Part shown: one piece after another, positions 1 to 64,000 of the stretch
How positions within the stretch are numbered: position 1 is the first letter of the stretch
Layout of the letters: each line of letters starts with the position of its first letter
DNA from: Candidatus Woesearchaeota archaeon
GTDB taxonomy: Archaea; Nanobdellota; Nanobdellia; Woesearchaeales; 21-14-0-10-32-9
Direction of reading: 5' to 3'
Assembly (NCBI GenBank): GCA_047602735.1
Contig: JBLKOK010000002.1
Coordinates: 20,280-84,279 of the forward strand
DNA length: 64,000 nucleotides
Program-made: the position numbers and the translations under genes
The notes under the pieces: generated by a model
The model's input: the letters and a program-made list of their open reading frames with translations, nothing else
The model's database searches: none
Told to the model about the DNA's origin: nothing

Positions 1-609
1 AGGGTTGAGATTCAGGCTTTGTTTTTGGCTGTTTTTAGAGCTTTGAATTATTGTAATAAAAAGTTAGGATTAGATGTTGATAGTAGAGAAGATAAGTTAA
101 GGAAGTTAGTTAAAGATAGGTTGTTTAAGGATTATTTGAGGGATGGTTTTAATAAAAGACTTAGTAATACTATAAGGCCTAATGTTTTTTTAGCTTATTA
201 TGTTTATAAGGATTTTTTAAGTAAACAAGAATGGGAAGTTAGTTTTGATAAGGTTATTTCAGAGTGTTTTTTAGATTGGGGAGGTTTTAGTAGTATTTCA
301 AAGAATCATAGGTTGTTTAAAGAGGAATATACAGGAATTACTAATGAGAGTTATCATAGAGGAGATAGTTGGTTCTTTGTAAATAATATTGCTGCTATTT
401 GTTTGTTTGATTTAAATAAGAAGAAGTACGCTAAATATATTTCTAAGATTAAAGATGCTAGTTTGTTTGAGATGAATGAGTCTGGCGCGTTAGGTCATTG
501 CGCTGAGGTTAGTAGTGCTAAAGAGATTAGAAGTGAAGGTACGTTTGCTCAGGCTTGGAGTGCAGCTACACTTTACGAATTGTTAAGTTGTACTAATGAA
601 AAATTATGA
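1..609 (+). CDS. C-terminal fragment of a glycoside hydrolase, likely amylo-alpha-1,6-glucosidase / glycogen-debranching-like (gene runs off the 5' end of the window)
   Basis: The reading frame is open from position 1, and the track ORF at 19..609 uses a TTG start. The C-terminal motifs HRGDSWFF and FAQAWSAATLYEL resemble the end of the GDE_C family. Called from memory of the family, not from a search. Confidence 0.4.
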   Translation, partial: RVEIQALFLAVFRALNYCNKKLGLDVDSREDKLRKLVKDRLFKDYLRDGFNKRLSNTIRPNVFLAYYVYKDFLSKQEWEVSFDKVISECFLDWGGFSSISKNHRLFKEEYTGITNESYHRGDSWFFVNNIAAICLFDLNKKKYAKYISKIKDASLFEMNESGALGHCAEVSSAKEIRSEGTFAQAWSAATLYELLSCTNEKL

Positions 610-644
610 CAACTAATTTAAACTAATCTTTTTTTCTTTTATTT

Positions 645-1727
645 ATGCCAGTTGTAGATGTTAACACAGTTAAAGAAATAGTAATAGATAAAGAGCTTAA
701 AGAATTGATTAGCGAATCTAAAAAAGTTTATTTTGAAAATTTTGATAAACATACAAAGTTTGGTAGATGTTTATTTTTGAGTTGGTATTGTTCTTTGGGT
801 AATTGTGATTTTTGTTATAGAACTGTAGAAAAAAAAAGAATTGACCAGCCATCTTTAGCTAAAAGAAGAAAAGAATCAATTTATACAGAGGCTTTGATTG
901 CTAAAAAGCTTAATTGGGATTTAGAATTTTTGACAGGTGGTTATGGTATTTTTCCTTTTGATGAATTAGTTGAGATAAGTAAAGTTGTTAGTGAGATTTT
1001 TCAAAAAAAGATTTGGCTTAACATGGGTGTTATGAGTCGCCAACAATTAGAAATATTAAAGCCTTATATTGAAGGTTTTGTTGCTAGTGTTGAAACTTTA
1101 GAGCCAAAGCTTCATAAAAGAGTTGCTCCAGGAAAGCCTATTGCTCCTTTTGAACATATGTTAAAGACTGCTAAAGAGCTTGGTTTTAAAACAGGTTTTA
1201 CAATTATTTTAGGTTTAGGAGAGCCTAAAGAAGATTATAGTTATGTTAAGGATTTTATTGAAAAAAATAATATTGATAGGCTTACTTATTATGCTCTAAG
1301 ACCTGTTAAAGGTACAAGGTATAAGCAAGGTCCAGATCCTGAATATGTTGCTTGGTGGATTGCTAATACAAGGATTGATTTTCCTAAATTGGAGATTACT
1401 ATTGGTAGTGCTGAGACCAGGCTTCCAGAGATTAGTTTAATGTTAGACGCTGGAGCTAACATGGTTACTAAGCTTCCAGGCACCAGACTTTTTGGTACAG
1501 AAGGGGGTTTAAAATTTAAAGAGGAAGTTGAAAAAGCAAGTAGAGTTTTTGATAGCGAGTTTTTGTATCTGCCAAAAATTGATTGGGAAGAAGAAGTTAA
1601 AAATTTAGATATTAGCGATGATAGAAAAGAAAAATTAGTTTTAAAGTTAAAAGAGTATGAAACAAAAAGGTTGTTAAAGAAGTATAAGAATTTTAAGAGT
1701 TTAGTTTGTGAGCCTTGTAGTAGTTAG
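645..1727 (+). CDS. radical-SAM-like / TIM-barrel Fe-S enzyme, family unassigned
   Basis: A cysteine cluster CSLGNCDFC (Cx4Cx2C variant) lies near the N-terminus. It is followed by Gly-rich stretches (LTGGYG) and a ~300 aa barrel-sized domain. The canonical Cx3Cx2C motif is absent, so the call is tentative. Confidence 0.35.
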   Translation: MPVVDVNTVKEIVIDKELKELISESKKVYFENFDKHTKFGRCLFLSWYCSLGNCDFCYRTVEKKRIDQPSLAKRRKESIYTEALIAKKLNWDLEFLTGGYGIFPFDELVEISKVVSEIFQKKIWLNMGVMSRQQLEILKPYIEGFVASVETLEPKLHKRVAPGKPIAPFEHMLKTAKELGFKTGFTIILGLGEPKEDYSYVKDFIEKNNIDRLTYYALRPVKGTRYKQGPDPEYVAWWIANTRIDFPKLEITIGSAETRLPEISLMLDAGANMVTKLPGTRLFGTEGGLKFKEEVEKASRVFDSEFLYLPKIDWEEEVKNLDISDDRKEKLVLKLKEYETKRLLKKYKNFKSLVCEPCSS

Positions 1728-2722
1728 TTTATTAGGTGTTCTTCGTTAAAGAATTTTATTATTATTAGACTTAGTGCTAATGTTATTGGTCCTATTATGA
1801 ATCCTATTACTCCAAATAGTGCTATTCCCCCAAGTATTCCTATAAGTATTATTAATGGATGAAGTCCTACCTTATCACCTATTATTTTTGGCTTAAGTAT
1901 ATTATCTATGTTCATTATTATTAGAACTCCAACAAGTAAGATACCAATTGCTGCAACTAAGTTTCCTTGATAAAAACTAATTATTACTGCAGGTACCCAA
2001 ACTATTGGTGGTCCAAGTAAGGGTATAAAGCTTAGTATTGCCATGATAAATCCCCAAAATATTGGGTTTGGTAATCCAAATGCCCAAAATGTTAGTCCAC
2101 CCACTATTCCTTGTAATACTGCCACTAAAAATTGTCCATATAAAACTCCTTTTATAACATTTGTTACGCTTTCTACTAATTCTTGTTTTTGTGTTTTTGA
2201 AAAGGGTAGTAAGTCTTTTATTTTTTCTACTATTTTTTCTCCTTCTTTAAATCCGTAATATAATACAAATAATAATACGAATAGTTTTATTAAAAGTTCT
2301 GCTGCGTATGATACTACTTCAGTTATGCTTCCCGTTAAGAAATCTCTAAAGTCAATTAATACAGGAAGTATTTGTTCTTCTAAATCTAATTCAAAACCTG
2401 TGTATTCAGATAGTGTATTTGTTGCTTCATCAAGATCTAAGTTAGATATTTGGGAATATACTGTTCTTGCTTCATCTACTACTGATGATGCTATTAAAAA
2501 TAAAGGTATAATTATGATTATTAATGTTAAAAAAGTCATAAAAAGACTTCTTATTGAATTGTTTTGCATATATTTTTTTAAGTATAAATTTACAGGGAAT
2601 AAAAACATTATTAGTACCATTCCAAATATCATGAATGCTAAGAAAGGTCTAAAAATTAAGAATGTTAAAATTATTGCACCTATGTATGCTAGTATTAATA
2701 CTATGTTTAGCTTTTTTTCCAT
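1724..2722 (-). CDS. AI-2E family (PerM/UPF0118) membrane transporter
   Basis: Polytopic membrane protein with the characteristic C-terminal block ...GLPNPIFWGFIMAILSFIPLLGPPIVWVPAVII... Its stop overlaps the upstream gene by 4 nt. Confidence 0.75.
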   Translation of the reverse strand: MEKKLNIVLILAYIGAIILTFLIFRPFLAFMIFGMVLIMFLFPVNLYLKKYMQNNSIRSLFMTFLTLIIIIIPLFLIASSVVDEARTVYSQISNLDLDEATNTLSEYTGFELDLEEQILPVLIDFRDFLTGSITEVVSYAAELLIKLFVLLFVLYYGFKEGEKIVEKIKDLLPFSKTQKQELVESVTNVIKGVLYGQFLVAVLQGIVGGLTFWAFGLPNPIFWGFIMAILSFIPLLGPPIVWVPAVIISFYQGNLVAAIGILLVGVLIIMNIDNILKPKIIGDKVGLHPLIILIGILGGIALFGVIGFIIGPITLALSLIIIKFFNEEHLIN

Positions 2723-2812
2723 TTATTATTTTATTTTTGTTTTGTAGTTTTTATATGTTTCTTATAAATAATTATTTTCTATATAGAAATTAATTAATTA
2801 AAAAAATTTTAT

Positions 2813-4030
2813 TTATTCACTTCTTAGTGCGTCTACCGGGCTCATTTTGCTTGCTTGTTTTGCCGGTAAGTAACCTGATAACAATCCCAATATAAATGAA
2901 AATAGTAATGCTCCAACTAATAAAGTCCAACTATATGTTATAACTATAAATTTAGTTCCTAGCGCATTAAATGCAGCTATTTCAACTAGTTTTGCAAATC
3001 CTAAACCCAATGTTATACCTATTAGTCCTCCTACTAGTCCAAGAAGGCCTGATTCAAATAAGAAGACACTCAAAACATCTTTGTTTTTAGCACCGATTGC
3101 TTTCATAGTTCCAATTTCTTTTGTTCTTTCAAGAACACTAGTATACATGGTATTCATAATACCAATACCTCCAACGAGTAAACTAATACTTGCAATTCCA
3201 ACAATTACTGTTTGAACTATTAAAAAAATATCTAAGAAACTGTTTATCACATTTTCAAAAGTTTCTACTTGAAAATCTTCTTGACCTATAGAAACATCTC
3301 TATGTCTTCTAAGTTCTTGTTCTACAAATGGAACTATTTGAGCAGGTTCTCGTCCTTGTTGTACTTGTACTATTATTTGATTTACTTGTTGATTTGTTAC
3401 AAAAAGGTCCTCAAAAGCTTCTTTTGTTATAAAAACTGATCTGTCATCTGGTTCGTTTCCAAGTCTTTGGTTTATACCAACAACTTCAAATCTCTCTCCG
3501 TTTATCTCTATGTTTCTTCCTGTTCTAAGATTAGTATTAAAACCCTCAAAGTTTGCATAATCATAACCAATTATTGCTTTTCTTCTATCTCCTTGACGTA
3601 AACTTCTTCCTTCAATTATATCTAATTGTAGTGTTTCTTCTATTAATCTTTGACTTGAATCTGTTTTAATACCTACAAGTACATAAAAACCTATATCTTC
3701 TCGTCCCCATTCCATTTGAGCAGATCTAAATACTATGGATCCTACTTCTAAAACGCCTTGTGCTCTTTTTATTGCATCTACATCGCTTTGCGTTAGAGGA
3801 TTGTTTGATGTGTCTGCTGCAGAAAATTGACCTCCTGCAGGACTTACTAGTATTTTATCTGCTCCAAGTTCTCTAAATTGCTCATCTAATGCATTTTGTA
3901 ATCCTTGCCCTATTGTTATTAGTCCTACAACTGCTGCAATACCTATTATTATTCCAAGTATGGTTAAGTAACTTCTAAGTTTTCTGTTTTTTAAATTCTT
4001 CAAACTTATTTTTGCGTATTCTTGTTTCAT
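2813..4030 (-). CDS. ABC transporter permease, MacB/FtsX family (N-terminal TM, large periplasmic domain, C-terminal FtsX 3-TM bundle)
   Basis: N-terminal anchor LRSYLTILGIIIGIAAVV, an extracytoplasmic domain of about 230 aa, and a C-terminal FtsX-like block GGIGIMNTMYTSVLERTKEIGTMKAIGA. It is a tandem paralogue of 4027..5244. Confidence 0.8.
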   Translation of the reverse strand: MKQEYAKISLKNLKNRKLRSYLTILGIIIGIAAVVGLITIGQGLQNALDEQFRELGADKILVSPAGGQFSAADTSNNPLTQSDVDAIKRAQGVLEVGSIVFRSAQMEWGREDIGFYVLVGIKTDSSQRLIEETLQLDIIEGRSLRQGDRRKAIIGYDYANFEGFNTNLRTGRNIEINGERFEVVGINQRLGNEPDDRSVFITKEAFEDLFVTNQQVNQIIVQVQQGREPAQIVPFVEQELRRHRDVSIGQEDFQVETFENVINSFLDIFLIVQTVIVGIASISLLVGGIGIMNTMYTSVLERTKEIGTMKAIGAKNKDVLSVFLFESGLLGLVGGLIGITLGLGFAKLVEIAAFNALGTKFIVITYSWTLLVGALLFSFILGLLSGYLPAKQASKMSPVDALRSE

Positions 4031-5244
4031 TTTCTTAAAGCATCTACTGGTTTTAGCTTACTTGCATTTCTTGCAGGTAATGTTCCTGCTATTGTTCCAA
4101 CTACGAATGAAAATATTAAAGCGCCAAGTATTAATTGTATGGTGAAGTTTGTTTGTAATAATTCTGTGCCTAATGCAAATCTACCTATGATTTCTACTAT
4201 TTTTGCAAGTATTACACCAAGTATTATACCAATTATTCCTCCGGCTAGTCCTAACATTCCAGATTCTATAAAAAATAAATTGAATATGTTTGAATTTTTA
4301 GCTCCAATTGCTTTCATTATGCCTATTTCTTTTGTTCTTTCAAGAACACTAGTATACATGGTATTCATAATACCAATACCTCCAACGAGTAAACTAATAC
4401 TTGCAATTCCAACAATCACTATTGTTATAGCAGTTAAGATTGTGCTTATTGATTCGAGTGTTTGTTGAGATGTTTGTACTTGAAAATCTTCTCTTCCAAG
4501 TTCAAGGTTTCTATGTCTTCTTAAATCTCTTCTTATTCTGTCTGTCACTTCATCTATTTGATCTATGTTTGTAGCTCTTGCAGTTATTACCGAAACTTTT
4601 TCAGGTATGTCTAATAATTGTCTTAAATCATTTTCATTCATAACTATAGATCCGTCTACTTGAAAGCTTCCTGTTCTTTTGTAAACGCCAACTACTTCAA
4701 ATTCTTCTCCTTGAATTATTACTTTATCTCTTGGTCTAAGTATTGATCCAAGTCTTTCTCTTTCATAAAAACTATGTCCTACTACTATTTTGTTAATATC
4801 TTGAGAAGTAATATCTCTTCCAATTTCTATTTCGTAATTAAATGCTTCTGTAACAAATCTTCTTTGATCTAAATCTTGGGGCATGCTTACAACAAAATTA
4901 GTTCTTACCACATCTTTTTTTTGTATTAATACTTGTTCTAATAGCCTGGCGGCAGCTTGTTCTACACCTAAGGATCTTTGAACAACTTCTAAATCTTGAT
5001 TTGTTAATGGGTTTGCAACACTAGTTCCGGGAGGTCCAAATCCAAGACCGCTGGCTTGTATTGTTATTCTATCTGCTCCAAGTGCTTGAAATTGAGAAGA
5101 TACAGCAAGCTCTAGTCCTTGTCCAAGACTTATTAAGGAAACTATTGCAGCTATACCTATAAATATTCCAAGCATTGTAAGCCAGCTCCTAATGCCTCGT
5201 TTTTTGAGGCTTAGAACAGCTAGCTTTATGTATTCAGAGATCAT
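4027..5244 (-). CDS. ABC transporter permease, MacB/FtsX family (paralogue)
   Basis: Same architecture as 2813..4030, with an identical conserved block GGIGIMNTMYTSVLERTKEIGIMKAIGAKN. The two genes overlap by 4 nt. Confidence 0.8.
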   Translation of the reverse strand: MISEYIKLAVLSLKKRGIRSWLTMLGIFIGIAAIVSLISLGQGLELAVSSQFQALGADRITIQASGLGFGPPGTSVANPLTNQDLEVVQRSLGVEQAAARLLEQVLIQKKDVVRTNFVVSMPQDLDQRRFVTEAFNYEIEIGRDITSQDINKIVVGHSFYERERLGSILRPRDKVIIQGEEFEVVGVYKRTGSFQVDGSIVMNENDLRQLLDIPEKVSVITARATNIDQIDEVTDRIRRDLRRHRNLELGREDFQVQTSQQTLESISTILTAITIVIVGIASISLLVGGIGIMNTMYTSVLERTKEIGIMKAIGAKNSNIFNLFFIESGMLGLAGGIIGIILGVILAKIVEIIGRFALGTELLQTNFTIQLILGALIFSFVVGTIAGTLPARNASKLKPVDALRK

Positions 5245-6436
5245 CTGCTTTCTTCTTCTTTTTTTTACGGTATACGTAATAAGCTATTGCTCCAACTATT
5301 ATTAGTAATAATATTACATTAAACGCCGAGCCACTTCTATGACCTTCTCTTAGATTAAGTTCTACGTTTGTAGTATAGCTAAATTCGTTATTTAATGCGT
5401 CAACATAATTTATTTTTACAGGTATTGATAACTTATCTTCATTAGCCGTAATTCTATATCTTACTGTGTCAAAATCATCACTATCTATGTTTCCAAGGTA
5501 TTGAGTATTACTTGGACTTTGTAAAGTAAATGAGTCAGAATCTTCAAGAGATATTGTTGTCATCTTTATATCCGTAAATCCTCTGTTTAAAATTAAAAAT
5601 GTGACATCTCCAGTTCTTTGATTAGTTGTTAGAGTTGATTGATCAACAACAACTAATAGTTCTGCGTCTGCATTAACTCTTAAACCAGTTATTAGATTTG
5701 ATGTTCTTTGATTTCCTGAATCATCAAAATACCTTACACTTAAAGGTAATTTGTATATATCTGCTGTTGCACTTGGCATTGCCACCATTTTATATGTGAA
5801 TTCAGATGTTTGACTTGGATTTATCCTATTTATTGACATTTGATTTGTTGTTAAAGGTACAAAAGGCAAGTTTTGTATTATTGTTCCTCCAACTATGTTT
5901 GGTGCAATATCTAAATCAACTATAACATCTCTTACCGGTGCTGATGCTAAGTTTCTTACAGCTATTGTTAAATCGAATTCTTGTCCTGGAACAATTATTT
6001 CAGGATCTGTTCTAACTGAGCTTATTGATACTACTGGTTCAGCGCTTCTTACTTGTATAGGAAGATTTCTTGTTGCTTCCCCAGGCACATTTCCTAATCT
6101 ATAAATTAGGTTTGCAAATACTTGTCCATCTGGAGCATTTTGATCTATTTGAACTGTGTATTTTATTGTAAAATCCCTGAATGTTCCTATAACAGGTATT
6201 GTTGTTGTTCTTCTTTGTTCAGATGTAAGTCTTACAAAGTTAGAATCTATAAACTCTACTTCTAAGTCTCTTACATCACTTTGTCCTGTATTTGTAAAAG
6301 TAACATATATGTCTGTTGTTTGTCCTTGTACAGCCGGTCTTGGTTCTTGCTGAGCTAAATCTATTAGTACCAATGGTTGCGCTAACGCAATTGGTAGTAG
6401 ACTGATTGCAAGAATCATCATTAATATTTTTTTCAT
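5234..6436 (-). CDS. extracellular beta-sandwich protein (COG1361/CARDB-like) associated with the ABC exporter; signal peptide plus C-terminal TM anchor and a poly-Lys tail
   Basis: N-terminal signal MKKILMMILAISLLPIALA and a C-terminal ...ILLLIIVGAIAYYVYRKKKKKKADDL. The gene sits between the permeases and the ATPase, as in archaeal MacB-like loci. Confidence 0.45.
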   Translation of the reverse strand: MKKILMMILAISLLPIALAQPLVLIDLAQQEPRPAVQGQTTDIYVTFTNTGQSDVRDLEVEFIDSNFVRLTSEQRRTTTIPVIGTFRDFTIKYTVQIDQNAPDGQVFANLIYRLGNVPGEATRNLPIQVRSAEPVVSISSVRTDPEIIVPGQEFDLTIAVRNLASAPVRDVIVDLDIAPNIVGGTIIQNLPFVPLTTNQMSINRINPSQTSEFTYKMVAMPSATADIYKLPLSVRYFDDSGNQRTSNLITGLRVNADAELLVVVDQSTLTTNQRTGDVTFLILNRGFTDIKMTTISLEDSDSFTLQSPSNTQYLGNIDSDDFDTVRYRITANEDKLSIPVKINYVDALNNEFSYTTNVELNLREGHRSGSAFNVILLLIIVGAIAYYVYRKKKKKKADDL

Positions 6437-7155
6437 TTTACTTTTTCCTCCTCTAGTCTTTTTGTTGTATCTTCACTTAAACTTTTTACTATAAACCCAT
6501 CTTTTATGTATACTCTTCGTGGAGCCATGTTTGCTATTTTTTCATCGTGTGTTACTATTACAAGTGTTACTTTTTCTTCTTTCCATCTTTTCATCAAGAA
6601 TTCCATTACAGATTTTCCTGATTTGCTATCAAGATTTCCTGTAGGTTCATCTGCAAGTATTAATTCAGGTTCGTTGCTTAACGCTCTTGCTATTGCTACT
6701 CTTTGTTGTTGTCCACCTGATAGTTGGTTTGGTGTGTGATGTGCTCTGTCATCTAGAGTTACTAGTTCTAAGAATTTTTTTGCTCTTTTTTCTCTTTCTT
6801 GTTGAGATACGTTTTGAAAAATTAATGGGAGAGTTACGTTTTCTGAAGCGGTTAAACTTGGCAGTAAATTAAATTGTTGAAATATAAATCCTATTGTTTT
6901 TCCTCTTATTTGAGCAAGGTCTGATTCTGTCATTTTTGCTATGTCTTTTCCAGATAGTTTTATTGTTCCTTTTGAGGGTATATCTAAGCACCCTACCATG
7001 TTCATCAAAGTACTTTTTCCACTCCCTGATGGACCTGTTATTGCTACAAATTCTCCTTTTTTGATTTGTAAATCTACACCTCTTAATGCGTGGACTTTTA
7101 CTTGTCCCATTTTGTATGTTTTCCATACGTCTTTTAGTTCTATTATTGTTTTCAT
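6433..7155 (-). CDS. ABC transporter ATP-binding protein (MacB/LolD-type)
   Basis: Walker A GPSGSGKST, Q-loop, ABC signature LSGGQQQRVAIARAL, and Walker B ILADEPTGNLD. Confidence 0.92.
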   Translation of the reverse strand: MKTIIELKDVWKTYKMGQVKVHALRGVDLQIKKGEFVAITGPSGSGKSTLMNMVGCLDIPSKGTIKLSGKDIAKMTESDLAQIRGKTIGFIFQQFNLLPSLTASENVTLPLIFQNVSQQEREKRAKKFLELVTLDDRAHHTPNQLSGGQQQRVAIARALSNEPELILADEPTGNLDSKSGKSVMEFLMKRWKEEKVTLVIVTHDEKIANMAPRRVYIKDGFIVKSLSEDTTKRLEEEKVK

Positions 7156-7649
7156 TTTATTTTTTTTAGCTCTGCAATTGTTTTTTTGAATACTTCTTTT
7201 ATTTTTTGTTTGTTTTTCTTATAGTTTTTACTTGTAAGTATTCTGAATGTTTCTTTTTTTAGTTGTGATGATTCTTTTTCTATGTCAGAGAAGTTTATGT
7301 TGTCTTCTTTTAGTTGTTGTAGTACTTTTTGATCTATGCCAGAATCTACACCATATATTTCTTTCATTAGAAGATGTGATTTTTCTAGTAGTTGTAAGAA
7401 TTCTTTTTTGTTTTTTGATAGTTTTTCTAGTTGTTTTTTTCCTTTAGCAGTTATTGTGTAAATTTTTTTGTTCTTTTCTTCTTTTATTTTCGCTAGACCT
7501 TCTTTTTCTATTTGCTCTAGCTGAGGATATAATGATCCAGGACTTGGTTTCCAATGATAGTCTTGTTCTATTTTTTTTATTATTTGAGATCCTGATAGCG
7601 GTTCATTTAGTATAGAATTTAGTATTGTTGTTTTTAGCTGACCTCTCAT
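7152..7649 (-). CDS. PadR-family winged-helix transcriptional regulator with a C-terminal coiled-coil extension
   Basis: PadR hallmark LSGSQIIKKIEQDYHWKPSPGSLYPQLEQIEKEGL, followed by a Lys/Glu-rich helical tail. Confidence 0.8.
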   Translation of the reverse strand: MRGQLKTTILNSILNEPLSGSQIIKKIEQDYHWKPSPGSLYPQLEQIEKEGLAKIKEEKNKKIYTITAKGKKQLEKLSKNKKEFLQLLEKSHLLMKEIYGVDSGIDQKVLQQLKEDNINFSDIEKESSQLKKETFRILTSKNYKKNKQKIKEVFKKTIAELKKIK

Positions 7650-7693
7650 TTTTATCGTTTCCGATATATCGGAAGCGATATTAGTATTTAAAT

Positions 7694-8608
7694 TTAGCGA
7701 TTTAAGATATCTTCCATAACTAAATATGCTTTTTTTTCTATACTTGATTTTATTCCATGTATAGGTTTAGAATAAAGTTTTTCTCTTCTTAAATCAAATA
7801 TTTTGTTAGCTTTTTTTTCAAGTAAAATCTCATTTTTAAAATCTTTTGCGCCGTAAGATTCAAATATTATTTTAACAACATCATAATCAAATAGTTTTTC
7901 GTTTCCCATAGTGTTTAAAGTAAATGAAATTAAATCCTTTATTCTTCTTTGTCTAAACAACATATTAGGATTTGTTTTAAATTCAAAATCAAATATGTGC
8001 GTGTATTGACCCGTGCTACCCGTGTTTCCTATTTTCGCATCACCCCAGATAATTCCAGAGTCATGAAGTAACCTTATTTTACTAGATACCAATCCTAAGT
8101 ATTCTTTTAAGAAGTCAGAGTCAGAGTTTTCAAAAAAGTTTTTTGAATTCATAAAGTCAGATTCATATTTTGTTATTAATACATCTTCTAATGGTTTTGA
8201 AAAATCATTTTGAAGATATTGTCTGGATTTAAAAGATGCCAATCCTAGTTTATCTAATTTTAATTTTTCTATTCTTGTTAAAATGTTATTTTCTCTTTTT
8301 ACTTTATCCCTTATAGATTCAGAAATAATAAATTCATCGTTAAATTTTTTTTCTATTTTAGGTCTTTTTTCTAAGATAAATTTTTTTCCAATTAATGTAG
8401 GAGTTTTTATGTCTAGGATTTCCTCTTGATACAATATTTGATCATGATAATTTACAAAGCCTCCTGATGCGTTTTCTTTACCCCCAAATTTTACTCCTAA
8501 GAACTTGAATTCTTCTTCAGTGTTAAATATTTTGAATTTAGCTTTTTTTCTTGTACTTCTTACAAATTCTTCTAATTGAGATATATTATCTGCTGTTTGT
8601 ATGTTCAT
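7694..8608 (-). CDS. hypothetical protein, possible protein-kinase-like (APH/Kdo-kinase) fold
   Basis: LLHDSGIIWGDAKIGN resembles a kinase catalytic-loop HGD...N motif, and HIFDFEF resembles the DFG/IDxE metal-binding motif. The resemblance is weak. Confidence 0.25.
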   Translation of the reverse strand: MNIQTADNISQLEEFVRSTRKKAKFKIFNTEEEFKFLGVKFGGKENASGGFVNYHDQILYQEEILDIKTPTLIGKKFILEKRPKIEKKFNDEFIISESIRDKVKRENNILTRIEKLKLDKLGLASFKSRQYLQNDFSKPLEDVLITKYESDFMNSKNFFENSDSDFLKEYLGLVSSKIRLLHDSGIIWGDAKIGNTGSTGQYTHIFDFEFKTNPNMLFRQRRIKDLISFTLNTMGNEKLFDYDVVKIIFESYGAKDFKNEILLEKKANKIFDLRREKLYSKPIHGIKSSIEKKAYLVMEDILNR

Positions 8609-8706
8609 TACTAATTAGTAAACAATTATTTTATTTAAAGCTTTATCATATATATTTAATAAAATATTTAAATAATAGTTGATTATTTGTTACTAAAGGT
8701 GATTAA

Positions 8707-8958
8707 ATGGCACAAATACGTTTGGAAGTTGATAATTATACAAAAAAAGTTTTAGATGTTGTTAAAGGTAAACATGGTCTAAAAAACAGAGATGCTGCTT
8801 TAAAAAAATTTGTTGAATTACATGGAGAAAATTATGTTGAAAAAGAACCTAATGAGTTATTTTTAAAGGAGCTTGATGAAAAGTATGAAAGACATATTAA
8901 AAAATATGGTACAAAAAGTATGTCTGAAGAAGAACTTGATGAATTATTAGGTTTATAA
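8707..8958 (+). CDS. putative antitoxin of a type II toxin-antitoxin pair
   Basis: 83 aa charged protein. Its stop overlaps the start of the RelE/ParE-like ORF by 1 nt (TAAAATG). Confidence 0.35.
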   Translation: MAQIRLEVDNYTKKVLDVVKGKHGLKNRDAALKKFVELHGENYVEKEPNELFLKELDEKYERHIKKYGTKSMSEEELDELLGL

Positions 8959-8959
8959 A

Positions 8960-9235
8960 ATGTTTAGTTATAACATAGAAATTAATCTAAAGAAAAAGCT
9001 AAAAATATTGGCAAAAAAAGATAAGATATTAGCAAATAATTTTAAGAAAAAAGTATTTGAAATAATAAATCACAATATAGATACTATTACTACTTATAAA
9101 AATTTAAAAAGCCCTATGAATGAGTTTAAAAGAATACATCTGACTAAGAATTTTATTTTAATTTTTAAAGTAGATTTAGAGAATAAACACATTGTTTTTA
9201 TAGAAATAGCCCACATAGATAAAGTCTATAAATGA
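8960..9235 (+). CDS. RelE/ParE-family toxin-like protein
   Basis: 91 aa. The C-terminal pattern ...FKRIHLTKNFILIFKVDLENKHIVFIEIAHIDKVYK matches the RelE/ParE beta-sheet core (R..g.yRiiy.vd...i.il.i.hR...Y). Confidence 0.5.
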   Translation: MFSYNIEINLKKKLKILAKKDKILANNFKKKVFEIINHNIDTITTYKNLKSPMNEFKRIHLTKNFILIFKVDLENKHIVFIEIAHIDKVYK

Positions 9236-9290
9236 TTTTTTCTCGAACTAATTTAAATTAATACTATAATCTGTTTATTGAAAAATAATA

Positions 9291-9363
9291 AGCCTCTGGT
9301 GGGAGTTGCACCCACGACCTTTAGATTACAAGTCTAACGCAATAGCTACTATGCTACAGAGGC
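9291..9363 (-). tRNA. tRNA-Thr (anticodon TGT)
   Basis: Cloverleaf: acceptor GCCTCTG/CAGAGGC, anticodon stem TTAGA/TCTAA with loop CTTGTAA, and T-stem GTGGG/CCCAC. The T-loop (TGCAACT) and D-loop are slightly non-canonical. Confidence 0.6.
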
Positions 9364-9412
9364 GTATAGATTATGAAGAACAGTTATTTCTTTAAAAAGA
9401 TTACCATAAATC

Positions 9413-9805
9413 TTAAAACATTATTAAGAAAATAGTTAGTGCAGTAAAAAATCCAAGTAATAGACCATAAAATACTTGTTTTTTAGTATGCCCGTTAACT
9501 AGTTCTAGTTTATCTTCGGGTTTTTTAACCAAAGAGTTTAATAAAGTCCCTTGTTTTCCAACGCTATATCTAAGTCCTGATGCGTCCACCATTATTATTG
9601 AAAGTAATACTATTGCTAAAAAAAAGGTGCTTGTAAGTCCTTCTGCAAATAGTATAGCGAAGGTTATTGAAGATATTGCTGTTGTATGTTGGCTTGGCAT
9701 CCCCCCGTTTTTGAATCCTGCTTTAAAGCTTTTTGAAATACTAGCTTTTATTATAACAGATAATATCCATGCAATTGTTATTGTTAAAAAATAGTATAAT
9801 ATCAT
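9413..9805 (-). CDS. divergent PAP2-family (DUF212) membrane protein
   Basis: Contains the motif GGMPSQHTTA (compare GGMPSSHSA of the family) and 3-4 TM helices. It overlaps the vWA gene by 4 nt. Confidence 0.6.
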   Translation of the reverse strand: MILYYFLTITIAWILSVIIKASISKSFKAGFKNGGMPSQHTTAISSITFAILFAEGLTSTFFLAIVLLSIIMVDASGLRYSVGKQGTLLNSLVKKPEDKLELVNGHTKKQVFYGLLLGFFTALTIFLIMF

Positions 9806-10761
9806 ATTAGCCTCCTATACGCTGTGTTTATTAGTATCCAGTCTACAAATAACAATAATAATGCAAGTACTAAAGAGTAAAATGCTACGTTGTAATCAAG
9901 CATTCTTTGGCTTGATGAAAAAACTAAGCTTTGGAGTGCTGCATCTATTTCTTCTTTTGTGACAGCTACGTATGCCTGACCGTTTGTTTGAGAGGATATA
10001 TATTGAGCGGTTTCTTGATTAACAACGCTTGTAAGCTCATAATATTCTTGTAAGAATCCCGCAGGTCCAGAGTCTGTTCCTATTGTTATTGTGTGTATTA
10101 TTACTTGGTTGTCTCTTGCATATTTTACTGCTTCAACTATAGGGTCTGCTATAAATCCACCTACGTTTGAAACTCCATCTGTAAGCATAATTATGGTTCT
10201 GCCACTATCAGGATCTGATAGTAATAGGTTCGTCGAAGTTACTATAGCATTACTTATGTCTGTTCCTCCAAGAGGTAATGTGTTTGCTTGAGATAATGCT
10301 AATTGCACATCTAGCCTATTTGATGTTAGTGGCTGGTTTACAAATGTGGTTCCTCCAAAAGTAATTAATGCTAAGTTTGTTCTTTCACTAAAACTTAAAA
10401 TAAAACTAGAAAGGCTTTCTTTTGATGCACTAAATCTGTTTGGCGATATATCTCCTGCAGTCATACTAGGACTTCCATCTAAAGCTAACACTATATTTGT
10501 GTCTAATCCTTCTCCTAAGAACCATAGTTGTGTTCCAGTTACTGCGACTACCAAAAAAAATATTATTAGTACTCTTAAAACAAGGTGAGTTAAGTTTTTT
10601 GTTATAAGGTTTTCTCCACTAATTCTTTTAAGAGTTTCATAATTTGCAAACTTTATAGCTTTCGCCTTGCTTTTTTTGAAAAAGTAAAAATGACTTATAA
10701 TTAATAACGGTATTAAAAATAAAAACCATAAATACATCGGGTTTTGAAATGTTAAATACAT
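9802..10761 (-). CDS. von Willebrand factor A domain protein with N-terminal TM helices (BatA-like)
   Basis: vWA with a MIDAS-like motif IVLALDGSPSMTAGD ... TDGVSN. It follows DUF58 and MoxR in the same operon. Confidence 0.7.
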   Translation of the reverse strand: MYLTFQNPMYLWFLFLIPLLIISHFYFFKKSKAKAIKFANYETLKRISGENLITKNLTHLVLRVLIIFFLVVAVTGTQLWFLGEGLDTNIVLALDGSPSMTAGDISPNRFSASKESLSSFILSFSERTNLALITFGGTTFVNQPLTSNRLDVQLALSQANTLPLGGTDISNAIVTSTNLLLSDPDSGRTIIMLTDGVSNVGGFIADPIVEAVKYARDNQVIIHTITIGTDSGPAGFLQEYYELTSVVNQETAQYISSQTNGQAYVAVTKEEIDAALQSLVFSSSQRMLDYNVAFYSLVLALLLLFVDWILINTAYRRLI

Positions 10762-10763
10762 GT

Positions 10764-11660
10764 TTATTCAGTCCTCTTTGCTCTTCTATTGAAAAATTTC
10801 ACTATTTCATCAACAGGGTCTTGATCGGTTCTTAAAACTAAACAATCTCCTTTTGATTTTCTAAGCGATATCTCTATGAATTTTATTCTTTTTAAGTTTT
10901 CTTCCTTATACCTTTTTTTTAATTGATTTGTTGATATTATTAAGTTGTCTTTGTCATATGGATTTTTTAAAACTAATCTTCCGTTCAAAGAAGGAAGTTC
11001 TAAATCTACCGGGTCAAGTATCATTATGTTTATAACTTCAAATCTGGAGCCTAACATTTTTATATATGTTTCCCAGTTTTCTTGTATCCCGAACATATCA
11101 GATACTAACATTATAACTGCTCTTTCTTTTAATAAAGATTTTGTTAGTAATAATGCTTTTTTTAAATCAAATCCTCCACCGTAATTTTTACCGTTTAAAA
11201 TATTTTTTTGCATGTTGTTTAATATTTGTTGTCCCATACCCGGGTACACAGTATTTATTATATTATCATTAAACATAGACATACCTACTTCATCTCCTGA
11301 TTTAAGCATAGCGTCGGCTAAAACATATATTGTTTCTGCAGCATATTCACATTTTAATTTAGAAGTACTACTAAAAAGCATAGAATCACTTACATCAAAT
11401 AAAAAAAAGATTGTTGTGTTACGATATTCTTCAAATTCACGTATTAATACATCATTTGCTCTTTTTGAAGCTCTCCAATCTATTAATTTAGCATCATCTC
11501 CAAAAACATAGTTCCTAAATCCAGCAAACTCTATACCTCTTCCTTTAAACGCAGTACTCATTTCACCTTCTAAGCTTTTTGATAAAACCGATCTTCTTGC
11601 ATAAACATCTAATTTACGAAGTTCTGGTTTTATGTCAATTCTTAGATCTTTTATAGCCAT
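10764..11660 (-). CDS. DUF58-family protein (MoxR-associated vWA-like)
   Basis: DUF58 signature IDWRASKRANDVLIREFEEYRNTTIFFLFDVSDSM, placed immediately downstream of a MoxR ATPase. Confidence 0.7.
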   Translation of the reverse strand: MAIKDLRIDIKPELRKLDVYARRSVLSKSLEGEMSTAFKGRGIEFAGFRNYVFGDDAKLIDWRASKRANDVLIREFEEYRNTTIFFLFDVSDSMLFSSTSKLKCEYAAETIYVLADAMLKSGDEVGMSMFNDNIINTVYPGMGQQILNNMQKNILNGKNYGGGFDLKKALLLTKSLLKERAVIMLVSDMFGIQENWETYIKMLGSRFEVINIMILDPVDLELPSLNGRLVLKNPYDKDNLIISTNQLKKRYKEENLKRIKFIEISLRKSKGDCLVLRTDQDPVDEIVKFFNRRAKRTE

Positions 11661-11663
11661 TGT

Positions 11664-12734
11664 CTAAATTATTTTTACTTTTGAAAGAATCTCATCTATC
11701 ACAGTTTCAGAACTTATACCTTCAGCTTCGCCTTCAAAATTTATAACTATCCTGTGTCTTAACACATTTTTAGCCACATCCTTTACATCCGCAGGCGTTA
11801 CTTGTATCCTATTTCTAATTAAAGCTTTAGCTTTGCTTGCTACAAAAAGACCTATGCTTGCCCTTGGACTTGCTCCAAAAGAAACATATTTTGCATTTTC
11901 TAAACCATATTTTTCTGGATGCCTGGTAGCATCTACTATTCTAACAATGTATTCTTTCATCTTTGTATCTGTTCTTATTTGTTTTACAAGATTTTGTGCT
12001 TCTATTATTTGATCTGTGTTTAATATTGGTTGAACGTTATAATCTTCAAATTTCTTAGTAGTCATATTTGTATCTAAAATTAATATTTCTTCTTTAGTTT
12101 TTGGATAGTCCATTATTACTTTGTATAAAAAACGATCAAGTTGAGCTTCAGGCAATTTATATGTACCTAATTGCTCTAATGGGTTTTGAGTTGCCATAAC
12201 AAAGAAAGGTTGTGGTAGATCATATGTCTCTTTACCTATTGTTACTTGTCTCTCCTGCATCGCCTCAAGTAACGCAGATTGTACTTTTGGCGGACTTCTA
12301 TTTATTTCGTCTCCTAAAACAAAGTTTGCAAATACAGGACCTTTAATTGTATAAAATCCTTTACCTTCTTCGTAAGTAGTTATACCAATTATATCAGTAG
12401 GTAATAAGTCCGGCGTGAATTGTATCCTTGAATAAGAACAACCAGTTATTTTAGATAATGCCCTAACAAGTAATGTTTTTCCAACTCCAGGTATACCTTC
12501 AAGTAATACATTTCCATTACACAAGAAGCACTCTATTAAGTTAGATACTACTTCGTCTTGTCCAACAAATACGTTAGATACTTCTTTTCTTATTTCTTCT
12601 AATTTTACTTGATATAATTGGACTTTTTGTTTTAAAGTATCATCATCATATTGAGGCATACTTACAACAACCTCTTTTTTTATTGAAGAAGTTTTATTTT
12701 GTTTTTTTTTAGAATTTGATATTTTTCCCACCAT
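11664..12734 (-). CDS. MoxR-family AAA+ ATPase
   Basis: Walker A GIPGVGKT, a Walker B region, sensor motifs, and the conserved MoxR C-terminal lid. Confidence 0.9.
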   Translation of the reverse strand: MVGKISNSKKKQNKTSSIKKEVVVSMPQYDDDTLKQKVQLYQVKLEEIRKEVSNVFVGQDEVVSNLIECFLCNGNVLLEGIPGVGKTLLVRALSKITGCSYSRIQFTPDLLPTDIIGITTYEEGKGFYTIKGPVFANFVLGDEINRSPPKVQSALLEAMQERQVTIGKETYDLPQPFFVMATQNPLEQLGTYKLPEAQLDRFLYKVIMDYPKTKEEILILDTNMTTKKFEDYNVQPILNTDQIIEAQNLVKQIRTDTKMKEYIVRIVDATRHPEKYGLENAKYVSFGASPRASIGLFVASKAKALIRNRIQVTPADVKDVAKNVLRHRIVINFEGEAEGISSETVIDEILSKVKII

Positions 12735-12852
12735 AATGATAATAATATATAAATTGCTTTATTAAATTATTGTTTTACTTTTAAATGATAACACGGAAAA
12801 ATAAAGTATAATGTAGAAAGGTTTAAATAGAGAATATGTAATTAAATTATGT

Positions 12853-13260
12853 ATGAAGGGTGAGCTAGTAGTTGAAAAACCAACTAAGAAAGATATTCTT
12901 AGAGATAGTTTAAAAAAAATAAATTATTATTTAACTAAAGCAGTTGTGACTGAAAAAGAAGTTTATGATGTATATAAGGCTTTTTTTAGTAAGTATTATG
13001 AGTTAAATTATGAGTTTTCTGCACAAGAACTTATTTTAGAACTTGATAAAATATACATAGAAGATAAAGTTAGACAGTATTATGAATACATAGCAAAAAA
13101 AATAAGTGTCATCGAATATAAAGATAATTCTTTGCCAGATAATGAATTAAAAGAAATCTTAGATTTATTAAAACAAGTAGTTGAATATTTAATAAAACAT
13201 GAGCCTAAACCAAAAAAAGATTTCTTAAAAAAAATAAAATCTTATTTCAAAAAAAAATAA
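12853..13260 (+). CDS. hypothetical charged/helical protein
   Basis: ORF only. No recognisable motif. Confidence 0.25.
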   Translation: MKGELVVEKPTKKDILRDSLKKINYYLTKAVVTEKEVYDVYKAFFSKYYELNYEFSAQELILELDKIYIEDKVRQYYEYIAKKISVIEYKDNSLPDNELKEILDLLKQVVEYLIKHEPKPKKDFLKKIKSYFKKK

Positions 13261-13265
13261 CTATA

Positions 13266-16200
13266 TTATACTTCTTTTAACAATTTTTCTTTTACAGAAA
13301 GCATTACATATATACCAATAGTTAATATTGTCAATATAGCAACCCAAGTAATTATTTGTGTACTAAATTCATCAGAGAAATCATATGCTCTTCTAACTAA
13401 TCCAGGATTTTCTATTCTTAGCTCTTCTCCTCTAACCAAGGTTCTGCAGCCATTAATTATTATGTTTACTAAGTCTCCTGCTGCTTGAACTTCTCCTCTT
13501 TCAAGCATTTGTTGAGCTTCTGATAAGTAATCATTTAATTCTTGACATTCAGGGTTTTCTGCGAGTAAATCCCTTGCAAAAGTTACTCTAACTTGTCTAT
13601 CATCTCCTGCTCCAGATTGCTCTAAACCTGCTACCAATATACTTGCAGTATCTTTAAACTCTGGTTCTGCAACACTTACATTAACTCTTAATTCATAAGG
13701 TGCTTCTTCATCCCTAAAATTTTCAACAGTTAAAAGCGTGTACGCAGTTTGTCCAACCCCAAGTGATGCTATAAAATCTACTGTGAACGAATATGTCATC
13801 TCAGGGTGATCTGGCATAAGTGCAGATAAACTAATACCTCTTATTTCTTCAGTATAAGTGTTTTCTATTATTATTGGTAGTTCTATTGTTTGATTTGAAA
13901 ATAAACTTGCGTTTGATGGAAATAATATGTTTAATGGTTTTGGTACATCTACATCTTCTTGGAAAGGTATAGGTACTGGTCTTGGAGTTGATACCGGAAC
14001 GGGGTTTGGTGGTTCTGGTATGAAGTCAACAACCGTTATTGTTATTTCCTCGCTTGTTGCAACTTCTCCATTTGGATTTGTGGCAGTAAATCTTACATTA
14101 CAAACCCCTGTTGTTTGAGGTGCTAGAGTTAACATATCCCCTGAGTAACTAAAAGTTACGATTCCACAATTACCTGCATTTAAAACACCATAAGTTAGTG
14201 TTGTTGGTTCATTTTCTCCATTCCTTATCCCATCCATATTAAGGTCTTCGTCAGGAGTGTAAAATCTAACAGTAGAACCAGTTATCTCAGGATGTGGAGC
14301 ATAACTAAAATAGTCTGGAAGCTGAGTCGTTGAACTTATTTCTATATCTGGGAATCCATCAGGACAAGCAAAAGGAGGTCTTGGAAGTATATTTGTTGCA
14401 AATTGCCAATCAAACGTAGTAAAACTACCCCTACTATCAATTACCTTAACACTTACATTTCTAGTCATGGATAAGTTTATATTATCTTCAAAGGTATAAC
14501 TTGAGTTAACCCCTGGCGTGACATTAGTCAGGTTGGCAACAAGTATTCCATCTACGTACCATTCGAAGTTTGCGAAGTTGTCAGGGTCTGTATCATTATC
14601 CAATGTAATTTGTGCATCAAATACAAAAGGTTGATCGCTATGAGGTTCTTGAGTTACCAGTGCGTATTGACAACTTGAATGAAACTGAGTCGTGGTGTTA
14701 ATAAGAACAGACGGCTCTTCAAAAGTTTTATTGCCTTTTGGAGTAAATGCCGTAAAGTTTGTTATTTGTCCATCTACAAACGGTTTTATATGAGTTATTT
14801 CAGGCTCGGATGTTATTGGGAGAATTTCAAAAAAAACATTTTGTTCTTCAAAGGCACCTTGACTATCTGTTACTCTTATTAAAAAAGAGGCATTACCAAC
14901 CGTTTCTGGTGTGAATAATAGTCTTGCTTGAGTTTGAGTACCGTCAATTTTTATTATTTGAAGATTATTAATGTTTTGTGAAGGATCACTAACCATATAA
15001 GTTAGTTCTTCTGATCCAAATTCTGGAGGTATTAATAAGTCAAAGTCTTGAGCATAAATAGTTTTATTTACAGGCCTATTTACAACTATGTTTTCTAAAA
15101 CTATATCATAATTCAATAAAGTATTAGAGGGATGTACAAAGAAAGGAGCATCGTTTGTGTTAAGTATTGTGAAATTAAATATTTGATTACTTGATTGATT
15201 AAATGTTCCTTTTTCATCAGTTAAAGAAATGTTTATTGAGTGAAATCCTACTTGACTGTTTGCTTCAAATACAACAGATCTGGTCATGTTAATTGTGAAA
15301 TTAAAATAATTTATACCTGCAATAGTATTATTTTGTATTATTATATTTTGATATATACTAGTATTAAAATCAGTTAATGAATCTACATTAATAGATATGT
15401 TTTCGCCATCAAGTTCTATTCCTTGAAATTCTATTAAAATGGATTCGTTTTGATAATAATTAATATTAGCTAAAGACATATTTAATATAGGCGCGTTGTT
15501 TGATGTTATTTCAAGAGTCATTATTCTGCTATCATTATATTCTCCATCAGAAACAGTATAATTTATTTGCCAAGTGCCAATATATGAAGAGTTAAGTATT
15601 GTTACATTTATTAGTCCTGTGTTTGGATCAACAGGGAATCTTTCTGAGTCGTTTGAGTAATAGGTTAATGTTCCTGTTTGTAAAAAGTCATATGTTAATT
15701 GATCTGGATCTGTTGCGTTTAGTTGGTATATGAAGTTTCCAAGAACAAAACTAGATTGGTTTGACATATTCCCATTTATTCCTACTTCGTGTAAGGATGG
15801 AGGATCGTTGACATTTATTATATCTAAGAAGACGTTTCTTTCAAAAGATCTTGCTTGACCATCATATATTTCTATGTCTACATATCTGCATGCAACGTGA
15901 TCGTTTGTTAGCGTTGTGTTTATCATAAATGTTGCATTACTAGAGTTATCTATAACGACTATGTCATCTTGCCAAGGAAACATAGCAGCAGTACAATTGA
16001 ATTGATAGTCAGGGTCTTCAGGCAAGGTTATAAATAAGCTAAGTACATCATCTTGGTCAGGGTCAGATGCAGTTATTATAGCAGTATAATTTTGATTTTG
16101 TACCCCGCTTGGTAGCTCAGATAAGTTAGAAGTTATATTTGGAGGAAAATTCGTTGATGTTATTTCTAAATTAAAATCTATTGAACTAGGAGATCTTGAA

Positions 16201-17159
16201 CTATTTGATCCAAAGCTATCCGTTACATTTATTTGAATAGTCCAATTTCCTACAGCATCATTTGTTGGCATGCCTTCAAACGGACCTACAGTTGCAAAAA
16301 ATAATCTAGCAGTAGTATCGTTTATAACTTCAAGACTTAGAGATTCAGGTAGTGTGCTTACAAGAGTAAAATTTAATGGAAAATCTAATTCTTCATCAAC
16401 TCCTGTTATGTTAAGAGTCCATACATCATCTGCAGTTATTGTTACGTTGTCATATTCCCCAACAAATTCTGCTTGATCATTTACAGGTATTAAATCAAAT
16501 AATTTGACAGTACCAAAAGAGTTTCCTCCTGCTCTTTCTTCAAATTCTAACCTAAATGAAGTTATAGATTCAGGAGCAGGATCTTCAGTTCCTGCAACAT
16601 GAATATGTTGAGGCATACAACTAATTTCACCAGTAGTTGTACTTATTAAAGAACAAACACCTTCAGGGATTTGTTGATCTAATCTAAATGTTACAGATAA
16701 GTCGGATGGATCTGCAGAGTTTATAAATAAAGTTGTTATTTGATCTTCTGTTAAATTAAATTCATCAGGAATTATAGTTCCATTAGGATATGATAACCAT
16801 GGCGCAAAATGTGCTTGAGAAGAATTTTGAGAAACAGAGTCAGTTGCATTAGTTATTGTAACTTCACAAATCCACCTATTACCCCTACTAATTGAAGAAG
16901 AAAGAACAATTGTTTGATTATCAAAACCAGGTTCATAGTTTAAAAGTTCTGTATCTCCTTTAAACCATTTAATTGAATATGTATCAAACCCTGTAGCTTC
17001 CCATCCACAATTTAAAGATTGGTTTGTTAAATATGGTCTTTGATTATCGTTTAAAGCAGGGTTTTGAGTGAATTCTAGTGCAGAAACTGTGTGTATATTT
17101 AAGAGTATTATTAAAATTATTAATAATTGTTTCATATTCAAGTTATATGTTCTTTTCAT
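13266..17159 (-). CDS. giant (1297 aa) N-glycosylated cell-surface protein with cadherin-like/Ig-like repeats, a signal peptide and a C-terminal TM anchor
   Basis: Signal MKQLLIILIILLNIHTVSA, dozens of N-x-S/T sequons, DPDQDD and DPDQLTYDF cadherin-like motifs, and a C-terminal helix IITWVAILTILTIGIYVMLSV. Confidence 0.6.
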   Translation of the reverse strand: MKRTYNLNMKQLLIILIILLNIHTVSALEFTQNPALNDNQRPYLTNQSLNCGWEATGFDTYSIKWFKGDTELLNYEPGFDNQTIVLSSSISRGNRWICEVTITNATDSVSQNSSQAHFAPWLSYPNGTIIPDEFNLTEDQITTLFINSADPSDLSVTFRLDQQIPEGVCSLISTTTGEISCMPQHIHVAGTEDPAPESITSFRLEFEERAGGNSFGTVKLFDLIPVNDQAEFVGEYDNVTITADDVWTLNITGVDEELDFPLNFTLVSTLPESLSLEVINDTTARLFFATVGPFEGMPTNDAVGNWTIQINVTDSFGSNSSRSPSSIDFNLEITSTNFPPNITSNLSELPSGVQNQNYTAIITASDPDQDDVLSLFITLPEDPDYQFNCTAAMFPWQDDIVVIDNSSNATFMINTTLTNDHVACRYVDIEIYDGQARSFERNVFLDIINVNDPPSLHEVGINGNMSNQSSFVLGNFIYQLNATDPDQLTYDFLQTGTLTYYSNDSERFPVDPNTGLINVTILNSSYIGTWQINYTVSDGEYNDSRIMTLEITSNNAPILNMSLANINYYQNESILIEFQGIELDGENISINVDSLTDFNTSIYQNIIIQNNTIAGINYFNFTINMTRSVVFEANSQVGFHSINISLTDEKGTFNQSSNQIFNFTILNTNDAPFFVHPSNTLLNYDIVLENIVVNRPVNKTIYAQDFDLLIPPEFGSEELTYMVSDPSQNINNLQIIKIDGTQTQARLLFTPETVGNASFLIRVTDSQGAFEEQNVFFEILPITSEPEITHIKPFVDGQITNFTAFTPKGNKTFEEPSVLINTTTQFHSSCQYALVTQEPHSDQPFVFDAQITLDNDTDPDNFANFEWYVDGILVANLTNVTPGVNSSYTFEDNINLSMTRNVSVKVIDSRGSFTTFDWQFATNILPRPPFACPDGFPDIEISSTTQLPDYFSYAPHPEITGSTVRFYTPDEDLNMDGIRNGENEPTTLTYGVLNAGNCGIVTFSYSGDMLTLAPQTTGVCNVRFTATNPNGEVATSEEITITVVDFIPEPPNPVPVSTPRPVPIPFQEDVDVPKPLNILFPSNASLFSNQTIELPIIIENTYTEEIRGISLSALMPDHPEMTYSFTVDFIASLGVGQTAYTLLTVENFRDEEAPYELRVNVSVAEPEFKDTASILVAGLEQSGAGDDRQVRVTFARDLLAENPECQELNDYLSEAQQMLERGEVQAAGDLVNIIINGCRTLVRGEELRIENPGLVRRAYDFSDEFSTQIITWVAILTILTIGIYVMLSVKEKLLKEV

Positions 17160-17161
17160 TT

Positions 17162-18931
17162 TTATAAATCTTTACCTTTTTGAATCCACGAAACGACGTA
17201 GCTTATATGATAATATAGCTGAAATATCTCTGGTTGTAGAGATATTTTTTCTTTTTCTGATAAGTTTTCATATTCTTGAAGGGTTTTAATATAATTTTTT
17301 TTTGCTTGTTCTATTTCTAAGAATTGTAGAGCTACGTATGCATTATGAATCAAAGCAATAATTTTTTGTGATGAATCTCCTTTAATTATTAGTTCTACTA
17401 CTTTAAAATCAGCATCTTCTTTTGTAGTATTACTTGTTGAAAAAATATACGCTCTTAGTCCTTGTATTAGCATTCTTGTGTATTCTTGCGATAATAAAAG
17501 TTTATGTCTTTCTAATATAATTGTTCTGTTTAGTGCTCTGTTTAGTGCTTCTTTTAAATCTTTATGAACTAATTTTTCTATTTTTAAAGAAGCATCCTTT
17601 TTATTAAATTCTACAGGTATTTTGAATGCTAAAGAAAAGTAAGATCTGTATAGATTTATTATATCTTGAACTACTTGAGATGTTGTTAAATATTTTGGTT
17701 TTACATTTATGTTTAGCTCTATTTTTGCTATTTTTTTTAAAAGAGTTTTTTTATCTTTATCAGATAAAAGTAGTTCTTTTCTTCTTTTTTTTGTAAGATA
17801 CCACATAATTTTTGCATACATAGTTCTTATTTGTTTTCTAAATGTAAGATAAGTAGCACTTAATACTGCAGAAGTTAATAAACCTATAAGTATGTATGTT
17901 AAAAAAGAGTCTTGTTCTTCAAAAGGTCTTGCATCAGGGGTTTCTATTCTTATTTCTTCTTCTTGTTCTTCTAATTCTTCTTCTGGGCTTGGAGGCGTTG
18001 GAGGATCTTGAGGTTCTATGTATTCACATTCTTCCCAAAAAATTCTTTCTAATCTGTTTAAATCACACGCATTTATATCAAAACATTGTCTATATCTAGA
18101 TCCATTCTCTAAACAATTACTCCATCTTCTACATTGCCATTCAGGAGTACATGAAGGTGCTGCTGCACCAGATGCTCCTGAAGCACTAGATACCTCAGTA
18201 CATAATGATTTTAATTCAACCATATTGGAATCTACCGTTAGATTTCCAGGATCTTTAGCAGTAAAATAAACAAAACCATCTTGACAGTTTCCTGCAGGAT
18301 TTGTTATAGTAACAAGGCTGCTGTTTGCAATTGTTATTCTAAAGTTTCCAACGCTACTAAAAGTATATGTTAAGTTATCTCCATCAGGGTCATAGAAATG
18401 ATCGTTTAATACAAATACTTGACGAGCAACTCCAGGATCTAAACTTTGACTAGGTATTAATTTTTTTAATTCAGGAGGATCATTGATATCTAGTAATTCA
18501 AATTCCAAGTCAAAATAAATAGGTATTGGACACTGAGATAAGTCTTCTAAGAGAAATCCTATAGTGTTATTTCCAACAGCTGATTGATTGCCCGTTATAA
18601 AAAAACTTTGATTATCTTCTGCAAAATAAAAGACTAATCCATTTCTAAGTTCTACTACAGAAAGCATCATTCTAAATCCAAACGGGTGGGCTAGGTCTAA
18701 TGAACATTCTTGTGTCCAGTTTTCTAGAGAAGTACTTTGATTGAATGCTTGAGGACAATTAACTATTACTTCTCCAGGTCTGTTTATACATAAATAAGTA
18801 CTTCCGACTGCTACTTTTGCAACATATTCTGGTTGATTTGATATAAAATTAGCTGTATTTAGTACCCATATTGTTTGAAAAAGTATAACTGAGACTACTA
18901 AAAGAACAGTTATTGTTAAGTAATTCTTCAT
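17162..18931 (-). CDS. single-pass receptor-like surface protein: signal peptide, cadherin-like ectodomain, Cys-rich module, Pro/Glu-rich stalk, TM helix, ~230 aa cytoplasmic domain
   Basis: Contains DPDGDNLTYTF, a Cys-rich block CTPEWQCRRWSNCLENGSRYRQCFDINACD, a stalk PPTPPSPEEELEEQEEE, and the TM helix FLTYILIGLLTSAVLSATYL. Confidence 0.5.
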   Translation of the reverse strand: MKNYLTITVLLVVSVILFQTIWVLNTANFISNQPEYVAKVAVGSTYLCINRPGEVIVNCPQAFNQSTSLENWTQECSLDLAHPFGFRMMLSVVELRNGLVFYFAEDNQSFFITGNQSAVGNNTIGFLLEDLSQCPIPIYFDLEFELLDINDPPELKKLIPSQSLDPGVARQVFVLNDHFYDPDGDNLTYTFSSVGNFRITIANSSLVTITNPAGNCQDGFVYFTAKDPGNLTVDSNMVELKSLCTEVSSASGASGAAAPSCTPEWQCRRWSNCLENGSRYRQCFDINACDLNRLERIFWEECEYIEPQDPPTPPSPEEELEEQEEEIRIETPDARPFEEQDSFLTYILIGLLTSAVLSATYLTFRKQIRTMYAKIMWYLTKKRRKELLLSDKDKKTLLKKIAKIELNINVKPKYLTTSQVVQDIINLYRSYFSLAFKIPVEFNKKDASLKIEKLVHKDLKEALNRALNRTIILERHKLLLSQEYTRMLIQGLRAYIFSTSNTTKEDADFKVVELIIKGDSSQKIIALIHNAYVALQFLEIEQAKKNYIKTLQEYENLSEKEKISLQPEIFQLYYHISYVVSWIQKGKDL

Positions 18932-18969
18932 GACAATTTATTTGTCGTCATAAAGATATATAAATATTA

Positions 18970-19458
18970 CTATCTTGATATGTTTAATTGCACGTTTTGT
19001 TGTTGTTTTTGTGGTTCTTGAAATGGTATATCTTGACCACCTAATAGTTTTGTTATAAAGAAGTTGTTTCTTTTAAGATTATATATCCTTATTTTACCTT
19101 CGTAATATCCTAGTTCTTGGTATTTTGCAATTGCTAAGAAGTTTAATTGGTTTGATGATTCGTGTATATTTTCTAAATATATAAACTGAGATATATTACC
19201 CTCAATTTTTATTAATAATTCCCCATTATTTTGAGGTATGTTTATTGTTCTTTTAGAAGTTCCCTTATATCTTATTGTTCCAAAATGAAGTGCGTCATTA
19301 TCTAAATTAAATCCTACTTCTTGACCTATTATTAATGTTGTATCAAGTTCAACATAGTCATTTATAGATGACTGTACATAAAAAAGAGCAAATACACTAA
19401 TTAAAAATAAAGTCATAGATGTTAAGGCTATCAGTCCTAAAATTTTTATTTTATTCAT
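18970..19458 (-). CDS. small membrane-anchored extracytoplasmic protein
   Basis: N-terminal TM ILGLIALTSMTLFLISVFALFYV followed by a ~130 aa soluble domain. It overlaps the upstream gene by 8 nt. Confidence 0.35.
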   Translation of the reverse strand: MNKIKILGLIALTSMTLFLISVFALFYVQSSINDYVELDTTLIIGQEVGFNLDNDALHFGTIRYKGTSKRTINIPQNNGELLIKIEGNISQFIYLENIHESSNQLNFLAIAKYQELGYYEGKIRIYNLKRNNFFITKLLGGQDIPFQEPQKQQQNVQLNISR

Positions 19459-20587
19459 TTTTAATGAACATGAAATAAATTATTAATGATGCTGCGATTA
19501 TAGCAATTATTAATAATACATATAATCCTATAATTAGCCAGTTTGTTGATTTTGTTTGACCTAAATCATCAGTTATCATTATAGGTTTTTTTTGTATTAG
19601 TTGAAGTGTGTTTCCTTCAAGGTCGTCAAAATTTATTGTTATTGTCGCGTCGTATTGTCCAAGAGCTAAGTTTTGGGCGTTAAAAAACCCATTTAGTCTT
19701 GCTTGAGAAGGATATCTTTGAAGCGAAATAGGATGAGTTGTAGCAGATAAATCATTTATTTTTAGTTCAGCACGTATATTTGTAAATTCTTGGTTCCATT
19801 CATTTCTAATTTCTATGAAAAATTCGTTTATTCTATTTTCTTTAAATCTTAGAGTATGACCTGTGATAGATAAATTTTTTTCTCCTATTTTAAACACTAT
19901 ATCTCTTTTTATTTGTTGATCATCATAAAAAAGTTCTTTTATTAAAGTATATGATCCTGGTCTCAAATCTTTCGTTGGTAACACATATTGATTATTATGT
20001 GTTTGGCCTGCCAAAATATTATTTTGAAGTAATTCATTTTCGTAAAGAGTATCTCCTTGAGGGTCCAATAATTGTATTCTCGTGTAATAGCTTATTTGTT
20101 CGTTCCCTTTATTAATTACGTTCCAAAGCGCATTAGCGTCTGTCCCTTCACCAATAATGCCCCCATCTATTCTAAGACCTGTAAGTTCTAAATATCTATT
20201 AGGATAAGGAAATTGAACTTCTAATCTTGATCTGACTCCTGATGTTACAGCTAGTAATCCTTCGCTTTCTACAACTTTTAATGCTTCGACTCGTATAGAA
20301 TTAACACCATAAAGTTCTACTCCGCTAGGAATGTTTAATTTAACTGTTATTGTTTGTACTTGTCCTTTTTCTAAGGTTACTTCTTGATGACTTAGAGTCG
20401 CATATTGAGATAATGGAGAATCTAATATTCTAAAAGCTACTTTGCCTTCTGCGTTTGATATTCTAAATGAGAATTCTAATTCTTTATTTGGTTCGTAATC
20501 AATGCTTGTGACTCCAGGACTTATACTTACTGCAATTACATTTGGTAAAGCTAATAAGATTATTAATAATACAAGTAGTTTTTTCAT
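19451..20587 (-). CDS. secreted beta-rich protein with signal peptide and C-terminal TM anchor; paralogue of 37758..38885
   Basis: Signal MKKLLVLLIILLALPNVIA and C-terminal WLIIGLYVLLIIAIIAASLIIYFMF. It shares an N-terminal pattern (ISPGV/IAPAK ... SQYATLS/SQYITLS) with the 375 aa protein at 37.8 kb. Confidence 0.45.
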   Translation of the reverse strand: MKKLLVLLIILLALPNVIAVSISPGVTSIDYEPNKELEFSFRISNAEGKVAFRILDSPLSQYATLSHQEVTLEKGQVQTITVKLNIPSGVELYGVNSIRVEALKVVESEGLLAVTSGVRSRLEVQFPYPNRYLELTGLRIDGGIIGEGTDANALWNVINKGNEQISYYTRIQLLDPQGDTLYENELLQNNILAGQTHNNQYVLPTKDLRPGSYTLIKELFYDDQQIKRDIVFKIGEKNLSITGHTLRFKENRINEFFIEIRNEWNQEFTNIRAELKINDLSATTHPISLQRYPSQARLNGFFNAQNLALGQYDATITINFDDLEGNTLQLIQKKPIMITDDLGQTKSTNWLIIGLYVLLIIAIIAASLIIYFMFIKNE

Positions 20588-20631
20588 TTTAATTTAAGTA
20601 ATTAAATTTTGAATAGTATTTAAAATTTGTG

Positions 20632-20646
20632 AAAAAAAAAAAAAAA
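20632..20646 (-). terminator. oligo-T tract (T15 on the minus strand) immediately after the stop of 20647..21291
   Basis: A run of 15 A on the plus strand abuts the minus-strand stop codon. This is typical of archaeal intrinsic terminators and is also a slippage-prone homopolymer. Confidence 0.4.
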
Positions 20647-21291
20647 CTATATTTGTTCTGCAAAGAATGTTAATAACGCTCCTGCAACTCCTGGTTGTGC
20701 GTCATCAGGAATTACTATTTGTATATGGGTTTCAAAGCTATTTGCTCCCCCTACAGATGCAGTTGTTAAATTGCCACAAACAAGATATTCTTCATTTGGA
20801 TTGATAAATTCTGTATAACTAGGTACTAGTCCAGTCCCACAACCACCACTATTTGGAGCAGAACCCAAATTAACAGTCCTGTATAGTAATGAAGATGTAC
20901 CATCAGTAGTATTTAAAAATTCACCACCTTGTGTTGCTCCAACAGTATCTGATCTAATAGTTACGTTAACGTCAACATTACCATTATTTCTAACAAAAAT
21001 ACCTCTATCTGTGTATGCTCCACATGCAGCAGTTGTATCTTCTGATCCTTCACTGTTAATGGTTGTTGTTGAATCTGTTAAAGGAGTACAAGTTCCAAAA
21101 TCAATTAAATCATTATCTTGTGTTGTAATAGATACAGATTCATTAATTTGTAAATCTATGGTGCCTGTTTGTGTTACTAATCCTGTCGTTGACACTTGTT
21201 CTAATTTATTAAGACTTAATATTGTTCCTCCTAATGAAACAACTATTGCTCCTAATAAAAACAGTGCAAGTGTTTTGTTTGAAATATCCAT
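20647..21291 (-). CDS. TasA/camelysin-like (SipW-cognate-type) secreted protein
   Basis: N-terminal anchor plus ...LGGTILSLN...TGTIDLQINE, which resembles the GGGTFAxFxD...AGTLDL start of TasA/CalY. It shares the motif DIS.[KQ]T...VVSL.GT with the neighbouring 75 aa ORF. Confidence 0.4.
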   Translation of the reverse strand: MDISNKTLALFLLGAIVVSLGGTILSLNKLEQVSTTGLVTQTGTIDLQINESVSITTQDNDLIDFGTCTPLTDSTTTINSEGSEDTTAACGAYTDRGIFVRNNGNVDVNVTIRSDTVGATQGGEFLNTTDGTSSLLYRTVNLGSAPNSGGCGTGLVPSYTEFINPNEEYLVCGNLTTASVGGANSFETHIQIVIPDDAQPGVAGALLTFFAEQI

Positions 21292-21324
21292 TTTTTTGTT
21301 TTACCTCCTAAAAAAAGTTTTTTT

Positions 21325-21552
21325 TTATCTTATTATAGTTATTGCCATAGTTCCTGAACTATCCGCAACTAACGGAACTCTAGCGTTAGATCCCACTCTT
21401 AGTTGTACTGTACCTGTTGCTTTTGCTTCCTCAACCAAGTTTGTTTCTGCTTTACTAACTTCAGTATATACAGTAAATGTTCCAAGTAGTGAAACTACAA
21501 CTGTTAATACAACTAAAGTCATAATTGTTTGTCTTGATATATCTTTTGCCAT
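21325..21552 (-). CDS. small TasA/camelysin-like pilin-like protein (75 aa)
   Basis: MAKDISRQTIMTLVVLTVVVSLLGTFTVYTEVSKAETNLVEEAKATGTVQLRV matches the SipW-cognate signal region and the first strand of TasA-like proteins (GTFAFFSDKEVS...AGTLDLTL). Confidence 0.4.
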   Translation of the reverse strand: MAKDISRQTIMTLVVLTVVVSLLGTFTVYTEVSKAETNLVEEAKATGTVQLRVGSNARVPLVADSSGTMAITIIR

Positions 21553-21622
21553 TTTTTATGTTCAGTTCGAATTTTTAATCCTAATATAGCTATTTAAAGT
21601 TTTCTATTAATTAGTAGTGTTT

Positions 21623-23122
21623 TTAATTTGTTATTATGCCCTCAAAGTTATTAATATGAACAAGACCGTATCTTGCACTTCCAGTATCTCTGTTTGGAAG
21701 GTTTCCTAATATCAAGTACGCATTTTCAGGTATTTCTCTGTTGTAATCCCGTTCATATAGTCTTAGTAATGTTTGTGCCCTACTACTAATTACGTATTCT
21801 TGACCTTGATTATTTAGTAGTACTTGATTATTTATGTATATCCTATTGTTTTCAACTCTAAATGAATCACCAGGTATTCCTTTTATTATTTTAAACACAG
21901 TTCCTTCTCTTATATGATTAAATGCTATAATATCATTTCTTTGAGGAACGTTTTGAGAATAGTAGTTTTCTACTATAGTAACTATTTGTGACTGAGATAA
22001 TACCCCTTCTAATTCATCATTTGGAATCATAGCTGTTCTTGTTGAAAATGAATCAGGATTTATTTGTTGAATTTGCATTTGTTGTACTGGCTCTTCAACG
22101 ATTTCTTCTTGATCTGGTTGAACTACTACTTGTTCTTCAACAATTTCTTCTTCAACTTCTTGATCTAAATCAAACACATCATCCACAACAACATCTTCAT
22201 CAACAGGCAAACCAACAACCTCTTCAACAATTTCTTCTTCAACTTCTTGATCTAAATCAAACACATCATCCACAACAACATCTTCATCAACAGGCAAACC
22301 AACAACCTCTTCAACAATTTCTTCTTCAACTTCTTGATCTAACTCAAACACATCATCCTCAACAGCATCTTCATCAACAGGCAAACCAACAACCTCTTCA
22401 GTAACATCTTCTTGAGTGGTTTGATTTATTAGGATTTCGATAAAAAAGTCTTCTGTTTCAAATACTACTTCATCAACTACTGCATAAATTTTACTTGACC
22501 AAACGCCTAATTTTAAAGGTGTTATTTCTAAAATGTTTTGAGTTATAGTATAACTATATCCTTGGCTTGACATAGCGTCATAAAATACTTCTTGTCCTTC
22601 AAAATAATTAGATAAATCAATCGTCAGTGTTTCATTAATAAGTAATGTAAAGTTTTGGATGTCTTTAATTTTTTCTTGTTGTTCTTGTATTATTTGATAA
22701 GTTGTTTTATATTTTATTTCTTCTAAATAAAAAATTATATCGTCGTCTATTTGAATCAGTAGCTCGGATGAATTAATACTTTCTAAATTACATGTTTGTA
22801 AACATTCTTCTGTTAAAGTTAACGATTCGTTATCTAAAACAGCACTATATATTTCTAAAACATCATTTTGAGTTTGTAAAAAAATAGCTATAGATCCATT
22901 ACCAGATATATTACCCGTTATTTTTAGTGAACTAAGATTTTCTCTTTGGAAAGAAATAGTTTCGTTTTGTTGATAAAATTCATTTACAGTTAATGTTTGT
23001 TGAGATTCATAGGTAGCAACAACTAGTCCAGTCATTGATGTGCCCACTAATGCTAAAAAATAAAGAGTCGAAACGACTCCCGCTATCAACAAAATTAACA
23101 CTAAAGAATTTTTTTCTTTCAT
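21623..23122 (-). CDS. membrane-anchored protein with three acidic 29-aa tandem repeats and a C-terminal type-I signal-peptidase (S26A)-like domain whose nucleophilic Ser is apparently replaced by Ala
   Basis: The C-terminal blocks RNDIIAF, KIIKGIPGDSF and IPENAYLILGNLPNRDTGSARYGLVHINNFEGII align with LepB RGDIVVF, KRAVGLPGDKV and [34 protein letters not shown]. The SGSMxPT box reads RTAMIPN. Confidence 0.5.
   Translation of the reverse strand: MKEKNSLVLILLIAGVVSTLYFLALVGTSMTGLVVATYESQQTLTVNEFYQQNETISFQRENLSSLKITGNISGNGSIAIFLQTQNDVLEIYSAVLDNESLTLTEECLQTCNLESINSSELLIQIDDDIIFYLEEIKYKTTYQIIQEQQEKIKDIQNFTLLINETLTIDLSNYFEGQEVFYDAMSSQGYSYTITQNILEITPLKLGVWSSKIYAVVDEVVFETEDFFIEILINQTTQEDVTEEVVGLPVDEDAVEDDVFELDQEVEEEIVEEVVGLPVDEDVVVDDVFDLDQEVEEEIVEEVVGLPVDEDVVVDDVFDLDQEVEEEIVEEQVVVQPDQEEIVEEPVQQMQIQQINPDSFSTRTAMIPNDELEGVLSQSQIVTIVENYYSQNVPQRNDIIAFNHIREGTVFKIIKGIPGDSFRVENNRIYINNQVLLNNQGQEYVISSRAQTLLRLYERDYNREIPENAYLILGNLPNRDTGSARYGLVHINNFEGIITN
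22138..22398. repeat. 3 x 87-bp near-perfect tandem repeat encoding the acidic unit EEVVGLPVDEDVVVDDVFDLDQEVEEEIV
   Basis: Direct repeats starting at about 22138, 22225 and 22312. The third copy carries a few substitutions. Confidence 0.85.
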
Positions 23123-23125
23123 AGT

Positions 23126-23386
23126 CTATTTTTTCTTTGTTGTCTTTTTCTTTGTTGTCTTTTTCTTTTTTACAGGTGCTTTTTTCTTAGAATTTTTAGT
23201 TTCTTGCTCTTCCATACCTTTTTTTACTTCTTCTGGTATGTTTTTTATTCCTTGTTTAAATTCACTTATACTTCTACCCGTATTTCTTGCAAGTCCAGGT
23301 GCTTTTTTACCTATGAAGTAAATTATTGCAACTATTAAAAGAATCCCTATTATTTCCCATAATCCTATCATGATTTTTTCCTCCAA
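23126..23386 (-). CDS. tatA: Sec-independent translocase subunit TatA/E with a Lys-rich C-terminal tail
   Basis: MIGLWEIIGILLIVAIIYFIGKKAPGLARNTGRSISEFKQG matches the TatA TM plus amphipathic-helix consensus (G..E..IIl.ivll.FG.kKLP.lar.lG....eFK). Confidence 0.8.
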   Translation of the reverse strand: MEEKIMIGLWEIIGILLIVAIIYFIGKKAPGLARNTGRSISEFKQGIKNIPEEVKKGMEEQETKNSKKKAPVKKKKTTKKKTTKKK

Positions 23387-23441
23387 AAATGTTTATATTA
23401 AGATATATATAAATTAATTCTTTTTAAATGTTTTGAATAAT

Positions 23442-23615
23442 CTATTCTTTTATTTTCTTTATTTCTTCTTTTACTTGCTTTGGAATTTCTTTAGCTTGTT
23501 TAAACGAATTTATTCCTTTGCCTGTTTGCCTTGCAAGTTTAGGCGCATCATTTCCAAGTAAATAAACTATTAATATTATTATTCCAAGACTTATTATTTC
23601 CCACGCTCCTATCAT
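23442..23615 (-). CDS. tatA: second TatA/E paralogue (57 aa; below the ORF-track length cut-off)
   Basis: Manual translation gives MIGAWEIISLGIIILIVYLLGNDAPKLARQTGKGINSFKQAKEIPKQVKEEIKKIKE. Its start overlaps the TatC stop by 4 nt. Confidence 0.7.
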   Translation of the reverse strand: MIGAWEIISLGIIILIVYLLGNDAPKLARQTGKGINSFKQAKEIPKQVKEEIKKIKE

Positions 23616-24319
23616 TTTATTAATTTTTTTTGTATTTTTGAAATTAAAATACCTATTTCAAAGCTACCGTGTATTGGTATTATCATTAAAAACATACTAA
23701 ATGGATCTGGAGGACTTATTAATGCAGATATTACTGCAACCAATATAAATATTATGCCTCTGTGATTTGTTAAATCTTCTATGTTTATTAATTCAGACTT
23801 TATAAGTATAGGTATTATTAAAACCAATTGTAAAATAAATGCCATAGTAAGCGCCATTATTATTATATATCTTACAACACTAGTTATACTCCACATAGGA
23901 TTTACTAAAATATAGTTTGTAGATAGCATAAATAACATGAATTTAGCAAATACAAGTATACCTATAATTACACCAATTATTCCAAGCATTATTGAAAAAG
24001 ATACAACCACAGTTAATTTCTTTCTGTTTTTTTGAGAAATTGCAGGTTTAACATAACCATATATTTTTGCAAAGATTATTGGCAAACCAAAAAATATTGT
24101 TAAAGAAAGTGCAATTGTTATTCTTGCAGAAAGATTTTCAAAAGGAGTTAATGCTACAACATTTGTAATATCAAGACCCATATAGTTTAATAGCCAAGGA
24201 ACAAAATATCCTGCAAGCCAAAAAAATAAAACAAATAAAATTAATAAAGGTACAAAAAGCATCAATAAAAGAAGTCTAAGCTGTGCTATATGCTCCCTTA
24301 TTGTTAGCTCTTCATCCAT
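23612..24319 (-). CDS. tatC: Sec-independent translocase subunit TatC
   Basis: 235 aa six-TM protein directly upstream of and overlapping tatA. The N-terminal cytoplasmic stretch MDEELTIREHIAQLRLLLL and the topology are consistent with TatC. Confidence 0.7.
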   Translation of the reverse strand: MDEELTIREHIAQLRLLLLMLFVPLLILFVLFFWLAGYFVPWLLNYMGLDITNVVALTPFENLSARITIALSLTIFFGLPIIFAKIYGYVKPAISQKNRKKLTVVVSFSIMLGIIGVIIGILVFAKFMLFMLSTNYILVNPMWSITSVVRYIIIMALTMAFILQLVLIIPILIKSELINIEDLTNHRGIIFILVAVISALISPPDPFSMFLMIIPIHGSFEIGILISKIQKKLIK

Positions 24320-24528
24320 TTAATAAAAGACAAAAAAAATTATTTTTTGCTTTGTGTTTCGTCTACCTTTTCTAATCTTTGTAATTCATTTATTAATTGA
24401 AATACATCACTATATGGTTGAGTTGCCAAATAGTTTAATAACGCTTGTAACAATTCTCTGCTTAGTTTATAATTCATATTTATCTACCCCCGTATGATTA
24501 AAAAAAATTAGAACTTATATATATTTTT

Positions 24529-25521
24529 TTATATAAGATCTCCTATGTATCCGATTATAGTTGCAGTTCCATTGTTTAATATACCGTAACTTTCGTTATG
24601 ACCTTGTAAAACATTAAAATTTGAAACATTCCTTTGATTTAAATCAAGATTTTGCGTAGCTCCCGTATAAGGAACATAATCATCATCCACATTTATAGTT
24701 ACAGTTCTTGAAGATTCAGAAGTAGTTATGCCTGTACCACCCTGTATTGTAAGAATTTGTCCATCTGAAACAACACTAGATCCAGTATCACCTGCTATTG
24801 TAAAAGAAGACATATCCCCGCCCCCTCCGACTAGTGAATCGACATATGCTTTTGTAGCTACATCAGAATCATCTACAGGATCAGATACATTAGATATTAT
24901 ATTATTACCCATGTTTAAAGCTCCAGACAAAACACCCCCGATAATTCTAAGGTATCTTGCATCACCCCACACCGTATCAAAACTAATCGTACCAGTATCA
25001 GTAATAGGACCACCAGTCAAACCATCACCAGTATTAATCTCCATAACAGAACCATTACTAAATGTATCTAATAATGTGTCTACGTAATCTTTTGTTGCAA
25101 CATCACTACCATCAATAGGTGTTGATACATTAGATATTATATTATTACCCATGTTTAAAGCTCCAGACAAAACACCCCCGATAATTCTAAGGTATCTTGC
25201 ATCACCCCACACCGTATCAAAACTAATCGTACCAGTATCAGTAATAGGACCACCAGTCAAACCATCACCAGTATTAATCTCCATAACAGAACCATTACCT
25301 GAACCTGCAACAGAAGAATCTACATAGTCTCTTGTTGCAGGAGAACTTCCATCTACAGGAGTTTGTACAATTACTGTACCCGTAAAATTAAAATCTCCAG
25401 AAATAGTATCCCCGTCTCTTATTATATATAGTGAATCGTGTCCAGGATCATTTTGAGCTATTGCTATTGGTAAATATAACAATACTGCCAATAAAATTAA
25501 GTGCTTATAATTTAGTTTCAT
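24529..25521 (-). CDS. secreted repeat protein with tail-fibre-like ATKxYVD repeats and an internal tandem duplication
   Basis: Sec signal MKLNYKHLILLAVLLYLPIAIA. The unit ATKDYVD...SNGSVMEINTGDGLTGGPITDTGTISFDTVWGDARYLRIIGGVLSGALNMGNNIISNVS occurs twice, and a third ATRDYVDS copy lies upstream. Confidence 0.5.
   Translation of the reverse strand: MKLNYKHLILLAVLLYLPIAIAQNDPGHDSLYIIRDGDTISGDFNFTGTVIVQTPVDGSSPATRDYVDSSVAGSGNGSVMEINTGDGLTGGPITDTGTISFDTVWGDARYLRIIGGVLSGALNMGNNIISNVSTPIDGSDVATKDYVDTLLDTFSNGSVMEINTGDGLTGGPITDTGTISFDTVWGDARYLRIIGGVLSGALNMGNNIISNVSDPVDDSDVATKAYVDSLVGGGGDMSSFTIAGDTGSSVVSDGQILTIQGGTGITTSESSRTVTINVDDDYVPYTGATQNLDLNQRNVSNFNVLQGHNESYGILNNGTATIIGYIGDLI
24887..25298. repeat. 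two 172-bp exactly identical copies (24887..25058 and 25127..25298) inside the CDS, period 240 bp
   Basis: Direct comparison of the sequence lines shows identical strings from acattagatattatattattacccatgtttaaag through ccataacagaaccattac. The flanking ~68 bp differ between copies. Confidence 0.9.
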
Positions 25522-25628
25522 TTCTTTTTACCTAATTTAAAACATACACCTAGTAATATTTAAATTTATCCGTTGGCTTTAAGAAAGATTTATATATAAC
25601 TTAAATTAGTTATAAAACATTTATTATA

Positions 25629-25686
25629 AATAAAAACAATAAAAACAATAAAAACAATAAAAACAATAAAAACAATAAAAACAATA
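25629..25686. repeat. about 6 copies of a 10-bp tandem repeat (AACAATAAAA) in the divergent intergenic region upstream of the Tfx-like gene
   Basis: The sequence reads ...taaaaacaataaaaacaataaaaacaataaaaacaataaaaacaataaaaacaatat... It lies 20-80 bp upstream of the ATG at 25708 and is a possible promoter or phase-variable element. Confidence 0.85.
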
Positions 25687-25707
25687 TAAGTTATTTAGGT
25701 TATAATT

Positions 25708-25905
25708 GTGTTAACGCGTAAAGAAATACAAGTTTTGGAATTTAGAAAAAAAAATATGACACAAGTAGAAATAGCTTCAAAACTAAATATTTCTCAAGCA
25801 GCAGTCTCAGGATTTGAGAGAAGCGCGTATAAAAAAATAAAGGATGCTCATAAAATAATAGAAGAGTCTGAAAGATTGGAGGTTGATATCCATGACAGAT
25901 ATTAA
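25708..25905 (+). CDS. small HTH DNA-binding protein, Tfx-like / sigma-70 region-4-like
   Basis: LTRKEIQVLEFRKKNMTQVEIASKLNISQAAVSGFERSAYKKIKDA matches the sigma70_r4/Tfx helix-turn-helix pattern. Its 3' end overlaps the next gene by 23 nt. Confidence 0.55.
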   Translation: MLTRKEIQVLEFRKKNMTQVEIASKLNISQAAVSGFERSAYKKIKDAHKIIEESERLEVDIHDRY

Positions 25906-27466
25906 ATCCAAACTAAACCAAATTCTCGATAAGAAGGTTAATCGTAAGAAATTCTTACAAATACTAGGACTTAGTGCAGCAGCAATACCATTGCTAAGTC
26001 CAAGCGTAGCAGCTAAATTCTTCCTACGACAAAGCAACGGCAACCTAATAGACATAGACGACTTAGATCCTAACGCATCAGCGCCAGCCGGTAGTGAAGG
26101 AGAAATACAATTCAAACAAGGAACAACGCTCGGTGCGAGTAATAATTTGTATTGGAATAATACTCAAAATAGATTGGGTGTTGGCACTAATAGTCCAGAT
26201 GAAACTTTGCACGTTGTTGGAAACACCGAGGTTGATGGTGATTTCGGAGTGACTGGAGATGCAGGCGTTATTGGTTTTGTTAGAGCAGACGATGGATTCC
26301 AAGTAGACGGAACCACAGTTATAGACAGCTCAAGAAACATAGTAAACGCAGGAACAGGAACGTTCTCAGGAACAGTAACAGCAGCAACACCAAGTTCCAC
26401 AAATCATCTGACCACAAAACAATACGTAGATGACGCAATAGTAAGTGCCGGAGGAGAAGCAGTCTGGGGAGGAATAACAGGAACACTTAGCAATCAAACA
26501 GACCTTCAAAACGCACTAAATTCCAAATTGAATTTGAGTGGCGGAACAATGACTGGAACCTTAATTACTCCTGCAAGTACCACTAGTGCTTCTTCAATTA
26601 GAATACCTCACGGCTCTGCTCCAAGCAGTCCTGTTAACGGAGATTTATGGACTACTACTAGTGCGCCGTTAATAAGATTAAACGGAACTACAAGAACAAT
26701 ATATCACACAGGTAACTTAGCAACAGTAGGTCAAGCAGAAGCAGAAGCAGGAACAGCAACAACAACAAGAGCTTGGACTGCTCAAAGAGTTAGACAAGCT
26801 ATTGAGGCCATTGTTCCAGATGTTACTGACGGTACTGATTTGAGTCTTGGAGTTAGTAGCGGAAGCGAGGTTAGAATAGATAGTAGCACAGGAACTAACG
26901 TTACCTTGCCTAATGCGTCAACAAGTAATGCTGGTTTAATAACAACAGAAGCACAAACCATAGCAGGAGTAAAAACATTCAGCTCAACAATAACAGGAAG
27001 TATATCTGGAAACGCAGGCACTGCCACCAACGCCAACCGACTGGTGGTACCTGATACCAGAGGCGCCAACGACCAGCCACAGGCCAAAGCAGGCAAAAGA
27101 ATAACTGCTGACTTCAAGTTCAACACTGCAGTAGGAAGCCCTCCTGTGACTGCCAGCGGAACATACTCGCATATCATCACTGTTGCTGGGTGGAACACAA
27201 ATGAAGCCAGTGGAGGCTGGCCTACACAGCTGTCAATTGGCGCAGCAGGAATAGCATATCGTCAGGCAACATCTGCAACTGCCTGGGGCGGGTGGAATGC
27301 CACAGTGAACACTGCTGGTAACCAGACCATTGGTGGCATCAAAACTTTTAGTAACGATTTGAATGTTAATGGTAAAACTACAAGCAATAATGGTTTTGAA
27401 ACAGGAGATTTTGAAATTGTTTATAATGAAGACACCGAAAGCTTAGATTTCAACTTTATAGGATAA
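25883..27466 (+). CDS. fibre-like secreted protein with a Tat-type (R-K variant) signal peptide and tail-fibre-like Gly/Thr-rich beta repeats
   Basis: N-region KVNRKKFLQILGLSAAAIPLLSPSVAAKF fits S/T-R-R-x-F-L-K with the second R replaced by K, then an h-region and an AxA site. It contains [11 protein letters not shown] and other tail-fibre-like motifs. Its stop is 2 nt from the next start. Confidence 0.5.
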   Translation: MISMTDIKSKLNQILDKKVNRKKFLQILGLSAAAIPLLSPSVAAKFFLRQSNGNLIDIDDLDPNASAPAGSEGEIQFKQGTTLGASNNLYWNNTQNRLGVGTNSPDETLHVVGNTEVDGDFGVTGDAGVIGFVRADDGFQVDGTTVIDSSRNIVNAGTGTFSGTVTAATPSSTNHLTTKQYVDDAIVSAGGEAVWGGITGTLSNQTDLQNALNSKLNLSGGTMTGTLITPASTTSASSIRIPHGSAPSSPVNGDLWTTTSAPLIRLNGTTRTIYHTGNLATVGQAEAEAGTATTTRAWTAQRVRQAIEAIVPDVTDGTDLSLGVSSGSEVRIDSSTGTNVTLPNASTSNAGLITTEAQTIAGVKTFSSTITGSISGNAGTATNANRLVVPDTRGANDQPQAKAGKRITADFKFNTAVGSPPVTASGTYSHIITVAGWNTNEASGGWPTQLSIGAAGIAYRQATSATAWGGWNATVNTAGNQTIGGIKTFSNDLNVNGKTTSNNGFETGDFEIVYNEDTESLDFNFIG

Positions 27467-27468
27467 AA

Positions 27469-30234
27469 ATGGCATTAATTGCATGGTGGAAACTTGATGG
27501 AAACGCAGAAGATATTATCGGAGGTAATGACGGTAATGCTGTAGGTACTACTGATTGGATTAATGGAAAGATAGGAGGTGCTGCGGAGTTTGGTCAGACA
27601 GGTTACATAGAGATTGGTAATTTGTCAAATTTAAATTTTCAGCCTGTAAATTCTTTTAGTATTGGTGGTTGGGTAAAAGTTACTGAGACGTTTCCAACTT
27701 GGCATAGTTCTCTTGGAAGGTGGTTGAATACGGTAACTACTTTTTTTGGTAGAGGTTCTACAGGGAGTTCTTTTGGTATTGGTATTTCTACTACTTGGAA
27801 CGATACTGGAGATCCTGAAATAGAACCAGAACCTACTAATTATCGTTTTTTATTTGGCTCTAGAGGAGTTAGTCAAATTTATATTACAGATAGTTATGAT
27901 TTTGAGTTGAATAAATGGTATCATTTATTTTTTGTTTATACTCCTGGAGTCCAATATGGTTATGTGAATGGTGAGCGAGTTATTACAAGAAATAATTCGG
28001 CAGGTATCGGAGGTACTTTTTCTGGAAGTTGGGGCGTTTTTGCTCCTAGAGCTGTTCCTGGAGGTAATGGACGTCATTCTGCAGGTGTTGCTGATGATTT
28101 AAGAATTTATAATCGTGCTTTGTCTATAAAAGAGATTAAAGAACTTTCAAGAGCTAAGGTTTTTCATACAAAACTTAATAATCCTAATTCAATAGATGAT
28201 GATAGTGGTAATGATGGCGAAATAACTAATAATGGAGCTGTTTTTTCTAGTGAATCTAAAATAGGTAGTGGTTCTTATGAGTTTGATAATAATAATATTC
28301 AAACAGATTGGGGTGAGAATTATACTGTTGATAATAATTTAACTCTTTCTTTGTGGGTTAAACCTTCAACGACATCAGGAAGTCAAATTTTTGCTTCTTT
28401 TGGAACAAATACAGACAATAGAAGAGCATATTTTTCAGTATATGGTGGAAATTGGGATATGGGCATTCAAGGAACTGCGTGGGGAGGAGGCAGTCAAGTT
28501 GCTAATACTGATTGGACTCATATAGCCATTGTATTTGGCGAAACATCAGTTAATATGTATACTAATACTATTCTGACTAGATCTATTTCGTATACTTCGT
28601 ATGATCTTTTAGCAAATCTTAGATTAGGTCAATATGGCAATGGTAGTTATCCTTTTTATGGAAATATACAAGATGTTAAAGTTTTTACACAAAGTTTGTC
28701 TTTAGCTGAAATAAATGAAATTTATTCTCAACGTGGCAGTATTGATAATAAAGGAAATTTATTTGCACAAGAACTTGCAGAGACTAGTCATAAACCTTTG
28801 ATTATGGATTATACTATTTGGCAAGACGGACAAACAGGTGCTCAAGGACCTTTTGGACAATATAGTTCTAGAAATTGGAGAACGATAGGAACTGATCCTT
28901 GGGGTAAAGAGACCGTTGTTTGGGAAGGAGAAAGCTTGGATGGTTCAACTGCAGGTACAGGTATTTATTTTTCGACTAGTAATCCTATTGATAATACTAA
29001 AATGTATAGATTAACATTTTGGGAGAGAAGAGTGACAAACTCTGATGCTACTTATGCCCGGTATTATTTTGGTCTTAATGGTTATGGCTCTACTAACGGA
29101 GTTTATAATAGAAGCACAGGTGCTTTAAGTACTAATCCTTATTTTTATAATACCTCTAACTTACCTACAAGTGCTCAACTTCCTGAAGGAGAATGGGTTT
29201 TATTTGTTGGTCATATTTGGCCTGCCGGAAGCGGTACTGGTTCTACTCATCCCGATAGTGGAAGATATACTTTGAATGGAAGACTAGGAAATATTTCAAG
29301 AGACTGGGTCTGGCACGAAACTAGTGATAGAGGAAGAGGTAGAACGCTAGCAATTTATCAGCCAAATTCAGGAGGTGTTATTCATCACAGCGTTTATCCT
29401 AGGATGGATGTTGTTGATGGTACCGAACCTAGTATCGCAGAATTACTTGCTGGTTTTGATTCAAACCACATAGATTATATTAGAGCTAAAGGAGGTACTA
29501 AATATATATCATTTGATATTAATTCTAAGCTAACTTATACAGGAGATATATCCGAAGTTGGTCCAACTCAAGGCCTCATTGGTTGGTGGCCTCTTAATGG
29601 AGATACCAATGATATGAGTGGAGAAGAAAATCATGGTATTAATAATAACGGAGTTGTTGTCCCTGGACTTAAACAACTAGCTTATGAATTTGATGGTGAT
29701 GGATGGATAGACTTAGGAGATAGTTTATATCTTCCTGATAATCACCCGTTTACCTTATCAGGATGGGTTAATTATAATAGTTTTTCAAATAGAGATATGA
29801 TGCTTAGTAGAAATGATGCTGTTAAAAGTGGTAGTCCTTATACTTGGCTGCTTGGTACAAGAGATGGGGATAGAATGTATGCTTATGATGGTAGTTCTTG
29901 GAGTCAAAGAATGTATTCTTTTAGTACAGGAACATGGTATCATTTAACTTTTAGATTTGATGGAACAACTATGCACTATTATGTTAACGGAGAAAGTATA
30001 GGAACAACTTCTTGGAGTTTTTCAGACAGCACCACTGGAAGAAACACCCAAATAGGAGGATATAGTGGAACTACAGGAGATATAGATGGTAAAACTTTTG
30101 ATATCAGATTTTATGATCGTGCTCTCTCACCTGAAGAAATCAAGATTCTTTATGATATTACAAAACCAGGCGGACCTCGTGTAAAAAAAACTAAGACTGG
30201 TGTTTATATTAAAGGAGAGTTTGTGGAAGATTAA
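27469..30234 (+). CDS. 921 aa protein with three LamG/concanavalin-A-like lectin domains and no signal peptide
   Basis: Three copies of the LamG signature: WKLDGNAEDIIGGNDGNAVGTTDWINGKIGGAAEFG...FSIGGWVKV, DSGNDGEITNNGAVFS...LTLSLWVKPS, and SGEENHGINNNGVVVPGLKQLAYEFDGDGWIDLG...FTLSGWVNY ... DIRFYDRALSPEEIKILY. Confidence 0.7.
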   Translation: MALIAWWKLDGNAEDIIGGNDGNAVGTTDWINGKIGGAAEFGQTGYIEIGNLSNLNFQPVNSFSIGGWVKVTETFPTWHSSLGRWLNTVTTFFGRGSTGSSFGIGISTTWNDTGDPEIEPEPTNYRFLFGSRGVSQIYITDSYDFELNKWYHLFFVYTPGVQYGYVNGERVITRNNSAGIGGTFSGSWGVFAPRAVPGGNGRHSAGVADDLRIYNRALSIKEIKELSRAKVFHTKLNNPNSIDDDSGNDGEITNNGAVFSSESKIGSGSYEFDNNNIQTDWGENYTVDNNLTLSLWVKPSTTSGSQIFASFGTNTDNRRAYFSVYGGNWDMGIQGTAWGGGSQVANTDWTHIAIVFGETSVNMYTNTILTRSISYTSYDLLANLRLGQYGNGSYPFYGNIQDVKVFTQSLSLAEINEIYSQRGSIDNKGNLFAQELAETSHKPLIMDYTIWQDGQTGAQGPFGQYSSRNWRTIGTDPWGKETVVWEGESLDGSTAGTGIYFSTSNPIDNTKMYRLTFWERRVTNSDATYARYYFGLNGYGSTNGVYNRSTGALSTNPYFYNTSNLPTSAQLPEGEWVLFVGHIWPAGSGTGSTHPDSGRYTLNGRLGNISRDWVWHETSDRGRGRTLAIYQPNSGGVIHHSVYPRMDVVDGTEPSIAELLAGFDSNHIDYIRAKGGTKYISFDINSKLTYTGDISEVGPTQGLIGWWPLNGDTNDMSGEENHGINNNGVVVPGLKQLAYEFDGDGWIDLGDSLYLPDNHPFTLSGWVNYNSFSNRDMMLSRNDAVKSGSPYTWLLGTRDGDRMYAYDGSSWSQRMYSFSTGTWYHLTFRFDGTTMHYYVNGESIGTTSWSFSDSTTGRNTQIGGYSGTTGDIDGKTFDIRFYDRALSPEEIKILYDITKPGGPRVKKTKTGVYIKGEFVED

Positions 30235-30264
30235 ATTTATTAAGTTTTGTTAATTCTTTTTTTT

Positions 30265-31344
30265 ATGAAGGTTTGTTTGGTTAGTATTGTTAAGGATGAG
30301 TCTCATGTTATTTTGAGGATGCTTGAAAGTGTTAGAAAGTATGTTGATGAGTATGTTATTGTTGATACTGGTTCTAGTGATGATACTATTAGTATTTGTG
30401 AGAATTATTTTAAGGAAGAAAAAGTTAAAGGCAAGGTTTTTAGTAGGCCTTGGAAGAATTTTGGTCATAATAAGGGGGAGGCTTTGGCTATTGCAAGAAA
30501 GCATAGTTCTTGTGATTATTTGATGATGATTGATGCAGATAATTTTATTGAGGGTTCTTTTAAGATACCTGATAGTATTGATAAGGATGGTTATTATGTT
30601 AAGCATAAGTATGGTGATGGAACTAATTTTTTTTGGAGGAAGCAGTTGTTTAAAAGAGTTAAGCCTTGGACTTATAAAGGTGTTTTGCATGAGTATCCTT
30701 TTCTTGAGGGTGATAACGATATAGGTTTTATTTACGGCGAATATTTTTTTACTGAGACTCATGAGGGTGCTAGGAATAAGGATCTTGTTAAGAAGTATGA
30801 GAGTGATATTAATGTTTTACTTGATGGTTTGAAAGATGAGCCTGATAATGCTAGGTATATGTTTTATTTAGGTCAAAGTTATATTTGTCTTGATAATTTT
30901 AAGGAAGGTGCTAAGTGGTATTTGAAGGCTGCTAAGAGTAGCTCTTGGGATGAGGAGGTTTGTGTTAGTTATTATAGGTGTGGTTTGGCTTATATGGAGC
31001 TTCGTGAGTTTAGTAAGGCTAAGAAGTGTTTGTATGAGGCATTTAAGGTTAGACCTTCTAGGCTTGAGTCTATGTATATTTTAATTAAGTATTATTATGA
31101 AAAGGGAGAGTTTGAGGAAGGTTATCAGGCAGGTCAGTTGATTAAGAGTTTTGAGGTTTCTGATGATACTTTGTTTGTTGAACAAGATGTTTATGAGTGG
31201 AAGATTTTTGATTTGCTTAGTCTTTGTAGTTATTATTCCGAGAGGTTTGATGAAGCTAGGAATTATTATGAGTTAATGATTAATATTCCAAGAGAAGAAA
31301 TGGATCGTTATAATAATAATAAACAGTTTTTTTATCAGAAATGA
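30265..31344 (+). CDS. family-2 glycosyltransferase with C-terminal TPR-like repeats
   Basis: N-terminal GT-A block VSIVKDESHVILRMLESV...YVIVDTGSSDDT...MIDADN (DxD motif), then a helical repeat region (YMFYLGQSYICLDNFKEGAKWYLKA...). The start was chosen at MKVCLVS (30265). Confidence 0.65.
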   Translation: MKVCLVSIVKDESHVILRMLESVRKYVDEYVIVDTGSSDDTISICENYFKEEKVKGKVFSRPWKNFGHNKGEALAIARKHSSCDYLMMIDADNFIEGSFKIPDSIDKDGYYVKHKYGDGTNFFWRKQLFKRVKPWTYKGVLHEYPFLEGDNDIGFIYGEYFFTETHEGARNKDLVKKYESDINVLLDGLKDEPDNARYMFYLGQSYICLDNFKEGAKWYLKAAKSSSWDEEVCVSYYRCGLAYMELREFSKAKKCLYEAFKVRPSRLESMYILIKYYYEKGEFEEGYQAGQLIKSFEVSDDTLFVEQDVYEWKIFDLLSLCSYYSERFDEARNYYELMINIPREEMDRYNNNKQFFYQK

Positions 31345-31946
31345 ATTCCTAATACTTCTGGGACTTCTATGTAGTCATATTTTTTTGCTAGTTCTTCGTA
31401 GGTATATCCGTCTGCTAGGTATCCTTGGTCTTGGTTCCATCCTCCTATTTCTTTTAAGTGTTTTTTTTTTATCATAAGTTGTAGTGTGTCTACGTTTTGA
31501 ACTTTTACAGGTATACCCTTTATTATCTGAGGCGGCAGTCCTAGGTGTTCTGGTAGGGGTCCTAGGTGTATTATTTTGCATATTGAAAACGCCGTTTTTT
31601 CATCTGTATTTTTTAGTGCGTTTAGCATTTTTTCTAGGTAGTGTGGGAATATTAAGTTGTCATCATCTAGAAATATTATGTAGTCTGCTTTTGCTTTTGT
31701 GAATGCGTGTTGTCTTGCTTTGTTTGCATAGTCTTGATAGTGTTTTTTTAAGTGTAAATATTTTATTTTTGGGTCTTTTTTTGATTTTACGTATTTTTTT
31801 ACGTTTTCTTCAAATCCGTCACTGCAAATTAGGTGTTCGTATTCTTGTATTGTTTGTGATTTTACGCTTCTTATACATCTCTCTATTATTTCTAAGGGTC
31901 TGTTCCATGTAGGTGTGATTATTGTTATTTTTGGTTTTATTGCCAT
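31335..31946 (-). CDS. family-2 glycosyltransferase
   Basis: ITIITPTWNRPLEIIERCIRSVKSQT...YIIFLDDDN (GT-A fold, DxD). The start was chosen at MAIKPK and overlaps the upstream GT stop by 10 nt. Confidence 0.65.
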   Translation of the reverse strand: MAIKPKITIITPTWNRPLEIIERCIRSVKSQTIQEYEHLICSDGFEENVKKYVKSKKDPKIKYLHLKKHYQDYANKARQHAFTKAKADYIIFLDDDNLIFPHYLEKMLNALKNTDEKTAFSICKIIHLGPLPEHLGLPPQIIKGIPVKVQNVDTLQLMIKKKHLKEIGGWNQDQGYLADGYTYEELAKKYDYIEVPEVLGIHF

Positions 31947-33172
31947 TGTGGTCCTGGAAGTATAGGTGTTTGTTTTTTTATTGCACAAAGGTCTACTTGT
32001 GTTATTAAGTAATCGTTTTCTTTATGCCAGTCTGTTGGATAAAATGTTTCGTTTCTCCATGATTGGAATTTTCCTTTAAATCCTATTTTTTCTGCAAAGA
32101 ATTTTTGGGTGTAGAATTTTGTGCTTTCTTCGTTCCAAAAGCTTTTGTTTAATGGGTTTGCAAATGCGTGTTTGCAGTCTGAGCTTACTACTTCTAAGAA
32201 TAGTAGTCCTCCGTGGTCTAGTATTCTCCATAGTTCTTGCATTGTTTTTATTGGGTCAGTGCATTTTTCTAGTATGTTATGTGCTTTTATTACCCCTACT
32301 GAGTTTGTTTTTATTTTTTTTAAGTCATTAATATTTATTTTTTCAAAGTCCATCCAGTCTTCTGAATCAACACTCATATCTATCAGTCTTAATTTTTTGT
32401 CTTGTGCCCATTTTACTGCTATTTTTCTGCTATAGTTAAAGTAGTTTGTTTGTACTATGTCTTGTACTTCATCATTATTTACTATGCTATGATTGTTATC
32501 GTGTACTCTGTATAAGTATAGTGGTTTTTTTATCCATTTAAATCCTTGTTCGCCGAATTCTAAGAAGAATTTGCACATTAATTCATGGTCGTCTCCGCTT
32601 GGAAGTTCTTCGTTGTGACCTCTTATTTGTTGGTATGATTTTTTTCTCCATGCTCTTACATGGTTTGGTGCCCACTCTATTCTCATGATAGTTGTTGCAT
32701 ATATTGGGAAGGCTATTGTTTCTAGTAATTCTTTATCTTGGTATTTGAATGGTTTTGTTTTCCATCCCCAGTATGAATCGTATGTTCTTGGTTTCCATGT
32801 ATCGTTAAAAAATTCTACTGTGTTGGAGTATGCGAAGTGGGTTTTTTTATCTTTGAATGCTTGAATTATTTCTTGTAGTGCGTTTGGTGTTAGCATGTCA
32901 TCTGCGTCTAATTCTACTATTATTTCTGATGTTGCTTTTAGGCTTAATTTTTTTTTAAGTCTCCCTATATTGTTGTCTTTTCCTATTTCAGTTAATATTT
33001 TTACTCGTTTATCTTTTGCTATTTCGTCAGATATTTTTCCGCCATTATTTAGAAGTATTAGCCATTCCCATTCTTGTATTGTTTGGTTTTTTAAAGAATC
33101 GTATGTTTGTTGAATATAAGGATTTGATTTGTAGTACACAGGACTTATTATAGATATTTTAGGTTTAATCAT
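31937..33172 (-). CDS. two-domain protein: N-terminal family-2 glycosyltransferase plus C-terminal SAM-methyltransferase-like domain
   Basis: ISIISPVYYKSNPYIQQTYDSLKNQT...VELDADDML (GT-A, DxD), followed by ...LDHGGLLFLEVVSSD..., which resembles a class-I methyltransferase core (weak). Confidence 0.55.
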   Translation of the reverse strand: MIKPKISIISPVYYKSNPYIQQTYDSLKNQTIQEWEWLILLNNGGKISDEIAKDKRVKILTEIGKDNNIGRLKKKLSLKATSEIIVELDADDMLTPNALQEIIQAFKDKKTHFAYSNTVEFFNDTWKPRTYDSYWGWKTKPFKYQDKELLETIAFPIYATTIMRIEWAPNHVRAWRKKSYQQIRGHNEELPSGDDHELMCKFFLEFGEQGFKWIKKPLYLYRVHDNNHSIVNNDEVQDIVQTNYFNYSRKIAVKWAQDKKLRLIDMSVDSEDWMDFEKININDLKKIKTNSVGVIKAHNILEKCTDPIKTMQELWRILDHGGLLFLEVVSSDCKHAFANPLNKSFWNEESTKFYTQKFFAEKIGFKGKFQSWRNETFYPTDWHKENDYLITQVDLCAIKKQTPILPGPQWQ

Positions 33173-33306
33173 TTATTTATTAAAAAAAAGATTATTATTT
33201 ATAGCTTTTGATTTGTGTAAAAAGCTATGTTTAAGCGTTGTTATTGTGAGAAAATTTATAAAAAAAACATTACTTAGGTTTAAAGTAATACTATTTAGTT
33301 TATAAA

Positions 33307-34788
33307 ATGGCGAAATTTAAAAGTAGTAAAGTTAAAGGAAGATTAGATGTTGAAGGTTCTGCTGAGTTTAAAAAATCTTTAAGTATAAAGGATGCTGAAG
33401 ATAGTGATGAAGCTACTACTAAAAAGTATGTTGATGATGAAATTTCTAATGTTAGTTCTACTGTAGGCCCTCAAGGACCTCAAGGACCAACTGGTTATAA
33501 AGGTAATCAAGGAAGCCAAGGAGCAGTAGGGCACCGAGGAAATCAAGGACCTGTTGGATATAAAGGTAATCAAGGGTCTAGTGGAGGTTCTGGTTCTCAA
33601 GGAAGCCAGGGACCTACAGGTAGTAGAGGTAGCCAAGGCGCTGCAAGTACCACCGCAGGACCTAGAGGACCACAAGGAGGTGGAGGACCGACAGGTTATG
33701 TTGGCGCTACAGGACCTGCAGGTTATGTTGGTAATGTTGGTCCAACTGGACCTGGAGGACCAAGAGGACCGCAAGGAAGCCAAGGCGCTGCAAGCACCAC
33801 CGCAGGACCAAGAGGACATACCGGTACAACTGGACCTGGGGGTCGTCAAGGAGCTGTTGGTCCTGGAGGTTATTCAGGAGCAGTTGGTCCTACTGGTAGT
33901 GGAGGACCAAGAGGACCACAAGGAGGACAAGGAGCAACCGGACACACAGGAAACAGAGGACCTGGAGGACCAGGAGGACCAAGAGGACCACAAGGAGGAC
34001 AAGGAGCAACCGGACACAGAGGACACACAGGAGGTGGAGGACCAGGAGGACCAAGAGGACCACAAGGAAGCCAAGGAGCAACAGGGTATGTAGGACCAGG
34101 AGGACCAGGCGGATACGCAGGACCAGGAGGACCAGGCGGATACGTAGGACCAGGAGGACCAGGCGGATACGTAGGACCAGGAGGACCAGGCGGATACGCA
34201 GGACCAGGAGGACCAGGCGGATACGCAGGACCACAAGGACCTCAAGGATATAGAGGAGCTCAAAGAAGAGGACCACAAGGATTTAGAGGACCTACAGGAC
34301 CTTTTTTATCTTCTAGGACTTTAAAGAAAAATATTAAGACTTTAGATGATCAGACAAAAAATCTTGAAAGAATTCAGCCAGTTAGGTTTAAGTGGAAAAA
34401 AGATAAAAAAGAGGATATTGGTCTTATTGCTGAAGAATTGAAAAAAGTTTATCCTGAGTTTGTTTATCATAATTTAAAAGGAGAAGTTGAAGGCATTCAT
34501 TATGGTAAGTTAAATTCTGTATTGATTAATATTTCTCAAAAGCAGCAAGAAAAAGTTAAAAAGATTTTAGATGATTTTTATTTAGCTATTTTTGATAGTG
34601 ACTTAGATAAAGGAAGAAATTTATTAGACTTATCCACTTATTGGAAAAGAAAAGATGTGCCTGAGGTTATTATTACGAGTGATAAGGGTTATTCTTGTAT
34701 TGGGTATATAAGTGAAGATGAAAAGAACATAATTATAGATGTAGAACATAATGGGAAGTATAAAGTTACTTTGATTAAAACGGCGTGA
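33307..34788 (+). CDS. collagen-like triple-helix repeat protein with C-terminal intramolecular-chaperone auto-processing (peptidase S74 / tail-fibre-type) domain
   Basis: About 270 aa of uninterrupted Gly-X-Y ([16 protein letters not shown]...[16 protein letters not shown]). Then [53 protein letters not shown] matches the endosialidase/tail-fibre chaperone consensus (SxRxLKxNI...L.PV.Y.yk......iGfIAqEv..v.Pe.V). There is no signal peptide. The N-terminus carries ATTKKYVDD. Confidence 0.75.
34093..34227. repeat. 5 x 27-bp tandem repeat (GGACCAGGAGGACCAGGCGGATACGYA) encoding GPGGPGGY[A/V]
   Basis: Five exact or near-exact units read directly from the sequence within the collagen gene. Confidence 0.85.
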
Positions 34789-34793
34789 ATAAG

Positions 34794-36260
34794 ATGGCAA
34801 AGCTTACTAATACAAAAATATTTGGAGACTTAACCGTAGTTGGAAAAGGAAAATTCAACAACACCATAAAAATAGGACCTCCAACACAAGACGACCATGC
34901 CACAACCAAACAATACGTAGATAATCAAATAAGCAACATAACATTAACACCCGGTCCTCAAGGACCTAGAGGACCACAAGGAAGTGTAGGTTCTGGGGGA
35001 CCTAGAGGACCACAAGGTATAACTGGGCCTAGAGGACCACAAGGAAGCCAAGGTAGTAGTGGAGTTGGAGGGAGTCAGGGTAGTACTGGCCCTACAGGTC
35101 CAACCGGAGTTGTTGGGCCTGGAGGTTATACTGGACGCACAGGTCCAACTGGACCTGGCGGTTATAGGGGAAACCAAGGACCAGGCGGATACAGAGGAAA
35201 CCAAGGACCACAAGGAGCAACCGGACACAGAGGACACACAGGAAGCGGAGGACCAGGCGGACCTGCGGGATATGTTGGTCCACAGGGTAGTCAAGGGCCT
35301 ACTGGTTATAGGGGAAACCAAGGACCAGGCGGATACAGAGGAGTACAAGGACCACAAGGAGCAACCGGACACAGAGGACACACAGGAAGCGGAGGACCAG
35401 GAGGACCAAGAGGACCACAAGGAGGACAAGGAGCAACCGGACACACAGGAAACAGAGGACCAGGAGGACCAGGAGGACCAAGAGGACCACAAGGAGGACA
35501 AGGACCTGTAGGATACACAGGAAACAGAGGACCAGGAGGACCAGGAGGACCAAGAGGACCACAAGGCGCAACCGGACGCAGAGGAAACCAAGGACCAGGC
35601 GGATACAGAGGAAACCAAGGACCAACCGGACGCAGAGGAAACCAAGGACCAACCGGACACAGAGGAAACCAAGGACCAACCGGACACAGAGGAAACCAAG
35701 GAGGCGGAGGACCAAGAGGACCACAAGGTCCTACTGGACCTGCAGGCGTTCGAGGCCACCAAGGTCATACAGGTCCTGCAAGGTCTTCATCTATTAGATA
35801 TAAAGAAAAATTAAGAGTGCTTGAAGATCAAACCAATAATTTAGATTTAATTAAACCTAGAAGTTTTAAATGGAAAGATAGTGATAAAAAAGATATTGGT
35901 CTTATTGCTGAAGAAATAGATAAATTATATCCTGAAGTAATTGTATATAATGAAAAAAATGAACCTGAGCGTATTTTTTATGAAAAATTAACTACTGTAT
36001 TATTAGATATTGCTAAAAGGCAAGAAAAATCTATTTTAGGTTTAGAAAATAAAACAAAAGTTAGTAGTTTTAGTTTAGATTTAGATGAAGGTTTAAATGT
36101 TTTTGAGCTGGATAACTATTGGGATTATGATACAGCTAATTTAAAGTTGTTTATTGAATCTAAAAATAGTGCATATGGAACGATTAATTCAAATAATACT
36201 TTTAGTATTATTGCTTCAAAGAAAGGAAAACACACTGTTGTTTTGATTAAAAATAGTTAG
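34794..36260 (+). CDS. collagen-like triple-helix repeat protein with C-terminal S74-type intramolecular-chaperone domain (paralogue 2)
   Basis: N-terminus [46 protein letters not shown], then ~280 aa of Gly-X-Y, then [51 protein letters not shown]. The start was chosen at MAKL (the track ORF begins 9 nt earlier at a GTG). Confidence 0.75.
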
Positions 36261-36268
36261 AATATAAA

Positions 36269-37771
36269 ATGGCGAAACTTACTAATACAAAAATATTTGG
36301 AGACTTAACCGTAGTTGGAAAAGGAAAATTCAACAACACCATAAAAATAGGACCTCCAACACAAGACGACCATGCCACAACCAAACAATACGTAGATGAT
36401 CAAATAAACAACATAACCTTAACACCCGGTCCTCAAGGTCATACTGGGCCTACTGGGCCAGTTGGAGATATAGGAAATACAGGAAGTACAGGCGCTGTAG
36501 GTTATACAGGTGTAACAGGACCTGTGGGAGATACGGGTAGTTCTGGTGGTGTTGGGAGTCAAGGACCTGCAGGAGCTACAGGACCTGCAGGACACAGAGG
36601 AGTACAAGGACCTCAAGGACCTGGAGGATATAGAGGAGTACAAGGCGGAGCTGGACCAAGAGGACCACAAGGAAGTCATAGTACTACTGCAGGGCCAAGG
36701 GGACCACAAGGAAGCCAAGGAGCAACCGGGTATACAGGTAATAGAGGAGTACAAGGACCAGCAGGACCAGCAGGGCCAAGAGGACCGCAGGGTTCTGCAA
36801 GTAGTGTGAGAGGACCACAAGGAGCAGCCAATACAACTACAGGACCAAGAGGACCACAAGGAGGACAAGGAGCAACCGGACGCAGAGGACACACAGGAGG
36901 CGGAGGACCAGGAGGACCAAGAGGACCACAAGGAAGCCAAGGAGCAACCGGACACACAGGAAACAGAGGACCAGGAGGACCAGGAGGACCAAGAGGACCA
37001 CAAGGAGGACAAGGAGCAACCGGACGCAGAGGACACACAGGAGGCGGAGGACCAAGAGGACCACAAGGAGGCGGAGGACCAAGAGGACCACAAGGAGGCG
37101 GAGGACCAAGAGGACCACAAGGAGGCGGAGGATCGAGAGGACCACAAGGAGGCGGAGGACCAAGAGGACCACAAGGACCAGGCGGACCTACTGGTTGGTC
37201 TGGTAATACTGGACCTGCAGGTCCTCTTGGAATTAGGGGTCATCAAGGACCTCAAGGATATGCGGATACAGGTTCTTTCTCTACTAAGAAATTAAAGTAT
37301 GATATTAAGGATTTAGAAGATCAAACCAGAAAAGTTAATAAATTAAGGCCTGTTAGTTATAGGTGGAAGAAAGATAATGTAAAAGATATTGGTCTTATTT
37401 CTCAAGAGCTTCATGAAATTTATCCGGAGTTTACAGGATTAGATGAGAATGGAGAAGCGGTTAATATTGATTATAGTAAGTTAGTTACTGTTTTATTTGA
37501 TGTTGCTAAGCGTCAACAAAAAAAGATTGATGATTTGGTTAATAAATTTGAGTTTAAATTTTTAAGAGTTGTTGCTTCCAAGGATAAGTGTGATTTAGTT
37601 GTTAGTCTTCCAGATTATTTTAAGTATTTAAATAAAAATAATAGTGTGTTGGTTCAGCCTATTAACATGTTTAGTTCTGGTTATGGAGTAATTAAAAGTA
37701 ATAGTTTAGAGTTGTATTTGGATAAGAAAGGAGAATATGATGTTTTAATTATGAGTGTTAGGACTGATTAA
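36269..37771 (+). CDS. collagen-like triple-helix repeat protein with C-terminal S74-type intramolecular-chaperone domain (paralogue 3)
   Basis: Same N-terminal 55 aa as paralogue 2, ~285 aa of Gly-X-Y including 5 x GGGPRGPQG, then [54 protein letters not shown]. Confidence 0.75.
37041..37175. repeat. 5 x 27-bp tandem repeat (GAGGCGGAGGACCAAGAGGACCACAAG) encoding GGGPRGPQG
   Basis: Read directly. The fourth copy has the GGATCGAGAGGA variant. Confidence 0.85.
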
Positions 37772-38885
37772 GTTGTTTGTATAAGCTTAGTATTATTATT
37801 GTTAGAACAATTATTATAGATACGAATAAGATTATTTGTGAATAATTCTTTGTTAAAGGTTGTTGTGTTTGTTGTTGACCTAATATATGTATGTTATTAT
37901 TTGTTATTATTGTGCGATATTGTTTTTGTGTTTGTATTCCTTCAAAGTTTAATTGTATTTCTAAATCGTAGTTTCCAGGTTCTAATCCTAAGGTATTTAG
38001 ATATATAGGAACTACTATGTTTTTATTTGGTTGTATTTGGATTTGTTGTGTTGTTTGTATATTTGTTTGTTTTATATTTGCAGTTATTTGTACGTCTAAA
38101 TTATTTGTCCATTCGTTTTTTAGTTTTAGGTCTATTTGCGCTATTTCTCCTAATCTAAATGGATAAGTAGTTAGTGATGTTATGTTTATTGTTGGTTTTC
38201 CTACGAGTATAGTTTTGTTTTTTTCTAGTAATTCTTGGTCGTATTTTATTTGTGCTTGTATTGTTTTTGTTCCTATTTGTGTTGGTGTCCAGTTATAGTT
38301 TATGTTTATTGTTTCTAGTGATTGAATTGTTTTAGTTTGTTGAATTGTTTCTTGGTTTATTTTTATGGTTGATGTTAGTGTTGTTTGTGTTAGTCCTATA
38401 TTTGTTGTTTTTAGTGTTATTATTCCTTTTTTGTTTGGTTCAAAGTTCGAGTTTAGTATTTCAAATTCTAATAATGGTTCTTGTACCGGATTTATTATTA
38501 TTAAGTCATGTGTTAGGCTTATTTGTGCTGCTATTTGTGATTGTGTTTGAGTTATTTTTGATATTGTTATAGGTATTTGGTTTCTTCCAGGATTTAATTT
38601 TTCTCTTGGTATGTTTGTTGTTATTTGTATTATTTCGTGTTGTGTTTGGTTTGTGAATTCTATTTGTGATTGGCTTAGTGTTATGTATTGTGATAATTCG
38701 TTTGGTATTTTTATTGTTGCTATAAAGTCTTGGTTTAGATTATTTATTATTCTTAAGTTATATGTTTGTGATAGTTCCAGTGTTTCTGTTTTTGCAGGCG
38801 CTATACCTAATGCATGTATTTGAGGTATTATCAACGTTATTAATAATATTGTTAGTATTATTTTTTTCACTGTGCTATACCCCAT
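37758..38885 (-). CDS. secreted beta-rich protein with signal peptide and C-terminal TM anchor; paralogue of 19451..20587
   Basis: Signal [18 protein letters not shown] and C-terminal [19 protein letters not shown]. It shares the IAPAK...[13 protein letters not shown] pattern with the 378 aa protein at 19.5 kb. Gln/Thr-rich. Confidence 0.4.
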
Positions 38886-40393
38886 ATAAAGTTTATTTCA
38901 GATTCTTTTGTTCCTGGCGGTTCGGCGCTTGGAACAGTTATAGATATATCAAAAGTTATGTTATTTGTAGGACTTTGCCAATTTAGGTCTTTTATTACAT
39001 TAGGAGTGTTTTGAGATATGTTTATCCAGTTAGTTATTGATTGTGATTCGTTAAAGTTTCCAGTTCTTGGTCTTAACATAAAAAATGATGTGTTAAGAGT
39101 TTGTGTTTCCCAAAGACTTTGCGTTGAAGTTATATTTCTCAAATCTGCTTCTATATTTCCATCGTTTCTAAACAGAAGCGGTTCGGGATTATTTGAGGTA
39201 GTGTTTAGTTGTTGATCTAGTTGTAGTGTTCCAAAGTTTATTTCGTTAACTATGGGCGTTATAATTATTGCTTGTACAAGTGTAAAATTAGATATGTTAC
39301 TCCATTCAGAGTATTCTTCTCCGTCAAATGCTCTTACTCTCCAATAATATGTTCCAAAGTCTTGAGGTAATATTTCTGTGTAGTTATTTTGTGTTAATCC
39401 TGTTTCATTTGTTACAATTATAGTAAGTGCTTCGTCCCTTGCAACTATTAATTCATATGTTAGTGGATCGTTGTCGTGATCTATTGGTATTGTCCAGTTG
39501 TAAAATATGTATCTGTTTGTGTATGTGTCATCTCCGTCTTCAGGGTTTAGTAATAATGGTTGTTTTGGAGGATGGTTTATTATTGTTACAGTTGAGCTAT
39601 TCATAGGTGTTGAGTTTAATTGTCCATCATCTGCTATACAGTTTAGTATCCATTCTTGGCTTTTTTGAGTTTGAGTGTTAGATATATTATTTACATTTAT
39701 TAAAGTATTTTGAGTTGTAAAGCTTGTCACACCAGACAAATGTTGAGTTCCATTCAAATACCAAGTATAGTGATATCTTACATCATCTAGATCAGAGTCT
39801 TGTGCTTGACAAAATCCTTGAAGAGTATAGTTTGAATAAACTGTTTGGTTTGGTTGTATGTATACTTGTACTAATTCAGGTGGTGCGTTATCAAATCCAC
39901 AACAAACTCTTGTTATATATGCAGAATCGCATGCTGCGCTTATGTGAGCGTTTGATAAATTTGTTGGATCTTCTGATGATGCTAATGAGTATATGCATTC
40001 AGCATCTTCAGGACACGTATTTTCATATACACCACATTGTACTTTCCTATTTGTTACAGATATACAAGATTCATAAGGATAATTATCTTGGGTTGGTACT
40101 TCAACGTGAGCATTTGTTTGTGATGATAGTCTTACAAATACCGCGCCATCGTCTGTGCATGTATTTGTTAAGTCTTGCGATATTAAGTCTGCGTTGCAAC
40201 ATATTACATTATCATATGTTCCTATACTTGCTAGTTGAGCGTGAGCATTATGATACCCTCCCGTATCGTTTAGTACACCAAGTATTATCGTTCCAGAACA
40301 ACCCGAGATAGTTGTTACTTCACAAGATATATCTGCATTAACAATATTTATTGTAGCAGTTAGTAAAATTAAGATTATGATAAGTTTTTTCAT
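38867..40393 (-). CDS. secreted Cys-rich glycoprotein with a fibronectin-III-like domain
   Basis: Signal MKKLIIILILLTATINIVNA, many Cys and N-x-S/T sites, and an FN3-like motif FGTYYWRVRAFDGEEYSEWSNISNF. Confidence 0.45.
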   Translation of the reverse strand: MKKLIIILILLTATINIVNADISCEVTTISGCSGTIILGVLNDTGGYHNAHAQLASIGTYDNVICCNADLISQDLTNTCTDDGAVFVRLSSQTNAHVEVPTQDNYPYESCISVTNRKVQCGVYENTCPEDAECIYSLASSEDPTNLSNAHISAACDSAYITRVCCGFDNAPPELVQVYIQPNQTVYSNYTLQGFCQAQDSDLDDVRYHYTWYLNGTQHLSGVTSFTTQNTLINVNNISNTQTQKSQEWILNCIADDGQLNSTPMNSSTVTIINHPPKQPLLLNPEDGDDTYTNRYIFYNWTIPIDHDNDPLTYELIVARDEALTIIVTNETGLTQNNYTEILPQDFGTYYWRVRAFDGEEYSEWSNISNFTLVQAIIITPIVNEINFGTLQLDQQLNTTSNNPEPLLFRNDGNIEADLRNITSTQSLWETQTLNTSFFMLRPRTGNFNESQSITNWINISQNTPNVIKDLNWQSPTNNITFDISITVPSAEPPGTKESEINFIWGIAQ

Positions 40394-40529
40394 TAAAACA
40401 CCCGTTCCTCTTTTTGTTATTTCTTAATATAAGTATATAAAGTTTTATATTATAAATTTTTTTTAAGAGTATTATTTGTTAATTATTTTTCTTAGTTTTT
40501 ATAATAATCATATTTTTTTATTAGATATA

Positions 40530-40545
40530 TAAAAACTTTTATATA
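40530..40545 (+). promoter_or_regulatory. candidate archaeal TATA box (TTTTATATA) about 30 nt upstream of tRNA-Ile
   Basis: AT-rich box at the expected -26/-32 spacing from the tRNA 5' end. Identified by eye only. Confidence 0.35.
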
Positions 40546-40571
40546 GTGCTTTGAGGTTCTCTTATTTTATT

Positions 40572-40645
40572 GAGCCCGTGGCTTAGCCTGGTATAGCGCA
40601 CGACTGATAATCGTGAGGTCCGCGGTTCAAATCCGCGCGGGCTCA
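40572..40645 (+). tRNA. tRNA-Ile (anticodon GAT)
   Basis: Acceptor GAGCCCG/CGGGCTC, D-loop with GG, anticodon stem CACGA/TCGTG with loop CTGATAA, and canonical T-arm CGCGG-TTCAAAT-CCGCG. Confidence 0.85.
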
Positions 40646-40664
40646 TATTAACTTTATAAAAAAA

Positions 40665-41249
40665 ATGGAATTTAATCCTAATTTTAAACCAGGTATACTA
40701 GAAATGTTTACAGGACCTATGAAGTCTGGTAAAAGTCTTGAACTTATTCAACGAGTTGAGCGATTAAAGTATATGACTGGTATTGATATTGCTTTTTTTA
40801 AACCAAAAATAGATACTAGAGATAAAAATTTAGTTTCTAGGTTTAGTGATAATGGTTATGATTGTGTTTTTGTTTCTAGTAGCAGAGATATTTTGGATAA
40901 TTTAGATGATGAAAAGGTTGTAGTTATTGATGAAGCCCAGTTTTTTGACGAGGATTTGTTTGATGTTGTTAAGTATTTGTTAAGTGAAGAGTATAATGTT
41001 ATTGTTGCTGGCCTCGATCTTGATTTTAGAGGTGAGCCTTTTGGACCTGTGCCTTCTTTGTTGGCTCTTGCTAATGAAGTTAAAAAGCTTAGTGGTATTT
41101 GTGATTTTAAGGAGTGTAATAACCCTGCTTATTTTACTCAGCGTTTGATTAATGGTGATCCTGCAAGGTATGATAGTCCTACTATTTTGATTGGTGATAG
41201 TGATCATTATGAGACTAGGTGTAGGAAGCATCATTTTGTTCCAAGATGA
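40665..41249 (+). CDS. tdk: thymidine kinase
   Basis: P-loop FTGPMKSGKS, VIDEAQFF, and a C-terminal zinc ribbon CDFKEC...RCRKHH. It sits 20 nt after tRNA-Ile. Confidence 0.9.
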   Translation: MEFNPNFKPGILEMFTGPMKSGKSLELIQRVERLKYMTGIDIAFFKPKIDTRDKNLVSRFSDNGYDCVFVSSSRDILDNLDDEKVVVIDEAQFFDEDLFDVVKYLLSEEYNVIVAGLDLDFRGEPFGPVPSLLALANEVKKLSGICDFKECNNPAYFTQRLINGDPARYDSPTILIGDSDHYETRCRKHHFVPR

Positions 41250-41250
41250 A

Positions 41251-41664
41251 TTAATTTTTAGAATATTTTTCTAATTGTTCTATGAGGTTAGGTATTTCTA
41301 TAATTGCTTGTTTTACTGTTTCTTTTTCTATTTCTTCACCATAATAATTTATTCCGTTTCTAATTTTTCTATATCTGTTAAATTTATTAAATAAATATGT
41401 TTCTTTTAAAATATCTCTTAAGAAAAATCCCATTGATTCATGATCTAAGAATTTATATCCGTTTAAATAACCTATCGCTTCACAATGCTGTCTTAAACCT
41501 TCATATAATTCTCTAAATATTGATTTAGCAGTTTTATTAGAAAAAGGTATTATTTTTGCTGTCTGAATTGCTTGATTTGATTATTTTAATATATTTAAGG
41601 CTCTATTTTTATTAATAGTTACGTTTTTTACTTTCCCTTTTTCTAAACTTTGTTGAAAATTCAT
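41251..41664 (-). pseudogene. HEPN-like (NTase substrate-binding subunit) gene interrupted by an in-frame TAA at codon 28
   Basis: An ATG at 41664..41662 overlaps the TGA of the upstream nucleotidyltransferase (ATGA coupling). Translation reads MNFQQSLEKGKVKNVTINKNRALNILK-stop-SNQAIQTAKII...KIRNGINYYGEEIEKETVKQAIIEIPNLIEQLEKYSKN. The stop is at 41583..41581. The track shows only the last 60 codons. Confidence 0.45.
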
Positions 41665-42191
41665 AATATTGATAATTCACCACTAAGAACTATACCATTA
41701 CAAATATTATTTACTAAATAAGTATTTGATTTTTTTAGTTTATCCCATGATGAATTATTATAAATATGCAAACTTACTTTTCTATTTAATACTTGTTCAT
41801 ACTTGTCCAGTGCAAAAATTTTTTTTATGTCAGATATTATACATATATCTATATCACTATCTTTATAATTGGTAGCTGTCGAGTAACTTCCAAACAAAAC
41901 TATTGTTGGATAATCATATTTTTGTTCTAAATTTTCTATTAGTTTTGATTTTCTTATTTTTTCTAAGTTATAGTAAAGTTTTAGATTTAGTGTTTTTTTT
42001 GAGTTTGTTAATTGATAAAAAGAATATATTCTGTCTTTTTCAAGAGTTAAATATTTTTCTTTTACCAGCATATTTAAGTGTTGTCTTGTTGTTGTATGAT
42101 TAGTTTTTATTAATCTTGAAAGTTCTCTTATACTAAATTTTTTGTTAGGATCTTCGAAGAATGATTTTAATATGTTTAATTTTTTTTCCAT
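41661..42191 (-). CDS. minimal nucleotidyltransferase (MNT) with N-terminal winged-helix domain; cognate of the HEPN-like gene
   Basis: NTase motif IVLFGSYSTATNYKDSDIDICII (GS...DxD) and an N-terminal wHTH (SIRELSRLIKTNHTTTRQHLNMLVKEKYLT). Confidence 0.7.
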   Translation of the reverse strand: MEKKLNILKSFFEDPNKKFSIRELSRLIKTNHTTTRQHLNMLVKEKYLTLEKDRIYSFYQLTNSKKTLNLKLYYNLEKIRKSKLIENLEQKYDYPTIVLFGSYSTATNYKDSDIDICIISDIKKIFALDKYEQVLNRKVSLHIYNNSSWDKLKKSNTYLVNNICNGIVLSGELSIL

Positions 42192-42280
42192 TTGGAAATA
42201 TAAATTTCCAATTGTTTATAAAAGTTTCCATTTTTTATTTGTTTGAAGAATTTTTATATATAATAGTTAGTTTCTTGTTT

Positions 42281-43753
42281 TTTATGGATGAGATTTCAAC
42301 GCTTGTTTTAGAGACTTTGAATTTGGATAAGCAAGTTATTATTTTTGTTAATAGTAAAAGAGGTGCTGAGAGTCAGGCCGAAAAGGTTTCTAAGATAATA
42401 AAGAGTAGTAGTGATGAATTAATTAACATAAGTAATTCTGCTTTGTCTGCTTTGACTAATCCTACTCGTCAGTGTAAGCGGCTTGCGATGACTTTAAAAA
42501 AAGGTGTTGCATTTCATCATTCAGGTCTTAGTAGTAAGCAAAGAGATTTGGTTGAAGATAATTTTAAGCAAGGTAAAATAAAAGTTATTTGTGCAACACC
42601 AACTCTTGCAGCAGGTGTTGATCTTCCAGCGTTTAGAGTTATTATTCGTGATGTTAAAAGATATACTGGTTTTGGTATGAGTTTTATTCCCGTTCTTGAA
42701 TATGAACAACAAGCTGGTAGAGCTGGTCGTCCTAGTTATGATAATGAAGGTCAAGCAGTATTAATTGCTAAAGATCCTATTGAAAGAGAGGAGCTTTGGA
42801 GTCGTTATGTTAACGGTAAGCCTGAGAATATTTATAGTAAGCTTGCTGTTGAGCCTGTTCTTAGAATTTATGTTTTGAGTCTTGTTAGTAGTGGTTTTGT
42901 TAGAAGCTTTGAAGATTTACTTGATTTTATGAGTAATACTTTTTATGCTCATCAGTATGGCGATATGGTTAAGTTGAAGATGATTTTGTCTAAGATTGTT
43001 CGTATGCTTGTTGATTGGAGTTTTTTGGAAGCTGATGAATTTAATCTTAGTGCTACTGTTTTAGGTAGGCGTATTAGTGAGCTTTATCTTGATCCTTATA
43101 CTGCTAATTATTTGCTTGAGAATTTTGATTCTGATTTTGAGGATTTTGGTGTTTTGCAGCTTATTAGTTATACGCTTGAGATGCGTCCGCTTATTCGTAC
43201 TAAGAAGGCTGATGAGCAAATTATTTTTGATCGTTTGATTAATTCTGAGTTGCTTGTTGATGAGCCCGATAGTTATAGTGATGAGTTCGAGGAGTTTTTG
43301 AATAGTGTTAAGACTGCTGTTGTTTTAGAGGATTGGATGAATGAAGTGCACGAGGATATTTTGTATGAGAAGTACGGGGTTACTCCTGGCGAGCTTAATG
43401 CTAAGCTTGAGAGAGGTAATTGGCTTTTATATAGTTTGTATGAGCTTTTAAAAATTAGAGGTTATAAGAACATAGGTGGACTATTGAGAGTTCAGACTAG
43501 GCTTAAGTTTGGTGTTAAAGAAGAGCTTTTACCTCTTTTAAGGCTTAAGGGTATTGGTCGTGTTAGAGCTAGGAAGTTGTTTGTTAATAAAGTTAAAGAT
43601 CTTGGTGATGTTAAAAAGGTGGATGTTACTACGCTTACTCAGATTTTGGGTCCTAGTATGGCTAAGAATGTTAAAGAACAAGTTGGTATAAAAGTTGAGG
43701 TTGTTAAGCAAAATAAACGTAAGGGCCAAATTAATCTTAATGATTTTACTTAA
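42281..43753 (+). CDS. Hel308/Ski2-like DNA helicase, C-terminal half only (RecA2, winged helix, ratchet, HhH); the N-terminal ATPase domain is absent here
   Basis: Helicase motifs IV-VI (VIIFVNSKR, ATPTLAAGVDLPA, QQAGRAGRP), then a Sec63/ratchet-like region and a C-terminal HhH (LLRLKGIGRVRARKL). Neither a Walker A nor a DEAH box is present. The start was chosen at MDEIST. Confidence 0.65.
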   Translation, partial: FMDEISTLVLETLNLDKQVIIFVNSKRGAESQAEKVSKIIKSSSDELINISNSALSALTNPTRQCKRLAMTLKKGVAFHHSGLSSKQRDLVEDNFKQGKIKVICATPTLAAGVDLPAFRVIIRDVKRYTGFGMSFIPVLEYEQQAGRAGRPSYDNEGQAVLIAKDPIEREELWSRYVNGKPENIYSKLAVEPVLRIYVLSLVSSGFVRSFEDLLDFMSNTFYAHQYGDMVKLKMILSKIVRMLVDWSFLEADEFNLSATVLGRRISELYLDPYTANYLLENFDSDFEDFGVLQLISYTLEMRPLIRTKKADEQIIFDRLINSELLVDEPDSYSDEFEEFLNSVKTAVVLEDWMNEVHEDILYEKYGVTPGELNAKLERGNWLLYSLYELLKIRGYKNIGGLLRVQTRLKFGVKEELLPLLRLKGIGRVRARKLFVNKVKDLGDVKKVDVTTLTQILGPSMAKNVKEQVGIKVEVVKQNKRKGQINLNDFT

Positions 43754-44693
43754 TTATATAGCAATGATTGTGGTAGACTACTGTTACTTTTTGTCCTATG
43801 TTTAAGTCTAGTTTTAATGGGTTTTTTGCTTTTGTTGATTGGTAGTTTTTGTTTAGTATTTCTATTTGTGGATTTGTTGTTGTTACTTGGGTTTTGTGTT
43901 TTTTTAGTATCTTAACTGAGTCATGTATTTTTTGGTTGAACGGAAAGGTTGTTTTTTTGTTTTTTTCAAGATCTATCCCCGTATTTTCTTTTCCAAGTGC
44001 TGTTATTAGTATTGGTTGATTTTCTAGTATTATTACGTCTTTTTCTTTAAAGCTAGGTATTGTTAAAAGTGCGTTTACTCTAAATATGTCTTTACTGGTT
44101 TGGTGGTTTCTTGAAAATAGTTGTTCGTTTAAGTCTAGTGTTCCTGAATAGTTTTTTATTACTTGTAATGCGACTTTTTTGAGTTTTTTTTTGTCAATGA
44201 AGTAGAAGTCTGCGCTGTCTTTTTTTTCTACTATGTTATTTGTTAGTATCTTGTTTTTTTGTAAGTAATTTTTTATGTATTGGTTTACTTCTTTTCTTGT
44301 GTTTCTTACTTGTAATATTCCTTCATAGTATTCTGATCCTAGTTTTGCTACTGTTGGACTGTATGTTGTTTCTATGTATATAGTTATTGGGTAAACGTAG
44401 TTTTTGTGTATTATTGTTATTTCAAAATCTTTTTTTATTCCTGGTTTTGTTAGTAATTCGTATTGTTCTAATCCTTTTTCTAGTTCTACTTTTTGGTTTA
44501 TGTTTTGTTTTACTAATTTTTTTGTGAGTTCTCTTAAGTTTTTGAATTTTGTCCATTTTCCTTTGTAGAAGTATCTCATTGATGGACATAGTTGTATCGA
44601 TATTTTTTTGTATTCTATGTCTGTTTCTTTGCAGTCATTGCAAAATGTTCCTGCAGTTATTGTTTTTCCGCATTTTGGACAAAATTTTTTCAT
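43746..44693 (-). CDS. NMD3-like zinc-ribbon protein (ribosomal large-subunit export/maturation factor homologue)
   Basis: N-terminal MKKFCPKCGK...FCNDCKE...LCPSMRYFYKGKW resembles the archaeal NMD3 N-terminal double Cys-x2-Cys region. Confidence 0.45.
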   Translation of the reverse strand: MKKFCPKCGKTITAGTFCNDCKETDIEYKKISIQLCPSMRYFYKGKWTKFKNLRELTKKLVKQNINQKVELEKGLEQYELLTKPGIKKDFEITIIHKNYVYPITIYIETTYSPTVAKLGSEYYEGILQVRNTRKEVNQYIKNYLQKNKILTNNIVEKKDSADFYFIDKKKLKKVALQVIKNYSGTLDLNEQLFSRNHQTSKDIFRVNALLTIPSFKEKDVIILENQPILITALGKENTGIDLEKNKKTTFPFNQKIHDSVKILKKHKTQVTTTNPQIEILNKNYQSTKAKNPLKLDLNIGQKVTVVYHNHCYIIK

Positions 44694-44737
44694 GTTATTA
44701 TTAGTATTAGATATTTATTTAAATCATTGTTGTTTTT

Positions 44738-45385
44738 TTGTTATTTATGAATTGGCTAAAGAAGTTTTGGAAGTTTTTGTGGCATGATGATTCTTTTCTT
44801 AGCTGGGTTACTTTAGCAATCATAGTTTTTGTTATGTTCAAATTTGTTTTGTATCCTTTAAGCGGAGTAATTTTTGGTACTAGTTTGCCTGTTGTTGCTG
44901 TTATTAGTGAGAGCATGGAGCATCGTGTTAATATTGATGATAACGGTGTTAATTATATGTGCGGTATTAGTTTTAGTAGGAGCAATAGAGAGGTTACTTT
45001 TGATAGATGGTGGGCTATTTGTGGTTCTTGGTATGAACAAAATACAGATATTACTAAAGAGGAGTTTTCAGAATTTAGGTTTAGTAATGGTTTTAATAAA
45101 GGAGATATTATTTTTGCTAGAGGAAAAAATTCTGAAGATATCGAGGTAGGCGATGTTATTATTTTTGCTACAAATCAACCAGTTCCAATTATTCACAGAG
45201 TTATTGAGATATTTGAAGAGGACGGAGATTTGTTTTTTGCAACTAAAGGAGATAATAATGCTGATGTTAATAGGGCTATTGGAGAGCATAGAATTCATGA
45301 AGATAATGTCTTAGGCGTAGCTAGTTTTAGGGTTCCTTGGCTTGGTTATTTTAGGGTTTGGCTTGGCGAATTTTTAGGCATATAA
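44738..45385 (+). CDS. signal peptidase I, archaeal/ER Sec11 type (S26B)
   Basis: N-terminal TM anchor, Ser box VISESMEH, and His box IIHRV ... KGDNNADVN (box E). Confidence 0.8.
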   Translation: MLFMNWLKKFWKFLWHDDSFLSWVTLAIIVFVMFKFVLYPLSGVIFGTSLPVVAVISESMEHRVNIDDNGVNYMCGISFSRSNREVTFDRWWAICGSWYEQNTDITKEEFSEFRFSNGFNKGDIIFARGKNSEDIEVGDVIIFATNQPVPIIHRVIEIFEEDGDLFFATKGDNNADVNRAIGEHRIHEDNVLGVASFRVPWLGYFRVWLGEFLGI

Positions 45386-45424
45386 ACCACAAATAATATA
45401 AAATGTATATTTTTACTTTAAGTT

Positions 45425-46012
45425 ATGAAAGCTTTAGTTATATATGGACATCCAAACAAAAAAGGACATAACGGTTTTATTTTAAAGAGTGTTTTAAAAA
45501 AATTAGATGAAAGACACATAGATTATAAGATGTTAGATTTATATCATATGAAATTTAATCCTGTTTTAGATGAGACAGAGCTTTATACTCAAGGAAAGAA
45601 ACCAAAAAAAGATGTTTTGAAGTACCAAAAGCTTATTCGTGAAGCTGATGAACTCATCATTATTTATCCTGTTTGGTGGAATTCTATGCCTGGCATCGTT
45701 AAAGGTTTTTTTGATAGGGTTTTAACACCTGGTTTTGCTTATTATTTTAAGCATCTTATTTTTAATCAAGGTTACCCTGTTGGTCTTTTGAAAAATAAAA
45801 CTGCTAGTGTTTTTTTGACTACTGGTAGTAATAGGTGGCTTTATAAGATTTTTACTGGTGCTCGTGCTCATAAGCAAGTTAAGCGTGATTTACTTGGTAT
45901 GACTGGTATGAAGGTTAAAGTTTTTCATCTTGATAGTTGTTTAAAATTTGATGAAAGAGCTAAGAAAAGGATCAAGGTTTTGGTTAGAAAAGCTTTTAAA
46001 AGAATTCTGTAA
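45425..46012 (+). CDS. flavodoxin-like fold NAD(P)H dehydrogenase (quinone)/azoreductase-family protein
   Basis: MKALVIYGHPNKKGHNGFILKSVLKKL... and ELIIIYPVWWNSMPGIVKGFFDRV are typical of the Flavodoxin_2/NQO family. Confidence 0.65.
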   Translation: MKALVIYGHPNKKGHNGFILKSVLKKLDERHIDYKMLDLYHMKFNPVLDETELYTQGKKPKKDVLKYQKLIREADELIIIYPVWWNSMPGIVKGFFDRVLTPGFAYYFKHLIFNQGYPVGLLKNKTASVFLTTGSNRWLYKIFTGARAHKQVKRDLLGMTGMKVKVFHLDSCLKFDERAKKRIKVLVRKAFKRIL

Positions 46013-46044
46013 TTTTTAGATAAATTATTTTTATTTGTTGTTTA

Positions 46045-46118
46045 GAGGTTGTGGTCTAGTTTGGTATGATACACGGCTGGGGGCCGTGTGATCGGGGGTT
46101 CAAATCCTCCCAACCTCA
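46045..46118 (+). tRNA. tRNA-Pro (anticodon GGG)
   Basis: Acceptor GAGGTTG/CAACCTC, D-loop with GG, anticodon stem CACGG/CCGTG with loop CTGGGGG, and T-arm GGGGG-TTCAAAT-CCTCC (one G-U pair). Confidence 0.65.
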
Positions 46119-46182
46119 TAATTATGGTTAAAAAATCGATTAAATAAATTATTTAAATAACGAAATAAAATATTTTGTTGTT

Positions 46183-46962
46183 ATGAATGTAGATTTAAAA
46201 AAAAGTCTTGGATCAGTTAAGAATAATTTGTTTGGCAAGGGTTTTTTTTCTTCAAATTTCAAAAATAGGATTGTTAGTAAATTAAAAAAAGGAGTTATAA
46301 CTTTTACATCCATAGTTGCTTTGACAACAAGTCTTAATTTAGAAGCTAAAGGTAATTTTTCAGATACGCTAAGAGAGCTTAAAAATATAAGCTTACAAAT
46401 TAGTTCAAATCCTCATTTATCTGAGGAGGAAAAAGATATTTTAAATAATAGAGTTGCAAATAAAACTGTTGAATTAAGTGAGAGAATTTTGAGTGAAATT
46501 AATGAATTGATAGTTGCTAAAGATTATGATAAAGCGTTAAATGATGCTGTTTTGTGGTATAAATTAGTTTCAGTATATGAAGATACGCCTTTAAAGAAAA
46601 GTATTGAAAGAATTATTTATGATATTAAAGATGTTAAATCAAGCACAAATAATGTTACTGGCAAAGAGATTAGTAAGTTAAGTTTCAATGATCTCAAGAG
46701 ATTAGATGCGTTTCAAAGAATGGACTTGATTAAGTTAATTAGTAATAATTATGATTTAACTAAAGAGTCTGAAGTTGTTAATTATTTAGCTAAGATATAT
46801 ATTTCCGGTTATCCTTTAATTGATGAGTTAGAAGAAGGAAGGTTTGTAAATATGACTTCTCATAATGTTAGGATTAGATTTAAGATAAATAACGGTACGA
46901 TTATAGGAGTTATAAATTTATCAAGGATTAATCCACAAGAATTTTATTTTAAAATAGATTGA
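46183..46962 (+). CDS. hypothetical protein (tandem paralogue A)
   Basis: Shares N-terminal (KGFFSSNFKNRIVSKLKKGVITFTSIVAL) and C-terminal (NYLAKIYISG...IIGVINL) blocks with 47008..47772. Confidence 0.3.
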   Translation: MNVDLKKSLGSVKNNLFGKGFFSSNFKNRIVSKLKKGVITFTSIVALTTSLNLEAKGNFSDTLRELKNISLQISSNPHLSEEEKDILNNRVANKTVELSERILSEINELIVAKDYDKALNDAVLWYKLVSVYEDTPLKKSIERIIYDIKDVKSSTNNVTGKEISKLSFNDLKRLDAFQRMDLIKLISNNYDLTKESEVVNYLAKIYISGYPLIDELEEGRFVNMTSHNVRIRFKINNGTIIGVINLSRINPQEFYFKID

Positions 46963-47007
46963 TTTTAAAAAAGTATTTAAATTAAATACCTCATAATTTT
47001 TATTAGT

Positions 47008-47772
47008 ATGAATAAAAGAGTTGTGAGAATATTAAAAGAAGTTAGTTCTAATATTTATAAAACTGGTTTTTTAAAAAAAAATTTTAATTTTAGAATACAA
47101 AATAGGTTGAATAAAGGGATTGTTACTTTGAGTTCTATTTTGAGTGTTATAAAATTTTTAGAAGAACAAGATAAAGGACATTATTCTTTGGTTTTAAATC
47201 AGTTAAAAAATTATGTATTAAAATTAGATATAGATAAAAATCTTGATAGTGAGAAACGTAAAGAACAGTATGTTAGTGTTGCTAGTTTTAGTTCTAATTT
47301 AGTTGATAAAGTTTTTTTAGAAATATCAGAATTATTAGAACAAAAAAAATATTTACTTGCTAAAAGACATATTAATAATTTCGTGCTGCTTAGTAGAGGT
47401 TTTAAAGATAAAGGTCTTGAGAAAAGTCTTTTAAAATTAAGAAAAGAAGTTAGTGAACTTGAGAGAATATCAACTTTAGGTGTTGTTAAACATAGTTTAA
47501 AAGAATTGATTAATATGAGTGATGAGGAATTAGTTAATCACATAAATAATATTTTAAATAGATTAAATAAAAAAGTTGAAGACTCTTTAGTTAAATACTT
47601 GGCTAAGGTTTATCTTAGTGCTAATAAAAATTTAAATTCTTTAGATGAAACTAAACAGTATAAGTTTAGCACTCCTGTTGCAATTGCTACTTTTAAAAAA
47701 GTAGATAGTAGTATTTTAGGGGTTATAACTTTTAAAGAAAAAGATTATGATTTTAGTTTTAATTTAGATTAA
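47008..47772 (+). CDS. hypothetical protein (tandem paralogue B)
   Basis: TGFLKKNFNFRIQNRLNKGIVTLSSILSV ... KYLAKVYLSA...ILGVITF. Paralogous to the preceding ORF. Confidence 0.3.
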   Translation: MNKRVVRILKEVSSNIYKTGFLKKNFNFRIQNRLNKGIVTLSSILSVIKFLEEQDKGHYSLVLNQLKNYVLKLDIDKNLDSEKRKEQYVSVASFSSNLVDKVFLEISELLEQKKYLLAKRHINNFVLLSRGFKDKGLEKSLLKLRKEVSELERISTLGVVKHSLKELINMSDEELVNHINNILNRLNKKVEDSLVKYLAKVYLSANKNLNSLDETKQYKFSTPVAIATFKKVDSSILGVITFKEKDYDFSFNLD

Positions 47773-50540
47773 AAGCTTATAGTTCTTCCTTGGAGTTTGG
47801 ATTGTTCTGTCATCTCTATTTTTATTAGTAGTTTTATTATTTCACTTGTTAGTATCGCTGTACTTCCAAGCAGTATTACTATTAGCCAATCAAATCCTGC
47901 TAGTGGCGTTGTTTGTAGTATTGATTGTCCAAAGTTTGTGTGTATACTTAAAATCAATATTATTGTACTTATTGCTATACTTGCAAAAAAGAATTTGTTT
48001 GTAAAAAATCTTTTTTGGAATATAGTAGTGTGTAGACTTCTTGCATTAAATGCGTGGAATAGTTCAAATACTACTATTGTTGCAAATGCTAGTGTTCTTG
48101 CTCTTTCTACTTCTGCTCCTCCATAGTATAGTTCCCATAAGAAGAATCCTAGTGTTAGCATTACTAGTAGTGGGCTTACTGCTGCAACTCTTAGTAATAT
48201 ATATTCACTTAGTAATTTTTCTTTTGGATCTCTTGGTTTGTATTCCATTACTTTTTTATTTGTAGGTTCGAGGCTTAAACCAAAGCTTGGTATTGTGCTT
48301 GTTATTACGTTAATAAATAATATCATTAATGCTGTTAGCGGATTTATTAAGTTAAACATAATAGCTATTAGTATTATTAGTGCTTCTGCTATGTTTATTG
48401 TAAGCATGTAGTATGTAAATCTTCTTATGTTGCTATAAATTGTTCTTCCTTCTTTTACTGCTTTTACTATTGTGCTAAATGCATCGTCCATTAGTATCAT
48501 ATTACTGCTTTCTCTTGCAACATCTGTTCCTTCAAGACCCATGCTTACTCCTATGTCTGCTTTTTTTAGTGCAGGAGCATCGTTTACTCCGTCTCCCGTC
48601 ATTGCAACTATTTCTCCTAGTCTTTGTTGACTTTTTACTATTCTTAATTTGTGATCAGGTGTGGTTCTTGCAAATATTTTTACGTTAGGCATAGCTTCAT
48701 CTAGTTCTTCATCGTTCATAGAATCTATGTCTTTTCCTTCAAGTACTAAGTCGTATTTGCTTTGTATTAGTCCAAGTTGTCTTCCTATTACTATTGCTGT
48801 TGATTTGTGATCTCCTGTTACCATAACTGTTTTTATTCCAGCAGATTTACATTCTTTGATAGCTTCTACTACGTCTTCTCTTATAGGGTCGTGTATCCCT
48901 ATCATTCCTAGGAATATGTAGTCTTTTTCTGATTTTTTTATTAGTTCTTTTTTGTTTTTTCCTTTGAAGTGTTTTATTCCAAGTCCTAATACTCTTAGGC
49001 TTTCATTTGTATAATTGTGTACGTGTTTTAGGATTTTTTGTTTTTGTTTATCTGTTAGCTTTACTATTTTTCCATGGCTGTACATATAGCTGCTTTTTTC
49101 TAGTACTTTTTCTACTGCTCCTTTTAGGTATGCCGCTGAGTTTTTTCCGTCTTCGTTTATAGATACCATATATTTTTTTGTTGAGTCAAATGGTTCTTCG
49201 TGTATTCTTTTGTTTTCTTCTCTGACTACTTCTTCGTCAAATCCTGCGCTTGCTGCAAGGCTTAGCATCGCTCCTTCTGTTGGCTCTCCTGATAATTGGT
49301 AGTTTCCTTCTTTGTTTATGATTTCTGCGTTGTTACATAGTATTGCGGTGTAGAAGAAGTCGTGTCTTTTTTGTAGTTCTTTTTTTGATATTTCTTTTCC
49401 TTTTAATTTGAAAACTGAGTTTGGTTCGTATGGCTTTCCATCAACATCTATATCGTGATCCGAGTTAAAGTTTACTTTGACTGCAAGCATCTTGTTTTGT
49501 GTTAGTGTTCCTGTTTTATCTGTGCAAATAACTGTTGTTGTTCCAAGGGTTTCTACTGAGCCCATATCTTTTATGACCGCGTTATTTTTGGCCATTCTTT
49601 TTACCCCACTAGACAGTGCCAGCGTTAGGGCTAAAGGAAATCCTTCAGGTATTGCGCTTACTGCTAGTGCTGCTACAAGTAAAAGTGCTGCAGGTGTTTC
49701 TACTCCTTTTAGTAATAATATGAAGTAAACTATTATACACAAAAATATTACTGCGTAACTTATACGATGAGTCATAGTATCTATTTTTTTTTGTAGAGGT
49801 GTTTTTTGTATTCCTATGCTTGCTAGTTTTTTGCTTATTTTTCCTATCTCAGAATTAAATCCTGTTGCAACTACTACTCCTAGTCCTGTTCCATTCATTA
49901 TACTTGTTCCAGAATAAGCTATGTTATCTGTGTCTGCTATTCCAAGTTCGTGATCTTTTAGCGGTGTTGATATTTTTCCTTTTGGAACGCTTTCTCCTGT
50001 TAGAATAGATTCGTTTATTCTAAGTCCGTTGCTTTCTATTATTCTAAGGTCTGCTGGAACTATGAGTCCTCTTTTTAGAATTACTACGTCTCCTGGTACT
50101 AGGTCTTCTGCTAGGATTTGTTTTTTGTGTCCTCCTCTTATTACTTCTACTTTTTTTGCTGTGAGTTTTGAGAGTGCTTCTACTGATTTTTCTGCTCTAA
50201 ATTCTTGTATGAAGCTAAGAAGTACTGTGAATGCTATTATTACCATTATTACGTAGAATTCTACTGGGTGTCCTAGGTAAAGTGAGATTAGTGCTGTTAC
50301 AAATAATACGTAGACTAGTATGTTGTTAAATTTTCTGATAAAAGATTTTAGTAGCTTAAATTTTTCTTTTTTTATTATGTTGTTTTTTCCGTTTTGTTCT
50401 AGTAGTTTGTGTGCTTGTTTATCTTCTAATCCTTTTTTTGAGGAGTTTGTTTCTTTTAGGACTTCGTCTACTGTTTGAATGTGCCAATAAATTTTTTTTT
50501 CGTCTTTGTATAAATTTGGTCCTTCAACTGATTTAGACAA
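47769..50540 (-). CDS. P-type cation-transporting ATPase (type IIA, Ca2+-ATPase-like)
   Basis: Phosphorylation site ICTDKTGTLTQNKM, TGDHKSTA, and hinge GDGVNDAPALKKADIGVSMG. About 10 TM segments. 923 aa. Confidence 0.95.
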   Translation of the reverse strand: MSKSVEGPNLYKDEKKIYWHIQTVDEVLKETNSSKKGLEDKQAHKLLEQNGKNNIIKKEKFKLLKSFIRKFNNILVYVLFVTALISLYLGHPVEFYVIMVIIAFTVLLSFIQEFRAEKSVEALSKLTAKKVEVIRGGHKKQILAEDLVPGDVVILKRGLIVPADLRIIESNGLRINESILTGESVPKGKISTPLKDHELGIADTDNIAYSGTSIMNGTGLGVVVATGFNSEIGKISKKLASIGIQKTPLQKKIDTMTHRISYAVIFLCIIVYFILLLKGVETPAALLLVAALAVSAIPEGFPLALTLALSSGVKRMAKNNAVIKDMGSVETLGTTTVICTDKTGTLTQNKMLAVKVNFNSDHDIDVDGKPYEPNSVFKLKGKEISKKELQKRHDFFYTAILCNNAEIINKEGNYQLSGEPTEGAMLSLAASAGFDEEVVREENKRIHEEPFDSTKKYMVSINEDGKNSAAYLKGAVEKVLEKSSYMYSHGKIVKLTDKQKQKILKHVHNYTNESLRVLGLGIKHFKGKNKKELIKKSEKDYIFLGMIGIHDPIREDVVEAIKECKSAGIKTVMVTGDHKSTAIVIGRQLGLIQSKYDLVLEGKDIDSMNDEELDEAMPNVKIFARTTPDHKLRIVKSQQRLGEIVAMTGDGVNDAPALKKADIGVSMGLEGTDVARESSNMILMDDAFSTIVKAVKEGRTIYSNIRRFTYYMLTINIAEALIILIAIMFNLINPLTALMILFINVITSTIPSFGLSLEPTNKKVMEYKPRDPKEKLLSEYILLRVAAVSPLLVMLTLGFFLWELYYGGAEVERARTLAFATIVVFELFHAFNARSLHTTIFQKRFFTNKFFFASIAISTIILILSIHTNFGQSILQTTPLAGFDWLIVILLGSTAILTSEIIKLLIKIEMTEQSKLQGRTISF

Positions 50541-50676
50541 ACTCCCACCTCAATTATAACTATATATGATTTATATATAAAAGTTTCTAGTACTCATAAT
50601 AAAATGTGTTGTAACTTTTAGTTAAATTTATATAATATATACTTTGTTTTAGGTATGTTAAAAGAGGAATTTTTAA

Positions 50677-53600
50677 ATGACTAAGATATTAAAATTAGAA
50701 CTTAAGGGATTTAAGTCCTTTGCTCAAAGAACGGAGATTCCCTTCGGAGATAATTATAATTGTGTTCTTGGACCTAATGGTTCTGGTAAGAGTAATATTT
50801 TAGATGCTGTTTGTTTTGTTTTAGGAAAGGCAGGTAGTAAGGGTTTGAGAGCTGAGAAGACTGCTAATCTTATTTATAATGGCGGTAAAACTAAGCAGCC
50901 TGCAAAGAGCGGAGAAGTTAGTATTTATTTTGATAATAAAAGTAAGATTTTTGGTGAGGAAGATATATTAAAAATAAGTAGGATTGTTAAAAGTTCTGGA
51001 CAGTCTGTTTACAAGATTAATAATGAGACTAGTACAAGGCAACAAGTTTTAGACACTCTTAGTAAAGCTAAGATTAATCCTGATGGCTATAATATTATTT
51101 TGCAAGGAGATATTGTTAGACTTGTTGAGATGAGTGGTAATGACAGGCGTCAAATTATCGAAGAGATTGCAGGTATTAATATTTATGAAGAAAAAAAGCA
51201 AAAGGCTTTAAGAGAGTTAAATAGAGTTGATGAAAAGATTGCTGAAGCAGATATTATTTTAAGCGAACGTAAGACTTATCTTAAAGAACTTAGGCAAGAT
51301 AGGGATAAAGCTTTGAAGTTTAAAGATCTTGATAATAAAATTAAAAGGAATAAGGCTACTGTTATTGAGAAGAATTTAAAGGATAAAAATAGTGAAAAAG
51401 ATAAGCTTGAAGTTTCTAAGAAGAAGCTTGATGATGAAATTTTGAGTTTTGAAGAAAAGATTAAGGAGAAAAGAGAAAAGATTTCTGTTTTAAAAGAACA
51501 AATTGATGATATTAATAATGAGATTGAAGAGAAAGGAGAAAAAGAGCAAGTTGAAATTCATAAGCAAGTTGAAAAATTAAAGGTTGATGTTGCTGTTAAT
51601 AAGCAAAGGCTTGAGAGCTTGGATGTTGAGCTTGAAAAAATTAAGAGTAGAAGAAAAGAGCTTCAAGAAAGCTTTAAAGATATTAGCGGTAAGGTTAAGA
51701 TTTTAGAGCAAAATAAAAAAGATATTAATAATAGGATAGATAATAAAACTGCTGAGCTTGATAAGGTTGAGAAAAAGATTTCTGAGTTTAAAGCTAAGAA
51801 TAATATGGATAATGCTTCTGAGCTTGATCAACAAATGGAAGCAGTTGATAAAGAGATTGAAGAGTTACAAGAAAAGATTAATTCTATGCGTGAAGAGCAG
51901 CAAGGTATTTTGAGAGAAAAAGACAGGCTTGATGCTAAACTTATGGGTATTGATGAAAAAATTGAGAAGTTGCTTAGTGCAGAAAAAGAGAATAAGGAAG
52001 GTCTTGAAAAATTAAAGCATATGAAGTCTGAGTTTAAGACTTTAACTACTGATTTAAGTAAGGCTTTAGCTGAAGATAGCAGTCTTTCTGCTCAGCAAAG
52101 TACTGCTCATAGTAAGCTTTTGAGTAAAAAAGAAAATTATTCTAGGCTAAAGGCTAAGTCTATGTCTCTTAGAGAACAAGTTGCTGGTGGTCAGGCTATA
52201 ACTGAGGTTTTGAATATGAACCTTAAAGGTGTTTATGGTATGGTTAGTGATCTTGGAAGTGTTAAGTCTGAACATAGTTTAGCTTTAGAAGTTGCTGCAG
52301 GAGGTCGTATTAAGAGCATAGTTGTTGATAGCGATGAAACTGCTGCTAAGTGTATCACTCATCTTAAAAATACTAGGAGCGGAGTTGCTAGTTTTATTCC
52401 ATTAAATAAGATTAGAGGTCAAGAAATTAATGAACAGCTTAAGAATTTTAAAGCGTCAGGAGTTATTGGTCTTGCTATTGATCTTGTTAGTTTTGAATCA
52501 AAATATCAAAAAGCTTTTGAGTTTGTTTTTGGAAATACATTAGTTGTTCAAGATATCGGTGTTGCTAGAAAGATTGGTATTGGCAAAGTTAGAATGGCTA
52601 CTTTGTCAGGTGACATCGTTGAGGTTAGTGGAGCTATGCAAGGAGGTCACAGACAAAGAAGTAGAGGAGTTGGCTTTGGTGAAAAAGAAGTTCAAGAAGA
52701 GATGGCTAAGCTTGAAAAAGAAATTAATGATCTTGAAGGCGTGGTTTCAAATGTTTCTCAAAAAAGAAATGATAATGAAGCACTTATAAGTAGACTTCGT
52801 GAGCTTAAAGCTAATTTAGAAGGAGATATTATTACGCTAGAAAAAACTCTTAGAATTGATAGTGATGATTTAAGTTCTGATAAAGATGAAAAAGAAAAAA
52901 TAGTGAACGAAGTTAAAAGTTTAGATGAAAAATTAGATGAAGTAACATTTGAGATTTCTTCAAAGAACAGAGAACTTGCAAATAAAAAAGTTGAAAAACA
53001 AAAGTATCGTGATCAAATTAGTAATCTTAGAAATCCTGCTTTACTTGCAGAACTTACTAGTTATGAACAAAAGAAAACTGAACTTCGTGAAGAAATTTCA
53101 GGTCTTAAAATGGAGATTAAGAATGCTCAAAGAGAAGCAGAAAGTATTTATGGTCCTGAACAAGAAAAGATTCAGCAAATCTTTAAGCAACTTGATAAAG
53201 AAGAAGATGGATTTTCAAAAGAAAAAGATTCTCTTATTACATTAATTAAAGAACAAGAAAAAGAGCTTAATACCAAAGAGAAATATCAAAAAGAGTTTTA
53301 TGATAAATTTAAAGGATTATTTAACAAAAGAAATGATTTGACTGATGAAATGAACAAGATTGAGAATAAGATTATGCAAGATAATGATAAGGTTAGAAAT
53401 ACCGAGATAAAAATTAATAATATTAGTATTGAGCTTGCAAAGATTAAAGCTGAGATTAGTGGATTTGAAGAAGAACAAAAACACTACGAAGGCGTGCCTA
53501 CCTATAAAGATAAACCACTTGAACAAATTAAAAAAGAGATAAATGAGTTTGAGAAAATGATGGATAACTTTGGAGCTGTTAATATGAGAGCTTTAGAGAT

Positions 53601-54159
53601 TTATGAAAAAGTTGAATCAGAATATAACAAACTTACTGATAAAAAAGATAGCTTGGTTAAAGAAAAAGAAGATGTCTTAGTTATGATTAACGAAGTTGAT
53701 AGTAAGAAGAAAGTGTTGTTTATGAAGACGTTTGATGTTGTAAATCATAATTTCAAAGAAATATTTAGTATGCTTAGCACCAAAGGAGATGCTGTTTTAG
53801 AGCTTGAAGATAAAAAAGATCCGTTTGCAGGAGGACTTAGTATTAAAGTTAGACTTAGTGGTAAGAAATTCTTAGATATTAGAAGTCTTAGTGGTGGAGA
53901 AAAAACTATGACTGCTTTAGCATTTATTTTTGCTGTTCAAGAACACGAACCAGCTGCTTTCTATGTTTTAGACGAGGTTGATGCTGCTTTAGATAAGAAG
54001 AATAGTGAGCGTTTGGCTAAACTTGTCAAGCAGTATAGTGAGAGAAGCCAGTACGTGATTATTAGTCACAACGACGGAGTTATTCAAGAAGCTGATAATT
54101 TGTATGGTATTAGTATGAATGAGCATGGTGTGAGTAAGGTTACAACTCTTAAGGTTTAA
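50677..54159 (+). CDS. smc: chromosome segregation protein SMC
   Basis: N-terminal Walker A VLGPNGSGKSNILDAVCFVLG, a long coiled-coil, a hinge (GGRIKSIVVDSDETAAKCI), and C-terminal LSGGEKTMTALAFIFAV...YVLDEVDAALD. Confidence 0.95.
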   Translation: MTKILKLELKGFKSFAQRTEIPFGDNYNCVLGPNGSGKSNILDAVCFVLGKAGSKGLRAEKTANLIYNGGKTKQPAKSGEVSIYFDNKSKIFGEEDILKISRIVKSSGQSVYKINNETSTRQQVLDTLSKAKINPDGYNIILQGDIVRLVEMSGNDRRQIIEEIAGINIYEEKKQKALRELNRVDEKIAEADIILSERKTYLKELRQDRDKALKFKDLDNKIKRNKATVIEKNLKDKNSEKDKLEVSKKKLDDEILSFEEKIKEKREKISVLKEQIDDINNEIEEKGEKEQVEIHKQVEKLKVDVAVNKQRLESLDVELEKIKSRRKELQESFKDISGKVKILEQNKKDINNRIDNKTAELDKVEKKISEFKAKNNMDNASELDQQMEAVDKEIEELQEKINSMREEQQGILREKDRLDAKLMGIDEKIEKLLSAEKENKEGLEKLKHMKSEFKTLTTDLSKALAEDSSLSAQQSTAHSKLLSKKENYSRLKAKSMSLREQVAGGQAITEVLNMNLKGVYGMVSDLGSVKSEHSLALEVAAGGRIKSIVVDSDETAAKCITHLKNTRSGVASFIPLNKIRGQEINEQLKNFKASGVIGLAIDLVSFESKYQKAFEFVFGNTLVVQDIGVARKIGIGKVRMATLSGDIVEVSGAMQGGHRQRSRGVGFGEKEVQEEMAKLEKEINDLEGVVSNVSQKRNDNEALISRLRELKANLEGDIITLEKTLRIDSDDLSSDKDEKEKIVNEVKSLDEKLDEVTFEISSKNRELANKKVEKQKYRDQISNLRNPALLAELTSYEQKKTELREEISGLKMEIKNAQREAESIYGPEQEKIQQIFKQLDKEEDGFSKEKDSLITLIKEQEKELNTKEKYQKEFYDKFKGLFNKRNDLTDEMNKIENKIMQDNDKVRNTEIKINNISIELAKIKAEISGFEEEQKHYEGVPTYKDKPLEQIKKEINEFEKMMDNFGAVNMRALEIYEKVESEYNKLTDKKDSLVKEKEDVLVMINEVDSKKKVLFMKTFDVVNHNFKEIFSMLSTKGDAVLELEDKKDPFAGGLSIKVRLSGKKFLDIRSLSGGEKTMTALAFIFAVQEHEPAAFYVLDEVDAALDKKNSERLAKLVKQYSERSQYVIISHNDGVIQEADNLYGISMNEHGVSKVTTLKV

Positions 54160-54196
54160 GGTAAATTTTATATAGTATTAACACATATTTTTTTTA

Positions 54197-57100
54197 ATGG
54201 GTAGAGGTGTATTGGTTTTTTTAGTGTTCTTATTATTAGTTTTACCTATAGCGAGTGCAGATATAGGATTACTTGAAAGTTTAAGTACAACTGATAGCAG
54301 AGGAGAAAAAATAGACGTTTATATCAGCATTCAAAATAATGAAGGTATAAGCAGACAAGTTTCTAATCAAATAACAACAGAAAAGTTAATTGATGTATTA
54401 GATGTTTCAAATGAACAAGTCTTAAAGAGTATAAATACTATTTATGGAAGTTTTACTCAAGAACAAATAGATGTTTTGAAAAAAGATCCTTCGATTAAAA
54501 TAAGTAAGCCTATGGATATTGAGATTCGTAGATTTTTAAGTGAGAGTACTGATATAATAGGCGCCGTAGATACTAGGAACATAGTGGTTAATTCTCAAAA
54601 TATTACTGGTAAACACCAAACTGTTTGTATTATAGATGATGGTATTGATGTAGATCATCCTGATTTAAGCAATAGAATATTATACACTTATGATTTTGTA
54701 GAAAATACAACTACTATTAATTTTAAAGAAAGACATGGAACTCATGTGGCAGGAATCGTTGGTGCTAGTGGAGGAATAAACGGAACAGCTCCCGAAGTTG
54801 GTTTAATAGGTTTAGATGTTTTTTCAGGATCTAATGGAACTAACGATATTTTAATTAATAGAGCAATAGACTGGTGTATAACTAATGCACAAGACTATAA
54901 TATAAGTGTTATAAGTATGAGTCTTGGAGGAAATAAATTTAATAACACTTGTGATAACTATATACCCACAACTACTAGTTTAATAAATGCTGCTAATTCT
55001 AATAATATAAGTGTGGTTATTGCAACAAGTAATGCTAATGCTACACAAAATGCGAGCGCAGGCATTGCTTTTCCTGCATGTATAAGTGGAGCTATTAGAG
55101 TTGGTGCTAGTAGTAAAGCAGATGCAATAACTAGTTATTCATTTAGGAATGTTAATTTTTCAGATATACTTCTAGCTCCAGGAGGTACAGGTCAAGGACC
55201 TTGTACACCTAGTGGAACTCATAATGGTATTTGTTCTACTGATGTAGGCGGAGGATATTATTCTATAGTTGGTACTTCTATGGCTACTCCTCATGTTAGC
55301 GGAGTTATTGCTTTACTTCAGCAATATAATTTTAACTATGGTCTTCCTATGCTTACTCCTGCAGAAATTTTTGAAGTGTTAAATAGTACAGGTGTTTCTT
55401 TATATGACTCAGAAACTGATAAGAATTATACTCGTATTGATGCGTTTAGTGCTATTGAAGCTTTAAGCGATAATATTGAGCTAGATTTATATTTGTCAGT
55501 TAGTAATTTGACTATTAATGATAATATTACTATAATCTGGAACAGTTCTGGAAGTATTGAAACAATTTGGTTAAATATATCTAATAAAGATTTTGATATG
55601 GTGTTTAATTCTACTAATTTAAGTGGAATTGTTACTTTAGGTTATCCTATTCTTAATTTATCAGGAAGTTACAACATAACTTTTTATGCTGAAAATAATT
55701 TTGAGAATAAAATAAGAAATGCCACTTTTGAATTGTTAAAAATAACTCCAGATATTGGTTTGTTGCTTAATGGAAATAATACTAATATAAGTGTAATAGC
55801 TGAAAATGTTAGTGTTAATATATTCACTAATGAAAGTCCTAGTTCTGATTTTGATTTGTTTATTAATAATGAATTTAATTTATCTAATTCTAGTATTAAT
55901 GTTACTTATTTATTTGAGGAATTAGGAGTGTATAATATAACTGTTGTTCATAATGAATCTGAATTTTATAATGCGGTTTATGAAAGTTTATTTGTTAATC
56001 TTACTGGTTTTCCTATAACTTTAGAAATTAATAGTTCTGTTAGCGCTCTAGATTTTAGTGAAAATATTACTATAATCTGGAATGCTTCGGGTAGTATAGA
56101 TACTATTTGGTTTAACATAACTGATCCTGATGAAACAGTTATTTTTAGTTCAGAAAATATTAGTGGCGGAGTATTTTTAGATATTAATAATTTGACTATA
56201 GATGGAGTTTATAATATTACTTTGTTTGCTGAAAATAATTTAAAAACTAATATTTCAAGCGCCAGTTTTAATGTTTCTAAGATTGTTCCAAATGTTACTT
56301 TGTTGATGAATGGTAGTTTTAGTAATCTTACTTTGTTTGAAAGAGGAGATGTTAATATAACTGCGTTTGAGAATAGTAGTTATGAGCTAGATTTGTTGAT
56401 TAATAATACTTTAACTGAAACAAATAATTACATAGAACAAGTTATCTTATTTGAGCTTGGAAGCTATAATATAACTGCTAGGTTTAATGAAAACGTCACT
56501 CATCTTGGTGTTCAAGAAACACTGTTTTTAGACGTTGTTTTAGCTAATCCAAATATTACTTTTAGTTCTGATTTGAATGTTAGTATTTATGAAAATCAAA
56601 CTGTTTTATTAGATCCTGTAATTGTTGATCCTTTTAATAGAAGTCTTAGTTATGAGTGGTATTTTGATGATGTTTTGTTAGTTGATGAGAATAGTACTAA
56701 TTATTTGTTTAATGGTTCTAGTGAAGGTGTTGGGAATTATAATGTTACTTTGATTGTTATTGCTAATGAAACTAGAAACAGTAGTATTAGTTGGAATATA
56801 ACTGTTGATTATGTTCCTCCAAGTGTGTTTAATATTGTTCCTAGCCAAGGATCGGTTGTTATAAAGCAAAATAATAGTTTGGTTATGAGTGTTGATGCAA
56901 CTAATTTTTATAATGAGACTAATTTGAGTTATGAGTGGTTTGTTGATGAAGTTTTAGTTGAAGATAATTCTAGTAGTTATGAGTTTAATACTAGTAAGAG
57001 TTTTGGTGTTTATAATGTTAGTTTAGTTGTTAATAATTCGTTTGCCGTTAGTGTTGTTAATTGGACTGTTGAGGTTGTTGATAATCGTCCTCCAGAATTT

Positions 57101-58222
57101 ATCGGACCTAACATCGCTAATAGAGTTATAATTCAAGGTGAAACCGTTGTTTTAGTTAATAATTTGAATGATTTATTTTTTGATCCTGATGGGGATTTAA
57201 TAGAGTACAGACTGGAGCGTGTTAGTGGTACTTCAGATATTGTTCTTTCTAGTACTGGTCCTGATTTAACAGTTTTTGCTCAAAATCTTGGTCAAAGAAA
57301 TTATACCATAGTTGCTGAAGATACAGATGGTGCTACTGCTTCAAGTAACGTGTTTGAAATTGATGTTAGACCTGTTACTAGCGCCCCTAGTGCTCCAGGT
57401 GGCGCTGATGGAGGGGCTGCAGCTATGCCTGCTGCGGCTAGTTCTGCAACTGATGATGTTAAAGATGATGAAGATGATTCAGAAGAAGATGATTCTGTTA
57501 CTAGTAGAATTGCTAGTAGCGTTGAAGAAGACGAAGATGTTGTTGTGTTTAATCCTGTTGTTAGAAGTAGTAACGAAGATGTTGTTTTAACTCAAAGAGT
57601 AATTGAAAATGTTAGCATTCCTCCGCCTGCAAGAGTTTATAAGATTTTAGAAATTAATTCTAGTGATAACGTAGAGTTAGAAATTGAGTTTGATGTTGAA
57701 AAGAGTTGGCTTGCAGAAAATAATTTGGATGCCGTAGATGTTGCTTTGTATAAGTTAGAGGGTGATGATTGGGTTATGCTTAGGACTGAAGTTGTAAGAG
57801 AAGGCAGTGATTATTTTAGTTATGTAGCTATTACTCCTGGTTTTAGTATTTTTGCAATTGGAGAAAGAATCATTGATGAATCTAGTAGTAATTGGAGTAC
57901 TTGGTTGTTTAATATTTTGAGTGCTATTTTTGCAATTGTAGCAATTTTATTAACAATTGTTTTAGTTGAAAAGTATGCCAAGAAGCATGCTGTTAAAACT
58001 GTTAAGAAGTTTGAGGATCAACAAGAAGGTTTGGTTGATCAGGTTAATAATTACAAAAAAGATGTTGAGAGACATATTAAAGAAAATAATTTATCTGAAG
58101 CAAAAAAGAGTTATAATGATTTGAAAGAGATTTATGATCATAGTATTACTTTGAGTGAAGAAGAAAGAAAAGAATTAGGTAAGCAATTACTTGATTATTA
58201 TAATCAAATAACTAAAAAATAA
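54197..58222 (+). CDS. subtilisin-like serine protease (S8) with a ~900 aa repeat-rich extracellular extension, an acidic Asp/Glu stretch, a PGF-pre-PGF-like segment, a C-terminal TM helix and a cytoplasmic tail
   Basis: Catalytic triad motifs VCIIDDGIDVDHPDL, HGTHVAGIV and GTSMATPHVSGVIALL. Signal peptide. Repeated NxT-rich modules (IIWNSSGSIETIWLNISN / IIWNASGSIDTIWFNITD). ...YFSYVAITPGFSIFAIGE lies ahead of the TM helix WLFNILSAIFAIVAILLTIVLV. Confidence 0.85.
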   Translation: MGRGVLVFLVFLLLVLPIASADIGLLESLSTTDSRGEKIDVYISIQNNEGISRQVSNQITTEKLIDVLDVSNEQVLKSINTIYGSFTQEQIDVLKKDPSIKISKPMDIEIRRFLSESTDIIGAVDTRNIVVNSQNITGKHQTVCIIDDGIDVDHPDLSNRILYTYDFVENTTTINFKERHGTHVAGIVGASGGINGTAPEVGLIGLDVFSGSNGTNDILINRAIDWCITNAQDYNISVISMSLGGNKFNNTCDNYIPTTTSLINAANSNNISVVIATSNANATQNASAGIAFPACISGAIRVGASSKADAITSYSFRNVNFSDILLAPGGTGQGPCTPSGTHNGICSTDVGGGYYSIVGTSMATPHVSGVIALLQQYNFNYGLPMLTPAEIFEVLNSTGVSLYDSETDKNYTRIDAFSAIEALSDNIELDLYLSVSNLTINDNITIIWNSSGSIETIWLNISNKDFDMVFNSTNLSGIVTLGYPILNLSGSYNITFYAENNFENKIRNATFELLKITPDIGLLLNGNNTNISVIAENVSVNIFTNESPSSDFDLFINNEFNLSNSSINVTYLFEELGVYNITVVHNESEFYNAVYESLFVNLTGFPITLEINSSVSALDFSENITIIWNASGSIDTIWFNITDPDETVIFSSENISGGVFLDINNLTIDGVYNITLFAENNLKTNISSASFNVSKIVPNVTLLMNGSFSNLTLFERGDVNITAFENSSYELDLLINNTLTETNNYIEQVILFELGSYNITARFNENVTHLGVQETLFLDVVLANPNITFSSDLNVSIYENQTVLLDPVIVDPFNRSLSYEWYFDDVLLVDENSTNYLFNGSSEGVGNYNVTLIVIANETRNSSISWNITVDYVPPSVFNIVPSQGSVVIKQNNSLVMSVDATNFYNETNLSYEWFVDEVLVEDNSSSYEFNTSKSFGVYNVSLVVNNSFAVSVVNWTVEVVDNRPPEFIGPNIANRVIIQGETVVLVNNLNDLFFDPDGDLIEYRLERVSGTSDIVLSSTGPDLTVFAQNLGQRNYTIVAEDTDGATASSNVFEIDVRPVTSAPSAPGGADGGAAAMPAAASSATDDVKDDEDDSEEDDSVTSRIASSVEEDEDVVVFNPVVRSSNEDVVLTQRVIENVSIPPPARVYKILEINSSDNVELEIEFDVEKSWLAENNLDAVDVALYKLEGDDWVMLRTEVVREGSDYFSYVAITPGFSIFAIGERIIDESSSNWSTWLFNILSAIFAIVAILLTIVLVEKYAKKHAVKTVKKFEDQQEGLVDQVNNYKKDVERHIKENNLSEAKKSYNDLKEIYDHSITLSEEERKELGKQLLDYYNQITKK

Positions 58223-58224
58223 TT

Positions 58225-59220
<996 letters not shown>

Positions 59221-59322
59221 TTACACCTCTACTAGTTAGGATTATTTATATTAAATATATAAAAAATGGTAATTACTTGAAGATAGTAAATAATTTAAAT
59301 AAGTGTTTATTTCTTTAAAACT

Positions 59323-59868
59323 ATGAAAGATTTTTGTTTAGCAGGAGGGTATGTATTAAATGACCATATAACTACTGCTTTAGTTGATAGAATTTTGCCT
59401 GAAGCAGATATGGATATTCATTATAAATTGCATGCACAAGATTTTATTAAATTTGATAATAAAGATCATACTTTTTATTCTAAAATAGCTATTGAGCCTA
59501 AATCTAGTTTGGGTATTAGATTATATAATAACAATAACTTAGTTGATTTGAGTAGTAAAGAACAAAGTTTTGATGATGAATTTAGATTTTTGTTAGGTCT
59601 TTATAATTTTAATATAAGAGCTGATGGCTTATTTGATAAAATATCAGACCTTGAAAATTTTAAAAATAAAGATGTTTTGTCAAATAAATTTTTGATTGAA
59701 AAAACTATTAGTAATTTGCCAAATAAATCTGCAACACATGTTTTGTTAAGCGAGCCTACTGTTTTATATAAAGAATTGCCTTTAGAACAAAATATTTCTA
59801 TTTATGAAAAGCCTGCAGATAATTATACAGGATATTTACTTTGGTCAGGAGTCTTATTAGAAAAGTAA
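59323..59868 (+). CDS. hypothetical protein
   Basis: ORF only. Confidence 0.25.
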   Translation: MKDFCLAGGYVLNDHITTALVDRILPEADMDIHYKLHAQDFIKFDNKDHTFYSKIAIEPKSSLGIRLYNNNNLVDLSSKEQSFDDEFRFLLGLYNFNIRADGLFDKISDLENFKNKDVLSNKFLIEKTISNLPNKSATHVLLSEPTVLYKELPLEQNISIYEKPADNYTGYLLWSGVLLEK

Positions 59869-59886
59869 AAAAAAGTAAAAAAAAAG

Positions 59887-62295
59887 TTATAAGCCGAGTT
59901 CTTTTTCTTTCTCAGCTATTTTAAGTCTTGTTTTTATGACAGTGTCTGGATTTAAACTCATGCTGTGTATTCCTGCTTCTACTAAGAATTGTGCAAAGTC
60001 TGGGAAGTCTGATGGCGCTTGTCCACAGATACCTATATATTTTCCTTTGTCATTTGCAGTTTTTATTACTTGTCTTAGTAATTTTTTTACAGCTTCGTTT
60101 CTTTCATCGTATACATGACTTACTAGCTCTGAGTCTCTATCTACTCCTAGTGTTAGTTGTGTTAAGTCGTTGCTTCCGATGCTAAATCCGTCAAATATTT
60201 CTAGGAATTCTTCTGCTAGTATTACGTTTGATGGTATCTCACACATAACGTATACTTTTAGTCCGTTTTCTCCTTGTTTTAGTCCATTTTGTTGCATTAC
60301 GTCTAAGACTTTTTTTCCTTCTTCTACTGTTCTACAAAACGGTATCATTATTGTTACGTTGTTTAGTCCAAATTCTTCTCTTACTTTTTTTAGAGCTGCA
60401 CATTCTAAGTCAAATGCAGGTCTGTATTTTTCTGAGTAGTAACGAGATGCTCCTCTCCATCCTATCATTGGGTTTTCTTCTTTTGGTTCAAATAAGCTTC
60501 CCCCTACTAGGTTTGCGTATTCGTTGCTTTTGAAGTCAGATAGTCTTACTATTACTGGTTTTGGATAAAATGCTGCTCCTAGCATTCCTATTCCTTCTGC
60601 TAGTTTGTCTATGAAGAATTGTGCTTTGTCATCGTATCCTTTTGTTATTTCATCTATTTTTTTCTTTAAGGATTTGTCTTCTATTTTGTCATATCCTAGA
60701 AGTGCTAGTGGGTGTACTACGATGCTTGTATTTATTATGAATTCTTCTCTTGCAAGTCCTACTCCTTCGTTTGGTGTGAAGCTTTTTTCAAATGCTTGGC
60801 TAGGTGTTGCTAGGTTCATCATTATTTTTGTTTTTGTTTCAGGTAGACTAGACATGTCTGTTTCTTCTATTTCAAATGGTACTAGTCCTTCGTATACATA
60901 TCCTATGTCTCCTTTGCTACAGTCTGCTGTTACATCAGATCCGTTTTTTATTTCTTGTGTTCCAGTTCCTGTTCCTACAATACAAGGTATTCCTAGTTCC
61001 CTACTAATTATTGCTGCGTGACAGGTTCTTCCGCCTCTGTTTGTTATTATTGCTGAGGCTATTTTCATTATTGGTTCCCAGTCAGGGTCTGTCATGTCTG
61101 TTATTAGGACTTCTCCTTTTTTGAATTGGTTTATGTCTTTTACGTCTTTTATTACGTGTGCTTTTCCTTGTCCAATTCTCTCTCCTACGCTTTTTCCTTC
61201 TATTATTGTTTTTCCTTCTTGTTTTATTACGTATTTGATTAGTTTATTTTGATCTTTTCTACTCTGAACGGTTTCTGGTCTTGCTTGTACTATGAATAGT
61301 TCTCCTGATTCTCCGTCTTTTGCCCATTCCATGTCCATTGGTTTGAAGTATCCTGCTTTTTCTGAGTAATGGTCTTCTATTATCACTGCCCATTTTGCTA
61401 GTTTGAGTACTTCGTCATCATTTATACAGAATTTGTCTCTTTCTTCTTTTGGTACATTAACGTTTTTTACAGGGTTGTTTCCTTGATGGTTGTAGATCAT
61501 CTTGATTGCTTTTTCTCCAACCTGTCTGTAAATTATAGGTCTTTTTCCTTCTCTTAGTGTTGGTTTGAATACGTAGAATTCGTCTGGGTTTACTGCTCCT
61601 TGTACTACGTTTTCTCCAAGTCCGTATGCTCCTGTTATGAAGACTGCGTCTTTGAATCCTGTTTCTGTGTCTATGCTAAACATTACTCCTGAGCTTGATA
61701 GGTCTGATCTTACCATTTTTTGTATTCCTACACTTAGTGCTATGTTGAAATGGTCAAATCCTTTGTCTTCTCTGTAGCTTATTGCTCTGTTTGTAAATAG
61801 TGATGCAAAGCATTTTTTACATGCTTCTAGTAATGCGTGTTCTCCTTTTATGTTTAGATATGTTTCTTGTTGGCCTGCAAAGCTTGCGTCTGGTAGGTCT
61901 TCTGCTGTTGCGCTGCTTCTTACAGCTACATCTACGTTATCTCCGTATTGTATGCAAAGATTTCTGTAACCTTCTCTTATTTCTTCGTTTAATCTTTCTG
62001 GGAATTCTGCGCTTCTTATTATTTCCCTTACTTTGTGTCCTCTTTCTGAGAGGTTTTTCATGTTGTGAGTGTCTAAGTCTTTTAAAGTGTCTTTTATTTT
62101 TTGCATTACTCCTGCTTCTTCTAAGAAATATCTGTATGCATGAGCTGTTAGTGCAAATCCATTTGGTATGTTTACGCCTTTTGGTGTTAGAAGCCTATAC
62201 ATTTCTCCTAAGGAAGCGTTTTTTCCTCCAACTATTGGTACGTCTTCTATTCCTAATTGATCAAACCATAAAACTAATGCACTATTTTTATCCAT
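59887..62295 (-). CDS. ppsA: phosphoenolpyruvate synthase (pyruvate, water dikinase)
   Basis: N-terminal ATP-grasp region, phospho-His domain GGRTCHAAIISRELGIPCIVG, and C-terminal PEP-utilising TIM barrel. 802 aa. Confidence 0.95.
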   Translation of the reverse strand: MDKNSALVLWFDQLGIEDVPIVGGKNASLGEMYRLLTPKGVNIPNGFALTAHAYRYFLEEAGVMQKIKDTLKDLDTHNMKNLSERGHKVREIIRSAEFPERLNEEIREGYRNLCIQYGDNVDVAVRSSATAEDLPDASFAGQQETYLNIKGEHALLEACKKCFASLFTNRAISYREDKGFDHFNIALSVGIQKMVRSDLSSSGVMFSIDTETGFKDAVFITGAYGLGENVVQGAVNPDEFYVFKPTLREGKRPIIYRQVGEKAIKMIYNHQGNNPVKNVNVPKEERDKFCINDDEVLKLAKWAVIIEDHYSEKAGYFKPMDMEWAKDGESGELFIVQARPETVQSRKDQNKLIKYVIKQEGKTIIEGKSVGERIGQGKAHVIKDVKDINQFKKGEVLITDMTDPDWEPIMKIASAIITNRGGRTCHAAIISRELGIPCIVGTGTGTQEIKNGSDVTADCSKGDIGYVYEGLVPFEIEETDMSSLPETKTKIMMNLATPSQAFEKSFTPNEGVGLAREEFIINTSIVVHPLALLGYDKIEDKSLKKKIDEITKGYDDKAQFFIDKLAEGIGMLGAAFYPKPVIVRLSDFKSNEYANLVGGSLFEPKEENPMIGWRGASRYYSEKYRPAFDLECAALKKVREEFGLNNVTIMIPFCRTVEEGKKVLDVMQQNGLKQGENGLKVYVMCEIPSNVILAEEFLEIFDGFSIGSNDLTQLTLGVDRDSELVSHVYDERNEAVKKLLRQVIKTANDKGKYIGICGQAPSDFPDFAQFLVEAGIHSMSLNPDTVIKTRLKIAEKEKELGL

Positions 62296-62480
62296 TTACT
62301 GACACCTCTTTTTTTTAACGTGAAAAAAAAACTAATTTTAAACTAATTTTTTAGTTTATTAGTTTATTAGTTATTTTTATACTATTCGTTGTCTTTTAAT
62401 AGCTATTTAAATCTTTCTAAGAATGCTAAAAAACATATTTAAAAATATCACCATATTTTATTTAATAATAATTATTAGTT

Positions 62481-62921
62481 TTAGTTTCTCTTTGCAGTTA
62501 AAGCGTTATATATGTCTTTTGCTAGGCTAACAGAGATAGAATTTTGACCAAAGCATTCCTTATATTTTCTTTCTAATACTTTACCGTTTCCACCAAAACT
62601 ATATTTTAAATGTAGAACAAAATCATCAGTTGAAGCACTAAAAAGTTCTAACTTTTTTCTATCAAACGTTCTAGAACCCCATTCTTCTGCTAAATCACAT
62701 CCATTTTTTACCGTAGATTCTAAGAGTAGAATTCCATTTTCAAATAAGGATACGTTATCATAAAATTTAGGTGTATCATATGTTTTTGTTAAAATTTGTC
62801 TTAAAGTAATTAATTGTTCTGCATATTTTTTAGCATCTGTTAGATATTTTAAAAAGGATACTTCTATACCTTTATCTTTAGCGTTTTCTTCAATTAATTT
62901 TTTTATATCAACTAATTCCAT
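62481..62921 (-). CDS. hypothetical protein
   Basis: ORF only. Confidence 0.25.
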   Translation of the reverse strand: MELVDIKKLIEENAKDKGIEVSFLKYLTDAKKYAEQLITLRQILTKTYDTPKFYDNVSLFENGILLLESTVKNGCDLAEEWGSRTFDRKKLELFSASTDDFVLHLKYSFGGNGKVLERKYKECFGQNSISVSLAKDIYNALTAKRN

Positions 62922-62968
62922 ATCTGTCTTAACTAAATATAATATATATAAATATTTCTAATAACAAA

Positions 62969-63592
62969 TTAAAATCCTTTTTTTCCTGTTAGTGGAACAA
63001 ACATTACATGATCGTGTTCTTCTTTTATTATTCCTTTTGGTGTTTTAATAATTTTAATTAGGGTTTGATTCATTCTATCTCCTACTGGTGCTACTAGTAT
63101 TCCTCCAGGGTTTAGTTGGTCTGTTATCTCGTTTGTTATTTCTGGGGTTGCTGCACTTATTAGTATTTTATCGTACGGGTAGCCTTGTATAAATCCTTGT
63201 GATCCATCTTGATTTAGTATTCTAGCATTTGGAATTTTTAGTTTTTTTAGTGTTTCTCTTGATATTTTTGCTAGTTCTTCGTTTATTTCTAGTCCTATTA
63301 CTTTTGATGATATTTTTGAAAGTATTGCACAAACATAGCCTGATCCTGAGCCTATTTCTAATATTTTGTCTGATGGTTGAGGATCTAATAATTCTAACAT
63401 TTTTGCTACTATGTATGGTTGAGAAATTGTTTGTGCTTGTCCTATTGGAAGTGCTAAGTCTGAGTATGCCAGGTTTTTTGATGGTTCTGGAACAAATAGT
63501 GATCTGTTTACTAAAGACATTGAATCGAGTACTTTTTTATTAGTTACTCCTCTTCTTTTTATGGTTGAAATCATTGATTGAATTTCTTTCAT
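62969..63592 (-). CDS. pcm: protein-L-isoaspartate O-methyltransferase
   Basis: ISQPYIVAKMLELL, SAM motif LEIGSGSGYVCAIL, and a post-II region typical of PIMT. Confidence 0.9.
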   Translation of the reverse strand: MKEIQSMISTIKRRGVTNKKVLDSMSLVNRSLFVPEPSKNLAYSDLALPIGQAQTISQPYIVAKMLELLDPQPSDKILEIGSGSGYVCAILSKISSKVIGLEINEELAKISRETLKKLKIPNARILNQDGSQGFIQGYPYDKILISAATPEITNEITDQLNPGGILVAPVGDRMNQTLIKIIKTPKGIIKEEHDHVMFVPLTGKKGF

Positions 63593-63626
63593 AACTAATA
63601 TATTGGTTTTTAGAACTTATAAATCT

Positions 63627-64000
63627 TTATTTCTTAACATATATTGTTCTTGTTGGGAATGCAAATCCTAATTTGGCTTTGTCAAATCTTTTTTTGATTT
63701 CCATATTTATTGCATCTCTTGCACCAAATATATTATCCATATTTTTAATCCAGTAAATTACCGTTATGTTTAAAGATGAATCTGCAAATTCTGTGAATGC
63801 TACTCTGTATTTGTCTTCTGTGTCTTTGTTTTCTATTATTATATCTTGTAATATTTTTTTTGCTTTTTCTAATTCTTTGTGAGTTGTTTTGTATTCTAAA
63901 GATACAGTCATATTTATTCTTCTTGCTGTTTCTCTACTAATATTTTCTAATATTGTATCTGATACTCTTGCGTTAGGGACTATTATTTGTGTTCCTGCAA
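63627..64000 (-). CDS. MscS-family mechanosensitive channel, C-terminal part (gene continues beyond the 3' end of the window)
   Basis: Manual translation upstream of the track ORF gives ...AGTQIIVPNARVSDTILENISRETARRINMTVSLEY..., the MscS beta-domain signature. The frame is open to position 64000. Confidence 0.7.
   Translation of the reverse strand, partial: AGTQIIVPNARVSDTILENISRETARRINMTVSLEYKTTHKELEKAKKILQDIIIENKDTEDKYRVAFTEFADSSLNITVIYWIKNMDNIFGARDAINMEIKKRFDKAKLGFAFPTRTIYVKK

Follow-up and report, generated by a model that had tools for sequence, protein, structure and literature searches.

Among phages, the long tail fibre of phage T4 (gp34, the gp35 hinge, gp36, and gp37) is one of the closest known arrangements. 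In archaea, a surface filament whose subunits are exported via Tat and which bears a LamG-domain protein, TafC, at its tip has been described in Haloarcula hispanica under the name of tafi; genes for an S26-family type I signal peptidase and for a regulator belong to the tafi cluster as well (PMC11821415). We describe here a locus from a Woesearchaeota contig, contained in a 64-kb stretch of DNA (64,000 nt, hereafter “the window”), in which positions 24529-37771 code for five fibre-like proteins, three of them collagen/Peptidase_S74 proteins, as well as one multi-LamG protein and three GT2 glycosyltransferases. It is probably a chromosomally fixed, lineage-conserved Woesearchaeota locus, in which a long-tail-fibre module of large phages has been exapted into a jointed surface fibre that is exported and probably glycosylated. 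Its features are as follows:

23126..24319, minus strand: tatC (23612-24319) and two tatA genes (23442-23615 and 23126-23386), from Pfam
24340..24477, minus strand: 45-aa ORF between tatC and fibre protein 1, from its position match in locus L021
24529..25521, minus strand: fibre protein 1, 330 aa, from sequence, PHROG, and PDB motif matches
25708..25905, plus strand: 65-aa Tfx-N/GerE-type HTH regulator, from NCBIfam tfx
25892..27466, plus strand: main (proximal) fibre, 524 aa, from mosaic homologues and a BppL_N motif (Pfam)
27469..30234, plus strand: signal-less LamG protein, 921 aa, from three Pfam Laminin_G_3 domains (E 3e-52)
30247-31344, plus strand: GT2-TPR, from Pfam Glycos_transf_2 and TPR repeats
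31335-31988, minus strand: GT2, from Pfam Glycos_transf_2
31937-33172, minus strand: GT2-methyltransferase, from Pfam Glycos_transf_2 and a methyltransferase domain
33307-34788, 34785-36260, and 36269-37771, plus strand: three tandem paralogous distal fibres, from Pfam Collagen and Peptidase_S74

All the genes of the initial annotation were recovered at the same coordinates, including the flanking tatC-tatA-tatA set, which Pfam matches confirm (TatC, E 9e-30; TatA_B_E, E 1e-7 and 5e-4 for the two tatA genes); an S26 peptidase gene also adjoins tatA in the window. The 45-aa ORF, for which a search returned no family match, is the best conserved gene of the locus, with 90% identity to a 48-aa ORF at the same position in L021. 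A Tfx-like regulator had been placed at the head of the cassette: an HTH gene is indeed present, but the likeness is limited to the N-terminal part of Tfx (38 bits against NCBIfam tfx, for a cut-off of 60.25). This gene overlaps the start of the main fibre gene, whose ATG is preceded by GGAGG, by 14 nt, and the 65-aa gene with the identical overlap is also found in L021 and L185, that is, in three loci including the window.

Fibre protein 1 has a Sec-type signal; the [AT]T[KR]xYVD motif is repeated three times in it, and 240 nt within its gene are duplicated in tandem (repeat D7, 92% identity). It matches PHROG tail-fibre families (E 2e-14), with motif matches in PDB entries 9m4c and 6wv2. The main fibre carries a Tat-like signal at its N-terminus (NRKKFLQILG...VAA|KFFLRQ); its shaft is a mosaic, aa 361-480 make up a knob-like segment, and the C-terminal tail, GFETGDFEIVYNEDTESLDFNFIG, is conserved. 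Its N- and C-termini are kept in P0002 and in the L021 fibre, while the middle is swapped. Its GC3 of 0.28, against 0.15 expected (z = 8), rises to 0.40-0.50 in the blocks covering aa 361-500, and this foreign look suggests that at least part of the gene is a recent import. The recurrence of the same short motif in five proteins had been pointed out from the start, and indeed [ASTV][TSN][KR]xY[VIL][DN] occurs seven times in the six-frame translation of the 64 kb, every time within the five fibre proteins named above (three in 24529-25521, minus strand; one in 25892-27466, plus strand; one per collagen protein). The idea that ATTKxYVDD marks a common N-terminal adaptor is not supported in this form, since it is N-terminal in the collagen proteins only and internal in two of the five proteins. 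The motif is a general one of fibre shafts, present in the interior of solved chains of phage tailspikes (depolymerases) and hyaluronidases (9m4c, 6wv2) too; the N-terminal element truly common with viral fibres consists of the first ~15 residues.

The LamG gene follows the main fibre gene with the expected 2-nt spacer (TAA-AA-ATG). Its product was described as a triple LamG protein, and the three Laminin_G_3 domains are there, together with a fourth, central beta-sandwich domain (residues ~430-660) that the description had missed; this central domain carries the annotation “virion structural protein” in Vibrio jumbo phages (~250 kb). The structure model of the protein shows four beta-sandwiches (pLDDT 62.7), whose Foldseek matches are lectin-like domains, and full-length homologues are known (P0122-P0144). 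The three collagen/S74 proteins, also announced, score 52.1, 32.5, and 47.6 bits for Peptidase_S74 (cut-off 22). Each begins with MAK(L/F)...ATTK(K/Q)YVD, continues with 266-279 collagen residues in which 78-92 Gly-X-Y triplets form runs, and ends with an S74 intramolecular chaperone, in which Ser335 and Lys340 are invariant and which matches the C-termini of phage fibres. The 5' ends of collagen genes 2 and 3 are 94% identical across 187 nt. The GC3 of the collagen genes (0.15-0.18, for 0.15 expected) is that of host-like codons, their raised G+C being due to amino-acid composition. Finally, Pfam Glycos_transf_2 is found in all three predicted glycosyltransferases, and GT2-TPR has a full-length match to phrog_13126 (E 4e-33), with relatives in 300-735-kb phages. 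The glycosyltransferase/methyltransferase set at the orthologous position in L021 differs from that of the window; in the viral contig L026, glycosyltransferase genes (PF11397, GT25) lie shortly downstream of the LamG-S74 pair.

The gene order itself, i.e., a fibre with the conserved C-terminal tail, then a LamG protein, then a fibre starting with MAxLxxTxIYGxLxV, recurs in IMG/VR viral contigs. The tail-motif/LamG pair is present in 16 of the 83 sources and the MAxL fibre in 18 of them; neither was found in any of 80 cellular LamG loci. Among the viral contigs, L022 codes for a holin and an endolysin, and L027 has one ORF with a tail-sheath-like N-terminus, as judged by eye. A derivation of the cassette from virus-type fibre modules, already suspected in the initial annotation, thus finds support in the PHROG tail-fibre matches, the phage matches of S74, the 76 IMG/VR loci encoding relatives of the LamG protein, and the conserved gene order.

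The window triad is homologous to the viral-contig triad; in the archaeal loci alone, the signal-less N-terminus of the proximal fibre is replaced by a conserved signal peptide. In this peptide, [ST]RKKFL lies in a long, charged n-region, the h-region is weakly hydrophobic, and VAA|K is followed by the conserved KFFLRQxxGxLIDIDDL; its Kyte-Doolittle value is 2.2, versus at most 1.5 in 13 signal-less fibres of viral-type contigs. It is unlike the Sec signals of the same window, and the N-terminal cassette is kept on ~20 cluster representatives with unrelated passenger domains. A Tat signal had been proposed for this protein; a Tat-like signal is present but reads NRKKFLQ, with R-K and not R-R. 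The missing second arginine entails rejection by TATFIND-type rules. The neighbouring tat genes are the probable export route of the signal-bearing fibre. Neither the LamG protein nor any of the collagen/S74 proteins and glycosyltransferases has a signal peptide; to be located outside the cell, they would require a route such as Tat hitchhiking, and we infer that these signal-less partners might leave the cell in this way. One has to keep in mind that the 2725-aa L021 orthologue, as a trimer, far exceeds known Tat cargo in size. Neither a membrane anchor nor a PGF-CTERM or S-layer-binding domain could be recognised.

The setting of the cassette is cellular: genes for NMD3, a Hel308-type helicase, SMC, GAPDH, PEP synthase, thymidine kinase, and tRNAs are on the same contig, and the flanks beyond the window are cellular in gene content as well. 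L021 and L185, both archaeal as inferred from gene content, carry related loci. In L021, the order is tatC, 48-aa ORF, 330-aa protein, 65-aa HTH, 2725-aa fibre, LamG, glycosyltransferases, and collagen genes; the long fibre has the same N- and C-termini as the main fibre, the 330-aa protein is 56% identical to fibre protein 1, the collagen genes have the identical N-terminus, and identity to the window is 56% for TatC and 39% for LamG. The locus therefore adjoins tatC and tatA in two divergent genomes. In L185, the HTH gene, a signal-bearing 2825-aa fibre, and S74 have rpL34e on one side and the SecY/ribosomal-protein operon on the other. The collagen, LamG, and protein 1 genes are host-like in GC3, which speaks for a long residence of the locus. 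When nearly every ORF of at least 100 aa in the window was scanned with Pfam or PHROG, genes for capsid, portal, terminase, sheath, baseplate, or integrase did not turn up, nor did the precomputed Pfam gene calls of the continuing contigs on both sides contain virion, packaging, sheath, baseplate, or integrase genes; together, this covers ~31 kb on each side of the cassette, in a 189-kb contig of an incomplete MAG. The initial annotation had offered a provirus, a tailocin-like particle, or a domesticated surface fibre, with the proviral and tailocin readings to fall if no virion or packaging genes were found; with none found over this distance and the locus syntenic in another archaeal genome, these two readings are not supported, and the third possibility is the best fit. 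Indeed, a main fibre that has gained a secretion signal and adjoins Tat genes is most likely a cell-surface fibre and not a hidden virus.

A decaying provirus remnant, in which an integrated head-tailed archaeal virus has lost everything but its tail-fibre/host-range module by deletion, would account for the viral relatives of every fibre component, the atypical GC3 of the fibre gene, and the tRNA-Ile located 2.8 kb downstream. We nevertheless hold it to be unlikely: there is no integrase or other viral gene in the region examined, the 3' end of tRNA-Ile has no att-like duplicate, reading frames are intact, paralogues are maintained, the Ser/Lys dyad is conserved, and the collagen genes have host-like codons; besides, the locus and its flanking tatC persist in a genome with no more than 56% identity in TatC, and the fibres have gained secretion signals that viral fibres do not have. 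The fibres could also arm a particle encoded elsewhere (tailocin, extracellular contractile injection system, gene-transfer-agent-like particle, or resident virus), since four proteins of the fibre locus are signal-less, like virion proteins, the MAxLxxT N-terminus also occurs on viral distal fibres, whose docking partners are presumably virions or other fibres, and the region examined is about one third of the 189-kb contig. This is improbable too, as particles assembled in the cytoplasm would have no use for the export signals of the main fibre and protein 1, tat adjacency is conserved, sheath, tube, and baseplate families are absent from the 64 kb, and the L185 unit sits beside a ribosomal-protein operon with no particle genes within 10 kb.

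Glycosylated collagen rods might instead cover the cell with a hair-like nap, comparable to that of BclA on Bacillus spores, which protects it or mimics/masks viral receptors, with no partner-binding role. Collagen next to glycosyltransferases recalls BclA and Mimivirus fibrils; the collagen region matches the BclA chain 1wck, and S74 cleavage would leave the collagen proteins without a globular head. Such a coat or decoy seems unlikely: the lectin-like multi-LamG protein and the knob-like domain are both of a kind that typically serves in binding, and LamG diverges fast (39% identity, versus 56% for TatC), which, like the swapping of fibre modules, resembles specificity evolution. Coat and adhesin roles are compatible with each other. 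That a phage fragment was wrongly joined to an archaeal contig during assembly or binning is very hard to believe: the region is repeat-rich and short-read assemblies do break within it, but independent Logan contigs from other runs link the cassette edges to both flanks (L017 joins tatC to protein 1; L019 and L020 run from collagen gene 3, at its 3' end, into the gene for a 375-aa membrane protein), the synteny is repeated in L021, and most cassette genes match the flanks in codon use.

For the exapted surface fibre, we propose the following scheme. The HTH protein would control the operon, and the proximal fibre would trimerise in the cytoplasm, like phage fibres, before Tat export. The translationally coupled LamG protein would dock on its C-terminal tail and, as connector and lectin, link it to the N-termini of the collagen fibres, as gp35 joins gp34 to gp36/37 in T4. 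The collagen fibres would be trimerised through their C-terminal S74 domain, which would then cleave itself at the conserved Ser-x4-Lys, leaving a rod estimated at roughly 80 nm from ~280 collagen residues. The three GT2 enzymes are proposed to add sugars to the fibres, and Sec-exported protein 1 could be a companion short fibre or an anchor. The whole probably serves to attach an ultra-small, probably episymbiotic cell to a partner cell or surface glycan, with a specificity that would evolve fast through fibre module swapping, LamG divergence, and turnover of the glycosyltransferase set.

As in T4, genes for a proximal fibre, a connector, and a distal fibre stand in one row, and conserved termini could dock on the connector. 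However, homology to gp35 is not demonstrated, the connector here being a 921-aa multi-LamG protein; the match of the collagen-protein N-terminus to gp36-like “hinge connector” genes (E 0.1-1) is not significant; and T4 uses separate chaperones (gp38, gp57A), whereas the distal fibre here is a collagen triple helix with its S74 chaperone. The tafi provide a precedent for a Tat-exported archaeal filament with a LamG tip, and they share the S26 peptidase, which adjoins tatA here; they differ in their build, small TafA subunits with canonical RR signals being polymerised by donor-strand exchange. At our locus, nothing resembling a TafA or TafE subunit was found, and the TafC model matches the LamG domain only (53.5 bits, cut-off 410). 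With fibres of the endosialidase, T5 pb1, and GA-1 type, the collagen proteins share the C-terminal S74 domain, which in them exceeds the Pfam cut-off and keeps its Ser invariant, with a Lys five residues on; in our case, what would be left after cleavage is almost pure collagen without a globular receptor-binding head, and the genes are cellular, as three tandem paralogues. Gly-X-Y triple-helix rods beside glycosyltransferase genes are shared with BclA, Streptococcus Scl, Legionella Lcl, and Mimivirus fibrils, and the collagen proteins partially match BclA and the Scl and Lcl models (all NCBIfam scores being far too low, at 89-122 bits for cut-offs of 325-500); here, there is neither an LPXTG anchor nor a C1q-like head, and trimerisation would rest on the cleavable S74 domain. 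The same gene order is found in the uncharacterised fibre-LamG-fibre modules of large/jumbo phages (IMG/VR contigs such as L024, L026, L032, L037, L067, and L080), which share the C-terminal tail of the upstream fibre (..F/M-x-Y-N-x3-6-L/I-x-F-x-F), the full-length LamG architecture, and a downstream fibre beginning with MAxLxxTxIYGxLxV, often with collagen and/or S74, with glycosyltransferases nearby in L026. In these phages, the fibres have no signal peptide and are set among virion or lysis genes, whereas the fibre of the archaeal locus bears a signal and is accompanied by a dedicated HTH gene, adjoining tat genes, and cellular flanks.

The fibre locus at 24529-37771 belongs to an archaeal chromosome (189,226-bp contig, G+C about 30%) and is flanked by cellular genes: NMD3, a Hel308-type helicase, thymidine kinase, SMC, GAPDH, PEP synthase and a P-type ATPase, as well as MoxR/DUF58/VWA genes, ABC transporters and three tRNAs. 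A TatC gene and two TatA genes are located directly upstream of the cassette, whose gene content turned out to be as listed in the initial annotation.

Gene content of the fibre locus, in window coordinates
24529-25521, minus strand: protein 1, 330 aa, with a Sec signal and repeats
HTH gene, 65 aa, overlapping the main fibre gene by 14 nt
25892-27466, plus strand: main (proximal) fibre, 524 aa
27469-30234, plus strand: LamG protein, 921 aa, joined to the main fibre gene by a TAA-AA-ATG junction
Three GT2 glycosyltransferases, of which one has TPR repeats and another a methyltransferase domain
Three collagen/Peptidase_S74 proteins, in tandem

The 65-aa HTH protein corresponds only to the N-terminal HTH half of Tfx (model positions 7-64 of 137) and does not reach the cut-off of the full-length model (TIGR00721, 38 bits vs 60.25). 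A six-frame translation of the 64-kb window contains the motif [AT]T[KR]xYVD seven times, always in the five fibre proteins and nowhere else. It had been proposed as a common N-terminal adaptor, a role that it does not have: it is a generic element of fibre shafts, with matches inside solved chains of a phage tailspike (depolymerase) and of a hyaluronidase. The true N-terminal element common to the collagen proteins and viral fibres is a stretch of about 15 residues of the type MAxLxxTxIYGxLxV.

In the three collagen proteins, collagen spans of 266-279 residues (78-92 Gly-X-Y triplets) are directly followed by a C-terminal Peptidase_S74 domain (Pfam, 52.1, 32.5 and 47.6 bits for a cut-off of 22) that matches phage fibres. 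All three paralogues share an invariant Ser335 and Lys340, which we take, from what is known of the S74 family, to be the catalytic dyad at the cleavage site. The collagen proteins do not reach the NCBIfam cut-offs for the Scl/Lcl equivalogs (89-122 bits vs 325-500), and neither an LPXTG motif nor a signal peptide was found in them. The N-terminal 57 aa of one of them gave non-significant matches only against phage genomes (E 0.02-1). The 5′ ends of the second and third collagen genes are 94% identical over 187 nt (34789-34975 and 36264-36450), whereas their S74 ends are 63-73% identical, and the protein 1 gene contains a tandem duplication of 240 nt with 92% identical copies (24832-25298); these repeats suggest that the N-terminal end was recently duplicated or subject to gene conversion. 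Two long minus-strand ORFs inside the collagen genes (274 aa, 34944-35768; 278 aa, 36419-37255), with much Ser, Trp, Cys and Leu, are not genes; they arise from the GGN/CCN repeat.

Such a content calls to mind a provirus or a tailocin-like particle, and both had been put forward along with a domesticated surface fibre. A viral origin is supported, as relatives of the LamG protein, the GT2-TPR enzyme and the S74 domains occur in viral contigs or phages and the gene order recurs in metagenome and viral contigs. The fibre locus itself, however, is not a virus. We searched nearly all ORFs of at least 100 aa in the window against Pfam, and most of those without a Pfam match against PHROG: no capsid, portal, terminase or integrase was detected among them, nor any sheath, tube, baseplate (gp25/gp27/gp6-like) or spike family in the window. 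The 3′ end of the nearby tRNA-Ile is single-copy in the window and thus offers no att repeat. Contigs from the same organism, obtained in other sequencing runs, continue the window on both sides, and their precomputed Pfam calls comprise only cellular genes: glycogen metabolism over about 6.6 kb upstream, and MscS, a lactate permease and a dehydrogenase over about 4.8 kb downstream. Likewise, the precomputed Pfam gene calls list no tailocin or contractile-injection family within 10 kb of the related loci on L021 and L185, two contigs that are archaeal by gene content. With no virion or packaging genes in the window or the inspected flanking contigs, the provirus and tailocin readings both fail, while that of a domesticated surface fibre is supported. 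A chimeric contig is excluded, since the cassette is joined to its flanks at both edges in independent assemblies.

The viral source can be described more precisely. The LamG protein has relatives at 76 IMG/VR viral loci, many located on contigs of 100-550 kb, and its central domain is annotated as "virion structural protein" in Vibrio phages of about 250 kb; the match of the GT2-TPR enzyme to a phage family is full-length, and phages of 300-735 kb encode relatives of it. Immediately upstream of LamG, metagenome and viral contigs have a gene that ends with the same tail motif as the main fibre, F/M-x-Y-N-x3-6-L/I-x-F-x-F followed by the stop codon, and the gene just downstream of LamG often starts with MAxLxxTxIYGxLxV and carries collagen and/or S74. 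We defined a triad as a fibre whose C-terminus bears the tail motif, a LamG gene at most 80 nt downstream and a nearby fibre starting with MAxLxxTxIYGxLxV. All three parts are present in the window, in L021 and in several viral-type contigs, including L022, L024, L026, L032, L037, L067 and L080. A LamG start of the triad kind was found in 23 of the 83 sources, the tail/LamG pair in 16 and the MAxL fibre in 18; neither the pair nor the MAxL fibre was found in any of 80 LamG loci from cellular genomes. One triad-type contig encodes a holin and an endolysin, and another an ORF whose N-terminus was judged by eye to be tail-sheath-like. The "MALIAWWKLDGN" start was dropped as a special docking motif, as the cellular LamG control loci indicate that it is probably no more than the usual first strand of LamG domains.

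The closest viral parallel to the combination of LamG, S74 and glycosyltransferases is L026 (312-kb contig, G+C 0.30, low like that of the archaeon), where positions 10001-18865 hold a LamG gene, an S74 fibre immediately after it and, further on, a 160-aa ORF followed by two glycosyltransferases (PF11397, GT25). Other searches were less informative. Genome contigs searched with the LamG alignment returned generic LamG domains only, mostly from Bacteroidota, which served as a negative control; the same search with the P0001/P0002 alignment (P0002 being the main-fibre orthologue) was driven by signal-peptide patterns only and confirmed no relative. As single sequences against viral contigs, the main fibre gave short motif-level matches only and the LamG protein none, and a PDB sequence search with the main fibre returned nothing useful. 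The model of the LamG protein is of moderate confidence (pLDDT 62.7), and its fold search retrieved lectin-like jelly rolls.

The locus is not restricted to one genome. P0122, a full-length homologue of the LamG protein (39% identical), is encoded on L021, a 130-kb JGI contig where the whole locus is present in the same order.

Genes of the L021 locus compared with the window
tatC: 56% identical to the window TatC
48-aa ORF: 90% identical to the window 45-aa ORF
Sec-signal fibre protein, 330 aa: 56% identical to protein 1
65-aa HTH gene: 65% identical, again overlapping the fibre gene by 14 nt
2725-aa fibre: N-terminal signal and C-terminal 24 residues the same as in the window main fibre
LamG gene: 2 nt after the fibre gene
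Glycosyltransferases and methyltransferases: a set that differs from that of the window
Collagen genes starting MAKLTNTTVYGKL: the contig ends there

As TatC is just 56% identical between the two, the gene arrangement has outlasted considerable divergence. The 45-aa ORF located between tatC and protein 1 (24340-24477, minus strand) is far more conserved (90%) than TatC or any fibre gene. L185, a 320-kb contig, has a locus of a second type: an HTH gene, a signal-bearing 2825-aa fibre and an S74 part (9817-20681) are flanked by rpL34e and the SecY/ribosomal-protein operon. The 235-nt "intergenic" gap ahead of the S74 ORF reads as coding sequence, so that fibre and S74 may be a single polypeptide of about 3500 aa that a frameshift or a sequencing error has split.

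Codon composition traces the raised G+C of the collagen genes to the amino acids that they encode: their GC3 is 0.15-0.18, for 0.15 expected from host usage. The sole outlier is the main fibre gene (GC3 0.28, z = 8), with most of the excess in a knob-like segment where the 40-residue blocks spanning aa 361-500 reach 0.40-0.50, vs 0.15 for the genome. This segment (aa 361-480, window 26972-27331) is missing from the orthologue P0002. Its high GC3 and its identity of about 70% to parts of two unrelated fibres, P0003 and P0005, suggest that it was imported recently, by recombination, from a source of higher G+C.

A hydrophobic N-terminus is found in none of the 13 upstream fibres of viral-type contigs (maximum Kyte-Doolittle at most 1.5) and in both archaeal fibres (2.2-2.3). 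The signal of the main fibre stands apart from the window's Sec signals in its n-region of 23 aa vs 3-11 aa and its less hydrophobic h-region (Kyte-Doolittle 2.2-2.3 vs 2.7-3.8); a long charged n-region, a weakly hydrophobic h-region and an AxA site, with predicted cleavage at VAA↓K, are those of a Tat substrate. The Tat motif S/T-R-R-x-F-L-K, for its part, reads N/S/T-R-K-K-F-L-Q, with Lys for the second Arg in nearly all family members; the cassette may be recognised by Tat despite RK for RR, and the tatC/tatA adjacency in two genomes is only suggestive of Tat-dependent export. An exhaustive search of 1.84 billion representative proteins returned 22 matches, most with the cassette at their own N-terminus: the signal [ST]RKKF[LI], then AK[FT]FLR[QK]x[DN]GxL[LI]DIDD[LI]. 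In this small metagenomic family (P0180-P0199), the cassette is fused to unrelated passenger domains, which makes it look like a lineage-specific export and anchor module.

Directly downstream of tatA, another run of genes encodes surface proteins (13266-23122, minus strand). It is headed by an S26 signal peptidase I with an N-terminal extension of about 350 aa that contains three acidic tandem repeats (VGLPVDEDVVVDDVFDLDQEVEEEIVEE), followed by proteins of 214, 378, 162, 589 and 1297 aa, all with N-terminal signals and three with C-terminal membrane anchors. It may be a second surface-structure cluster that shares these secretion genes; Taf-like and TasA-like families were looked for in it and not found. 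Upstream of these genes lies a complete MoxR-type cluster (9802-12734, minus strand) with genes for a MoxR AAA+ ATPase, a DUF58 protein and a BatA/VWA protein.

How could these parts fit together? Jointed phage fibres such as T4 gp34-35-36-37 offer a model in which the main fibre would serve as the proximal rod, and the translationally coupled LamG protein as a connector and lectin docking on the conserved tail of that fibre. The collagen proteins would form the distal rods, with an estimated length of roughly 80 nm (from about 280 collagen residues), and dock on the complex by their conserved N-termini; their S74 domains would putatively seed trimerisation and then self-cleave, and the GT2 enzymes would add glycans. 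The folded complex could leave by Tat, signal-less partners hitchhiking. Phage fibres fold in the cytoplasm, which makes Tat export of a folded complex an attractive route, and one that fits the conserved tat adjacency. Its weak points are the RK motif in place of RR and the very large cargo; no anchor was recognised in the proteins of the fibre locus. At its fullest, our scenario, which we regard as rather unlikely, is that a DPANN lineage made a cellular organelle from a complete multi-subunit phage long tail fibre by fusing a lineage-specific RK-type Tat signal/anchor cassette to the proximal fibre, the complex being assembled and glycosylated in the cytoplasm, like fibres during phage infection, exported whole with hitchhiking partners through the adjacent Tat and used to grapple a host.

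How ultra-small DPANN archaea recognise and hold their partners is poorly understood, and the locus offers a concrete, testable candidate apparatus with defined parts, which clearly derives from the fibre modules of large phages. The step that made a virion component into a cellular one can be recognised: a signal cassette was swapped onto the N-terminus. Both the conserved viral three-gene fibre module and the small protein family with the RK-type Tat-like N-terminal cassette could be used for genome mining.

It is well known that homologues of phage fibres occur on cellular particles, among them tailocins and contractile injection systems. Our literature searches on DPANN with tail fibre, collagen or LamG returned no account of such a locus, of an archaeal chromosome that has a complete phage fibre triad as a fixed part, or of a triad with a secretion cassette and its own regulator adjoining tat, and we did not find the viral triad described as a defined module. 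LamG or concanavalin proteins and glycosyltransferases have been cited as generic adhesion or "surface modification" genes of DPANN archaea and their viruses (PMC11310336). The precedent for the export route is that of tafi, Tat-dependent archaeal fimbriae with a LamG tip (PMC11821415). The TafC model matches one LamG domain only (53.5 bits vs a cut-off of 410) and no Taf model matches the neighbouring genes; TafA/TafE-type donor-strand subunits were not found. Should Tat export of a pre-folded fibre complex be true, it would widen the known range of Tat cargo and provide, after tafi, a second and independent case of a Tat-dependent archaeal filament.

Follow-up and report, generated by a model that had tools for sequence, protein, structure and literature searches.

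In phage fibres, cleavage by a domain of the Peptidase_S74 Pfam family has been demonstrated for the endosialidase of phage K1F, the L-shaped tail fibres of T5-like phages (8hqz) and the gp37 of T4-like phages (PDB 6f45), where S74 is the last domain and its clients are beta-helical or beta-structured fibre tips. To our knowledge, all S74 domains characterised so far are homotrimers, and the homotrimer is the default. In MYRF, a eukaryotic membrane-bound transcription factor, the S74-type ICA domain is not C-terminal, and its cleavage parts the N-terminal trimer from the C-terminal part. Amongst collagen-like proteins, BclA of the Bacillus exosporium is a signal-less, Thr-rich filament with a small N-terminal domain, which is glycosylated by enzymes of adjoining genes including rhamnose-pathway genes. 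The procollagen C-propeptide is a removable C-terminal domain for trimerisation and chain selection that nucleates folding from the C- to the N-terminus, and the A, B and C chains of C1q are encoded by three adjacent paralogous genes with collagen regions of equal length.

S74 self-cleavage comes after the upstream domain has trimerised (PMC12220804), and collagen folding starts at a C-terminal nucleus (PMC11923368). In lambdoid/EHEC prophages, the side tail fibre proteins EPclA-D are collagen-like (PMC3368898). They and their S74-bearing relatives resemble the archaeal proteins analysed here in having trimeric collagen-like shafts (the trimer being predicted for the latter), a similar size and a C-terminal trimerisation module; the E. 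coli proteins P0052/P0082 ('prophage tail fiber N-terminal domain-containing protein'), for instance, carry Collagen and Peptidase_S74 domains in ~495 aa.

Three collagen-S74 genes in a woesearchaeal chromosome

The window, i.e. the entire stretch of 64,000 nucleotides that was analysed, belongs to the chromosome of a small symbiotic-type archaeon, represented by a Woesearchaeota (DPANN) MAG. The archaeal host proposed in the preliminary description, which was made from the sequence alone, was borne out by an SMC protein with 100% identity to a Candidatus Woesearchaeota archaeon MAG protein as well as by an archaeal signal peptidase, NMD3 and a Hel308-type helicase; PEP synthase, GAPDH, TatC and 3 tRNAs are further encoded. 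Three adjacent plus-strand genes for collagen-like S74 proteins had been described, and they were indeed recovered as co-directional ORFs, with no further collagen or S74 ORF among the window ORFs. As the gaps between them are only 5 and 8 nt long, they appear to form an operon and are probably co-transcribed:

30247-31344, plus: GT2-TPR gene (Pfam)
31335-31988, minus: family-2 glycosyltransferase gene (Pfam)
31937-33172, minus: GT2-methyltransferase gene (Pfam)
33173-33306, no strand: presumed promoter region of col1-col2-col3, AT-rich and intergenic between the divergent GT2-methyltransferase gene (minus) and col1 (plus) (sequence read)
33307-34788, plus: col1 (A-type chain), 493 aa (ORF; Pfam Collagen and Peptidase_S74)
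34794-36260, plus: col2 (B-type chain), 488 aa from ATG (ORF; Pfam Collagen and Peptidase_S74)
36269-37771, plus: col3 (C-type chain), 500 aa (ORF; Pfam Collagen and Peptidase_S74)

The lengths originally given for col1 and col3 stand, while that of col2 (489 aa) had to be corrected, an alternative upstream start (GTG at 34785) giving 491 aa. At its 3' end, col3 overlaps by 14 nt with a convergent gene (37758-38885). All three proteins begin with an N-terminal domain of 53 aa, followed by Gly-X-Y repeats over 276-280 aa, Peptidase_S74 and an extension of ~70 aa:

33307-33465, plus: col1 N-terminal domain, aa 1-53, with ATTKKYVDD
33466-34305, plus: col1 collagen domain, aa 54-333 (280 aa)
34309-34572, plus: col1 S74 / intramolecular chaperone domain, aa 335-422 (PF13884)
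34309-34311 and 34324-34326, plus: col1 predicted nucleophile Ser335 and predicted base Lys340
34573-34785, plus: col1 C-terminal extension, aa 423-493, predicted beta-sandwich (AlphaFold2)
34794-34952, plus: col2 N-terminal domain, aa 1-53
34953-35780, plus: col2 collagen domain, aa 54-329 (276 aa)
35787-36050, plus: col2 S74 domain, aa 332-419
35787-35789 and 35802-35804, plus: col2 Ser332 and Lys337
36051-36257, plus: col2 C-terminal extension, aa 420-488 (alignment with the other extensions)
36269-36427, plus: col3 N-terminal domain, aa 1-53
36428-37264, plus: col3 collagen domain, aa 54-332 (279 aa)
37280-37543, plus: col3 S74 domain, aa 338-425
37280-37282 and 37295-37297, plus: col3 Ser338 and Lys343
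37544-37768, plus: col3 C-terminal extension, aa 426-500, predicted beta-sandwich (AlphaFold2)

The matches to Collagen (PF01391; E-values 3.6e-14, 2.5e-25 and 7.2e-19 for col1, col2 and col3, respectively) and to Peptidase_S74 (PF13884; 52.1, 32.5 and 47.6 bits) exceed the curated Pfam cut-offs of 27.2 and 22 bits in all three proteins, so that the profile search upholds the earlier S74 assignment with the dyad in place. Residues 335-387 of col1 align to positions 1-58 of the 58 positions of the profile, and in sequence alignments the dyad coincides with SDRRIK of 6f45 and its counterpart in 8hqz. The Ser-x4-Lys at the domain start and the core motifs DIGLIAxE and YPE are likewise shared with the phage S74 domains, and the MYRF ICA domain (7dc3) gives a weak sequence match. 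The motifs quoted before hold only approximately, as col2 has ATTKQYVDN and SSIRYKEKL. Nor do the proteins end in S74 with a C-terminal part of ~110 aa, since the non-collagen part measures 157-163 aa and consists of S74 (~88 aa) and the following ~70-aa domain.

With respect to codon usage, GC3 of the three genes (0.16-0.18 vs a background of 0.18) and their choice of Gly, Pro, Arg and Gln codons are those of the other window genes, as had been claimed for Gly and Pro. Of the long residence deduced from this, the adaptation in composition stands; codon usage alone is however no proof of residence, since the same composition would be expected in a virus of this host. Better evidence is an orthologous three-gene locus on a second archaeal contig, L240, where A, B and C genes follow in the order of col1-col2-col3 between rmlC (the dTDP-4-dehydrorhamnose epimerase gene) on one side and the genes for the proteasome beta subunit, aCPSF1 and PGK on the other. 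Outside the repeats, the N- and C-terminal domains share 38-60% identity between the two loci, with the catalytic residues kept (57% for the N-terminal domains of col1 and gene A). Within the window, the N-terminal domains of col2 and col3 are 96% identical in protein and 97% in DNA, and the first 165 nt (5') of the two genes share 97% identity. Conservation of the three-gene set rests on a very small sample of n=2 genomic loci.

A predicted collagen rod abutting its chaperone domain

Only 1-5 residues link the last Gly-X-Y triplet to the predicted cleavage Ser, and S74 can therefore only chaperone the collagen itself. All other collagen and S74 proteins examined have a non-collagen spacer, from ~40 aa in the closest cases to much longer ones; in the E. 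coli proteins, which also lack a signal peptide, it comprises ~45 aa. The latter differ further by residing in prophages and not in an archaeal chromosome, by the virion-attachment domain PF08400 in place of a different 53-aa N-terminal module, and by S74 being their last domain, as it is in the K1F, T5-like and T4-like proteins, whereas col1-col3 continue into a beta-sandwich. As opposed to the beta-structured clients of these phage domains, the client here is a collagen triple helix. MYRF also has more polypeptide after its S74-type domain, but it lacks collagen, and where col1-col3 have the beta-sandwich it has a transmembrane segment as its C-terminal part.

On balance we lean towards the view that col1-col3 constitute a chromosomal archaeal operon for phage-derived collagen-like fibre subunits that are made as self-processing precursors. 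The last ~160 aa (S74 and the family-specific beta-sandwich) would trimerise in the cytoplasm, fix the register of the chains and nucleate the zipper-like folding of the 276-280-residue triple helix from the C- to the N-terminus. The Ser/Lys dyad would then cleave the chain at Ser335, Ser332 or Ser338 and free a pro-domain of ~18 kDa, the predicted mature product being a trimer of chains of ~331-337 aa. This fibre would comprise the small N-terminal domain and a bare, strongly cationic collagen rod of ~80 nm.

Chain composition and the role of the C-terminal extension

Instead of three homotrimers, the three paralogues might form one A-B-C heterotrimeric collagen, in which the divergent S74 and beta-sandwich pro-domains select and register the chains, but we consider this unlikely. 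The analogy is to procollagen and C1q, which have no homology to col1-col3; also, animal propeptides are removed by separate proteases, while removal here would be autocatalytic. Besides probable co-transcription, such an assembly would account for the gene order kept in two genomes, an A-type N-terminus followed by two of B/C type, and for the collagen lengths. These lie within 4 residues of each other in each genome (280/276/279 aa in the window and 185/187/186 aa in L240) and ~93 residues apart between genomes, although the tandem arrays are private to each gene: 27-nt units at 34092-34241 in col1, which also has a shared 72-nt unit at 33901-34082, 54/81-nt arrays at 35427-35739 in col2, and 10.6 copies of 27 nt at 36904-37188 in col3. 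However, gene conversion would likewise help to hold the lengths similar. The Gly-X-Y repeats, described before as uninterrupted, are so only in the 92 triplets of col2; col1 is broken by STTA twice and by RR, col3 by STTA and an irregular stretch of 14 residues, and these breaks are out of register between the chains, counting from either terminus. In addition to the homotrimeric nature of the characterised S74 domains, the A and B chains of L240, with S74 domains 77% identical and an identical C-terminal tail, argue against strict chain discrimination.

The extension is the most divergent part of the proteins (20-31% identity between the window paralogues) and is placed exactly as chain-selection domains are, but fast divergence is also usual for receptor-binding tips. 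Accordingly, S74 might be a trimerisation module only, with a C-terminus that is unreleased or stays bound, the beta-sandwich serving as distal receptor-binding knob and the 53-aa N-terminal domain as anchor, a reading that we hold to be similarly doubtful. It is consistent with the AlphaFold2 prediction of a well-folded domain in col1 (pLDDT 88-96 for model residues 101-166, with strands from residue 97) and, in the same topology, in col3 (pLDDT 72-91 over blocks 101-170), even though these two extensions are only ~20% identical; in the monomer models the N-terminal (S74) part has a pLDDT <50. The best structural neighbours, all weak, are the C-terminal tips of phage tailspikes, the R2 pyocin and AP22 tail fibres and H-type lectins, and MYRF provides a precedent for sequence following such a domain. 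Against it stands the Ser/Lys dyad, whose strict conservation in 6/6 family members (col1-col3 and the three L240 genes) suggests that cleavage is under selection.

Cellular or viral fibres

We judge it quite unlikely that the genes encode tail or capsid fibres of a virus that infects this archaeon, whether they stem from a degraded provirus or serve virions encoded elsewhere in the genome. A signal peptide is missing from all three proteins, as had been noted before; they also have neither a membrane anchor nor an N-terminal hydrophobic segment, the latter being present in many neighbouring proteins, and for virion components assembled in the cytoplasm fibres without a signal peptide are the rule. 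The proposed affinity to phage tail fibres was corroborated by PHROG tail-fibre families, which match the collagen-S74 proteins with E-values down to 1e-49 and also cover the pre-collagen segment of col1, and by S74 matches in long-tail-fibre genes of isolated phages. The closest S74 relatives are 44-47% identical in the viral collection and up to 49% in cellular genomes, and p330, p527 and a LamG protein near the operon match tail or virion PHROGs. However, p330 and p527 have signal peptides and are thus cell-exported proteins. Neither capsid, portal, terminase or integrase genes nor tail tube, baseplate or replication genes were matched (Pfam, PHROG, NCBIfam) among the screened window ORFs and the genes annotated on L240, tRNA-derived att repeats are absent from the window, and the flanking genes, different at the two loci, are housekeeping or secreted-protein genes in both. 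The junction of col3 with its neighbour recurs in contigs of several sequencing runs. A pattern and tblastn scan of IMG/VR gave no relative of the N-terminal domain, and the extension, with zero matches in 50,697 phage records, is shared by only two relatives from one other lineage among 86,189 S74 proteins (1.84 billion representatives). It is very improbable that the ORFs are functionless, be it as artefacts of assembly or as pseudogenes decaying in a repetitive region. Short-read assemblies of this organism do break at collagen repeats (L241 and L243 are contigs that stop inside col3), but all three frames run intact for ~1.5 kb each, the domains outside the repeats are conserved in the second genome, and codon usage is that of the host.

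For the favoured cellular fibre, the lack of a signal peptide or anchor implies that an extracellular site would need some other export route. The three GT2 genes (30247-33172) adjoining the operon are candidate fibre-glycosylation enzymes and, together with rmlC adjoining it in L240, are comparable to the glycosylation genes of BclA, which differs by a retained C1q/TNF-like C-terminal trimerisation domain, by having no S74 and by its assembly inside the mother cell. Each collagen domain contains 19-23 Thr, and Thr-rich prokaryotic collagens have been associated with glycosylation (PMC11923368). Counting against the favoured reading, the net charge of the rods differs between the two loci, ranging from +17 (col1, with zero acidic residues) through +19 (col3) to +24 (col2) in the window, vs -2 to -16 in L240.

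In line with the earlier claim that such a family had not been described, the literature searched contained no paper joining 'collagen-like' with DPANN. The fibres are probably glycosylated and surface-exposed: the rod would carry O-glycans at many Y-position Thr, added by the adjacent glycosyltransferases, and would probably be displayed extracellularly, where it would serve this DPANN-type archaeon as a fibril for attachment. Given that the three-gene set recurs on one other archaeal contig, a virus-style fibre design seems to be now part of the cell's own gene set.

Three tandem collagen genes and their chromosomal setting

The preliminary description of three tandem genes at 33307-37771, each coding for collagen and a Peptidase S74 domain, is borne out, as all three are open reading frames with Pfam matches to both Collagen and Peptidase_S74:

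33307-34788, + strand: col1, ORF of 493 aa
34794-36260, + strand: col2, 488 aa when read from the ATG, which gives it the MAKLTNTK start of col3; an in-frame GTG lies 9 nt upstream
36269-37771, + strand: col3, ORF of 500 aa

The three genes are co-directional with intergenic gaps of 5 and 8 nt, and a 134-nt AT-rich region lies between col1 and a divergently transcribed glycosyltransferase gene, so that col1 to col3 are most naturally read as one operon. Sigma-70 promoter and terminator predictions carry no information on an archaeal host. In a six-frame scan of the window no collagen or S74 ORF was found beyond these three.

Each protein begins with an N-terminal domain of 53 aa ending in ATTK[KQ]YVD[DN], and a Pfam search over aa 1-53 returned no family and no recognisable virion-attachment domain. 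It is followed in col1, col2 and col3 by a collagen domain of 280, 276 and 279 aa (PF01391, E = 3.6e-14, 2.5e-25 and 7.2e-19) with 90, 92 and 87 Gly-X-Y triplets, respectively. The triplets had been described as uninterrupted, which holds for all 92 of col2 but not for its neighbours: the four-residue break STTA recurs three times, twice in col1, which is also broken by RR, and once in col3, which in addition contains an irregular stretch of 14 residues. Pro occupies the X position in about 45% of the triplets, the Y position is dominated by Q, T, R and G, and the net charge of the collagen domains (33466-37264), which have only 0-2 acidic residues, comes to +17 to +24 per chain. At the textbook collagen rise of 0.286 nm per residue the predicted rod measures ~80 nm. 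With a long, Pro-rich PF01391 region beside a trimerisation domain (S74), the predicted proteins can be classed as prokaryotic collagen-like proteins. A hydrophobic segment is absent from both termini of col1, col2 and col3, in agreement with the signal peptide already reported as missing, and many neighbouring proteins have one; the predicted proteins therefore do not show the combination of signal peptide and envelope anchor of Scl-like secreted or anchored adhesins. The host-like codon usage noted before is likewise reproduced, since the collagen genes, with a GC3 of 0.156-0.182, do not depart from the window background (0.181), and their use of synonymous codons for Gly, Pro, Arg and Gln agrees with it too.

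All three C-terminal regions score above the curated Peptidase_S74 (PF13884) cut-off of 22 bits (52.1, 32.5 and 47.6 bits in col1, col2 and col3, covering profile positions 1-58, 1-56 and 3-56 of 58), and the Pfam match opens at profile position 1 on a serine that is followed five residues later by a lysine (S335/K340, S332/K337 and S338/K343, respectively). In line with this, a C-terminal profile aligns these residues with SDRRIK in 6f45, a phage long-tail-fibre chain, and with the corresponding stretch in 8hqz, an L-shaped tail-fibre chain, and gives a weak match to the MYRF chain 7dc3. The Ser/Lys dyad is thus confirmed, at the level of sequence only. In monomer AlphaFold models of col1 and col3 the pLDDT stays below 50 over the first 37 residues, dyad included, and fold searches with these models recovered no solved chaperone-domain structure. 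The proposed affinity to phage tail fibres is supported by dozens of PHROG tail-fibre families with E-values down to 6.7e-49, so that the similarity to this group can be regarded as established for the predicted proteins; tblastn matches in isolated phages are long-tail-fibre distal-subunit genes and cover only query residues 1-86 or 1-94.

As to the host, the window's SMC protein shows 100% identity to the NCBI entry 'MAG: chromosome segregation protein SMC [Candidatus Woesearchaeota archaeon]', with the next-best matches in Woesearchaeota and Nanoarchaeota, and further cellular genes code for an archaeal signal peptidase I (TIGR02228), NMD3, a Hel308-type helicase, TatC, PEP synthase, GAPDH, a P-type ATPase, thymidine kinase and three tRNAs. 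Among 45 ORFs screened across the window no match to capsid, portal, terminase, tail tube, baseplate, integrase or replication proteins was found in Pfam, NCBIfam or PHROG, nor were tRNA-derived att repeats found in the window, and a provirus was therefore rejected as the main reading: as far as these ORFs show, col1-3 do not lie within a viral or proviral genome beside structural genes. Their surroundings comprise the following genes:

19451-20587 (- strand) and 37758-38885 (- strand): two proteins of similar build, with signal peptide, Q/T/N/I-rich body and C-terminal transmembrane segment, no family match
23612-24319: TatC gene, 1.5 kb from p527
24529-25521, - strand: p330, 330 aa, with Sec-type signal peptide and three ~80-aa repeats each ending in ATK/RDYVD
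25883-27466, + strand: p527, 527 aa, with an '...ATKxYVD' module and a BppL_N match
27469-30234, + strand: LamG protein, 921 aa, with three LamG/concanavalin-like domains (Pfam E = 3e-52), no signal peptide
30247-33172: three GT2 genes separating the LamG gene from the collagen operon; one is a fusion with TPR repeats, another a fusion with a methyltransferase domain

The '...ATKxYVD' module of the collagen N-termini recurs in both p330, which also matches PHROG tail-fibre families (E = 2e-14), and p527. The N-terminal segment of p527, NRKKFLQILGLSAAAIPLLSPSVAA, resembles a Tat signal with RK in place of RR, and the nearby TatC might offer a route for exporting pre-folded fibre proteins. The LamG gene starts 3 nt past the p527 stop, and GC3 is 0.295 in p527 and 0.26-0.28 in the GT2 genes versus a background of 0.18. 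Two secreted proteins are encoded downstream of the collagen operon, which is flanked by the gene at 37758-38885, overlapping col3 tail-to-tail by 14 nt. The block 13266-23122 codes throughout for secreted or membrane proteins together with one signal-peptidase-domain protein.

Elsewhere in the window, the GAPDH at 58225-59214 (- strand) is of type I, i.e. bacterial-type (TIGR01534, 464 bits), in an archaeal genome, and it adjoins SMC also in L244, the closest relative by SMC (83% identity), whose synteny with the window upstream of SMC is not conserved within 10 kb of that gene. The Hel308-type ORF at 42161-43753 (+ strand) matches only model positions ~231-715 of family profiles of ~700-740 residues, so that its N-terminal half is apparently either lacking or encoded at another place. 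An MntA-like nucleotidyltransferase gene (41661-42191) lies upstream of this ORF on the opposite strand. Two tandem paralogues of 259 and 254 aa with similar N-termini (46183-46962 and 47008-47772, + strand) have no NCBIfam match.

A second locus and the matched collagen lengths

With full-length col3 as query two database proteins stood out, P0003 (E = 1e-78) and P0004 (2e-68), the next match following at 6e-44, and both are encoded on a single 12.4-kb ENA contig, L240; a word-indexed search with the col1 C-terminus had given two matches only. L240 carries three tandem Collagen + S74 genes for chains A, B and C of 403, 401 and 407 aa, flanked on one side by the dTDP-4-dehydrorhamnose 3,5-epimerase gene (rmlC) and on the other by genes for a proteasome beta subunit, aCPSF1 (856 bits versus a cut-off of 580) and phosphoglycerate kinase. 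These archaeal neighbours indicate that L240 is also archaeal and also non-viral, and no capsid, tail or baseplate genes were found among its annotated genes. Its neighbourhood differs from that of the window, and the operon is kept.

In both loci an A-type N-terminus is followed by two of B/C-type. The L240 A chain shares 57% N-terminal identity with col1, and the B/C-type chains share 57-60% with col2 and col3, as compared to ~40% between the two types. All six N-terminal domains are exactly 53 aa long, and all six proteins keep Ser-x4-Lys and carry an additional domain, here called the extension, after S74. Homogenised segments are found within each genome: the N-termini of col2 and col3 are 96% identical in protein and 97% in DNA, a 72-nt unit is common to all three window collagen genes, chains B and C of L240 have 87% identical N-terminal domains, and chains A and B have S74 domains of 77% identity and an identical C-terminal tail. 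Divergence is highest in the extension, with 20-31% identity in most pairs.

The collagen domains of L240 measure 185, 187 and 186 aa, for predicted rods of ~53 nm, and thus differ from those of the window by ~31 triplets. Since each window gene has its private tandem array (27 nt x 5.6 in col1, 54- and 81-nt units in col2, 27 nt x 10.6 in col3), collagen length evidently changes by gain and loss of repeats gene by gene, and yet it is equal within each genome. The L240 collagen orthologues (1375-4350) are neutral to acidic, with a net charge of -2 to -16, and a polycationic rod was therefore dropped as a functional clue.

The matched lengths fit three homotrimeric fibres that need the same reach, and to our knowledge all characterised S74 domains are homotrimers. 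They would also be expected if the three chains shared one helix as an A-B-C heterotrimer, for which three distinct adjacent chain genes in the same order in both loci can be adduced as well. The helix breaks, however, differ in offset between col1 and col3 and are absent from col2, so that they are not in register, and this, together with the homotrimeric state of known S74 domains, makes a shared helix doubtful.

The domain after S74 and the predicted cleavage site

The proteins had been described as ending in S74, which does not hold, as 69-75 residues follow this domain in col1-3, in contrast to typical phage members, where S74 is the last domain. For the stretch beyond the long S74 helix, AlphaFold models of col1 and col3 predict a beta-sandwich of six or seven strands (pLDDT block means of 88-96 and 72-91, respectively), with the same topology in both at only ~20% identity. 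When 1.84 billion representative proteins were searched exhaustively in HMMER with a profile of S74 plus extension (E <= 0.001), 86,189 S74 proteins were obtained. Among the best 150 of these, only P0003 and P0001, a fragment close to the L240 C chain, run through the extension, and the others end by profile position ~122 of 167, usually at ~98-100, near the end of the protein. In the databases searched, the full C-terminal module is thus confined to the window, L240 and P0001, again with respect to the best 150 of 86,189 matches. In addition, the C-terminal profile was run against GTDB genomes, IMG/VR and JGI metagenomes and yielded 239 S74 loci, none of which covers the extension, and an extension-only HMM found no match in them at E <= 10. 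The predicted beta-sandwich can therefore be considered novel and essentially unique by comparison with the best 150 of about 86,000 S74 proteins.

CPR bacteria also have S74 proteins with tails of 151-194 aa after the DIGLI motif (Parcubacteria and Saccharibacteria MAG contigs L051, L061 and L063). An apparent long match to the extension in the Saccharibacteria locus L063 was rejected, and the CPR tails are judged not to be homologous to the archaeal domain, because the extension-only HMM found nothing in them.

The rarity of these genes is itself biased by assembly. Two Logan short-read contigs of the same organism (L241 and L243, 1-624) end inside col3 and leave a C-terminal fragment of 207 aa, which is absent from the best 150 of 86,189 matches of the HMMER search. 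Neither col1 nor col3 nor PEP synthase could be retrieved from the contig index by exact matching, in the case of col3 because the short-read contigs end within it. As assemblies break in collagen repeats, genes of this kind are probably under-counted in metagenomic protein catalogues.

Fold neighbours of the extension are all sub-threshold (Foldseek best E = 0.028 against PDB and 2.9e-3 against BFVD), and their enrichment in C-terminal tips of tailspikes, pyocin and phage tail fibres and H-type lectins is no more than a hint as to its nature. Together with the fast divergence of the extension, these weak structural neighbours might point to a receptor-binding knob that is retained on the fibre, with S74 acting only as trimeriser, but the dyad is strictly conserved, which speaks against this reading.

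Among phage tail fibres a collagen shaft ending in an S74 chaperone is well established, so that the pairing of the two domains is nothing new by itself. A minority of the S74 ORFs of the fetched loci, 12 of 252 when triplets are simply counted, combine both; examples of the architecture include a viral protein with 171 triplets (L098-L100) and the E. coli prophage tail fibres P0052, P0063 and P0082. In all other such proteins examined a non-collagen spacer precedes the serine (~40-45 residues in P0025, P0080, P0052 and P0082; several further proteins have a far longer one), unlike in the col1-3/L240 family, where the linker from the last Gly-X-Y triplet to the dyad serine has only 1-5 residues. 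S74 is thus predicted to sit directly C-terminal to its trimeric fibrous domain, and with triple-helix sequence reaching so close to the serine, the only possible client of S74 would be the collagen helix itself.

Proposed assembly and possible role of the fibres

From the domains, dyad, context, conservation and length matching observed, we infer the following course of assembly. S74 and the beta-sandwich would trimerise in the cytoplasm and nucleate folding of the helix from C to N, as collagens fold from a C-terminal nucleus (PMC11923368). By predicted autoproteolysis the Ser/Lys dyad would then cut the chain, in the way that S74 domains self-cleave after oligomerisation of the upstream part (PMC12220804). 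The product would be a trimer of the N-terminal domain with a bare ~80-nm rod. A surface location and a role in attachment may be suggested on two grounds, namely the secreted and fibre-like proteins encoded in the surrounding block and the generally episymbiotic life of DPANN archaea. Proteins without a signal would fit cytoplasmic assembly as in virion fibres, and an extracellular site would need a separate export route; co-export with the signal-bearing neighbour p527 would be speculation. Thr in the Y position might in turn be glycosylated, as GT2 genes adjoin the operon in the window and rmlC adjoins that of L240. BclA is a precedent for a glycosylated, Thr-rich collagen-like protein. The 19-23 Thr per collagen domain, along with the link made in the literature for Thr-rich prokaryotic collagens (PMC11923368), likewise suggest such a modification.

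The lack of signal peptides could also be explained if the fibres were parts of a virus encoded elsewhere; both genomic contexts speak against this, as do the absence of the extension from the viral collections searched and of any relative of the N-terminal domain in a scan of IMG/VR. That the ORFs are artefacts or pseudogenes is unlikely in view of intact frames and cross-genome conservation.

The preliminary interpretation was largely right. The col1-3 genes form a collagen/S74 fibre module of phage type that resides in archaeal chromosomes. S74 fibres are described in the literature from phages, eCIS and polinton-like viruses, a survey counting collagen-like domains in archaea generally mentions neither S74 nor endosialidase (PMC11923368), and no literature combining 'collagen-like' and DPANN was found. 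New are the stable chromosomal three-gene set in DPANN-type archaea with collagen lengths co-varying among its genes, the extra domain after S74, and the fusion of collagen directly to the putative self-cleavage site, which would make S74 a removable nucleation domain of the triple helix.

Taken to its full extent, the module might be a natural prokaryotic heterotrimeric collagen, whose A, B and C chains are selected and registered by self-cutting S74 + beta-sandwich pro-domains and form a uniform ~80-nm glycosylated surface fibril for host contact, possibly exported in folded form via a signal-bearing partner such as p527; as a whole we consider this quite improbable. If the chains did form a heterotrimer, the pro-domains would correspond to procollagen C-propeptides in an autocatalytic, three-chain form, and the C-terminal module would be a compact self-removing registration tag of practical use in producing defined recombinant collagens. 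In another DPANN co-culture, unidentified 'antennae' resembling phage fibres have been seen by cryo-tomography, in that case on the host cell (PMC11329633). If the mature fibres of col1-3 are located on the cell surface, they would be candidates for how genome-reduced episymbiotic archaea touch their hosts.
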